A stretch of 64,000 nucleotides of DNA from Squalus acanthias (Eukaryota), in NCBI GenBank assembly GCA_030390025.1, contig CM059432.1:37326001-37390000 (forward strand), read 5' to 3'. Position 1 is the stretch's first letter. Each line of letters starts with the position of its first letter. The position numbers were made by a program, and so were the translations under genes. The notes under the pieces were generated by a model. That model was given only the letters and a program-made list of their open reading frames with translations. It was not told the origin of the DNA and searched no databases. Of this stretch, positions 1 through 64,000 are shown one piece after another.

Positions 1-2049
1 TATGGACCAGATGGACTTTTCTCACACTTCCTTTTGCGTGATTGTAGACTTAACCGAATTTGGCCGTACTATTCCATTGGTCTCCTCGCCCGCCTCACAA
101 CCTCCACCCTCCTTAAAATCCAGTTCATCCAAAACCTGCATCTTGAAAATCTTTTGAGTGGAAATCAATCTAACAAATTTTTAAAAATCATTTTGGACAC
201 ATGCGCCACTTCCTTGAGGAATTAATTACGGAGTGAGTGTGAAATTTTAGCCCCTGTGATTCCAAAGGCAACACATTTAAATCTGCTGCCAGATTTGCCA
301 AAATATTGGAACGGTAAATGACCATTTGATTCCTTTTTCAGAGGTCACCCCCATCTACCCACATTCTCACCAGCCCCCTCCTTCCTCCAGAACCCCAACT
401 GATTGTTTCTCCGATTCATTTCACTATCCACTTCTGCCTAGGTACCTTGTTCCACAACTTGATTAGCCTTTGGCTGAAAACTGTTCCCTTTCTTACTCCT
501 AATGTCCTCATTTTTTAATTTGCGTCCCCTGGGATCTGAACCCTTCTCCACACGGGATAATTTGCCCAGGTCAAATTTGTCATTCCCTTCATAACCTTGA
601 AAACTTCTGTTAAATGGTTCCTGCTTCTTCTAAACAAAGTGTCCCAGCTCCCTGCCATCCTGTTTGCTGCAGCGTATGTGAAGTAACAAATAGCTCAACA
701 TAGATCGGGAAGCAAAGTTAGGTCTTGATGGAGTCCCACTTTATTGAGTCTGATGTACCTCATTAATCTGCAAGTGTCACTTCCACAACAATCCCAAAGA
801 TTTAAAACTGCTGGTTTGGTGATACCTGATAGACTCTATATATTTCTCCCTTGCCTCCCTCTCTCTTTTTCTCTGCTCCAATTTGATTTAATCAGCTTTT
901 GTATTCTTTGCCCGTTTGCACAGTCTCTCATGTTCATCTTGACATTCTTAATTTACTAAGGAGGTTTAAACATAATTAGATAACCTGCAGGTTGCTTTCT
1001 TCTGCTGCGTCTTGAGGTTCTGCTTTGCGTATCCCACTCGGTGGTTCTGTCTTTCGACTTCACAAGACAAAGATTAAAGTGTACCAGACTCTCCAACCTC
1101 GATTTTAACTCCCACCACCTGGCAGAAACCAGGCAGGGGGGCAGTTAAAATGGAGCGGGGTGACTTACCCACTCCTTTCCCACCCCGATCTGACCGACTG
1201 CAATTTTCAAATTGCAGGCTGCACGGACACTCGCCCCAAGCCGGCAGGGTCCTCTTTAAATATGCAGATCGGGCTCCGATGACGTCATTGGCGCGTGATC
1301 AGCTATTTTAATCTGAGGCCTGAGCAGGGGGCTTCCCCACCAGGCCAACTCTGCCGGGAACAGCAGTCATGGCCAGAAGAGGTTCAGCGAAGTAAGTGTT
1401 TTTATAAAATTTGTTTCCTTCGGAGCCCACAAGGAAAACTTGGGCCTTTCCTGTCCCAGGTTCCCTGCCCCACCCCTTGATGGGGATTCCCCTCCCGGAG
1501 CCCTCTGAAGGACTTGCCTTGTGCCGGGGACCATTCCCGTGGACACGCAATGACTGTCTATCTGGGTGAAGTACCAGAGGGAAACCGACAGCCATGGGAA
1601 AATGGAACAAAGAAAGTTTAACCTTGTTACATCCCTCAGTACATCCCAAAGCTATTTTCACGTTGACTGAATTACAATGAATTAAAAAAGATGTGATAGA
1701 GCAGCAACAGCAGGTAATCGTAAATTCAGACAACAAATAAATAGAAAGACCCAGAGAGATAAGGGGACATGTTGCAAGCCCGCGAATTCAATTATCTATT
1801 GGTAGACAGCAACACTGATGGATTTAAAAGTAAACCTAATGGCAAACCCCCTCTGGGATTATAGTGCATCATTTAGTTCAATACCCAGATAGACTTGAAG
1901 AGCATAAAACTCTGGTTCGATTGAATTATTTGTTCAAATGACTTAAATTCCTTTTAATTTTCAAAATGTAGATCTCTTCCATATATTAAATAAAACATCC
2001 TCAGCTCAAAGGCCATCAGAAATGTAGAAACTACAAGATATAATCCAAA

Positions 2050-2198
2050 GAAAGATTTATATAGCACCTTTCACGAACTCAGGACTTCCCAAAGAGTTTT
2101 ACAGCCAATGAAGTACTTTTGAAGTGTAGCCACTATTGTAATGTAGGAAACGTGACAGCCAATTTACAAACAGCAAGATCCCACAAACAACAGTAACC
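2050..2198 (-). mobile_element. Deu-domain SINE (SacSINE1/AmnSINE1-like) 3' fragment
   Basis: atttatatagcacctttca...gaagtacttttgaagtgtag...cagcaagatcccacaaaca, matching copies at 17130, 21740 and 22340. Confidence 0.7.
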
Positions 2199-2507
2199 AG
2201 ACAATAAAAACAGAAAATGCTGAAATACTCAGCAGTTAAGGCAGCATCTATGGAGAGAGAAACAGAGTTAACGTTTCAGGTCGATGACCTTTCGTCAGAA
2301 CTGGAAAAAGTTAGAGATGTAACAGATTTTAAGCAAGTGCAGGGTAGGGAAATGGGGGAGGGGAGGAACAAACAAAAGTGAAGGTCTGTGCTAGGGTGGA
2401 AGGCAGGAGAGATTAAATGACAAAAGGTATGATAGTACAAAGCAAAAGGAGATTGTAATGGGACAAGTAAAGAAACAAAAGATAAGTCTAGAAGAGGTGT
2501 AAATGGA
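2199..2507 (-). mobile_element. Penelope-like terminal fragment with minimal hammerhead motif, inserted into the SINE
   Basis: Minus strand reads agtt-CTGACGA-aaggtcatcgacct-GAAAC-GTT-aact; SINE sequence (tctgttttagtgatgttgg...) resumes after ~2508. Confidence 0.6.
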
Positions 2508-2579
2508 CAATCTGTTTTAGTGATGTTGGCTGAGTGGCCAGGACACCGGGGAGGATTCCCCTGCTCTTCAAAATATTGC

Positions 2580-3256
2580 AATTTGTTTAATTCTCACTTG
2601 GAGAAGAATGGGTTAATAAGGGATAGCCAGCACGGATTTGTTAAAGGCAAATCGTGTCTTAATAACCTGATTGAGTTCTTTGATGAAGTAACAGAGAGGG
2701 TTGATGAAGGTAGTGTAGTAGATGTTGTATATATGGACTTTCAAAAGACATTTGATAAAGTACCTCATAACAGACTTATTCAGAAAATAGAAGCACATGG
2801 AATTAAAAGCACGATGGTAACTTGGGTAACTAATTAGAGGCAGAGAATAGTGGTGAGACCTAGTAGTTAAGGGGAGACCTAATAGAGATATTCAAAATTA
2901 TGAGGGGTTTTGAAGAGCAAGTGGGGAGAAACTGTTTCCTCTGGCAAGTGGGTCGATAACAGAGCTCATAAATTTAAAATAATTGGCAAAAGAACTAGAG
3001 GGAAATGAGGAGAAATTATTTCACGCAGAGGGTTGTTATGATATGGAATGCACTATCTGAAAGGGTGGTGGAATCAGATTCCATAGCAACTTTCAAAAGG
3101 CAATTGGACATGTAGTTGAAGAAAACTAATTTGCAGAGTTATGTGGAAAAAGCTGGGGTCGGGGTCTGGGAATGGGACTAAATTGGACAGCTCTTTCAAA
3201 GAGCCGGCACAGGTGTGATGGGCCAAATGGCCCCATTCTGTGCTGTAAGATTCTAT
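2580..3256 (+). mobile_element. CR1 LINE fragment, internally deleted, with 3' tail
   Basis: RT segment DSQHGFVKGKSCLNNLIEFF...DFQKTFDKVPH joined near 2870 to the CR1 3' region ending ggccaaatggcc...gattctat. Confidence 0.85.
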
Positions 3257-5125
3257 GGGGGAAAAATTGGTGATCACCAGCAAAGCAGTCGGTGTCACCG
3301 CCAAATGCCGTTAACGGCCGCCCGAAATGGCTGCAGCGCTAACAGACCTAAATTGGTCTGGGGGGCATGGAGGTAGGTGGCGCAGCGCTAACCTTGGGTG
3401 CAACGCCGTCCTGGTGGTGTTGCACGAGGGATCCGGGACCAATTTGTAGTCCTGGTGCGGCGTTGCTGCTTCCCCGAGCGTCTGTGTGCGAGGCTATGAA
3501 GCTCGCAATGCATTGTGGGCAGTGAGGAGCTCTGAAATTTAAAGGGGCCATGCACATTGAAGCAAGACAAAATAAAATGCACTGACTCAATACATTTTTC
3601 AGCCCTTTCTGTCTTTTTACAAATATTCAATATTTAAAAGCTGAATTACCTTCTCAAACTGAACAAATGCAAAAACTGCCTCAGCACTAATACAAATGGC
3701 TCATCAAACCAGGGAAAGGGCACCCAGGGTCTTGCACGCAGCACTGGAAGAAGCACTGAAAGTAGCAAGGGCACAGAATGTACTCTGGGTGGGGGACTTC
3801 AATGTCTATCACCAAGAGTGGCTCGGTAGTACCACTGCTGACTGAGGTGGCTGAGTCCTGAAGCTGCCAGTCTGGGCCTGCGACAGGTGGTGAGAGAACC
3901 AACACGATGGAAAAACCTACTTGACCTCGTCCTCACCAATCTTCCTGTCACAGATGTATCTGTCCATGACAGTATTGGTAGCAGTGACCACCGCACAGTC
4001 ATTGTGGAGACGAAGCCCCGTCTTCACACTGAGGACACCCTCCATCGTGTTGTGTGGCACTACCACCGTGCTAAATGGGATAGATTCAAAACTGGGCATC
4101 CATGAGGCACGGTGGGCCATCAGCAGCAGCAGAATTGTACTCCACCACAATCTGTAACCTCATGGCCTGGCATATCCCCCACTCTACCATTACCATCAAG
4201 CCAGGGGACCAACCCTGGTTCAATAAGGAGTGTAGAAGAGCATGCCAGGAGCAGCACCAGGCATATCTAAAATGAGGTGCCAACCTGGGGAAGCTGCAAC
4301 ACAGGACTACATGCATGCTAAAAAGCAGAAGCTGCATGCTATAGACAGGGCTAAGATATCTCACAATCAACGGATCAAATCATAGCTCTGCAGTCCTGCC
4401 ACATCCAGTCGTGAATGGTGGTGGACAATTAAACAACCAATGGGAGGAGGAGGCTCCGTGAATATCCCCATCCTCAATGATGGTGGAGCCCAGCACGCGA
4501 GTGCAAAAGAAAAGGCTGAAGCGTTTGCAACCATCTGCAGCCAGAAGTGCTGAGTGGATGATCCATATTGGCCTACTCCTGAGGTCCGCACCACCACAGA
4601 AGCCAGTCTTCAGCCAATTTGATTCACTCCACGTGATACCAAGAAACGCTGAGCGCACTGCATACAGCAAAGGCTATGGGCCCCAACAACATCCCGGCTA
4701 TCGTGCTGAAGACTTGTGCTCCAGAACTAGTCGGGCCTCTAGCCAAGCTGTTCCAGTACAGCTACAACACTGGCATCTATCCGACAAAGTGGAAAACTGC
4801 CCAGGTATGTCCTGTCCACAAAAAGCAGGACAAATCCAATCCGGCCAATTACCGCCCCATCAGTCTACTCTCAATCATCAGCAAAGTGATGGAAGGTGTC
4901 ATCGACAGTGCTATCAAGCGGCACTTACTCACCAATAACCTGCTCACTGATGCCCAGTTTGGGTTCCGCCAAGACCACTCGGCTTCCAACCTCATTACAG
5001 CCTTGGTCCAAACATGGACAAAAGAGCTGAATTCCAGAGGTGAGGTGAGAGTGACTGCCCTTGACATCAAGGCAGCATTTGACCGAGTGTGGCATCAAGG
5101 AGTCCTAGTAAAACTGAAGTCAATG

Positions 5126-6946
5126 ACTAAAAGCTTCTATAGATATGTGAAGAGAAAAAGATTGGTGAAGTCAAGCATAGGTCCCTTGCAGTCAGAATCA
5201 GGGGAATTTATAATGGGGAACAAAGAAATGGCAGACCAATTAAATACATACTTTGGTTCTGTCTTCACAAAGGAGGACACAAATAACCTCCCAGAGATGT
5301 CGGGGAACATAGGGTCTAATGAGAGGGAAGAACTGAATTGAATCAGTATTTGTAGGGAAATGGTGTTAGGGAAATTGACGGGATTGAAGGCCAATAAATC
5401 CCCAGGGCCTGATAATCTACATCCTAGGGTACTTAAGGAAGTGGCCCTAGGAATAGTAGATGCATTGCTGGTCATCTTCCAAAATTCTATATACTCTGGA
5501 ACAGTTCCCATGGATTGGAGGGTAGCTAATGTAACCCCACTATTTAAAAAAGGTGGGAGAGAAAAAACGGGGAATTATAGACCGGTAAGCCTGACATCGG
5601 TAGTGGGGAAAATGCTAGAGTCCATTATAAAAGATGTAATAGCAGAGCACTTGGAAAACAGTGACAGGATCGGACAAAGTCAACTTGGATTTACAAAAGG
5701 TAAATCATGCTTGACTAATCTACTGGAATTTTTTGAGGATGTAACTGGTAGAATAGATAAGGGAGAACCAGTGGATGTGGTGTATTTGGACTTTCAGAAG
5801 GCTTTCGATAAGGTCCCGCATAAGAGATTGGCGTGCAAAGTTAAAGCACATGGGATTGGGGGTAAGGTACTGACTTGGATAGAGAACTGGTTGACAGACA
5901 GGAAGCAAAGAGTTGGAATAAACCGGTCTTTTTCCAAGTGGCAGGCAGTGACTAGTGGGGTACTGCAGGGATCGGTGCTAGGACCCCAGTTATTCACAAT
6001 ATATATTAATGATCTAGACGAGGGAACTAGATGTAATATCTCCAAGTTTGCAGACGACACAAAGCTGGGTGGGCGTGTGTGTTGTGAGGAGGATGCAGAG
6101 AAACTCCAGTATGATTTGGACAAGTTGGGTGATTGGGCAGATGCATGGCAGATGCAGTATAATGTAGATAAATGCGACGTTATCCACTTTGGTGGCAAAA
6201 ACAGGAAGGCAGATTATTATCTGAACGGCAATACATTGGGAGAAGGGGAAGTGCAACGAGACCTGGGAGTCCTTGTGCACCAGTCGTTGAAGGTAAGCAT
6301 GCAGGTGCAGCAGGCGGTTAAGAAGGCAAATGGTATGTTGGCCTTCATAGCGAGAGGATTCGAGTACAGGAGCAAGGATGTCTTGCTGCAGTTGTACAGG
6401 GCCTTGGTGAGACCACACCTTGAGTATTGTGTGCAGTTTTGGTCGCCTTATCTGAGGAAGGATGTTCTTGCCATGGAGGGAGTGCAGCGAAGATTCACCA
6501 GACTGATACCTGGGATGGCAGGAATGACGTATGAAGAGAGATTGGGACGATTGGGCTTGTATTCGCTAGAGTTTAGAAGAATGAGAGGGGATCTCATTGA
6601 AACTTATAAAATTCTAACAGGACTAGACAGACTAGATGCAGGAAGGATGTTCCCGATGGCGGGGGAGTCCAGAACCAGGGGTCACAGTCTAAGGATAAGG
6701 GTAAGCCATTAAGGACTGAGATGAGGAGGAATTTCTTCACCCAGAGTGTGGTGAACCTGTGGAATTCTCTACCACAGAAGGCAGTTGATTAGATATATTT
6801 CTTAAGGCTAAAGGGATCAAGGGATATGGGGAGAAAGCAGGGACAGAGTACTGAATTTGGATGATCAGCCATGATCTCATTAAATGGCGGAGCAGGCTCG
6901 AGGGGCCGAATGGCCTACTCCTGCTCCTATCTTCTATGTTTCTATG
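5126..6946 (+). mobile_element. 5'-truncated CR1 LINE with open RT domain (ORF 5360-6712)
   Basis: [52 protein letters not shown]; tail gccgaatggcctactcctgctcc...ttctatgtttctatg. Confidence 0.95.
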
Positions 6947-7070
6947 AATCGGGGGGAAAACTCTCCACTGGCTGGAGTCATACCTAGCACAAAGGAAGAT
7001 GGTTGTGGTGGTTGAAGGTCAATCATCACAGCCCTAGGACATCACTGCAGGAGTTCCTCAGGGCAGTGTC

Positions 7071-9419
7071 ATAGAAAAAATAAGAGTAGGAGTAGGCCAT
7101 TCCGCCCTTCGAGCCTGCTCCGCCATTCAATATGATCATGGCTGATCCTCTATCTCAATACCATATTCCCGCTCTCTCCCCATACCCCTTGATGCCTTTT
7201 GTGTCTAGAAATCTATCTATCTCCTTCTTAAATATATTCAGTGACTTGGCCTCCACAGCTGTATGTGGTAGAGAATTCCACAGGTTCACCACCCTCTGAG
7301 TGAAGAAATTTCTCCTCATCTCAGTCCTAAATGTCCTACCCCGTATCCTGAGACTGTGACCCCTCGTTCTAGAACCCGCAGCCAGGGGAAACATCCTCCC
7401 TGCATCCAGTCTGTCTAGCCCTGTCAGAATTTTATACGTTTCAATGAGATCCCCTCTTATTCTTCTAAACTCTAGTGAATACAGGCCTAGTCGACCCAAT
7501 CTCTCCTCATACGACAATCCTGCCATCCCAGGAATCAGTCTGGTGAACCTTCGCTGCACTCCCTCTATGGCAAGTATATCCTTTCTTAGGTATGGAGACC
7601 AAAACTGCACACAGTACTCCAGGTGTGGTCTCACCAAGGCCCGGTATAAGCGTAGTAAGACATCCTTGCTCCTGTACTCAAATCCTCTTGCAATGAAGGC
7701 CAACATACCGTTTGCCTTCCAAACTGCTTGCTGCACCTGCACATTTGCTTTCAGTGACTGGTGTACAAGGACACCCAGGTCCCTTTGTACATCAACATTT
7801 CCCAATCTATCACCATTTAAATAATACTATGCCTTTCTGTTTTTCCTACCGAAGTGGATAACTTCACATTTATCCACGTTATACTGCATCTGCCATGTCT
7901 TTGCCCACTCACTCAACTTGTCTAAATCGCCTTGAAGCCTCTTTGTATCCTCCTCACAACTCACAATCCCACCTAGTTTCATGTCGTTAGCAAACTTGGA
8001 AATGTTACATTTGGTTCCCTCATCTAAATCATTGATATATATTGTGAATAGCTGGGGTCCAAGCAGTGATCCCAGCGGTACCCCCTAGTCACCGCCTGCC
8101 ACTCCAAAAAAGACCCATTTATTCCTACTCTCTGTTTCCTGTCTGTTAACCAATTTTCAATCCATGCCAGTATATTACCCCCAATCCCATGTCCTTTAAT
8201 TTTGCACACTAACCTCTTATGTGGGACTTTATCAAAGGCCTTCTGAAAATCCAAATACACCACATCCACTGGCTCTCCCTTGTCTATTCTACCAGTTACA
8301 TCCTCAAAAAACTCCAGTAGGTTTGTCAAACACGATTTCCCTTTCATAAATCCATGTTGACTTTGTCAAATCCCATTGATATTTTCTAAGTGTCCTGTTA
8401 TCACATCCTTTATAATAGACTCTAGCATTTTCCCTACTGCTGATGTTAGGCTAACCGATCTGTAGTTCCGTTTTCTCTCTCCCTCCTTTTTTAAATAGTG
8501 GGGTTACATTTGCCACCCTCCAATCTGCAGGAACTGTTCCATAATCTATAGAATTTTGGAAGATGACAACCAATGCATCCACTATTTCCATAGCTACCTC
8601 TTTTAGTAGTCTGGGATTATCAGGCCCTGGGGATTTATCGGCTTTCAGTCCCATTAATTTCTCCAGCACTATTTTTTTATGAATACTAATTTCCTTTAAT
8701 TCCTCCTTCTCACTAGACCCTTGGTTCCCTAGCATTTCTGGGAAGTTATTTGTGTCCTCTTCCATGAAGACAGAACCAAAGTATTTGTTTAATTGCTCTG
8801 CCATTTCCTTGTTCCCCATTATAAATTCTCCTGTTTCTGACTGTAAGGGACCTACATTTGTCTTCACTAATCTTTTTCTTTTTACATACTTGTAGAAGCT
8901 TTTACAGTCCACTTTTATGTTCCTTGCAAGTTTACTCTCATACTCTATTTTCCTCCTCTTAATCCATCTCTTGGTCCTTTTTTGCTGAATTCTAAACTGC
9001 TCCCAATCCTCAGGCTTGCTACTTTTTCTGGCAACTTTATATGACTCCTCTTTGGATCTAATGCTATCCTTAATTTCTTTTGTTAGCCATGGTTGGGCCG
9101 CTTTTCCTTTTGTGTTTTTGCGCCAGAAAGGAAAACAATAACTGTTGCTATCCATGCATTCATTCCTTAAATGTTAGCCATTGCCTATCCACCGTCATGC
9201 CATTTAATGAAGCTCCCCAATCTATCATAGCCAACTCACTCCTCATACCTTCGTAGTTTCCTTTTAGATTTGTTTAGATTTAGGACCCTAGTTTCAGATT
9301 GGACTTCTTCACTTTCCATCTTAATGAAGAATTCTATCATGTTATGGTCACTCTTCCCTAAAGGACCCCGCACAACAAGATTATTAATTAACCCCTTCCC
9401 ATTGCACAATACCCAATAT
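7071..9419 (-). mobile_element. 5'-truncated CR1 LINE, frameshifted
   Basis: Minus-strand ORFs 7155-7805, 8024-8347, 8451-9155 and 9236-9430 encode RT, tether and endonuclease end (GKSDHNMIEF); tail at 7071. Confidence 0.95.
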
Positions 9420-11999
9420 CCTAGGCCCAACCATCTTCAGCTGCTTCATCAATGATCTTCCCTCCAACATAAGGTCAGAAATGGGGATGTTCGCTGATGA
9501 CTGCACAATGTTCAGTGCCATTCGCAACTCCTCAACTAATGAATCAGTCCACGCCCGCATGCAACAAGACGTGGACGACGGTCAGGCTTGGGCTGATAAG
9601 TGGCAGGTAACATTCGCGCCACAGAAGTGCCAGGCAATGACTATCTTCAACAAGCGAGAGTCTAACCACTGCCCCTTGACATTCAATGGCATTATCATCG
9701 CCCAATCCCCCAGCATCAACATCCTGGGGGGGTCACCATTGACTAGAAACTTAACTGGACCAGCCACATAAATACTTTGGCAACAAGAGCAGGTCAGAGG
9801 CTAGGTATTGTGCGGCAAGTGTCTCACCTCCTGACTCCCCAAAGCCTTTCCACGATCTACAAGGCACAAGTAAAGAGTTTGATGGAATATTCTCCACTTG
9901 CCTGGATGAGTGCAGCTCCAACAACACTCAAGAAGCTCGACACCATCCAGTACAAAGCAGCCTGCTCGATTGGCACCCCATCCACCACCTTAAACATTCA
10001 CTCCCTCCACCACCGGTGTACCGTGGCTGCAGTGTGTACCATCTACAAGATGCACTGCAGCAACTCGCCAAGGCTTCTTCGGCAGCACCTCCCAAACCCG
10101 CGACCTCTTCCACCTAGAAGGACAAGGGCAGCAGGTGCATGGGAACACCACCACCTCCAAGTTCCCCTCCAAGTCACACACCATCCTGACTTAGAAATAT
10201 ATCGCCGATCCTTCATCGTCGCTGGGTCAAAATCCTGGAATTCCCTCCCTAACAGCACTGTGGGAGTACCTTCACCACACGGACTGCAGCGGTTCAAGAA
10301 GGCGGCTCACCACCACCTTCTCAAGGGCAATTAGGGATGGGCAATAAATGCTGGTCTTGCCAGTGACGCCAACATCCCACAAATGAATAAACAAAAACTC
10401 CAGCTTTCTGCAGGGGGTCAACACTGCAAGACTTGCCCTCTACCCACAGAGGCCAGGAGGCCCTCCAGAAAGAACAATATGCGAGTACATTACCAAGGCT
10501 GTCACTGCCAGCAGTGTCGCCCCCACTACCTGGTTCCAGTGCCCAAAGAAGCTTCATGACCTCAGACCACTGGTCAAGGTCAGTGAATGCATCTTCAAAA
10601 GCCGTCACCTACCAACTGCACCACTAGCCTCACACACTGCTCAATGCAGAACCCCCAATCACTCACCTACCAACAGTCTGCACCAAATGACGAGACACAT
10701 CTCCCATTCCTAGCACCCAAGAAATGCAGCCTGCCCAGCCAGTGGGTCAACAAGATGAGGTAACCTGCCCAGTCAGTGGGACCGCAGGCGGATGATTCCA
10801 TCCCGGATACCCCGGCCACAAAAGGGCTGTCTGGGATGCATCCTTCTGTCTGATTCTCTTCGGCTTCCTCCTCTGCTGCGCCTCCTCTTCCCTCTTAAAG
10901 CGGATGCTGTAAATGTGAAATGACAGCATAGGATGCTGCAAATACTCAGTTGGTCAGGCAGCATGTCGACCTGAGACATGAACTCCACGGATGTAGAGTG
11001 ACCTGCTGAGTATTTGCAGCATGTTCTGTCTTCTCAAAGGCGTTCACTTACCATCCGAGCCCTTGCAAGCATCCAGCAGCACTCCCAAAACACTTAAAAA
11101 CTTTTCACATATATTGCAGTAAGCCACCACTTCAATAAAATCCCAAATACCAAGGCCAAACCCTTCTATTCAAACTTACCTGATTGATATGTGTGTCCCT
11201 TTAACAGCTGCAGATATCGCCCTTGTCCACGTATATCAGCCTGCTTGCACGGCAGGTTAACTTGGCGTGCTTAGGACCCAGCGCTGAATTGAGCACTAGG
11301 GTCGAAGTTTGCGTAGATGATGTTAAGTCGGCGTTGCACGCTGACGGATGTCACCACGCCGCCATTTTTTTTTACAGGGCGCTGCCGGTAACCGGCAGTG
11401 CAAAGGGGCCCAGGGATATGGTGGCCACCGCGGAGACTGCCTCCAGCTGGTGCAAGAGCGGCGGCCGCCATTTTTTTGAGAATCGCTGGCACTAACAGGT
11501 GGCGGTAAGTATATGAATTTCTCCCCCTATGATTCTACCCAACTAGAGAGGGCAATAGGAAGTATCAACAAAGTATGTTCTCCCTTTCTATAACGACTTT
11601 TTAACACCGTGACCACCTTATGTGCCAGCTAACTTACTTACTTTAGTTTCTAATCTACTACTGCAACAAAGTCCTCCCTGAGCGGCATCAGGTTGAACAA
11701 TGTGGGGGAGGATGGGGGGCTGGGTCAGTTGCCCTGGAGCCTTATAAATCTGAGGTGATTCTAATTTCAGGGTAGCTGCTGACCCAGAGAGACCTTCAGG
11801 CAGCCTGACATTTGCAGTAGCAAAGGGGCTGGGCCCATGTCTGAAGCTCTTCTGAGAAGGCATTGGATGTGGTCTTAAGGAACATCAGCAGTAACACCTG
11901 CATCCATTCCTTTTTATAATTCATTCTCGGGATGTGGCAAGGCCAGCATTAATTGTCCATCCTTAGTTGCCCTGAAGTGGTGGTAGTGGACCTTTTTTT

Positions 12000-14900
12000 T
12001 CATAGAGTCATAACGGCACAGAAGGAGGCCATTCGGTCCATCGAGTCCGTGCCGGCTCTCTGTAGAGCAATCCAGTCAGTCCCATTCCCCCGTTCTATCC
12101 CCGTAGCCCTGCAAGTTTATTTCCCTCAAGTGCCTATCCAGTCTCCCCTTGAAAACATTGAGTGTCTCCACTTCCACCACTTCCATCGGCAGCGAATTCC
12201 AGGTCATCACCACTCGCTGCGTAAAAAAGTTTTTCATCATATCCCCCCTGTATCTCTTGTCCAAAACCTTAAATCTGTGTCCCCTAGTCCTTGTACCATC
12301 AACTAGTGGGAACAGCCTTTCCCCGTCTAGCCTATCCAAACCCATCATAATCTTGTACACCTCTATCAAATCACCCCTCAACCTCCTTTACTCTAATGAA
12401 AACAAATCCAGCTTCTCCAACCTGTCCTTGTAGCTAAGATCCCCCATTCCCAGAACCATTCTGGTAAATCTCCTCTGCATCCTCTCAAGGGCCTTCACAT
12501 CCTTCCTAATGTGTGGTGACCAGAACTGGACGCAATACTCCAGTTGTGGCCTAACCAGCGCTTTATAAAGGTTCAGCATAACTTCTCTACTTTGTACTCA
12601 ATACCTCTATTTATGAAGCCCAAGATCCCATATGCTTTGTTAACCACTCTCTCAATGGGGGAGAAATTCAGTATCGCCCCATTTGGGGCGCAATTATCGG
12701 CCGGGCGCAAAGATTAGCGCCTGGCGCTAATTATCGCCACCGACTGCAAATTTGACTTTTATCGCCCCTGGAGGTGATTGGAGCGCTAAATCAGGCGCTT
12801 CACAACTGTCTTAAGGCGCAAAGGCCGAGGAGCGAGGCGCTACCTCAAAGCGCTGGTGAAGCTCATGTGATGTCAGTCAGCAACAGAACACACACACAAT
12901 GGCACGGGCCAGTTCTTAAAGGGGATGGTTGATCTTGCTTTCCATCCACATCCTGCTCATTGCAGCCTTGAATCTCGGCCTGGAGAGACCTGCACATCAA
13001 ATCTGCTGTAAAGAACAATGGAGAGTACCAGGGAAAGAGCTCAGAGTGCAGCCCCCACAGTCTCTTCTAAATTGATACAAGGAATGGCAAATCAAAATGA
13101 ACCTGTAAAGTGCTGCTCAGTACCCAAAACTCCTTCACACAGCGTTGAATCTCTCCAGAAGACTCTCTCCCTCTCTCTCAGAATGCGTGGTTCAAAAATG
13201 GCACCAACAATAAAAGGCAGGAAGCGGTCGCCTTTAAATAGCGCTCCCCCAGTCCCTTCATGACTGCAAAACGTTCCCCTCAACATGTCGTTGCTAGCGT
13301 CAGGCGGTAAGGCAGGGGGCGCCACTCAATATCCGCTCCGGGGCGATACTGGGGTGTTGCGCACTCGACTGACATCACGATCTGCCGGCGCAGGAGATCG
13401 TGGCGGTAGTGTTTAGCGCCGCCGCAAAGTGTCTCGTTAATTTCGCGAGCGGCGCAAACATCGCCGCGCCCGGGCGCTAGATGATTTGCGACCCATTAGC
13501 GCCCTCTTAAGGCGCTAACGGGAGGCGCAACCAACTGAATTTTTCCCCCAATATGTCCTGCCACCTTCAGGGACCTATGCACATTAACTCCCAGGTCCCT
13601 CTGTCCCTGCACACTCTTTAAAACTGTGCCATTAAGTGTATATTGCCTCTCCTTATTCCTTCTGCCAAAATGCATCACCTCACACTTCTCTGTATTAAAT
13701 TCCATCTGCCACTTGTCTGCCCATTCTGCTAGCCTTTCTATGTCCTGTTGCAGTCAATTGGTATCATCTCACTGTTTGCCACTCCCCAAGTTTGGTGTCA
13801 TCGGCAAATTTAGAAATTCTACTCTGTATTCCAATATCCAGGTCATTTATATGTATCAAAAAAAGCAGTGGCCCCAGCACTGACCCTTGGTGAACACCAC
13901 TGTCTACCATCCTCCAGTCTGAAAAACAGCCATTTACCACAACTCGCTGTTTTCTGTCCTCAAACCAATTCCTTATCCAAGCTGCCACTGACCCACCTAT
14001 TCCATGAGCCTCAATTTTGTTAACCAGCCTTCTATGTGGTACTTTGTCAAACGCCTTCCAAAAATCCATATAGACAACATCCATTGCATTCCCGTCATCA
14101 ATCCTCTCTGTTACTTCCATCAAAAAATTCAGTTAGATTAGTCAAACACGATCTGCCTTTCACAAATCCGTGTTGGCTCTCCTTAATTAGCTTAAACCTC
14201 TCCAAGTGCCCATTAATTTTTTCCTTGATTATTGTTTCTAAAACTTTACCCACCACTGATGTTAAACTGACCGGCCTGTAGTTACTAGGATTGTCCTTAT
14301 ACCCTTTCTTGAACAATGATATAACATTTGCCACTTTCCAATCCTCAGGCACCTCTCCTGCATCTAGGGAAGATTGGAAAATTATGGCAAGCCCTTCCGC
14401 TATCTCCTCCCCCAATTCCCTTAGCAACCTGGGATGCAAGCCATCTGGACCAGGCGACTTGTCCACTCTAAGCATACCCAGCCTTTCTAGTATATCCTTT
14501 CTATCAATTTTCATCCCTTCCATTGCTTCTACCTTTTCCACTTCTACCGATATTTTGTCAGCATCCACCTCCTTGGTAAACACCGATACGAAGTACTCAT
14601 TGAGTATTCTAGCCTTGCCCTGCGCCTCTAAGCATATATCACCTACTTTGTCTCTAATAGGCCCCACCCCGCCTCTTACTACCCTTTTATGTTAACCGCC
14701 ATTCTACTCTCGTATTCTCTCTTTGCCAATCTTATTTTCATCTTCACATCCCCTCTCAACTTATTATATTTGGTCTGGTTCTCCCTTGAAGAATTCACCT
14801 GACATGCATCATATACCCTCTTTTTTGTTTCATCATCTTCTCGATCTCCCTCGTCATCCAAGGAGCCCTTGCTTTGGTTCCCTTACCCTTCCCTCTTGTT

Positions 14901-16610
14901 GGAATGTACCTAGCCTGTACTTGGAACATCTCCTCCTTAAAGATCACCCATTGTTCGGTTACAGTTTTTCCTGTCAGTCTTTGGTTCCATTTTACCCTGG
15001 CTAGATCCTTTCGCATCCCATTGAAATTAGCCCTATTCCAGTTTAGAAGTTCCACTCTAGATTGTTCCTTGCTGCTCTCCATTGCGAATCTAAATCTTAT
15101 GATACGATGATCACTCGTACCCAAGTGTTCTCCCACAGACACTTTGTCGACCTGGCCCACCTCATTCCCCAACACCAGATCCAGCAATGCCTCCTTCCTA
15201 GTTGGGCCAAGAACATATTAGCCAAGGAATTTCTCCTGAACACATTTCAGAAATTCCTCCCCCTCCTTTCCCTTTACCCTAGCATTATCCCAATCGATAT
15301 TTGGGTAATTAAAGTCCCCCAATATCACCACTCTATAGCTCTTGCATATCTCTGCGATTTCCTTGCAGATTTGCTCCTCTACCTCCCTCTCACTATTTGG
15401 AGGTCTATAGAATATCCCCAATAGTGTGATCATACCCTTTTTGCTCCTCAACTCTAACCAAATGGTTCCTGTCCTTGTCCCCTCAAGAACATCCTCCCTT
15501 TCCAATACTACAATGTCTTCCTTAATCAGCACTGCGACCCCAGCTCCCTTTTTTCCTTCCCTATCTTTTCTGAACACCTTGTACCCTTGAATATTAAGTG
15601 CCCAGTCCTCACCGTTTTTAAGCCATGTTTCCGTTATTGCCACAACATCATATTGCCACACGGCTAATTGTGCTTGTAGCTCACCAACCTTATTCACTAC
15701 ACTTGTGCGTTTATGTACATGCATTCTAAACCCATTTTTGAATTTTTCATAGTCTTTCTTAGTCTGCTCCTATCTAATATGGTACTACTTCAGCCTTTAG
15801 TTCTACTTTCTTCTCTAGTACTATCCAACACACTCACTCTTTTATGTACCTTATTGCTCTATTCTACTCCTATATGCTGGTGCCCATCCTCAACAGCACA
15901 AGCAAACCTCCACGTGAGAATATTGGTCCCGGCTCTGTTAAGGTGTAACCCGTTCTGCTTGTCCGGGGACTCCTGCACTACCTGCCTGGTCCTCCTCTTC
16001 TGTCTGGCGGTCACCCATTCCCTCTCTGGCTGCATACTCTTAAGCTGCGGGGTGACCATCTCCAGAAATGTGCTATCCACGTAACTCTCAGCCTCGCGGA
16101 TGCACTGCAGTGACTCCAGCCGCCGCTCAAGCTCCAAAACCCGGAGCTTGAGTTGCTGTAGCTGGTGACACTTCCCGCACATGTAGTCGTCCAAGCTACA
16201 CGAAGCGTCCAGGACTTCCCACATGGCACAGGATGTGCACTCCACAGGACTGAGCTGTCCTGCCATGCCTCTATTTAATAGACTAGTAACTAACCCAGCA
16301 GAAATAAACTTAAAACTTAACAAAAAACTTTCTCCAGCTACTCACCAATCAGCTCTTTCCCTCTATTTAATAGGCTATAAACTAACTTAGCAGAAATAAA
16401 CTTTAAAAAAATGTTTTTTAAACACTCACCAGCTACTGACCAATCAGCTCCTTTCCTTGTGCCGAAGTCACTTTTTTATTCTGACGTCACTTTTTCAAAA
16501 ACTGCCTCTGTTGAGTTGCTGCCGCTCGGGACTGCTCCTTCTAACTGCTCCGCTCTAGCTGCGCTCCCACCAGGTCCGCTCCTTCCAGTCTCCTCTTCTT
16601 CCGCTTCTTC
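12000..16610 (-). mobile_element. Near full-length decayed CR1 LINE (ORF1 and ORF2 remnants) interrupted by a MITE
   Basis: ORF1 CTSCAMWE...CGKC zinc finger, LKLRVLELERRL zipper and GLHLNRAGTNIL esterase remnant; endonuclease [32 protein letters not shown]; tail catagagtcata at 12000. Confidence 0.93.
12657..13549 (+). mobile_element. 893-bp Harbinger-type non-autonomous element (MITE A)
   Basis: 15-bp TIRs GGGGGAGAAATTCAG/CTGAATTTTTCCCCC with one mismatch; AAT TSD; removal restores CR1 ctctctcaatatgtcctgcc. Confidence 0.92.
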
Positions 16611-17129
16611 TTGAATCACTGCAGTCCTTGTGCTGATGGTACTCTCACAATGCTCCTTGAGCCCCTACAGGCCAGGAAGGTCCTAGTTCAGATTCCCAAC
16701 CTTGTGCTGAACACAGCTAGGAAAGCATTTGGGACGCTACAGTTGTCCTAGATTAGGGAAGGAGACAAATCTACCAGGGTTTCTGTTCCTGATTTGTACA
16801 CATGTGGATATTAGTGGAGGAGAGGATTGGGTTCAGCCAAGATGTTTCTCACATTCGAATAGCCTGTCTGGGGTCAGAAGTGAAGAATGGCCCCTTGCGC
16901 TGTCGGATCCTGTGGAACTAAACCGCAGCAAGGGTCAGGGACATCATGGAAGAAGGGGAGAAAGTAGCAAGGTGGGTGAAATGAAGTAAATAAATTGCGC
17001 ACATCTACTTTAAAAGTGGAATCTGTGTCTGGTATAAGTGGGCGTACAGATCCCGTACGATACACATGGCGGCTAGTGTCTTCCATTACTGAAAGTTGAC
17101 TAGGGGCCATTTGATCGCTAACGAGATAA

Positions 17130-17465
17130 AGAACTTGCATTTATACAGCACCTTTCATGGCCTTAGGATGTCCCAAAGTGCTTCACAGTCAATTAAGTAC
17201 TTTTGAAGTGTAGTCACTGTTGTAATGTAGGGAAACATGACAGACAAATGGTGCACAGCAATATCCCACAAACAGCAATGAGATAAATGATAAGATCATC
17301 TGCTTTTAGTAATGTTGATTGAGGGATAAATGTTGGCCAGGACACCGGGAGAACTTCCCTGCTTTTCTTCCAATAGTGCCATGGGATCTTTTACATCCAT
17401 CTGAACAGGCAAATGGGGCCTCAGTTTAATGTCTCATCCGAAAGACGGCACCTCTGATAATGTAG
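17130..17465 (-). mobile_element. Deu-domain SINE
   Basis: gaacttgcatttatacagcacctttc tail plus Deu core atagtgccatgggatcttttacatcc...gtttaatgtctcatccgaaagacggcacc. Confidence 0.85.
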
Positions 17466-17769
17466 AATGCTTTTATTTCAAGCAAATGGACTGTCCGCGA
17501 GGAGGTGTTGAGAGGAAAGTATTACTTTGTGTTTCAAGTTGACTCTGACAGGTCAGTGAACATTGCTGATGGGAGCTGTTGTTGACATAACGATCCATGG
17601 CTTGGCGCGGCAGACACTGACCTGATTTTAACAGTGTTGTGGAGTCGGTCCTTTACTCTTTATTGATCCTGATTGTCACGGAATCAATTGCACTTAATTG
17701 AATTAGTAAGTGTTATAGTTTCAGGTTGTGACTGATGACAGGTGTTGTCACAGTGAACAATGCTGGGAT

Positions 17770-20378
17770 ATAGTTACACAGATAGTCCCAGATTCCTCCA
17801 TCACCATCCCTGGATATGTCCTGTCCCACCGGCAGGACAGATCCATCAGGGGTGGCGGCACAGTGGTATACAGTCGGGAAGGAGTGGCCCTGGGAGTCCT
17901 CAACTTTGACTCTGGACCCCATGAAGACTCATGGCTTCAGGTCAAGCATGGGCAAGGAAACCTCCTGCTAATTACCACTTACCGCCCTCCTTCAGCAGAT
18001 GAATCAGTACTCCTCCATGTTGAACACCACTTGAAGAAGCACTGAGGGTAGCAAGGGCACAGAACGTACTCTGGGTGGGGAACTTCAATGTCCATCACCA
18101 AGAGTGGCTCGGTAGTGCCACTACTGACCGAGCTGGCCGAGTCCTGAAGGACATAGCTGCCAGACTAGGACTGCGGCAGGTGATGAGAAAACCAACACGA
18201 GGGAAAAACCTACTTGACCTTATCCTCACCAATCTACCTGTCGCAAATACATCTGTCTATGACAGTATTGGTAGCAGTGACCACTGCACAGTCCTTGTGG
18301 AGATGAAATCCCGTCTTCACACTGAGGATACCCTCCATCGTGTTGTGTGGCACTACCACAATCTGTAACCTCATGGCCCGGCATATCAACCCTGGTTCAA
18401 TGAGGAGTGCAGGAGAGCATGCCAGGAGCAGCATCAGGCGTACCTAAAAATGAGGTGCCACCCTGGGGAAGCTGTAACACAGGACTACATGCATGCTAAA
18501 CAGCAAAAGCAGCATGCTATAGACAGAGCTAAGCGATCCCACGATCAATGGATCAGTTCAAAGCTCTGCAGTCCTGCCACATCCAGTCGTGAATGGTGGT
18601 GGACAATTAAACAACCAATGGGCGGAGGAGGCTCCATGAATATCCCCATCCTCAATGATGGCAGAGCCCAGCACGTGAGTGCAAAAGACAAGGCTGAAGC
18701 ATTCACAGCCATCTTCAGCCAGAAGCGCTGAGTGGATGATTCATCTTGGCCTCCTCCTGAGGTCCCCACCATCACAGAAGCCAGTCTTCAGCCAATTTGC
18801 TTCACTCCACGTGATATCAAGAAATGGCTGAGCGCACTGCATACAGCAAAGGCTATGGGCCTTGACGACATCCCGGTGTCGTGCTGAAGACTTGTGCTCT
18901 AGATCTAGCCGTGCCACTCGCCAAGCTGTTCCAGTACAGCTACAACACTGGCATCTACCCAACAATGTGGAAAACTGCCCAGGTATGTCCTGTCCACAAA
19001 AAGCAGGACAAAACCAATCCGGCCAATTACCGCCCCATCAGTCTACTCAATGATCAGCAAAGTGATGGAAAGTGTCGTCAACAGTGCTATCAAGCGGCAC
19101 TTACTCACCAATAATCTGCTCACCGATGCTCAGTTTGGGTTCTGCCAGCACCACTCAGCTCCAGACCTCATTACAACCTTGGTCCAAACATGGACAAAAG
19201 AGCTGAATTCCAGAGGTGAGGTGAGAGTAACTGCCCTTGACATCAAGGCTGCATTTGACCAAGTGTGGCATCAAGGAGCGCTAGTAAAATTGAAGTCAAT
19301 GGGAATCAGGGGGGAAACTCTCCACTGGCTGGAGTCATATCTAGCACAAAAGAAGATTGTTGTGGTTGTTGGAGGTCAATTATTCAGCCCCAGGACATCG
19401 CTGCAGGAGTTCCTCAGGGCAGTGTCCTAGGCCCAACCATCTTCAGCTGCTTCATCAATGACCTTCCCTCCATCATAAGGTCAGAAGTGGGGATGTTTGC
19501 TGATGATTGCACAGTGTTCAGTTCCATTCTCAACTCCTCAGATAATGAAGCAGTCCATGCCCGAATGCAGCAAGACCTGGACGACGTTCAGGCTTGGGCT
19601 GATAAGTAGCAAGTAACATTCGCGCCACACAAGTGCCAGGCACTGACTATCTCCAACAAGTGAGAGTCTAACCACCGCCCCTTGACATTCAACGACATTA
19701 CCATCATCAAATACCCCACCATCAACATCCTGGGGGTCACCATGTGCCAGTAACTTAACTGGACCAGCCACATAAATACTATGGCTACAAGAGCAGGTCA
19801 GAGGCTGGGTATTCTGTGGCGAGTGTCTAACCTCCTGACTTCCCAAAGCCTTTCCATCATCTACAAGGCACAAGTCAGGAGAGTGATGGAATACCCTCCA
19901 CTTGCCTGGATGAGTGCAGCTCCAACAACACTCAAGAAGTTCGACACCATCCAGGACAAAGCAGCCCACTTGATTGGCACCCCATACACCACCTTAAATA
20001 TTCACTCCCTCCACCACTGGTGCACTGTGGCTGCAGTGTGTACCAGCTACAAGATGCATTGCAGCACCTCCTAAACTCATGACCTCTACCAGCTAGAAGG
20101 ACAAGGGCAGCAGGAGCATGGGAACACCATCACCTGCAAGTTCCCCTCCAAGTTACACACCACCCTGTCTTGGAAATATATCGCCGTTTCTTCAGCGTCG
20201 CTGGGTCAAAATCCTGGAACTCCCTCCCTAACAGCACTGTGGGAGTACCATCAGCACACGGACTGAAGCGGTTCAAGAAGGCGGCTCACCAACATGTTCT
20301 CGAGGGCAATTAGGGATGGGCAATAACTGCTGGCCTTGCCAACGATGCCCACATCCCGTGTACGAACAATTACAAAAA
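17770..20378 (+). mobile_element. Non-LTR retrotransposon family B, decayed ORF2 from endonuclease to 3' tail
   Basis: GGGTVVY, YRPPS, GNFNVHH, SDH, NYRPISLL, GVPQGSVLGP, FADD; tail gggcaataactgctggccttgcc...cccacatccc. Confidence 0.92.
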
Positions 20379-20659
20379 AGATACCAACATGTCCAACTGT
20401 CCATTTTCCATGTGTGAGCTTAGACAGCAAATGTCAGTGGGCTATTCGACCGTGGCAGGTGTCACAACTTCTCGACATCTGATGTGAACAGAAGCACACT
20501 TTCAAGCAGTAGGGTCACTGGATACTAATCAGGAGTAGGACCCCTGGGTGACCTTCCCTCTGCTCTAGAGCCTGAGGAATGCTGTTGCATCCTGCGTGCC
20601 ATCTCCAGATGAAATCAGCTGAGGTGTGGGCTGCAATGCCCTCCCCAAACCTCAGTTAA

Positions 20660-21580
20660 GAACATAGGAACAGGAGTAGGCCATTCAGTCCCTTGAGCCT
20701 GTTCCGCCATTCAGTTAGATCATGGTTGATCTATATCTTAATCCCATCTACCCGCCTTGGTTCTGTAACACTTGCCTAACAAAAGCCTACCAATCTCAGT
20801 TTTGAAATTTTCAATTGACCCTCAGTCTCAACAGTTTTTTGGGGGGGAGAGTTCCAGATTTCCACCACTCTTTGTGTGAAGAAGTGCTTTCTGACATCAC
20901 TCCTGAATGTCCTAGCTCTAATTTTAAGGTTATGCCCCCTTTTTCTCTATCTACCCTATCAATTCCTTTGATTATCTTAAACACCTCAATCAGATCACCC
21001 CTTAATCTTCTATATTCAAGGTAATACAAGCCTAGTCTATGTGACCTGTCCTCATAACTTAATCCTTTTAGCCTCGGTATTCTGGTGAATCTGCGCTGCA
21101 CCCTCTCCAAGGCCAATATATCCTTCCTGAGGTGAACTGAACGCAGTTACTTCAGATGGGTTCTCACCAGAACAGCTGCAATGTAACTTCCACCCCTTTG
21201 TATTCCAGCCCTCTTGAGATAAAAAAGACCAACAATCCATCAGCCTTTTAAATTATTTTTGTACTTCTCCAATATCTTTTAATGATTTCTGTACTTGAAC
21301 CCTTAAACCGCTTTGCTCCTCCAAAGTTTTTAGCTTCTTGTCATTTAGAAAATACTCTGCTCTATCTTTCTTGGGTCCAAAGTGGATGACCTCACACTTT
21401 CCTACATTGAACTCCATCTGCCACAGTTTTGCCCACTCACTTAATCTATCAATGTCCCTTTGCAATTTTCTGCTCCCATCTACACTATTCAGTGTGCCAC
21501 CTAACTTAGTGTTGTCAGCAAATGTGGATATATGGCTTTCTATTCCTTCATCCAAGTCATTTATAAATAAAGTGAAAAGC
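20660..21580 (-). mobile_element. 5'-truncated older CR1 LINE
   Basis: FADNTKLGG, WQMEFNVGKCEVIHFG, LERVQRRFTR on the minus strand; tail aagaacataggaacaggagtaggccattc. Confidence 0.88.
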
Positions 21581-21734
21581 TGGTTGAATAGTCTGCCAGC
21601 ATGTCAATGCTTGCACATAACGAATGGTCACTCAGCCGAGGTAACTTGGGTGCAACTGTGTCCCAGGGTCAGGAGAAAAGGCGGAGAAAAGAAGCCAACA
21701 TTTGTGGACATTGAGGAAAAAAAACAGAGTCCTG

Positions 21735-21972
21735 CTAGGGGAGTTCTCCCCGGTGTCCTGGCCAATATTTATCCCTCAACCAACATAACAAAAACAGATT
21801 ATCTGGTCATTATCACATTGCTGTTTGTGGGACCTTGCTGTGCGCAAATTGGCTGCCATGTTTCCCACATTGCAGCAGTGACTACACTCCAAAAGTACTT
21901 CGTTGGCTGTAAAGTGCTTTGAGACATCCGGTGGTTGTGAAAGGCGCTATATAAATGCAAATCTTTCTTTTC
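21735..21972 (+). mobile_element. Deu-domain SINE 3' half
   Basis: ggggagttctccccggtgtcctggccaatatttatccctcaacc...gaaaggcgctatataaatgcaa. Confidence 0.85.
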
Positions 21973-22334
21973 TTTAGGGTAGGAAAGCTTCACCGTGAAA
22001 TTGGTAATCTGGCTTTGGGCGTGCTTACAGCAAAGACACCTTACGGAGTTTGGTAGCTGCAGTTTGAGTTCTGGCCAGGCAGGTCCCTGTGTAAATTCTT
22101 TGCCTCCTATCTGGTCGGAACTTTAACCATCCTGTCCGTAAGAGGGCTCATCACACGCTTGGAAACATATGGGCACAGCTCTCTCCCAACTTGTTCATTG
22201 ATGTCCTTCAGAGAAGGGAACTTGCCACTCCTACCTTGTCTGGCCCACTATGTGCTTGACTCTTCATAACATTGTAACAGTTTCAGGCAGGAGAAGATAT
22301 TCGGTCAATTTAGCCCACCTATCCACAGTATTCT

Positions 22335-22775
22335 CCGAGTGCACTCTCTGAGTTGGAAGGTTGTAGGTTTAAGCCCCACTCCAGGGACTTGAGCACATAA
22401 TCTGATAACATTCTAGTGCGGTACTGAGGGATCGCTGCATTGTCAGAGATGTTGAATTTTTGATGAGATGTTAAACCAAGGCCCTGTCTACCTGTTCAAA
22501 TGGATGTAAAAGATCCCATGCCACTATTTGAAGAAGGGCAGGGGAGGTCTCCTGATGTCCTGTCCAATATTTATCCCTCAACCAACATTACCAAAGCAGA
22601 TTAACTGCTCATTTATCTAATTGCTGTTTGTGGGGCATTGCTGTCCGCAAATTGGCTGCCACATTTCAATGAATTTACAACAGTGACTGCACTTCAAAAG
22701 TATTTAATTGGAAGTGAAACGCTTTGGGACATCCCAAGGTCGTGCAATGCACTGTATAAATGCAAGTTCTTTCTT
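22335..22775 (+). mobile_element. Near full-length tRNA-headed Deu-domain SINE
   Basis: B-box-like ggtttaagcc, Deu core gatgagatgttaaaccaaggccc...gatgtaaaagatcccatg, tail tataaatgcaagttctttc. Confidence 0.85.
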
Positions 22776-23714
22776 TAATAACCCTGAATCCCATTTGTTC
22801 ACAAGAACCTGTCTAGTTTCTTCTTGAAACCCATTATGTTTCTTGTTCCAACACCTGTGTCGGTAATCTATTCCACATACTTACCACACTTTCAGGATAA
22901 AAGTTCCTCCTGCATTTCCTATTTTCTTTTGTTCTCCTTAATTGGTAAATATCACCTCTTGTGCTTAAATTGGGAGGACCAAGTCCCCATTCACTGAACT
23001 CTTAAGTTGAGGTCAGGTAGATTTAAAAAGTCTCCAAGGGGCCAAAGGGTCTCCCTTCTCCAAGCACTTTGTAAACCAGGTTTGACTGGATTTCCACTGC
23101 ATACGATGTCAATGTGAAGTGGTGCGAGACTTCCCACTCCAGGGATTCTGTGTAGGAACTGGAGATGACACACCAGTAGGGGGTGGAGTTCTCCCAAATG
23201 TCCTGGCCAACATTCCTCACTCACTGTCCGGGTTGGAATCCTTTACCTTTTATTTCCATGCCTAAAAGAACAAAGAAGAGAGAATAATGAGACCGCTGTC
23301 AAAATTGGAGATTTTCTATCACGAGGCAAACTCCTGAGTCATTGCCTTTGTACAAAAACTGGTCTGTTGTGTGATCCTCAGGGACAAGCAAGATTGCATT
23401 TATTGTATTCTTCTCACTCTTACCTTCTTTTTCTCTGCCCCTCTCTGTATTTATTTTTCCAATTTCAGGCTTTGAAAAAGAAGGCCACATAGCATGTCTA
23501 TCCTAGCATTCGTTGTTCTATTGTAGGCCTTCTGTCAAAACTATTTGGCCTATAGCTGAAATAGAGGGCTTTCATTACCACAATGAATTCTGGGAGAGGC
23601 CTACTTCCATAATGTGCCTTTTCTCATCTAACACAGAAGTGTTCCCAAGTCTGCAAGAGGCAGAGGACCAGAGGCTAAATCTAATCTTTACACTGCGACA
23701 TGTTCTTCCTACAG

Positions 23715-23903
23715 ATGCAATGCTCAGGACTACATCTGGCACAAAGGGATTCGGTGTGAGTTTATCATCACAGAGTTCCAGGTGATGTGTATAGCGATCG
23801 GCTCCTCGGCAGTGGTGATCCTGCTTCTCTTCCTGCTCACTGTCTTCTTCGCAAAGAAGGTGTACTCCTTAAAAACTGAAAACAAAAAGCTTCGGAAAAG
23901 GAG
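23715..23903 (+). CDS. CSPG5: CSPG5/neuroglycan C-type coding exon: end of EGF-like domain, transmembrane helix, juxtamembrane basic stretch
   Basis: Acceptor ttcttcctacag|A and donor AG|gtgggt; 189 nt, phase 2 at both ends. Translates CNAQDYIWHKGIRCEFIITEFQVMCIAIGSSAVVILLLFLLTVFFAKKVYSLKTENKKLRKR, recognisably like vertebrate CSPG5 (CNTQDYIWHKGMRCESIITDFQVMC...). This frame is not in the ORF track. Ortholog versus paralog not resolved. Confidence 0.95.
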
Positions 23904-24002
23904 GTGGGTATAGTGACACCATCCCTCTGGAACAAACACAACGGCAAGTACATGAAAAAAATATTTCAACAATTTACATTTAAACAGCACCAGTACCATA
24001 GC

Positions 24003-24167
24003 CGAAGACCCTTCGTCAGAACTGGCTTTTTTCCAGTTCTGACGAAGGGTCTTCGACCTGAACCGTTAACTCTGTTTCTCTCTCCACGGATGCTGCCTGA
24101 CCTGCTGAGTTTTTCCAGCGTTTTCTGTTGTTATTTCGGATTTCCAGCATCCGCAGTATTTTGCTAT
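24003..24167 (+). mobile_element. Penelope-like terminal fragment with 23-bp perfect inverted duplication
   Basis: cgaagacccttcgtcagaactgg-ctttttt-ccagttctgacgaagggtcttcg, followed by sequence homologous to the reverse complement of 2199-2304. Confidence 0.7.
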
Positions 24168-27100
24168 CGTCCCAGTACCATAACCGATCTATTGATGTAG
24201 TTGTCACTCCTTCACTTTTCCCTCCTTCACTTCACTTTTTCTCTCCCTCCTTCACTTCAATTTCTCTCTCTCCTTCACCTCTCTCTCTCCTCCCGTTCTG
24301 TGTCTCTCTCACGGCTGCTTTACTTTGTTTCCTCTGACATCTTTTCATTTCTTTTTTTTCTTTTTTCCTTCCTTACCTCCCTCTGCTATTTGTCTCTCAA
24401 ACTGGGGGATAGGCAGCAGCACTGGAACTGTGGTCGGGCTGGTGAGAGGCAGCAACATCAAGACTTAAGTGAGCAGTTTATAGGGAGCAGAATCATGAGC
24501 CACTGGCTTTGGGGCTGGGTGGGAAGCAATGTGCGAGGTGATGTGTAATGATCTGCATGTCATAGAGTAACCGCATCGTCTTCAACAAAAATTCTGAAAC
24601 TTTGTGTTTGGAAACATTTGTTGCTTTTTACATTCACCAGCCCCCTAAAAGCACTGGCTGCCTCCATAAATCCATTAGCCAGAGGACAGCCATCACTCCC
24701 ATTTGGATCAGGTTATCAATAATAGAAGAGAAGTCTGTTCTCGCACTGTCAGTGAGTTCTGCTGCAATCAGCTCATTTCCATCCTCGTGTCTGCATTTTG
24801 ATGGGTTGGAAAATATCCGTTCCTGAGTCATCAGGTTGGATTTTAGGGAGTGTTTTCAACTTTACTTTGTAGTTGGCACCCGGTGAATATTAACACACTC
24901 CCAAAGACAACCTGTTAATATTAACACACTCCCAGAGAGACCCTGTTAATATTAACACACCCCAGAGAGACTCTGTTAATATTAACACACCCCAGAGAGA
25001 CCCTGTTAAGATTAACACACTCCCAGAGAGACCCTGTTAATATTAACACACTCCCAGAGAGACCCTGTTAAGATTAACACACTCCCAGAGAGACCCTGTT
25101 AATATTAACACACCCCAGAGAGACCCTGTTAAGATTAACACACTCCCAGAGAGACTCTGTTAATATTGACACACTCCCAGAGAGACCCTGTTAATATTAA
25201 CACACCCCCGGAGAGACCCTGTTAATATTAACACACTCCCAGAGAGACCCTGTTAATATTAACACACTCCAGAGAGACTGTTAATATTAACACATTCCCA
25301 GAGAGACTCTGTTAATATTAACACACCCCAGAGAGACCCTGTTAATATTAACACACTCCCAGAGAGACCCTGTTAATATTAACACACTCCCAGAGAGACT
25401 CTGTTAATATTAACACACTCCAGAGAGACTGTTAATATTAACACATTCCCAGAGAGACTCTGTTAATATTAACACACTCCAGAGAGACTGTTAAAATTAA
25501 CACACTCCCAGAGAGACTCTGTTAATATTAACACACTCCCAGAGAGACTCTGTTAATATTAACACACTCCAGAGAGACTGTTAATATTAACACATTCCCA
25601 GAGAGACCCTGTTAATATTAACACACTCCCAGAGAGACCCTGTTAATATTAACACACTCCCAGAGAGACTCTGTTAATATTAACACACTCCCAGAGAGAC
25701 CCTGTTAATATTAACACACTCCCAGAGTGACTCTGTTAATATTAACACACTCCCAGAGAGACCCTGTTAATATTAACACACTCCCAGAGTGACCCTGTTA
25801 ATATTAACACACTCCCAGAGAGACTCTGTTAATATTAACACACTCCCAGAGAGACTCTGTTAATATTAACACACTCCCAAAGACAACCTGTTAATATTAA
25901 CACACTCCCAGAGAGACCCTGTTAATATTAACACACTCCCAAAGACAACCTGTTAATATTAACACACTCCCAGAGAGACCCTGTTAATATTAACACACTC
26001 CCAGAGAGACCCTGTTAATATTAACACACTCCCAGAGAGACCCTGTTAATGTTAACACACTCCCAGAGAGACTCTGTTAATATTAACACACTCCCAGAGA
26101 GACCCTGTTAATATTAACACACTCCCAGAGAGACCCTGTTAATATTAACACACTCCCAGAGAGACTCTGTTTACATTAACACACTCCCAGAGAGACCCTG
26201 TTAATATTAACACACTCCCAGAGAGACTCTGTTAATATTAACACACTCCCAGAGAGACCCTGTTAATATTAACACACTCCCAGAGAGACCCTGTTAATAT
26301 TAACACACTCCCAGAGAGACCCTGTTAATGTTAACACACTCCCAGAGAGACTCTGTTAATATTAACACACTCCCAGAGAGACCCTGTTAATATTAACACA
26401 CTCCCAGAGAGACCCTGTTAATATTAACACACTCCCAGAGAGACTCTGTTTACATTAACACACTCCCAGAGAGACCCTGTTAATATTAACACTCTCCAGA
26501 GAGACCCTGTTAATATTAACACACTCCCAGAGAGACCCTGTTAATATTAACACACTCCCAGAGAGACCCTGTTAAGATTAACACACTCCCAGAGAGACCC
26601 TGTTAATGTTAACACACTCCCAGAGAGACCCTGTTAAGATTAACACACTCCCAGAGAGACCCTGTTAATATTAACACACCCCAGAGAGACCCTGTTAAGA
26701 TTAACACACTCCCAGAGAGACCCTGTTAATGTTAACACACTCACAGAGACACTCTGTTAATATTAACACACTCCCAGAGAGACCCTGTTAATATTAACAC
26801 ACTCCCAGAGAGACCCTGTTAATATTAACACACTCCCAGAGAGACTCTGTTTACATTAACACACTCCCAGAGAGACCCTGTTAATATTAACACACTCCCA
26901 GAGAGACTCTGTTAATATTAACACACTCCCAGAGAGACCCTGTTAATATTAACACACTCCCAGAGAGACCCTGTTAATATTAACACACTCCCAGAGAGAC
27001 CCTGTTAATGTTAACACACTCCCAGAGAGACTCTGTTAATATTAACACACTCCCAGAGAGACTCTGTTAATATTAACACACTCCCAGAGAGACCCTGTTA

Positions 27101-30100
27101 ATATTAACACACTCCCAGAGAGACCCTGTTAATATTAACACACTCCCAGAGAGACTCTGTTAATATTAACACACTCCCAGAGAGACCCTGTTAATATTAA
27201 CACACTCCCAGAGAGACCCTGTTAATATTAACACACTCCCAGAGAGACCCTGTTAATATTAACACACTCCCAGAGAGACCCTGTTAATATTAACACACTC
27301 CCAGAGAGACTCTGTTTACATTAACACACTCCCAGAGAGACCCTGTTAATATTAACACTCTCCAGAGAGACCCTGTTAATATTAACACACTCCCAGAGAG
27401 ACCCTGTTAATATTAACACACTCCCAGAGAGACTCTGTTAATATTAACACTCTCCCAGAGAGACTCTGTTAATAATAACACACCCCAGAGAGACCCTGTT
27501 AATATTAACACACTCCCAGAGAGACCCTGTTAATATTAACGCACTCCCAGAGAGACTCTGTTAATATTAACACACTCCCAGAGAGACTCTGTTAATATTA
27601 ACACACTCCCAGAGAGACTCTGTTAATATTAACACATTCCCAGAGAGACTCTGTTAATATTAACACACTCCCAGAGAGACTCTGTTAATATTAACACACT
27701 CCCAGAGAGACCCTGTTAATATTAACACACTCCCAGAGAGACCCTGTTAATATTAACACACTCCCAGAGAGACCCTGTTAATATTAACACACTCCCAGAG
27801 AGACTCTGTTAATATTAACACACTCCCAGAGAGACTCTGTTAATATTAACACACTCCCAGAGAGACCCTGTTAATATTAACACACTCCCAGAGAGACCCT
27901 GTTAATATTAACACACTCCCCAAGAGACTCTGTTAATATTAACACACTCCCAGAGAGACCCTGTTAATATTAACACACTCCCAGAGAGACCCTGTTAATA
28001 TTAACACACTCCCAGAGAGACTCTGTTAATATTAACACACTCCCAGAGAGACTCTGTTAATATTAACACACTCCCAGAGAGACCCTGTTAATATTAACAC
28101 ACTCCCAGAGAGACTCTGTTAATATTAACACACTCCCAGAGAGACTCTGTTAATATTAACACACTCCAGAGAGACTCTGTTAATATTAACACACTCCCAG
28201 AGAGACCCTGTTAATATTAACACACTCCAGAGAGACCCTGTTAATATTAACACACTCCAGAGAGACCCTGTTAATATTAACACACTCCAGAGAGACCCTG
28301 TTAATATTAACACACTCCAGAGAGACCCTGTTAATATTAACACACTCCCAGAGAGACTCTGTTTATATTAACACACTCCAGAGAGACTCTGTTATTATTA
28401 ACACACTCCAGAGAGACCCTGTTAATATTAACACACTCCCAGAGACTCTGTTAATATTAACACACTCCCAGAAAGACCCTGTTAATATTAACACACTCCA
28501 GAGAGATCCTGTTAATATTAACACACTCCAGAGAGACCCTGTTAATATTAACACACTCCAGAGAGACTCTGTTAATATTAACACACTCCAAGAGAGACTC
28601 TGTTAATATTAACACACTCCAGAGAGATCCTGTTAATATTAACACACTCCAGAGAGACCCTATTAATATTAACACACTCCCAGAGAGACTCTGTTAATAT
28701 TAACACACTCCCAGAGAGACTCTGTTAATATTAACTCACTCCAGAGAGACCCTGTTAATATTAACACACTCCAGAGAGATCCTGTTAATATTAACACACT
28801 CCAGAGAGACCCTGTTAATATTAACACACTCCCAGAGAGACCCTGTTAATATTAACACACTCCAGAGAGACCCTGTTAATATTAACACACTCCCAGAGAG
28901 ACTCTGTTAATATTAACACACTCCAGAGAGATCCTGTTAATATTCACACACTCCAGAGTGACCCTGTTAATATTAACACACTCCAGAGAGACCCTGTTAA
29001 TATTAACACACTCCAGAGAGATCCTGTTAATATTAACACACTCCCAGAGAGACTCTGTTAATATTAACACACTCCAGAGAGATCCTGTTAATATTAACAC
29101 ACTCCAGAGAGACTCTGTTAATATTAACACACTCCCAGAGAGACCCTGTTAATATTAACACACTCCCCGAGAGACTCTGTTAATATTAACACAGTCCCAG
29201 AGAGACCCTGTTAATATTAACACACTCCCAGAGAGACCCTGTTAATATTAACACACTCCCAGAGAGACTCTGTTAATATTAACACACTCCCCGAGAGACT
29301 CTGTTAATATTAACACACTCCCAGAGAGACCCTGTTAATATTAACACACTCCCAGAGAGACCCTGTTAATATTAACACACTCCCAGAGAGACCCTGTTAA
29401 TATTAACACACTCCCAGAGAGACTCTGTTAATATTAACACACTCCCAGAGAGACTCTGTTAATATTAACACACTCCCAGAGAGACCCTGTTAATATTAAC
29501 ACACTCCCAGAGAGACCCTGTTAATATTAACACACTCCCCGAGAGACTCTGTTAATATTAACACACTCCCCGAGAGACTCTGTTAATATTAACACACTCC
29601 CAGAGAGACCCTGTTAATATTAACACACTCCCAGAGAGACCCTGTTAATATTAACACACTCCCAGAGAGACTCTGTTAATATTAACACACTCCCAGAGAG
29701 ACCCTGTTAATATTAACACACTCCCAGAGAGACTCTGTTAATATTAACACACTCCAGAGAGACTCTGTTAATATTAACACACCCCCAGAGAGACCCTGTT
29801 AATATTAACACACTCCAGAGAGACCCTGTTAATATTAACACACTCCAGAGAGACCCTGTTAATATTAACACACTCCAGAGAGACCCTGTTAATATTAACA
29901 CACTCCAGAGAGACCCTGTTAATATTAACACACTCCCAGAGAGACTCTGTTTATATTAACACACTCCAGAGAGACTCTGTTAATATTAACACACTCCCAG
30001 AGACTCTGTTAATATTAACACACTCCCAGAAAGACCCTGTTAATATTAACACACTCCAGAGAGATCCTGTTAATATTAACACACTCCAGAGAGACCCTGT

Positions 30101-33100
30101 TAATATTAACACACTCCAGAGAGACTCTGTTAATATTAACACACTCCAGAGAGATCCTGTTAATATTAACACACTCCAGAGAGATCCTGTTAATATTAAC
30201 GCACTCCAGAGAGACCCTGTTAATATTAACACACTCCAGAGAGACTCTGTTAATATTAACACACTCCAGAGAGATCCTGTTAATATTAACACACTCCAGA
30301 GAGATCCTGTTAATATTAACACACTCCAGAGAGACCCTGTTAATATTAACACACTCCAGAGAGATCCTGTTAATATTAACACACTCCAGAGAGACCCTGT
30401 TAATATTAACACACTCCAGAGAGACCCTGTTAATATTAACACACTCCCAGAGAGACCCTGTTAATATTAACACACTCCAGAGAGACCCTGTTAATATTAA
30501 CACACTCCAGAGAGACCCTGTTAATATTAACACACTCCCAGAGAGACTCTGTTAATATTAACACACTCCAGAGAGACCCTGTTAATATTAACACACTCCA
30601 GAGAGATCCTGTTAATATTAACACACTGCAGAGTGACCCTGTTAATATTAACACACTCCAGAGAGATCCTGTTAATATTAACACACTCCAGAGAGATCCT
30701 GTTAATATTAACACACTGCAGAGAGATCCTGTTAATATTATCACACTCCAGAGAGATCCTGTTAATATTAACACACTCCCAGAGAGACTCTGTTAATATT
30801 AACACACTCCAGAGAGATCCTGTTAATATTAACACACTCCCAGAGAGACTCTGTTAATATTAACACACTCCAGAGAGACCCTGTTAATATTAACACACTC
30901 CAGAGAGATCCTGTTAATATTAACACACTCCCAGAGAGACTCTGTTAATATTAACACACTCCAGAGAGATCCTGTTAATATTAACACACTCCCAGAGAGA
31001 CTCTGTTAATATTAACACACTCCCAGAGAGACTCTGTTAATATTAACACACTCCAGAGAGACCCTGTTAATATTAACACACTCCAGAGAGACCCTGTTAA
31101 TATTAACACACTCCCAGAGAGACTCTGTTAATATTAATACACTCCAGAGAGACCCTGTTAATATTAACACACTCCAGAGAGACCCTGTTAATATTAACAC
31201 ACTCCCAGAGACTCTGTTAATATTAACACACTCCCAGAGAGACTCTGTTAATATTAACACACTCCAGAGAGACTCTGTTAATATTAACACACTCCCAGAG
31301 AGACTCTGTTAATATTAACACACTCCCAGAGAGACTCTGTTAATATTAACACACTCCCAGAGAGACTCTGTTAATATTAACACACTCCAGAGAGACTCTG
31401 TTAATATTAACACACTCCCAGAGAGACTCTGTTAATATTAACACACTCCAGAGAGACTCTGTTAATATTAACACACTCCCAGAGAGACTCTGTTAATATT
31501 AACACACTCCCAGAGACTCTGTTAATATTAACACACTCCCAGAGAGACTCTGTTAATATTAACACACTCCAGAGAGATCCTGTTAATATTAACACACTCC
31601 CAGAGTGATCCTGTTAATATTAACACACTCCAGAGAGACTCTGTTTACATTAACACACTCCAGAGAGATCCTGTTAATATTAACACACTCCAGAGAGACT
31701 CTGTTTACATTAACACACTCCAGAGAGATCCTGTTAATATTAACACACTCCCAGAGAGACTCTTTTAATATTAACACACTCCAGAGAGATCCTGTTAATA
31801 TTAACACACTCCCAGAGTGATCCTGTTAATATTAACACACTCCAGAGAGACTCTGTTTACATTAACACACTCCAGAGAGATCCTGTTAATATTAACACAC
31901 TCCCAGAGAGACTCTGTTAATATTAACACACCCCAGAGAGACTCTGTTTACATTAACACACTCCAGAGAGATCCTGTTAATATTAACACACTCCCAGAGA
32001 GACTCTGTTAATATTAACACACTCCCAGAGAGACTCTGTTAATATTAACACACTCCCAGAGAGAATCTGTTTATATTAACACACTCCCAGAGAGACTCTG
32101 TTTATATTAACACACTCCCAGAGAGACTCTGTTAATATTAACACATTCCCAGAGAGACTCTGTTAATATTAACACACTCCCAGAGAGACCCTGTTATTAT
32201 TAACACACCCCAGAGAGAATCTGTTTATATTAACACACTCCCAGAGAGACTCTGTTTATAGTAACACACTCCAGAGAGACCCTGTTAATATTAACACACT
32301 TCCAGAGAGACTCTGTTCATATTAACACACTCCAGAGAGACCCTGTTAATATTAACACACTTCCAGAGAGACTCTGTTCATATTAACACACTCCCAGAGA
32401 GACTGTTAATATTAACACACTCCCAGAGAGACTCTGTTAATATTAACACACTCCCAGAGAGACTCTGTTAATATTAACACACTCCCAGAGAGACTCTGTT
32501 AATATTAACACACTCCAGAGAGACCCTGTTAATATTAACACACTCCCAGAGACTCTGTTAATATTAACACACTTCCAGAGAGACTCTGTTCATATTAACA
32601 CACTCCAGAGAGACCCTGTTAATATTAACACACTCCCAGAGACTCTGTTAATATTAACACACTCCCAGAGACTCTGTTAATATTAACACACTCCCAGAGA
32701 GACTCTGTTAATATTAACACACCCCAGAGAGACTCTGTTAATATTAACACACTCCCAGAGAGACTGTGTTAGTATTAACACACTCATAGAGAGACTCTGT
32801 TAGTATTAACACACTCCCAGAGAGACCCTGTTAATATTAACACACTCCCAGAGAGACTCTGTTAATATTAACACACTCCAGAGAGATCCTGTTAATATTA
32901 ACACACTCCAGAGAGACCCTGTTAATATTAACACACTCCAGAGAGATCCTGTTAATATTAACACACTCCCAGAGAGACTCTGTTAATATTAACACACTCC
33001 CAGAGACCCTGTTAATATTAACACACTCCAGAGAGACTCTGTTTACATTAACACACTCCAGAGAGACCCTGTTAATATTAACACACTCCCAGAGAGACTC

Positions 33101-36100
33101 TGTTAATATTAACACACTCCAGAGTGACCCTGTTAATATTAACACACTCCAGAGAGACCCTGTTAATATTAACACACTCCCAGAGAGACCCTGTTAATAT
33201 TAACACACTCCAGAGTGACCCTGTTAATATTAACACACTCCAGAGAGACCCTGTTAATATTAACACACTCCCAGAGAGACTCTGTTAATATTAACACACT
33301 CCCAGAGAGACTCTGTTAATATTAACACACTCCAGAGAGACCCTGTTAATATTAACACACTCCCAGAGAGACTCTGTTAATATTAACACACTCCAGAGTG
33401 ACCCTGTTAATATTAACACACTCCAGAGAGACCCTGTTAATATTAACACACTCCCAGAGAGACTCTGTTAATATTAACACACTCCAGAGTGACCCTGTTA
33501 ATATTAACACACTCCAGAGTGACCCTGTTAATATTAACACACTCCCAGAGAGACCCTGTTAATATTAACACACTCCCAGAGAGACTCTGTTAATATTAAC
33601 ACACTCCCAGAGAGACTCTGTTATTATTAACACACCCCAGAGAGACTCTGTTAATATTAACACACCCCAGAGAGACTCTGTTATTATTAACACACTCCAG
33701 AGAGACTCTGTAAATATTAGCACACCCCAGAGAGACTCTGTTTATATTAACACACTCCCAGAGAGACTCTGTTAATATTAACACATTCCCAGAGAGACTC
33801 TGTTAATATTAACACACTCCCAGAGAGACCCTGTTATTATTAACACACCCCAGAGAGAATCTGTTTATATTAACACACTCCCAGAGAGACTCTGTTTATA
33901 GTAACACACTCCAGAGAGACCCTGTTAATATTAACACACTTCCAGAGAGACTCTGTTCATATTAACACACTCCAGAGAGACCCTGTTAATATTAACACAC
34001 TTCCAGAGAGACTCTGTTCATATTAACACACTCCCAGAGAGACTGTTAATATTAACACACTCCCAGAGAGACTCTGTTAATATTAACACACTCCCAGAGA
34101 GACTCTGTTAATATTAACACACTCCCAGAGAGACTCTGTTAATATTAACACACTCCAGAGAGACCCTGTTAATATTAACACACTCCCAGAGACTCTGTTA
34201 ATATTAACACACTTCCAGAGAGACTCTGTTCATATTAACACACTCCAGAGAGACCCTGTTAATATTAACACACTCCCAGAGACTCTGTTAATATTAACAC
34301 ACTCCCAGAGACTCTGTTAATATTAACACACTCCCAGAGAGACTCTGTTAATATTAACACACCCCAGAGAGACTCTGTTAATATTAACACACTCCCAGAG
34401 AGACTCTGTTAGTATTAACACACTCATAGAGAGACTCTGTTAGTATTAACACACTCCCAGAGAGACCCTGTTAATATTAACACACTCCCAGAGAGACTCT
34501 GTTAATATTAACACACTCCAGAGAGATCCTGTTAATATTAACACACTCCAGAGAGACCCTGTTAATATTAACACACTCCAGAGAGATCCTGTTAATATTA
34601 ACACACTCCCAGAGAGACTCTGTTAATATTAACACACTCCCAGAGACCCTGTTAATATTAACACACTCCAGAGAGACTCTGTTTACATTAACACACTCCA
34701 GAGAGACCCTGTTAATATTAACACACTCCCAGAGAGACTCTGTTAATATTAACACACTCCAGAGTGACCCTGTTAATATTAACACACTCCAGAGAGACCC
34801 TGTTAATATTAACACACTCCCAGAGAGACCCTGTTAATATTAACACACTCCAGAGTGACCCTGTTAATATTAACACACTCCAGAGAGACCCTGTTAATAT
34901 TAACACACTCCCAGAGAGACTCTGTTAATATTAACACACTCCCAGAGAGACTCTGTTAATATTAACACACTCCAGAGAGACCCTGTTAATATTAACACAC
35001 TCCCAGAGAGACTCTGTTAATATTAACACACTCCAGAGTGACCCTGTTAATATTAACACACTCCAGAGAGACCCTGTTAATATTAACACACTCCCAGAGA
35101 GACTCTGTTAATATTAACACACTCCAGAGTGACCCTGTTAATATTAACACACTCCAGAGTGACCCTGTTAATATTAACACACTCCCAGAGAGACCCTGTT
35201 AATATTAACACACTCCCAGAGAGACTCTGTTAATATTAACACACTCCCAGAGAGACTCTGTTATTATTAACACACCCCAGAGAGACTCTGTTATTATTAA
35301 CACACCCCAGAGAGACTCTGTTATTATTAACACACTCCAGAGAGACTCTGTAAATATTAGCACACCCCAGAGAGACTCTGTTAATATTAACACACTCCAG
35401 AGTGACCCTGTTAATATTAACACACTCCCAGAGAGACTCTGTTAATATTAACACACTCCCAGAGAGACTCTGTTAATATTAACACACTCCAGAGAGATCC
35501 TGTTAATATTAACACACTCCCAGAGAGACCCTGTTAATATTAACACACTTCCAGAGAGACTCTGTTCATATTCACACACTCCAGAGAGACCCTGTTAATA
35601 TTAACACACTCCCAGAGACTCTGTTAATATTAACACACTCCCAGAGAGACTCTGTTAATATTAACACACCCCAGAGAGACTCTGTTAATATTAATACACT
35701 CCCAGAGAGACTCTGTTAATATTAACACACTCCCACAGAGACTCTGTTGATATTAACACACCACAGAGAGACTCTGTTAATATTAACACACTCCCAGAGA
35801 GACTGTTAATATTCACACACTCCCAGAGAGACTCTGTTAATATTAACACACTCCAGAGAGACTCTGTTAATATTAACACACTCCCAGAGAGACTCTGTTA
35901 GTATTAACACACTCCCAGAGAGACTCTGTTAGTATTAACACACTCCCAGAGAGACCCTGTTAATATTAACACACTCCCAGAGAGATTCTGTTAATATTAA
36001 CACACTCCAGAGAGATCCTGTTAATATTAACACACTCCCAGAGAGACTCTGTTAATATTAACACACTCCCAGAGACCCTGTTAATATTAACACACTCCAG

Positions 36101-39100
36101 AGACACTCTGTTAATATTAACACACTCCAGAGAGACTCTGTTTACATTAACACACTCCAGAGAGACCCTATTAATATTAACACACTCCCAGAGAGACCCT
36201 GTTAATATTAACACACTCCAGAGTGACCCTGTTAATATTAACACACTCCCAGAGAGACCCTGTTAATATTAACACACTCCCAGAGAGACCCTGTTAATAT
36301 TAACACACTCCCAGAGAGACTCTGTTAATATTAACACACTCCCAGAGACCTTGTTAATATTAACACACTCCAGAGAGACTCTGTTAATATTAACACACTC
36401 CCAGAGACCCTGTTAATATTAACACACTCCAGAGACACTCTGTTAATATTAACACACTCCAGAGAGACTCTGTTAATATTAACACACTCCCAGAGACTCT
36501 GTTAATATTAACACACTCCAGAGAGATCCTCTTAATATTAACACACTCCCAGAGAGACTCTGTTAATATTAACACACTCCAGAGAGATCCTGTTAATATT
36601 AACGCACTCCAGAGAGACCCTATTAATATTAACACACTCCCAGAGACTCTGTTAATATTAACACACCCCAGAGAGACTCTGTTAATATTAACACACTCCC
36701 AGAGAGACTCTGTTAATATTAACACACTCCCAGAGAGACTCTGTTTATATTAACACACCCCAGAGAGACTCTGTTAATATTAACACACTCCCAGAGAGAC
36801 TCTGTTAACATTAACACACTCCCAGAGATACTCTGTTTATATTAACACACTCCCAGAGAGACTCTGTTAATATTAACACACTCCCAGAGAGACTCTGTTA
36901 ATATTAACACACTCCCAGAGACTCTGTTGATATTAACACACCCCAAAGAGACTCTGTTCATGTTAACACACTCCAGAGTGACCCTGTTAATATTAACACA
37001 CTCCCACAGAGACTCTGTTTATATTAACACACTCCAGAGAGACTCTGTTAATATTAACACACTCCAGAGAGACTCTGTTAATATTAACACACTCCAGAGA
37101 GACCCTGTTAGTATTAACACACTCCAGAGAGATCCTGTTAATATTAACACACTCCCAGAGAGACCCTGTTAATATTAACACACTCCCAGAGAGACTCTGT
37201 TAATATTAACACACTCCCAGAGAGACCCTGTTCATATTAACACACTCCAGAGACACTCTGTTAATATTAACACACTCCCAGAGACCCTGTTGATATTAAC
37301 ACACCCCAGAGAGACTCTGTTAATGTTAACACACTCCAGAGTGACCCTGTTAATATTAACACACTCCCAGAGAGACTCTGTTTATATTAACACACTCCAG
37401 AGAGACTCTGTTAATATTAACACACTCCAGAGAGACTCTGTTAATATTAACACACTCCCAGAGAGACCCTGTTAATATTAACACACTCCAGAGAGACCCT
37501 GTTAGTATTAATACACTCCCAGAGACTCTGTTAATATTAACACACCCCAGAGAGACACTGTTAATATTAACACACCCCAGAGAGACACTGTTAGTATTAA
37601 CACACTCCAGAGAGACTCTGTTATTATTAACACACCCCAGAGAGACTCTTATTATTAACACACTCCAGAGAGACACTGTTAGTATTAACACACTCCAGAG
37701 AGACTGTGTTAATATTAACACACTCCCAGAGAGACTCTGTTATTATTAACACACCCCAGAGAGACTCTGTTATTATTAACACACCCCAGAGAGACTCTTA
37801 TTATTAACACACTCCAGAGAGACTCTGTAAATATTAGCACACCCCAGAGAGACTCTGTTAATATTAACACACTCCAGAGTGACCCTGTTAATATTAACAC
37901 ACTCCCAGAGAGACTCTGTTAATATTAACACACTCCCAGAGAGACTCTGTTAATATTAACACACTCCAGAGAGATCCTGTTAATATTAACACACTCCCAG
38001 AGAGACTCTGTTAATATTAACACACTCCAGAGAGACTCTGTTAATATTAACACACTCCCAGAGAGACTCTGTTAATATTAACACACTCCAGAGAGACTCT
38101 GTTAATATTAACACACTCCAGAGAGACTCTGTTCATATTAACACACTCCCAGAGAGACCCTGTTAATATTAACACACTCCCAGAGAGACTGTTAATATTA
38201 ACACACTCCCAGAGAGACTCTGTTAATATTAACACACTCCCAGAGAGACTCTGTTAATATTAACACACTCCCAGAGAGACTCTGTTAATATTAACACACT
38301 CCAGAGAGACCCTGTTAATATTAACACACTTCCAGAGAGACTCTGTTCATATTAACACACTCCAGAGAGACCCTGTTAATATTAACACACTCCCAGAGAG
38401 ACTCTGTTAATATTAACACACTCCCAGAGAGACTCTGTTAATATTAACACACTCCCACAGAGACTCTGTTGATATTAACACACCCCAGAGAGACTCTGTT
38501 AATATTAACACACTCCCAGAGAGACTCTGTTATTATTAACACACTCCCAGAGAGACTCTGTTTATATTAACACACTCCCAGAGAGACTCTGTTATTATTA
38601 ACACACCCCAGAGAAACTCTGTTATTATTAACGCACCCCAGAGAGACTCTGTTATTATTAACACACCCCAGAGAGACTCTGTTATTATTAACACACCCCA
38701 GAGAGACTCTGTTATTATTAACGCACCCCAGAGAGACTCTGTTATTATTAACACACCCCAGAGAGACTCTGTTAATATTAACACACTCCCAGAGAGACTC
38801 TGTTAATATTAACACACTCCAGAGAGACCCTGTTAATATTAACACACTTCCAGAGAGACTCTGTTCATATTAACACACTCCAGAGAGACCCTGTTAATAT
38901 TAACACACTCCAGAGAGACTCTGTTAATATTAACACACTCCCACAGAGACTCTGTTGATATTAACACACCCCAGAGAGACTCTGTTAATATTAACACACT
39001 CCCAGAGAGACTCTGTTAATATTAACACACTCCAGAGAGACCCTGTTAATATTAACACACTTCCAGAGAGACTCTGTTCATATTCACACACTCCAGAGAG

Positions 39101-42100
39101 ACCCTGTTAATATTAACACACTCCCAGAGACTCTGTTAATATTAACACACTCCCAGAGAGACTCTGTTAATATTAACACACCCCAGAGAGACTCTGTTAA
39201 TATTAACACACTCCCAGAGAGACTCTGTTAATATTAACACACTCCCACAGAGACTCTGTTGATATTAACACATCCCAGAGAGACTCTGTTAATATTAACA
39301 CACTCCCAGAGAGACTGTTAATATTAACACACTCCCAGAGAGACTCTGTTAATATTAACACACTCCAGAGAGACTCTGTTAATATTAACACACTCCCAGA
39401 GAGACTCTGTTAGTATTAACACACTCCCAGAGAGACTCTGTTAGTATTAACACACTCCCAGAGAGACCCTGTTAATATTAACACACTCCCAGAGAGATTC
39501 TGTTAATATTAACACACTCCAGAGAGATCCTGTTAATATTAACACACTCCCAGAGAGACTCTGTTAATATTAACACACTCCCAGAGACCCTGTTAATATT
39601 AACACACTCCAGAGACACTCTGTTAATATTAACACACTCCAGAGAGACTCTGTTTACATTAACACACTCCAGAGAGACCCTATTAATATTAACACACTCC
39701 CAGAGAGACCCTGTTAATATTAACACACTCCAGAGTGACCCTGTTAATATTAACACACTCCCAGAGAGACCCTGTTAATATTAACACACTCCCAGAGAGA
39801 CCCTGTTAATATTAACACACTCCCAGAGAGACTCTGTTAATATTAACACACTCCCAGAGAGACTCTGTTAATATTAACACACTCCGAGAGAGACTGTTAA
39901 TATTAACACACTCCCAGAGAGACTCTGTTAATATTAACACACTCCCAGAGAGACACTGTTAATATTAACACACTCCCACAGAGACTCTGTTAATATTAAC
40001 ACACTCCAGAGAGACCCTTTTAATATTAACACACTTCCAGAGAGACTCTGTTCATATTAACACACTCCAGAGAGACCCTGTTAATATTAACACACTCCCA
40101 GAGACTCTGTTAATATTAACACACTCCCAGAGAGACTGTTAATATTAACACACTCCCAGAGAGACTCTGTTAATATTAACACACTCCAGAGAGACTCTGT
40201 TAATATTAACACACTCCCAGAGAGACTCTGTTAGTATTAACACACTCCCAGGGAGACCCTGTTAGTATTAACACACTCCCAGAGAGATCCTGTTAATATT
40301 AACACACTCCCAGAGACCCTGTTAATATTAACACACTCCAGAGACACTCTGTTAATATTAACACACTCCAGAGAGACTCTATTTATATTAACACACTCCC
40401 AGAGACTCTGTTAATATTAACACACTCCCAGAGAGACTCTGTTAATATTAACACACTCCCAGAGACCCTGTTAATATTAACACACTCCAGCGACACTCTG
40501 TTAATATTAACACACTCCAGAGAGACTCTGTTAATATTAACACACTCCCAGAGACTCTGTTAATATTAACACACTCCAGAGAGATCCTCTTCATATTAAC
40601 ACACTCCCAGAGAGACTCTGTTAATATTAACACACTCCCAGAGAGACCCTGTTAATATTAACACACTCCCAGAGAGACTCTGTTAATATTAACACACTCC
40701 CAGAGACCCTGTTAATATTAACACACTCCAGAGAGACTCTGTTAATATTAACACACTCCCAGAGAGACTCTGTTAATATTAACACACTCCCAGAGAGACT
40801 CTGTTAATATTAACACACTCCCAGAGAGACTCTGTTAATATTAACACACTCCCAGAGAGACCCTGTTAATATTAACACACTCCAGAGAGACTCTGTTAAT
40901 ATTAACACACTCCCAGAGAGACTCTGTTAATATTAACACACTCCCAGAGAGACTCTGTTAATATTAACACACTCCCAGAGAGACTCTGTTAGTATTAACA
41001 CACTCCCAGAGAGACTCTGTTAGTATTAACACACTCCCAGAGAGACCCTGTTAATATTAACACACTCCCAGAGAGATTCTGTTAATATTAACACACTCCA
41101 GAGAGATCCTGTTAATATTAACACACTCCCAGAGAGACTCTGTTAATATTAACACACTCCCAGAGACCCTGTTAATATTAACACACTCCAGAGACACTCT
41201 GTTAATATTAACACACTCCAGAGAGACTCTGTTTACATTAACACACTCCAGAGAGACCCTATTAATATTAACACACTCCCAGAGAGACCCTGTTAATATT
41301 AACACACTCCAGAGTGACCCTGTTAATATTAACACACTCCCAGAGAGACCCTGTTAATATTAACACACTCCCAGAGAGACCCTGTTAATATTAACACACT
41401 CCCAGAGAGACTCTGTTAATATTAACACACTCCCAGAGAGACTCTGTTAATATTAACACACTCCGAGAGAGACTGTTAATATTAACACACTCCCAGAGAG
41501 ACTCTGTTAATATTAACACACTCCCAGAGAGACACTGTTAATATTAACACACTCCCACAGAGACTCTGTTGATATTAACACACTCCAGAGTGACTCTGTT
41601 AATATTAACACACTCCCAGAGAGACTCTGTTAGTATTAACACACTCCCAGAGAGACTCTGTTAATATTAACACACTCCAGAGAGACCCTTTTAATATTAA
41701 CACACTTCCAGAGAGACTCTGTTCATATTAACACACTCCAGAGAGACCCTGTTAATATTAACACACTCCCAGAGACTCTGTTAATATTAACACACTCCCA
41801 GAGAGACTGTTAATATTAACACACTCCCAGAGAGACTCTGTTAATATTAACACACTCCAGAGAGACTCTGTTAATATTAACACACTCCCAGAGAGACTCT
41901 GTTAGTATTAACACACTCCCAGAGAGACCCTGTTAGTATTAACACACTCCCAGAGAGATCCTGTTAATATTAACACACTCCCAGAGACCCTGTTAATATT
42001 AACACACTCCAGAGACACTCTGTTAATATTAACACACTCCAGAGAGACTCTATTTATATTAACACACTCCCAGAGACTCTGTTAATATTAACACACTCCC

Positions 42101-45100
42101 AGAGAGACTCTGTTAATATTAACACACTCCCAGAGACCCTGTTAATATTAACACACTCCAGCGACACTCTGTTAATATTAACACACTCCAGAGAGACTCT
42201 GTTAATATTAACACACTCCCAGAGACTCTGTTAATATTAACACACTCCAGAGAGACTCTGTTAATATTAACACACTCCCAGACAGACTCTCTTAATATTA
42301 ACACACTCCAGAGAGACTCTGTTAATATTAACACACTCCCAGAGAGACTCTGTTAATATTAACACACTCCCAGAGACCCTGTTAATATTAACACACTCCA
42401 GAGAGACTCTGTTAATATTAACACACTCCCAGAGAGACTCTGATAATATTAACTCACTCCCAGAGAGACTCTCTTAATATTAACACACTCCAGAGAGACC
42501 CTGTTAATATTAACACTCTCCAGAGAGACCCTGTTAATATTAACACTCTCCAGAGAGACCCTCTTAATATTAACACTCTCCAGAGAGACTCTGTTAATAT
42601 TAACACACTCCCAGAGAGACTCTGTTAATATTAACTCACTCCCAGAGAGACTCTGTTAATATTAACACACTCCCAGAGAGACTCTGTTAATATTAACACA
42701 CTCCCAGAGAGACCCTGTTAATATTAACACACTCCAGAGAGACCCTGTTAATATTAACACACTCCCAGAGAGACTCTGTTAATATTAACACTCTCCAGAG
42801 AGACCCTGTTAATATTAACACTCTCCAGAGAGACTCTGTTAATATTAACACACTCCCAGAGAGACCCTGTTAATATTAACACTCTCCAGAGAAATTCTGT
42901 TAATATTAACACACTCCCAGAGAGACTCTCTTAATATTAACACACTCCAGAGAGACCCTGTTAATATTAACACTCTCCAGAGAGACCCTGTTAATATTAA
43001 CACTCTCCAGAGAGACCCTGTTAATATTAACACTCTCCAGAGAGACTCTGTTAATATTAACACACTCCCAGAGAGACCCTGTTAATATTAACACACTCCC
43101 AGAGACCCTGTTAATATTAACACACTCCCAGAGAGACTCTGTTAATATTAACACACTCCCAGAGACTCTGTTAATATTAACACACTCCCAGAGAGATTCT
43201 GTTTATATTAACACACTCCAGAGAGACTCTGTTAATATTAACACACTCCCAGAGACCCTGTTAATATTAACACACTCCAGAGAGACTCTGTTAATATTAA
43301 CACACTCCCAGAGAGACCCTGTTAATATTAACACACTCCCAGAGACCCTGTTAATATTAACACACTCCCAGAGAGACTCTGTTAATATTAACACACTCCC
43401 AGTGACCCTGTTAATATTAACACACTCCCAGAGAGACTCTGTTAATATTAACACACTCCAGAGAGACCCTGTTAATATTAACACACTCCAGAGAGACACT
43501 GTTAATATTAACACACTCCCAGAGAGACTCTGTTAATATTAACACACTCCCAGAGAGACTCTGTTAATATTAACACACTCCCAGAGAGACTCTGTTAATA
43601 TTAACACACTCCAGAGAGACTCTGTTAATATTAACACACTCCAGAGAGACTCTGTTAATATTAACACACTCCCAGAGAGACCCTCTTAATATTAACACAC
43701 TCCCAGAGAGACTCTGTTAATATTAACACACTCCCAGAGAGACTCTGTTAATATTAACACACTCCAGAGAGACCCTGTTAATATTAACACACTCCAGAGG
43801 GACCCTGTTAGTATTAACACACTCCCAGAGACTCTGTTAATATTAACACACTCCCAGAGAGACTCTGTTAATATTAACACACTCCCAGAGAGACTCTGTT
43901 AATATTAACACACCCCAGAGAGACTCTGTTAATATTAACACACTTCCAGAGAGACTCTGTTAATATTAACACACTCCCAGAGAGACCCTGTTAATATTAA
44001 CACACTCCCAGAGAGACCCTGTTAATATTAACACACTCCAGAGAGACCCTGTTAATATTAACACACTCCAGCGAGACTCTGTTAATATTAACACACTCCC
44101 AGAGAGACCCTGTTAATATTAACACACTCCCAGAGAGACTCTGTTAATATTAACACACTCCCAGAGAGACTCTGTTAATATTAACACACTCCCAGAGACC
44201 TTGTTAATATTAACACACTCCAGAGAGACTCTGTTAATATTAACACACTCCAGAGAGACTCTGTTAATATGAACACACTCCAGAGAGACTCTGTTAATAT
44301 TAACACACTCCCAGAGAGACCCTGTTAATATTAACACTCTCCAGAGAAATTCTGTTAATATTAACACACTCCCAGAGAGACTCTCTTAATATTAACACAC
44401 TCCAGAGAGACCCTGTTAATATTAACACTCTCCAGAGAGACCCTGTTAATATTAACACTCTCCAGAGAGACCCTGTTAATATTAACACTCTCCAGAGAGA
44501 CTCTGTTAATATTAACACACTCCCAGAGAGACCCTGTTAATATTAACACACTCCCAGAGACCCTGTTAATATTAACACACTCCCAGAGAGACTCTGTTAA
44601 TATTAACGCACTCCCAGAGACTCTGTTAATATTAACACACTCCCAGAGAGATTCTGTTTATATTAACACACTCCAGAGAGACTCTGTTAATATTAACACA
44701 CTCCCAGAGACCCTGTTAATATTAACACACTCCAGAGAGACTCTGTTAATATTAACACACTCCCAGAGAGACCCTGTTAATATTAACACACTCCCAGAGA
44801 CCCTGTTAATATTAACACACTCCCAGAGAGACTCTGTTAATATTAACACACTCCCAGTGACCCTGTTAATATTAACACACTCCCAGAGAGACTCTGTTAA
44901 TATTAACACACTCCAGAGAGACCCTGTTAATATTAACACACTCCAGAGAGACACTGTTAATATTAACACACTCCCAGAGAGACTCTGTTAATATTAACAC
45001 ACTCCCAGAGAGACTCTGTTAATATTAACACACTCCCAGAGAGACTCTGTTAATATTAACACACTCCAGAGAGACTCTGTTAATATTAACACACTCCAGA

Positions 45101-45777
45101 GAGACTCTGTTAATATTAACACACTCCCAGAGAGACCCTCTTAATATTAACACACTCCCAGAGAGACTCTGTTAATATTAACACACTCCCAGAGAGACTC
45201 TGTTAATATTAACACACTCCAGAGAGACCCTGTTAATATTAACACACTCCAGAGGGACCCTGTTAGTATTAACACACTCCCAGAGACTCTGTTAATATTA
45301 ACACACTCCCAGAGAGACTCTGTTAATATTAACACACTCCCAGAGAGACTCTGTTAATATTAACACACCCCAGAGAGACTCTGTTAATATTAACACACTT
45401 CCAGAGAGACTCTGTTAATATTAACACACTCCCAGAGAGACCCTGTTAATATTAACACACTCCCAGAGAGACCCTGTTAATATTAACACACTCCAGAGAG
45501 ACCCTGTTAATATTAACACACTCCAGCGAGACTCTGTTAATATTAACACACTCCCAGAGAGACCCTGTTAATATTAACACACTCCCAGAGAGACTCTGTT
45601 AATATTAACACACTCCCAGAGAGACTCTGTTAATATTAACACACTCCCAGAGACCTTGTTAATATTAACACACTCCAGAGAGACTCTGTTAATATTAACA
45701 CACTCCAGAGAGACTCTGTTAATATGAACACACTCCAGAGAGACTCTGTTAATATTAACACACTCCAGAGAGACTCT

Positions 45778-46508
45778 GGGGTAAAAATTGAGTCGCGCCC
45801 CATTTGGGGCGCTAACCTCGCCGGGGCGCGACTTTAAGCGCCCCGAAAAAATTAGCGGCCCCGCGCCGGAACTTCAGTGGTTGCGCCCCAAGAGGGAAGC
45901 GGGGCGCAACTGGAAGCAGCCCGCATCCCTCTTGGGGCGCTGCGAGTGAATATCCTGGCGCTACGTGCCGCGGTATTGCAGGCCTTCCTCCCCTTCTTAA
46001 AGGGGAGGGACCCTGCGCAGCGCGAACCGGTTCCCAGCTGGGCCCCCAGGGATCGGGAGTGCCGGCAAAAGAGCCCGGCACTCAAGAGAAGTGCCGGGCT
46101 CTTGGAGCGCAGCCGGCACTTCACGGTGGGGGGGCTTCACGGGGGCCGGGGGCAGGTGCTGGCAGGCGGCCAGCAACAAAAATGGCCGCCTGCCACCTCC
46201 GCTTTAAATATCGCCGCCCCGGCCGCACGTACGCCTCCCTGAACCCGTCGGACATAGCGTCTGGCGGTAAATCAGGGGGCGCGACTGAAGATCACGGCCG
46301 GGGCGCGAGCGGGGTGCTGCGCACGGCGATGACGTCATCGCCGGCGGCGCAGCGCCACAGGGCGCTACCGGCTGCCGCCGCCGCTAACCTACCACTAAAT
46401 TTTTCGGGAGGCGTGGGCGGCGCTGCGCCCGGGCGTTAGCTGCTTTACGCCCCATTAGCGCCCTCTTAAGGCGCTAACGGGAGGCGCAAGCAGCTGAATT
46501 TTTCCCCC
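45778..46508 (+). mobile_element. 731-bp GC-rich Harbinger-type MITE (MITE B) inserted in the satellite
   Basis: GGGGTAAAAATTGAG ... CTGAATTTTTCCCCC; TCT TSD; terminal ~55 bp nearly the same as the right end of MITE A. Confidence 0.9.
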
Positions 46509-46694
46509 TCTGTTAATATTAACACACTCCAGAGAGACTCTGTTAATATTAACACACTCCAGAGAGACCCTGTTAATATTAACACACTCCGAGAGAGACT
46601 CTGTTAATATTAACACACTCCAGAGAGACTCTGTTAATATTAACACACTCCCAGAGAGACACTGTTAATATTAACACACTCCCAGAGAGACTCT

Positions 46695-47587
46695 GGGGGA
46701 AAAATTCAGTTAGTTGTGCCTCCCGTTAGCGCCTTAAGAGGGCGCTAATGGGGCGCAAAGCATCTTGCGCCCAGGCGCGGCGAAGTATGCACCGCTCGCG
46801 AAATTAACTAGACATTTTGCGGCGGCGCTAAACACTACCGCCACGATCTCCTGCGCCGGCAGATCATGACGTCACTCGAGTGCGCAACGCCCCGGTATCG
46901 CCCCGGAGTGGAAATTGAGTGGCGCCCCCTGCCTTACCGCCTGACGCTAGCAACGACAGGTTGAGGGGAGCGTTCTGCAGTCATGAAGGGAAAGGGGGAG
47001 CGCTATTTAAAGGTGACCGCTTCCTGCCTTTTATTGTTCGTGCCATTTTTGAACTACGCATTCTGAGAGAGAGAGGGAGAGACTTCTGGAGAGATTCAAC
47101 GTTGTGCGAAGGAGTTTTGGGTATTGAGCAGCACTTTGCAGGTTCATTTTGATTTGCCATTCCTTGTATCGATTTAGCAGAGACTGTGGGAGCTTCCCTC
47201 TGAGCTCTTTGCCTGGTACTCTCCATTGTTCTTTCCAGCACATTTGATGTGCAAGTCTCTCCAGGCCAAGATTCAAGGCTGCAATGAGCAGGATGTGGAT
47301 GGAAAGCAAGATTAACCATCCCCTTTAAGAACTGGCCCATGCCATTGTGTGTGTGTTCCATTGCTGACTGACATTACATGAGCTTCGCCAGCGCTCTGAG
47401 GTAGCGCCTCGCTCCTCGGCCTTTGCGCCTTAAGACAGTTGTGAAGCGCCTGATTTAGCGCTCCAATCACCTCCAGGGGCGATAAAAGTCAAGTTTGCAG
47501 TCGGTGGCGATAATTAGCGCCAGGCGCTAATCTTTGCGCCCGGCCGATAATTGCGCCCCAAATGGGGCGATACTGAATTTCTCCCCC
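46695..47587 (-). mobile_element. 893-bp Harbinger-type MITE A, second copy, inverted relative to 12657-13549
   Basis: GGGGGAAAAATTCAG ... CTGAATTTCTCCCCC; TCT TSD; same length as and colinear with the reverse complement of 12657-13549. Confidence 0.93.
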
Positions 47588-49584
47588 TCTGTTAATATTA
47601 ACACACTCCAGAGAGAGTCTGTTAATATTAACACACTCCAGAGAGAGTCTGTTAATATTAACACACTCCCAGAGAGACTCTGTTAATATTAACACACCCC
47701 AGAGAGACTCTGTTAATATTAACACACTCCAGAGAGACCCTGTTAATATTAACACACTCCCAGAGAGACCCTGTTAATATTAACACACTCCCAGAGAGAC
47801 CCTGTTAATATTAACACACTCCCAGAGCGACTCTGTTAATATTAACACACTCCCAGAGACCCTGTTAATATTAACACACTTCCAGAGATCCTGTTAATAT
47901 TAACACACTCCCAGTGACCCTATTAATATTAAGACACTCCAGAGAGACTCTGTTAATATTAATACACTCCAGAGAGACTCTGTTAATATTAACACACTCC
48001 CAGAGAGACTCTGTTAATATTAACACACTCCCAGAGAGACCTTGTTAATATTAACACACTCCCAGAGAGACCCTGTTAATATTAACACACTCCAGAGAGA
48101 TCCTGTTAATATTAACACACTCCCAGAGAGACCCTGTTAATATTAACACACTCCCAGAGAGACTCTGTTAAGATTAACACACTCCCAGAGACCCTGTTAA
48201 TATTAACACACTCCAGAGAGACCCTGCAAATATTAACACACTCCCAGATACCCCCTGCAAATATTGACACAGTTCCAGATACCCCTGCAAATATTGATAC
48301 ACTCCCAGATACCCCCTGCAAATATTGACACACTCCCAGACACACACTGTTAATATTGACTCATTCCCAGGGACGCCCTGTTAATATTAACACATTCTCA
48401 GGGAAGTTTCGTAATGTTGACATACTCCTGAGGACCCTCTGGTAATGTTCATACTCCCATGGACCCCCTGTTAATATTAACACACTCCCAGGGATACTTG
48501 GTACATATTATCACACTCCCAGGTACCTCCTGCATTTCATGTTGGCCCCTTTAAGTCAGTGGAAAGAGGCTTGCAAAAGTTGCAACTCATCAATCAGAGC
48601 TGGATTCAACCCAAGCCTCAGAAAAATAGGACCACATGCTAATTTATCGTGATACCCAATCCCCAACTTTCTAAACTATTAATTTCTGTTACATCAATTT
48701 CCCATGGATCAAACCCTTCCCATAACTCCCATTGAGGGTTACTTACACCTCTCTCTCTCTGCGTTCCTATTACCTTTCTGCCTCTCACTATATTACACCT
48801 CTCCCTCTCTCATTCTGCATTCGACCTATTCCTCGATCACTCTGTGTTAGATCACTCCCCTGGAGGCAACAAGCTAAATTAGCACATTTTCACGTTCGTT
48901 CCTGTGTTTTTTGCATTGCTCAGCTGTGAATGTTCAGCCTGGTTTAAAACCCCAAGAACAAATAATATAAAATGATTTACCAGTGAACAGGAGGAAACTT
49001 TGGCCAGTTGGCTTCATGGAGAATTTCATTCTTCAGAACTTGCAGTGATAGCTGTCATTGAACCCACCTCTGGTAGTATGAACCAAGTGAACTTGGCACA
49101 ACGGGACCTGGGTTATATCACCGATTGGGAGCAGGCCCCTCAGTGGGGTGTTTATAGAGTCTGTGCAGGATGCTCATTAGCACAGAGACAGACAGTGCTC
49201 TCTGTGTAATCAATAATGAAAGAGCAGTTTATGTGAAATCTAATTAAGGAGTCCTGTCGTTGTTGACCTTTCTCGTTTCCCTCGTGTGATGAAGAGAAAC
49301 AACTTTCAAAGCAAATGTTTCACAACCTCTTGTCACTCAAGGTTGTGTCAGTCAGATGCAAACAATTTAATCAAAGCTGGGAACTGGCTGGTGAAGGAGT
49401 GCTGTGAGGATTAAGTAGGAGTGACCCAGCCTCAGCCTGTGGTTTCCATGGAGACGAGTTGCTAAATAGCTGTTCAAAATTAGCCAGAGATTCTATGAAA
49501 GATTTTCAAACATGACTCATTTTCCCCTCCCAGTTTTCTCCCCCTCTCTCCTGAGGGGACAAGGCACCTTCCAGTACCACACAT

Positions 49585-50855
49585 GGTGATGATGCGGAGA
49601 TGCCGGTGTTGGACTGGGGTGGACAAAAATGAGAAGTCGCACAACACCAGGTTATAGTCCAACAGATTTATTTAAAATTACAAGCTTTCGGAGCTGTCGC
49701 CCCTTCGTCAGGTAAAGGTACAATGAAGGAATCTACAATATTACACAGTATATAAACACAGAAACTGCAGAGATACAATCTTTGAGGGAAGCATTACTTC
49801 AAAGACACACCAGAGCACAGCCAAGACAATGAGATGGATCACAGGGGGTCCAACGTGTCAAATCCTGCTGTCTGCAGTTGAGCTTTTAACCTTTTTTTGG
49901 GTTTTTTTTGTGTTTTTTTTAAAAACTGGAAAGACAGACAACGATGTCGAGTCACGTTCTGTAGCGTGACATGAACCCGATATCCCTATTGAGGCCGTCC
50001 TCATGGGTGCGGATCTTGGCTATCAGTTTCTGCTCGATGATTTTGCGTTGTGTGTCTCGAAGGCCGCCTTGGAGAACGCTAACCTGCAGATCCGAGGCTG
50101 AATGTCCTTGACTGCTGAAGTGTTCCCCGACTAGGAGGTAACAATCCTGCCTGGCGATTGTTGCGCTGTGTCCGTTGATACGTTGTCTTAGTGTCTGCAT
50201 GGTCTCGCCGATGTACCATGCTCTGGGGCATCCTTTCCTGCAACGTATCAGGTAGACAACGTTGGCCGAGTCACATGAGTATGTACCATGTACCTGGTGG
50301 GTAGTGTCCTCACGTGTGATGACGGTATCTGTGTTGATGATCTGGCATGTCTTGCAGAGGTTGCCGTGGCAGGGTTGTGTGGTGTCGTGGTTGCTGTTCT
50401 CCTGACAGCTGGGTAATTTGCTGCGAACGATGGTACTTTTGAGGTTAGGTGGCTGCTTGAAGGCGAGTAGTGGAGGCATGGGGATGGCCTTAGCAAGGTG
50501 TTCATCGTCATCGATGACATGTTGAAGGCTGCGAAGAACATGGCGTAGTTTCTCCGCTCCGGGGAAGTACTGGACGACGTAGGGTACTCTGTTGGTTGTG
50601 TCCCGTGTTCGCCTTCTGAGGAGGTCTATGCGGTTTTTCGCTGTGGCCCGTCGGAACTGTCGATCGACGAGTCGAGCGTCATATCCCGTTCTTACGAGGG
50701 CGTCTTTCAGTGTCCGTAGGTGTCCATCGCGTTCCTCCTCATCTGAGCAGATCCTGTGTATTCGCAGGGCTTGTCCATAGGGGATGGCTTCTTTAACGTG
50801 GTTAGGGTGGAAGCTGGAGAAGTGGAGCATCGTGAGGTTGTCCGTGGGCTTGGTG
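49585..50855 (-). mobile_element. 5'-truncated Penelope-like retroelement (RT C-terminus plus GIY-YIG endonuclease)
   Basis: ORF 49952-50935(-): KPTD...HFSSFHP...IPYGQALRIHRICS, C..CKTC linker, NVVYLIRC...WYIGET...LRQRINGH, GLNRD. Confidence 0.95.
49678..49715 (-). ncRNA. Minimal type I hammerhead ribozyme motif in the Penelope 3' region
   Basis: Minus strand TTAC-CTGACGA-A-GGGGC-gaca-GCTCC-GAAAG-CTT-GTAA: stem I TTAC/GTAA, stem II GGGGC/GCTCC, loopless palindromic stem III. Confidence 0.7.
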
Positions 50856-51594
50856 AGTGTTGGCTGCAATAGGTGGCACAACTGAGCACCATCCTTGTCC
50901 TTGCCTAACCTCCATTTACTCACTCTTTTCAGCATCAGTTACTGGATAGGATCAGGAACCAGGCACTCTGACACAGTGGTACAGATCAGCCTCGATCTGA
51001 TTGAATGGCAGAACAGGCTTGAGGGGCTGAATGGCCTCCTGCTGTTCCTATGTCCTAGCTGCGAGTAGATAACTCAGCATGTGGTCCTTGGACCTCCCTG
51101 TTCTGTTTTGGTCAGCTACTCACTGGGTAATCTGACTGGGCCACTGGGGCAGGTTCCTCCCCTTGCCCTCTGAGGTTGACTCTTTCTAGGGTACAGTTTC
51201 CATGTGCCCTCAGCTACCCTCTGGTTTCTCAACGCCACGGTGCCTTTCATCTTGTGTGTGCCTCGGCAGCAAGTCTTGTTGGGCTATTCATCCACAGGGG
51301 CATCACAGTCCAGTCTGATCCTATCCCTTATTTGACATCTACTTTCCAGCAGGTGTCACAACCAGGAGCGGGGATTCAAGATGTTTCCGTCCCCAACTCC
51401 TTAGCCCAGTGGTACTGAGGCCAATTGTAGCTATCAGCGGTCAGTCGCCCCGCTCTATAATGATCAGCTAACTCGGCACAGACTGTGGGGGGGTGGGTGG
51501 CGGGTGTTGAAATTCGTTTGCAGTTGATTGAAATTTGATTCTACAAGAATGTTGCCGGATAAAGCAGCTTTCTCCCTGTCTAGTGCAGTAACTG

Positions 51595-52145
51595 GTGGCT
51601 CAGGTGGTGTTAGAATACTGGTTATGGTACTGGGCCAGTAATCTAGAGGTTGTGAGTTCTAAAATCCCACCAGGGCAATTTGGGAAACTGAATTCAATAT
51701 ATATCTGGTAATTTGTGGGCTGGCACCAGACAAAATGACCATCAAAGCTACCAGATTATTGTCACTAATGTCCTTCAGGGAAGGGAACTGGCCTCTCCTA
51801 TCCGGTGTGGGCCCAATTTTCCCTTAAAGCTGCGAGGTCACACAGCTGTCTGGAGCTCTTGCGCAGGCCACTTGCCGGCTTTACAATAGGAAAAAGCGCG
51901 CATGTGCGGGAGTTTGAATGGGCTGCGCAGCCTGTTAAAGGGGCCGCCCAACCCAAAATAAATGTAAAAAAATAGACTTGCATTTATATAGGGAACATTG
52001 TCTGGGCGTACATGTGACTCCAATCCCACACTCTGTGATTGACTCTTAATGTATCAAGCCACCATTTGTAAATGTGCTCAGCAGCTTTTCAGGATGGGCA
52101 ATAAGTGCTGGCCTTGTCAGCATCTCCACATCCTGAAAAAATAAT
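51595..52145 (+). mobile_element. tRNA-derived SINE sharing its 3' tail with LINE family B
   Basis: gtgagttctaaaatcccacc B-box-like head; tail gggcaataagtgctggccttgtcagc...ccacatcc; related copies at ~56855-57130 (+) and ~60880-61215 (-). Confidence 0.7.
51814..52000. mobile_element. 187-bp putative hAT-type MITE inside the SINE
   Basis: 11-bp TIRs CAATTTTCCCT/AGGGAACATTG with one mismatch; 8-bp flanks tgtgggcc/tctgggcg match 6/8. Confidence 0.55.
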
Positions 52146-52496
52146 TGAATGTACAAACCTAGAGTTCTCAGTTTCAATCCTCAATTGATGCTGTATTAAC
52201 TAATCCTACAAAGGCTGTTCTTAGATTAAGTGCCAGCAGTATCACCAAAGCAAACTTGCCGGCTTCAGTAAGGCTGACAGCCAGAGAGGCCACTGGCTGT
52301 GGAAGACCCCACCTCGGGGAATGGCACTTACCCATGTACATGGCATCATAAAGGTGGCTAAAGATCGCTCAGCACTTAGGATGGGCTCTGGATAGGGGAT
52401 CAAGCCAAAAACTTGGGCATCATTAAAACAGAGATGTCCAAACTGTGGGGCAAGGGCCATCTGTGGACCCCTTTGAGTTATGTCAAGCTGGACTGT

Positions 52497-53520
52497 GAGT
52501 CTTAGCAATCCAGCCCTGAGACTTGGCAATCCAGCCCTGAGCTTTTTTTAATTAATTTACGGGATGTGAGCGTCGCTGGCAAGGCCAACATTTATTGCCC
52601 ATCTCTAATTGCCCTCAAGAGGGTGGTGGTGAGCCGCCTTCTTGAACTGCTGCAGTTTGTGTGGTGAAGGTACTCCCACAGTGCTGTGAGGGAGAGAGTT
52701 CCAGGATTTTGACCCAGCGACAATGAAGGAACGGCGATATATTTCCAAGTCAGGATGGTGTGTGACTTGGAGGGAAACTTTTTCCCATGCACCTGCTGCC
52801 CTTGTCCGTCTAGGTGGTAGAGGTCACGGGTTTGGGAGGTGCTGTCGAAGAAGCCTTGGCGAGTTGCTGCAGTGCATCTTGTAGATGGTACACACTGCAG
52901 CCATGTTGCTTCCGGTGGTGGAAGGAGTGAATGCTTAAGGTGGTGGATGGGGTGCCAATCAAGCAGGCTGCTTTGTCCTGGATGGTGTCGAGCTTCTTGA
53001 GTGTTGTTGGAGCTGCACTCATCCAGGCAAGTGGAGAGTATTCCATCACACTTGTGCCTTGTATGTGGTAGAGAGGATTTGGGAAGTCAGGAGGTGAGTC
53101 ACTCGCCACAGAATACCCAGCCTCTGACCTGCTCTTGTCGCCATAGTATTTATGTGGCTGGTCCAGTTCAGTTTCTGGTCAATGATGACCCCCAGGATGT
53201 TGATAGTGGGGGATTCAACAATGGTAATGCAATTGAATGTCAAGGTGGTTAGACTCTCTCTTGTTGGAGATGGCCATTGTCTGGCACTTGCGTGGCGCAA
53301 ATGTTACTTGCCACTTATCAGCCCATGCCAGGATGTTGTCCAGGTTTTGCTGCATGTGGGCACGGACTGCTTCATTATCTGAGGCAGTCCAGCCCTGAGT
53401 CTTGGCAATCCAGCCTTGAGTCTTGGCGTTTCAGCCTTAAGTCTTGGCAGTCCAGCCCTAAACCTTGGCAATCCAACCCCCGAGTCTTGGCAATCCAGCC
53501 CTGGCTGCTAGCAATCTGGC
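52497..53520. repeat. ~21-bp tandem repeat (CTTGGCAATCCAGCCCTGAGT) split by the LINE
   Basis: About 2 units at 52497-52541 and about 6 units at 53385-53520. Confidence 0.8.
52543..53385 (-). mobile_element. 5'-truncated LINE family B copy
   Basis: MEYSPLAWMSAAPTTLKKLDTIQDKAA and QKLNWTSHINTMATRAGQRLG on the minus strand; tail at 52543. Confidence 0.9.
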
Positions 53521-54129
53521 TCTTGAAGCTCAGATAACCCAGTTCTATTTGTGCTTATTTTTTATTTGCTGGTTTGTCCTGTTTGTATTTTATGGGCCCA
53601 GCGCTTTGGAAAGGGCCGTTCTTAGTGCAGTTGCCTGATTGATGGATAAATCTTAAATCAGAACATCAAGATCTATTAGTATCCGTAACTTGAGATATCT
53701 GGGAATTAAAGGGAACAAGGACTGAAACTTTACATGTGGCAGGCAAAGCTTGTACAGTTGGGAAAGAGTTGGCTGCTGTGACAGGGGGATAGTAGGTTTT
53801 TTCTGTCTGTATGGGCTGAATAGCCTTCCTCATTATATCTATCTTGTGATCTCAGCTGGGTGTTAAAATTGGCCCCTGAATTAAGGAGGGGATAATCAGG
53901 CCCTTGTGATTCTTATCCATTGACACCCTTTGGTAAGTCCATGCATGTTAATGTCAGGTGAGAGGAGGACTATTCGGACAAATCACCCTACCTTCCTCTC
54001 TCCACAGATGCTGCTTGACTTGCTGAATGTTTCCAGCACTTTTTGTTTTTATTTCATTCCTGCCTTTCATGTTTTAAAACCTTATAACACGTGTTGGAGG
54101 CAGTGCAGAGGAAAGCCATGTGGCTGACC

Positions 54130-54480
54130 TCAGGTCTTAGGAATCTGGGTTAAGAGAAAAGACGGGAGAGACTTGGGCTCTTCAGCCTGGAAATGAGGCA
54201 GTGAGGGGTGATCTTACAGAGGGAAATAAGATGGTAAACGGCATGGAAAAGGTAAATTCAGCTTATAACTTTAAATTAAAGTGCCTGAGTAGGACAAACG
54301 GACAAAGGTTCAAACAAGTAAAAGGCAAAATGATACCAGGAAATTCTTCTTCACTCAGAGAGTAATAAACACTTGGAGTGGACTCCCAGAGAGAGGAGTG
54401 GAGGCAAAAACCCCGGAATAATTTAAGAAACAATTGGATGCTACAATGGTGGGGGTTTAATGGCTCATTCGAAAGTAGGA
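54130..54480 (+). mobile_element. Old diverged CR1 3' fragment
   Basis: ttgggctcttcagcctggaa...ggggtgatcttacagag...ttcttcttcactcagagagtaataaacacttgg. Confidence 0.6.
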
Positions 54481-54793
54481 AAGGTCCCTTGGTTTTCAAC
54501 CTCCACTCATAGCGCTATTCCCTCAGTTCTGCAATTCATCTAGTCGCCCTTCTTTGCACTGCCTTTTTAAAATAGAAAGACTGCAATTGCATGCAGCACT
54601 CCACACTTGGTCTCACCAACGAGTAATGCGATAACCGTGGCTTCCTGGGGCCCTGTGTGATGGCAGACAGTCGGAGAGAAATTACACAGAGTTTTTGAAT
54701 TGGCTGCAGTGTTTTCTCTTTTTTTTTGCCTGTCTCGGGAGACGTAATTACTAAGGGTTACGAGAATGGCATATGACTGGGTGAGCAGAGGGC

Positions 54794-56795
54794 CTTGATG
54801 GGTCTGATGATCTTGGTGGGCCTGATGATCTTGATGGGTCCAATGATCTTGATGGGTCCGATGATCTTGATGGGCCCGAGGATCTTGATGGGCCCGATGA
54901 TCTTGATGGGTCCGATGATCTTGATGGGTCCGATGATCTTGATGGGTCCGATGATCTTGATGGGTCCGATGATCTTGATGGGTCCGATGATCTTGATGGG
55001 TCCGATGATCTTGATGGGCCCGATGATCTTGATGGGCCCGATGATCTTGATGGGCCCGATGATCTTGATGGGCCCGATGATCTTGATGGGCCCGATGATC
55101 TTGATGGGTCCGATGATCTTGATGGGCCCGATGATCTTGATGGGCCCGATGATCTTGATGGGTCCGATGATCTTGATGGGCCCGATGATCTTGATGGGCC
55201 CGATGATCTTGATGGGCCCGATGATCTTGATGGGCCCGATGATCTTGATGGGTCCGATGATCTTGATGGGCCCGATGATCTTGATGGGCCCGATGATCTT
55301 GATGGGTCCGATGATCTTGATGGGTCCGATGATCTTGATGGGCCTGATGATCTTGATGGGCCTGATGATGTTGATGGACCCGATGATCTTGATGGGTCCG
55401 ATGATCTTGATGGGCCCGATGATCTTGATGGACCCGATGATCTTGATGGGTCCGATGATCTCGATGGTTCTGATGATCTCGATGGTTCTGATGATATCGA
55501 TGGTTCTGATGATCTTGATGGGCCCGATGATCTTGATGGGTCCGGTGATCTTGATGGGTCCGATGATCTTGATGGGTCCGATGATCTTGATGGACCCGAT
55601 GATCTTGATGGGTCCGATGATCTCGATGGTTCTGATGATCTCGATGGTTCTGATGATATCGATGGTTCTGATGATCTTGATGGGCCTGATGATGTTGATG
55701 GGCCCGATGATGTTGATGGGCCCGAGGATCTTGATGGACCCGATGATCTCGATGGACCCGATGATCTCGATGGTTCTGATGATATCGATGGTTCTGATGA
55801 TATCGATGGTTCTGATGATCTCGATGGTTCTGATGATCTTGATGGGCCTGATGATCTTGATGGGCCTGATGATGTTGATGGGCCCGAGGATCTTGATGGA
55901 CCCGAGGATCTTGATGGACCCGATGATCTTGATGGACCCGATGATCTCGATGGTTCTGATGATGTTGATGGACCCGATGATCTTGATGGGTCTGATGATG
56001 TTGATGGACCCGATGATGTTGATGGACCCGATGATCTTGATGGGCCCGAGGATCTCGATGGTTCTGATGATCTTGATGGGCCCGATGATGTTGATGGACC
56101 CGATGATCTTGATGGTTCTGATGATATCGATGGTTCTGATGATATCGATGGTTCTGATGATATCGATGGTTCTGATGATATCGATGGTTCTGATGATCTC
56201 GATGGTTCTGATGATCTTGATGGGTCTGATGATGTTGATGGACCCGATGATCTTGATGGGCCCGATGATCTTGATGGGTCCGATGATCTTAATGGGCCCG
56301 ATGATCTTGATGGGTCTGATGATCTTGATGGGTCTGATGATCTTGATGGGCCTGATGATCTTGATGGGCCCGAGGATCTTGATGGACCCGATGATCTTGA
56401 TGGGTCTGATGATCTTGATGGGCCTGATGATCTTGATGGACCCGATGATCTTGATGGACCCGATGATCTCGATGGGTCTGATGATCTTGATGGGTCTGAT
56501 GATCTTGATGGACCCGATGATCTTGATGGACCCGATGATCTTGATGGACCCGATGATCTTGATGGGTCCGATGATCTTGATGGGCCTGATGATCTTGATG
56601 GGCCTGATGATGTTGATGGACCCGATGATCTTGATGGGCCTGAGGATCTTGATGGGCCCGAGGATCTTGATGGGCCCGATGCTCTTGATGGGTCCGATAA
56701 TCTTGATGGGCCTGATGATATCGATGGTTCTGATGATATCGATTTGTCTGATGCTCTTGATGGGTCTGATGATCTTGATAGTCCAGATGATCTTT
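54794..56795. repeat. 18-bp minisatellite GATGATCTTGATGGG(C/T)CC, about 111 units, with no frame-shifting indels
   Basis: Directly visible; gives uninterrupted ORFs on both strands. Confidence 0.98.
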
Positions 56796-57237
56796 GCTCA
56801 CCCTCCCTCAACCAACACCACAAAAAGCACCTATGCAGTGGAGTGATTATGATCCTGAGCTAGCACCCCAGAGGCTCTGAGTTCAAATCTCACCATGGTA
56901 ACTTGGGAAATTGAATTCAATAAATTTTGGGCTGGCACCAAGAAAATTGACTGTGAAAGCTGTTGGGGTGTTGTAAAAACCCAATTGGTTCACTTTTGTC
57001 CTTCACGGAAAGAACTTGTTCTGGGCTTACAAGTGACTTCAGTCCTGCACTACATGGTTGACTTTTAATGACCTAGCAAGCCACTCTGTTGTAATTGCTT
57101 CAAGGAAAAGGCCCACCACCACCTTCTCCTACATTATAACAGTGACTACAGGTGGATGTAAAAGATTCCATGGCATCCAATCAACATCTCACTTTTCAAC
57201 ATAAACAGACAGATATTAGAACCACAGAGACACAAAT

Positions 57238-57419
57238 AGAACCAAGACATTGTAGTAGAGATGGACCTGATCTCACGTTAAATGTATCAGCTGATTGAAA
57301 CTGCCCAAAGTCTCCACTTTCAGACTGTGCGAACAGCTAACAGAGACTTCAGGCAGCTTCAATCAGCTGATATGTCTAACATAAGATCAGGTCAATCTCT
57401 GCTACAATGTCTTGGTTCT
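57238..57419. repeat. Long inverted repeat (77-bp arms, 28-nt spacer)
   Basis: agaaccaagacattgtagtagagatggacctgatct...aagtctc versus gagactt...agatcaggtcaatctctgctacaatgtcttggttct. Confidence 0.85.
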
Positions 57420-57539
57420 TTCAGATGGACTTAGCTTCCACCGTGTATAGCGGGCAAATTGCGTTAGCATGAACGCAACCTTTATATGCGGTGGAGACTG
57501 TACCAAACGTTGTTTCTGTATTCAGAGGAAGCACATCTG

Positions 57540-57740
57540 TAGAGCACCTTATTGTATCTCTCAGAAGCATCTCAAAGCACTTCACATACAACAAATTACT
57601 TTGAGTGCAGTGACATCTAGGCACACCTGGAAGCCATGTTGCACACAGTAAGATGCCACAGAGAGAAATGAGATGAATGACCAAGGAGTTTGGTTTGGGT
57701 TGAGGGAGGAATGTTGGCCAAGGCACCGGAAGAACGCCCT
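57540..57740 (-). mobile_element. Diverged Deu-domain SINE fragment
   Basis: catctcaaagcacttcaca...tactttgagtgcagtgac...ttgagggaggaatgttggccaaggcaccgg. Confidence 0.6.
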
Positions 57741-58714
57741 CAGTTTTTTGTTATGACTTCAAGTCCTGGACTTGGGGCTTTGTATCCACAGCTTTCTAAT
57801 TCAGAGGGGAGAGTTCAACCACGAGGTAAAGCTGACATTTTAATGCTTAAAAATCTACAAAATCTGATTTTGCTCAGAATTAAAAAGCTCGATTTGACAA
57901 AAAAGGGGGAAATAAACAAATGGAGAAATTGGAGCTCAAAATATGAGAGTAAATTCACGGATCCCGTTCTCACATAGTAACAAGAATAGGCCATTCAGCG
58001 CTCAAGCCTGTTGCGTCATTTTATTAGATCATGGCTGATTTGTACCTCAACTCCATTTACCCGCCTTTGATCCGTCACAGCAAGGAGCCATGCTCGAAGG
58101 CACTGTGAGTTCAACTATAGCCCTATCTCCAAGCTGTTCTCCCTGGATGTGCGGCCCCACACTGGGACATGGGATAGGTGAATTTACCCGATCGTGTTTG
58201 CTGTTTGATAAGATTATGTGGAATTTGTGTCCCAGAATTGGCTAATAAAATCCAAATTAGCCTGCCAGTGCAGTGGTGGGACCCTCTGATCTGCCAAGCA
58301 TTTATATTAAAAGAGAGACGATAACAAGTAATCAGGCAGAGAAACGACTTTAGAAAGTCTTTGCCCCACCCCCTTGCCCCAATAATAGAAACAAGACTAT
58401 TGTGACAGCTTGACACAGTGATTCGTTTGCATATGCACAGATTCAGGGAGGAAAGGGCTTCCTGAGCAGGTCATGACTGAGCGAGGCTGCCATGGTTTCC
58501 CCAGTGAGGCAGGGAAGTGGTTTTGAAAGACTTTCTGTGATCCGCACACCTCCCCCACACACTGAATCAGCACCAGAGACAACTGGAAATTATCTGTTGT
58601 TTGAGAATGAGACCCCCCTTCCATTCCAGGCTCTGAAAGAACTTGAAACTAAGCTGGCTCTGCTCCATCCATGATTTCCTACTCTTTTGCTCCCCTCTCC
58701 CCTCAAAGGCACTA

Positions 58715-58852
58715 GGGTAGATCTTGACTTTGTGCGATAGTGTAAAATGTGTGAGAGCGAATTGGCAGCCTGTTTTACATCTCTCCCAATTTTTATTTCC
58801 ATTGACTTCCACTGACCCATTTTATGCTATCGCACAAAGTCAAAATTTACCC
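58715..58852. mobile_element. 138-bp MITE with ~35-bp TIRs flanked by TA
   Basis: GGGTAGATCTTGACTTTGTGCGATAGTGTAAAATG ... CATTTTATGCTATCGCACAAAGTCAAAATTTACCC. Confidence 0.75.
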
Positions 58853-59481
58853 TAGTGACTCATGCTGGAGTACAGCTCCATGGGTGCTGTCTGCTCTCCC
58901 ACACCTAGTTCCAAATGGCCAAGACAGCAGTGTCCGGGAGATCCATGTTTAATTCTGGGAGACTCCAGGACAATCCGGGAGGGTTGGCTACCCTACATCA
59001 GGAGCAAGAATCCTGGCTGATTTATCGCCTGCCCAGCCCAGGAGCGCTGAGGCTGATTGTACTGGCCCTGTGATTGGCTGGCTCAGCACAAACCGGACCC
59101 GCTCTGCTCCTCCACTGTCGATAGCTGGCTGATATATCATTCGTCCTTCGACATCGGAGTGAGGTCTTTGATGACTGATGAGATCGACTTTTGCTCGGAA
59201 TGAGCGTCTGCGGAGTGAACTGTGGATCCCGGATATACTAGTTTGGGAATCTGGATTTTTCAAGCGAGACCTCCTCAGCTGGCGTTTACATTCAGCATCA
59301 GCAATGTGACAGGCCTCATAGTAAGGGGTACCTTCATGAATGGTTTTTCGCCATGCTTTTTTATCTTGAGCAAGTTGTTCCCACTTCTGGACATCTATTT
59401 AGCACTGTTTCCGAGTCGCTTTTATACCTCTTGTTGGCCAGCATGAAATCGCTTCCCAGTTGCCAATGTGCCATAAAAGAT

Positions 59482-60142
59482 GTAGAGAGAGCCTTACTCT
59501 TTATTTAACCCATGCTGTTCCTGTCATGGGGGTGTTTGATGGAACAGTGTAGAGGGATCTTTACTCTGTATCTAACCCATGCTGTTCCTGTCATGGGGGT
59601 GTTTGATGGAACAGTGTAGAGGGAGCTTTACTCTGTATCTAACCCGTGCTGTACCTGCCCTGGGAGTGTTTGATGGGACAGTGTAGAGGGAGCTTTACTC
59701 TGTATCTAACCCATGCTGTTCCTGTCATGGGAGTGTTTGATGGAACAGTGTAGAGGGAGCTTTACTCTGTATCTAACCCGTGCTGCACCTGCCCTGGGAG
59801 TGTTTGATAGGACAGTGTAGAGGGAGCTTTACTCTATATCTAACCCGTGCTGTACCTGCCCTGGGAGTGTTTGATGGGACAGTGTAGAGGGAGCTTTACT
59901 CTGTATCTAACCCATGCTGTTCCTGTCATGGGAGTGTTTGATGGAACAGTGTAGAGGGAGCTTTACTCTGTATCTAACCCGTGCTGCACCTGCCCTGGGA
60001 GTGTTTGATAGGACAGTGTAGAGGGAGCTTTACTCTATATCTAACCCGTGCTGTACCTGCCCCGGGAGTGTTTGATCGGACAGTGTAGAGGGAGCTTTAC
60101 TCTGTATCTAACCTGTGCTGTACCTGCCCTGGGAGCTTTTGA
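59482..60142. repeat. 67-bp minisatellite, about 10 copies
   Basis: Unit cagtgtagagggagctttactctgtatctaacccgtgctgtacctgccctgggagtgtttgatggga; period 67 (59545, 59612, ...). Confidence 0.97.
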
Positions 60143-60408
60143 TGCTGACACTGGGTACCTGCAATGAGAAGTGCTCCAATCCGCAGCACTGACATCCCTC
60201 ACCTGATGAACAGAAAGTTTAAAAACAAATTAGAAGAACATAGATGCGAATGAATTGCCTACAGAAGGCACACATGTGTAAGATTGCAATCGTGCATTGA
60301 GGAGTTGGGATGATCACCATAACCCGCAGGTGAGATAGTATGTCTGTCCCTCAGGGTACTTTGCATTAATATAATACATTAAATGAAACATTCTGCTATG
60401 TTTTTCAG

Positions 60409-60565
60409 CAAATACAGGCCTCAGCTGGAACAACACAACGACAATTTCTCTCTCTCCACCATTGCCGAGGGCTCCCACGCAAATGTAAGAAAACTATGCA
60501 CCACTTCATCTAATCTTTTACCCCATGGCCGTGCGTTGGCTTACTATGATAATATTATATGTCAG
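60409..60565 (+). CDS. CSPG5: CSPG5 cytoplasmic-domain exon; short form ends 60484, long form ends 60565
   Basis: Acceptor tttttcag|C completes AG+C=Ser in phase with the upstream exon. Reads KYRPQLEQHNDNFSLSTIAEGSHAN, then donor gtaaga or in-frame extension VRKLCTTSSNLLPHGRALAYYDNIICQ|gtaatc. HNDNFSLSTIAEGSH is the CSPG5 C-terminal motif. Confidence 0.95.
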
Positions 60566-60879
60566 GTAATCTCTTTTCTTGTGTATTCTCTAAATGCCTG
60601 TGAACCCGCAGCTAGAAGCAGAGCCTACCTGCCATCCCGAGCAAGTCTGATCTTACAGCGGAAAAATGCCCCTCTCTAATCACCTTTGGAAAAAAGAAAC
60701 TCACTAAAGTCAGGGGAAACTTTCTCTCCCAAACGGTAATCGAATTGTAGGATAAGTTAGCGGGGCAGTGGGCAGTGTAAATGGGTTCAAGAGGGTGGGG
60801 GTGAATCTTTGTAGAGGTTGTCCTGCTCATCTGTCTTTACTTCAGCAAAAGAGGGGGGAGCTCGCTGACACGTGGAGTT

Positions 60880-61215
60880 TTTTGTTCTTAATTTTAGGCC
60901 TATGGGTATTGCTGGCAAGGTCAGCATTTATTGCCCATCCCTAGTTGCCCTAAGGAGGTGGTGGTGAGTATTCTTCTTTGAAGCGGCTTGATACAACTGA
61001 GTGACTTGCTTGACCATTTCAGAGTCAATCATGTTGGTGTAGGACTGGAATCACATATAGGCCAGACCGGGTAAGGACGGCAGGTTTCCTTCCCTAAAGG
61101 GCATTAGTGAACTGGTTGGGTTTTTATGACAATCCAACAGCTTCATGGTCATTTTTATTGATTCCAGCTTTTTTTTCACTCCAGATTTTCTTTTAACTGA
61201 ATAAAAATTCTCAAA
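60880..61215 (-). mobile_element. SINE fragment with family-B tail
   Basis: gctggcaaggtcagcatttattgcccatcc...ggtttccttccctaaagggcattagtgaac. Confidence 0.7.
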
Positions 61216-62748
61216 CTATCGAGGCTATTAAAAGTAGCAAGGGAGGAAATTGCGGAGGCTCTGACCATCATTTTCCAATCCTCCCTGGCTACAGGAGTGG
61301 TGCCAGAGGATTGGAGAACTGCTAACGTTGTACCATTGTTTAAAAAGGGAGGAAGGGATAAACCGAGCAATTACAGGCCAGTTAGTTTAACCTCAGTGGT
61401 GAGCAAATTACTGGAATCAATTATGAGGGACAGTATCAACCTTCATTTAGAAAGACACAAATTAATCAAGGACAGTCAGCATGGTTTTGTTAAGGGACGG
61501 TCGTGTCTGACTAACTTGATTGAATTCTTTGAGGAGGTAACAAGGAGGGTCGATGAGGGCAGTGCGTTTGATGTAGTCTATGTGGATTTTAGCAAGGCTT
61601 TTGACAAGGTCCCACATGGCAGGCTGATCAAAAAAGTAAAAAGCCCATGGGATCCAAGGGAGAGTGGCAAATTGGATCCAAAATTGGCTGTGGCAGGAAG
61701 CAAAGGGTAATGGTTGAGGGGAGTTTTTGCGACTGGAAGGCTGTTTCCAGTGGGGTTTCACAGGGCTCAGTACTCGGTCCATTACTTTTTGTAGTATATA
61801 TTAATGATTTAGACTTAAATGTAGGGGGCATGATAAAGAAATTTGCAGATGATACAAAAATTGGCCGTGTGGTTGACAGTGAGGAGGAAAGCTTTAGACT
61901 GCAGGAAGATATCGATGAACTGGACAGTTGGGCAGAAAAGTAGCAAATGGAATTCAATCCAGAAAAGTGTGAGGTAATGCATTTGGGGAGGGGCAACAAG
62001 GCAAGGGAATACACAATTAATGGGAGGATACTGAGAGGTGTGGAGGAACAGAGGGACCTTGGAGTGTATGTCCACAGATCCTTAAAGGTAGCAGGACAGG
62101 TCGATAAAGTAGTTAAAAAGGCATACGGAATGCTTTCCTTTATTAGCTGAGGCATAGAATATAAGAGTAGGGAAGTTATGTTAGAACTGTATACAACACT
62201 GGTTAGGCCACAGCTTGAGTACTGCGTGCAGTTCTGGTCACCACATTACAGGGAGGATGTGATTGCACTGGAGAGGGTGCAGAGGAGATTTACGAGGATG
62301 TTGCCAGGACTGGAAAACTTTAGCTATGAGTAAAGATTGGATAGGCTGGGGTTGTTTTCCTTGGAACAGAGGAGGCTGAGAGGAAATTTAATTGAGATGT
62401 ATAAAATTATGAGGGGCCTAGATAGAGTGGATATGAAGGACAAGGGGTCAAGAACTAGGGGGCATAGATTTAAAGTAGTTGGTAGAAGGATTAGAGGGGA
62501 GATGAGGAAAAAAAATTTCACCCAGAGGGTGGTGGGGGTTTGGAACTCACTGCCCGAAAGGGTGGTAGAGGCAGAAACCCTCATCACATTTAAAAATTGC
62601 TTGGATGTGCACTTGAAGAGCCATAATCTACAGGGCTATGACATGGTGCTGGAAGGTGGGATTAGGCTGGGTAGCTCTTTTCAGAGCGGCACGGACACGA
62701 TGGGCCGAATGGCCTCCTTCTGTGTTGTAATTTTTCTATGATTCTATG
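61216..62748 (+). mobile_element. 5'-truncated CR1 LINE with stops and frameshifts
   Basis: [35 protein letters not shown]; tail gggccgaatggcc...ttctatgattctatg. Confidence 0.93.
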
Positions 62749-63346
62749 AAACTGCCACGGTAAAATTAGAACTCATGTTCTACACCGAATTATTAGTCCG
62801 GGACTCTGAATTACTAGTTCAGTAACATAACCACTACACTACTGTACTCACATATGCATGAAGTGTTCCCCTGAAGCATGCAGTATTGACACATTTAAGG
62901 AGTGGCTTCATGCATATATTAGGGAGAATGGAATAGAGGGAGGGTGCGAAGAGGTAATTGGAGTGGGAGGAGGCTCGTGTGGAGTATAAACACCATCATA
63001 GCCTCGTTAGGCCGAATGGCCTCTTTCTGTGCTGTAGATTCTATGTAGAAGAGCCGTGGAAATTACCTAGAATTTACAGCACAGAAGTAGGCCATTCAGC
63101 CCACCTGGTCTATGCCGGTGTATATGCGCTATACGAGCCTCCTCCCACTCTACTTCATTTAACCCTATCAGCATATCCTTCTATTCCTTCCTCCCTCATG
63201 TACTTACCTAGCTTCCCCTTAAATTCTGAAAGATTGGTGTTCACACCATTTTCCCAGAGTTTCCACATCTCTTTCACAGAAGTTATCGTGCATGAGTGGG
63301 AAAACCTTCATGGAAATTCAACCTCTGTGTTTCAGGGCAGAGTCAT

Positions 63347-63535
63347 TCATAGAATCATACGGCACAGGAGGCTGCCATTTAGCCCATCATGCCTGTGCCG
63401 GCTCTTTGGCAGAGCTATCCAAATAGTCCCACTCCCCTGCTCTTTCCCCATAGCCCTGCAAATGTTTCTTTTTCAAGTAAATAGCCAATTCTCCTTTGCA
63501 AGTTACGATTGAATCTGCTTCTACCACCCTTTCAG
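63347..63535 (-). mobile_element. CR1 3' tail fragment
   Basis: catagaatcatacggcacaggaggctgccatttagccc..., homologous to 12000-12190. Confidence 0.75.
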
Positions 63536-64000
63536 TGGATGGATTACAGGGTATGGAGCGAGGTTGGGTTGGTCAATGCAGCATATCTCGGAGAAGGGGA
63601 AGGGCCTTTCTTTGTAAAATATATCTTCCATTTTGAAAGCTTAGTGGCTCGCCAAGTCTCTTCCTGGTCTCTGGCACTAATTTCCTGTCACAAATTCCGA
63701 GTATGCTGCCCAGAAGGTCCTAGGCACATTTTCTCCAAAAGGCACCTGAAAATGGCCAGGGATATCCTGCTCGGTCCGATTTTCTATCCTCAGCTTGCAA
63801 CGGGCTGACTCGTTTTAGGAACAGGCTGTGTGGGGGATGTGGAGTGGGTACCCGTGTGGTGGTACAAGTAAGCTACAAGTTGGATAGAAGTTGGTCCATT
63901 TGCCAGCAGGCTTCAACCTAATAACACTAAAGTAGAACAGGAGAGTGCAGTTAGGCCAGTGCTCAGAAACATACACCGTGACCCACCAATTAAGCATTGA

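Follow-up and report, generated by a model that had tools for sequence, protein, structure and literature searches.

In vertebrates, PIF/Harbinger elements are reported to have a 3-bp TSD and an extended 15-bp target preference (PMC2836001), and Harbinger3_DR of zebrafish is described as integrating into AAACACCWGGTCTTT (AAACAC-CWG-GTCTTT, where hyphens, here and below, set off the duplicated triplet; PMC3016246); we found no paper that gives the Harbinger target in a 17-bp form. In the elephant shark, one survey failed to detect Harbinger, and it urged that other cartilaginous fish be checked (PMC9179366). For satellite DNA, an accretion model as outlined in one report has TE insertions clustering at the ends of arrays (PMC5411766). 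Here, we describe two Harbinger-type MITEs of different families, inserted six units apart at the same base of a satellite unit, and argue that target preference accounts for their shared phase, while their closeness is partly explained by growth of the array.

The window, by which we mean the whole 64,000-nt stretch of DNA analysed, is repeat-rich vertebrate DNA, which its repeat families suggest to be of shark type. At 23715-23903 (+) lies a probable host-gene exon with an EGF-like end and a transmembrane segment, which we take to resemble CSPG5; it gave no significant Pfam or PDB match, and its splice phase fits the next exon. That next exon, at 60409-60484 (+), is CSPG5/neuroglycan-C-like and matches Pfam PF06567 (neuroglycan-C cytoplasmic domain, E 2.2e-11). 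Since the two exons are phase-compatible, the satellite array lies in the ~36.5-kb intron between them, and thus probably within a single intron of a CSPG5-like gene. This probable intron (23904-60408) holds three tandem arrays: the 31-bp array treated here, an 18-bp array (54794-56794, 111 copies) and a 67-bp array (59481-60144). Two further features were seen, namely a ~150-bp element at 58714-58862 that has inverted ends of its own and no relation to A or B, and a minus-strand fragment at 49600-50860 that by eye resembles a Penelope-type retroelement.

The 30/31-bp tandem array spans 24886-48522, including both MITEs. MITE B (45778-46508, +) is 731 bp long, non-coding and 67% GC, with TIRs alike at 13 of 15 positions and a repeated subterminal GGCGCTAA. 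MITE A2 (46695-47587, -) is 893 bp long and non-coding, with TIRs alike at 15 of 16 positions, and belongs to a very abundant family. The earlier note had described this arrangement accurately: both elements occupy these intervals, each flanked by TCT/TCT within GAGAGAC-TCT-GTTAATA (left and right copies at 45775-45777 and 46509-46511 for B and at 46692-46694 and 47588-47590 for A2, all +), and the TGTTAATATTAACA palindrome adjoins the insertion site, starting at the T,G following the right-hand TSD. The two lie in opposite orientation, 186 bp apart; this spacer (46509-46694, +) consists of six satellite units oriented as the flanks are, and a run of 30-bp units extends from one side of B to the other. 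With B read left to right and A2 right to left, their right (R) ends face each other, and these facing ends are near-identical, as claimed, matching at 55 of 60 terminal bases. An inverted spacer between the facing ends is ruled out by its units, all six of which point the same way as those outside. B and A2 are also the sole insertions in the array: after removal of both elements and one TSD copy each (22,019 bp, 725 units), a wrap-around alignment revealed no other insertion of 3 or more bases. Were all phases equal, the same-phase coincidence would have a chance probability of ~1/31.

B and A2 are different elements, as the note held, and belong to two separate families that share only their ends. 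The left ends of A and B are alike over 65 bp (75%) and the right ends over ~275 bp (73%), and BLAST found no alignment between the middles. A TIR scan of the window yielded eight ends forming four pairs: B, A2 and two elements outside the satellite. The first of these, A1 (12657-13549, +), is a second full family-A copy in LINE-like DNA with TSD AAT; it is identical to A2 at 842 of 893 bases (94.3%; 5.7% different), without indels, both copies being 893 bp. The other, element C (3257-11527, +; TSD TAT), has TIRs of the same class as A and B and carries nested LINE-like inserts, the nesting being judged by eye; its end (11527) lies 1.1 kb from the start of A1 (12657). C sits in a GATTCTAT-type LINE tail; these inserts, together with a piece near 10900-11030 that resembles a SINE, have enlarged it to 8.3 kb. 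A lone related end, GGGGCTAAAATT, occurs at 243-254 on the minus strand with C in the -1 flank; a partner was not found in the window.

All four elements have TIRs of 12-16 bp that start with G (GGGG(G/T)A(A/G)AAATT) and a 3-bp TSD (TCT, TCT, AAT and TAT). At B, A2 and C, the duplication could be read as either 3 or 5 bp (TCT or CTCTG at B and A2); A1 permits only 3 bp (AAT), which rules out a 5-bp CNNNG duplication, and therefore we take the TSD as 3 bp. The subterminal GGCGCTAA motif occurs in 9 and 13 copies in the two MITEs, compared with 0.7 in shuffles, and may be a binding site for a Myb-like protein. Translated in all six frames and inspected by eye, neither A2 nor B nor the non-LINE ends of C contained anything transposase-like. 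The CpG observed/expected ratio is 0.87-1.01 in the elements (1.01 in B) versus 0.02 in the array. B retains all of its CpGs and is thus a CpG island within a CpG-free array; it also contains internal hairpins at 45868-45955.

Public sequencing runs extend this picture beyond the window. Parts of 45778-47587 are contained in 20 of 23 runs, with 11 organisms represented, so one or both of the families must be common to related species; the remaining runs, X21-X23, have a share of 0.00, which counts neither for nor against. Because no run holds more than 0.78 of the words of this stretch, the runs may stem from another individual or species than the assembly. For comparison, we used 46655-47625, which is A2 with about one satellite unit of flank on each side, and family A contigs matching it number 27,423 in X1, 41,605 in X2, and 5,714 and 809 in X6 and X8. 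Family A is thus small, non-coding, abundant and of uniform length (the two 893-bp copies without indels), as is usual for a MITE. A 30-base end motif common to A and B had 0 matches in JGI metagenome contigs.

These contigs also reveal the target of family A. Among the matches listed, the sequence beyond its left TIR has the consensus ATA GT(C/G)TTTT in 192 (X1), 221 (X2) and 21 (X6) contigs. Shifted by one base, it is (T)AA GTCTTTT in 202 X2 contigs. AAAAGAC AAT precedes the right TIR of a family-A subfamily in 84 X1 contigs; the corresponding right-TIR row in X2 (106 contigs, among the matches listed) is similar and less clean. The consensus was taken as majority letters from the 24 rows listed out of 989, all of family A. 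Together, these flanks imply a family-A target of approximately AAAAGAC-WWW-GT(C/G)TTTT in majority letters. Agreement in the left-TIR rows is just 0.38-0.42 over 30 letters, so the family-A flanks are mixed. Set against the published motif, the consensus (again as majority letters) displays the extended palindromic preference of PIF/Harbinger, with flanks almost equal to those of the Harbinger3_DR target. Within the satellite unit, GAC-TCT-GT is the sole AC-NNN-GT phase among 31, and the phase used ranks top or ties for top in all five scoring schemes, with 1-3 phases sharing that score. The used phase is therefore the best target match in the unit, and a shared phase is to be expected, the odds lying somewhere from 1 in 3 to near certainty rather than at 1 in 31. 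The proposal that these are Harbinger-type elements with a target-sequence preference thus holds, and this preference accounts for the shared phase. The preference is loose, since the sites of A1 and C match the AC..GT core at just two of four bases; across the four window sites, C occupies -1 in all four and G occupies +1 in three, A1 lacking the latter. The TCT at B and A2 differs from the A/T-rich central triplet of the consensus.

The array itself has grown recently and unevenly. Its main body (24886-45777, +; ~686 units) contains many recent block duplications, including 2 x 1640 bp (54 units) at 32099-35378 (+) with 2 substitutions (0.12%) and 2 x 1455 bp (48 units) at 42837-45746 (+) with 1 substitution (0.07%), the latter ending one unit before B. 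Near-identical 10-unit blocks hold 327-420 of 724 units, a figure that is 0-1 in shuffles, and to the right of B no unit belongs to one; with the visible duplicates removed, 485-552 of 724 units remain. The right end (47588-48522, +; ~31 units) has no near-identical paralogous block and degenerates after ~48200. The 1455-bp duplication halts one unit short of B as if the element bounded expansion, and an assembly error is also possible there. In a separate observation, units at 48200-48522 are longer and divergent and resemble unit variants in the run contigs, which suggests a dispersed minisatellite family. Divergence from the consensus unit is flat, at about one mismatch per unit save in the last ~12 units; we therefore rejected it as an age gradient that could date the MITE region. 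Nor does the tally of substitution types (55 of 93) discriminate, as the same count fits both 100-200 and 490-690 starting units. More can be said of A2: at 11 or more of its 893 positions (among the rows listed, 40 of 137), >90% of the read depth of both X1 and X2 disagrees with it. Given these differences and the 5.7% that separates it from A1, compared with 0.07% and 0.12% for the duplications, A2 would be older than the block duplications, assuming that its differences arose after insertion.

How surprising is a spacing of six units? In a static array, two insertions fall six or fewer units apart with P ~0.017, and both fall within the last 39 units with P ~0.0015. A toy simulation of two insertions in an array growing by block duplication, with both insertions kept single (a condition that 0.5-38% of 1500 replicates satisfied), raised the probability of a spacing of six or fewer units to 0.04-0.05 from 450 starting units, 0.07-0.11 from 300, 0.10-0.23 from 150 and 0.25-0.44 from 80. 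At the 485-552-unit size, the corresponding value is 0.04-0.05, and that for both lying near an end is 0.01-0.03. A probability above 0.1 thus requires that the array had ~150-300 units or fewer at the time of insertion. Array growth, together with the post hoc choice of the locus, makes the spacing unremarkable without explaining it away, so that the closeness of the pair is only partly explained.

Altogether, we consider it probable that the pair is explained by ordinary target preference, combined with the survival of insertions at the end of the growing array that has not been amplified. B and A2 would have inserted independently, by cut and paste. Both would be non-autonomous PIF/Harbinger (PHIS) elements, related to each other and moved in trans by a transposase made up of two proteins (DDE plus Myb/SANT); which transposase this was, we infer. 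The transposase would read a palindromic target of approximately AAA(G/C)AC-NNN-GT(C/G)TTT and duplicate its central 3 bases. As the satellite unit offers one best match, GAC-TCT-GT, insertions into the array would tend toward that base. Both MITEs lie near the unamplified right end, and the left part would have kept growing by block duplication after A2 arrived, in which case the effective target was smaller than 22 kb. Insertions in the interior would tend to be lost or duplicated. That B shares the target of A, how large the array was at insertion and in what order the two elements arrived are points that we infer from the sequence.

Other explanations assign a more active role to the satellite or to the elements. 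The first proposal, that the family homes to the satellite, draws on the presence of two families in the array and on its density of AC-NNN-GT sites, of which there are 623 in the array (28 per kb) versus 122 elsewhere (3 per kb). Sites nine times denser make some passive enrichment possible, yet no per-base excess is seen, with two elements in 22 kb of array versus two in ~38 kb outside (p = 0.63, within the window). Two of the four window elements, A1 and C, lie in LINEs outside the array, and hundreds of family-A ends have mixed, non-satellite flanks (192, 221 plus 202, and 21 contigs, among the matches listed). In agreement with these mixed loose ends, satellite-flank depth relative to the element median is 0.77% and 0.012% in X1 and 0.24% and 0.05% in X2, values that come partly from satellite-only contigs and form a rough bound, because summed depth is no copy number and bins at the ends of the stretch are under-filled. 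Specific targeting of the satellite by this family is accordingly very improbable, though a modest genome-wide satellite excess is possible. Local hopping in the strict sense fails for another reason: A and B are different families that align at their ends alone, so B and A2 cannot be hop copies of one element. The note had further suggested that the outer ends could act as a composite carrying the six units (1,810 bp from B to A2), by which new arrays might be seeded. On either side the outermost TIR is intact, the outer triplets agree (TCT/TCT), and the runs contain related variants of the satellite unit. The outermost end is a left end on both sides, each from a different family; since both ends of rice mPing are reported to play similar roles (PMC9921582), two left ends are possible as a transposition substrate by analogy. 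However, B and A2 each have their own TSD, the match of the outer triplets follows from the shared phase, and had the pair arrived as a composite, three insertions in the same phase would have been required. The inner six units continue the flank, and nowhere in the array is a run of 30-bp units longer than the one that spans B, also six (units 683-688), so the cargo looks local. No TIR was found within ~300 bp of either array end, and neither a copy of the satellite unit elsewhere nor a second composite with cargo was found in the 64,000-nt window. With satellite-flank depth below 1% of element depth in addition, we give seeding by a composite a very slim chance. Among the open-licence papers listed, we found no Harbinger composite carrying a satellite. 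A broader version, in which a resident Harbinger MITE causes a second, different one to land no more than a few hundred bases from it, by means of subterminal binding motifs common to both or of a CpG island in the CpG-free array, and the pair brackets satellite and occasionally transposes as one, spreading a dispersed shark minisatellite, would likewise be a long shot.

The remaining alternatives concern the spacing alone. The same target preference may have been joined by a local pull whereby the first MITE made its neighbourhood a hot spot for the second, either through a putative Myb-like protein on subterminal GGCGCTAA that would tether the incoming complex or through open chromatin at the CpG-rich island. 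The static-array probability of 0.017 would favour such a pull, as would the 9 and 13 motif copies (0.7 expected) and the contrast in CpG between elements and array described above, and microsatellite MITEs of pineapple are reported to cluster by adjacent insertion in 46% of copies (PMC8449440). Against it, this is a single pair chosen post hoc from a genome scan, array growth lifts the chance value to 0.04-0.23, and A1 and C show no comparable pairing, the two lying 1.1 kb apart and thus beyond 1 kb; we regard a local pull as unlikely, though worth some weight. Mis-joining in the tandem array could also have produced the near-perfect duplications or the six-unit spacing. Errors are common in long tandem arrays, the two large duplications differ by just 1-2 bases, and no contig in runs X1, X2, X6 and X8 spans 46655-47625, an absence that proves nothing about other individuals. 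Clean 3-bp TSDs at both MITEs, spacer units that are distinct variants and a window without N make an assembly artefact highly improbable.

Read as target preference with retention at the old end, the pair is a tidy example of a known rule, in which a tandem repeat presents many copies of a site that suits the extended target preference of Harbinger, and growth of the array, on the best reading, leaves insertions at its old end. The new content is small, namely a Harbinger3_DR-like flank motif with an A/T-rich central triplet in a cartilaginous-fish lineage. Were MITE attraction or composites moving satellite real, they would offer a testable route for minisatellite spread, and attraction would be a self-targeting behaviour that we have not found described for vertebrate Harbingers; the evidence here gives this little weight.

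Among known systems, the A and B elements appear to work like PHIS MITEs of the Harbinger3_DR type. They share with Harbinger3_DR and Harbinger3N_DR of zebrafish the 3-bp TSD and the existence of non-autonomous derivatives (PMC3016246 and PMC2836001, citing Sinzelle et al. 2008), as well as nearly the same palindromic target flanks, reported as AAACAC..GTCTTT there and found as AAAAGAC..GT(C/G)TTTT here (PMC3016246). The central triplet is CWG in the published motif, unlike the A/T-rich consensus here (ATA, TAA, AAT; also TCT and TAT), and the likeness to Harbinger3_DR is one of TSD and target. NuwaI of the PHIS superfamily, as described, also has TIRs that start with GGG (PMC4482050). Its CWG duplication is unlike what we see, as CWG occurs at none of the four window sites and the read consensus is A/T-rich. 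NuwaII is similar in that its 3-bp TSD stands between C and G, which leaves the choice between 3 and 5 bp just as ambiguous (C-TNA-G; PMC4482050). The C..G flanks fit, but TNA is found at none of the four window sites (+ strand) and in one of three distinct read-consensus triplets (TAA).

Three other comparisons concern the setting of the pair. As in the accretion model, insertions lie near an unamplified end while the body of the array duplicates (PMC5411766, citing McAllister and Werren 1999); that account treats pericentric Drosophila satellites and mostly full-length TEs, whereas ours is an intronic 22-kb minisatellite-type array with MITEs. A reported double insertion through site preference likewise places two insertions in one target motif by ordinary preference (PMC5932611), although there the very same site was used, with one TSD between the elements, and here the same phase was used in different units. 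Finally, Ac-mMITE-1 and -2 of pineapple are likewise a pair of MITE families whose ends are related and which sit, often side by side, in a tandem repeat; they are described as Mutator-derived with a genome-wide preference for (TA)n (PMC8449440), whereas family A lies mostly outside the satellite.
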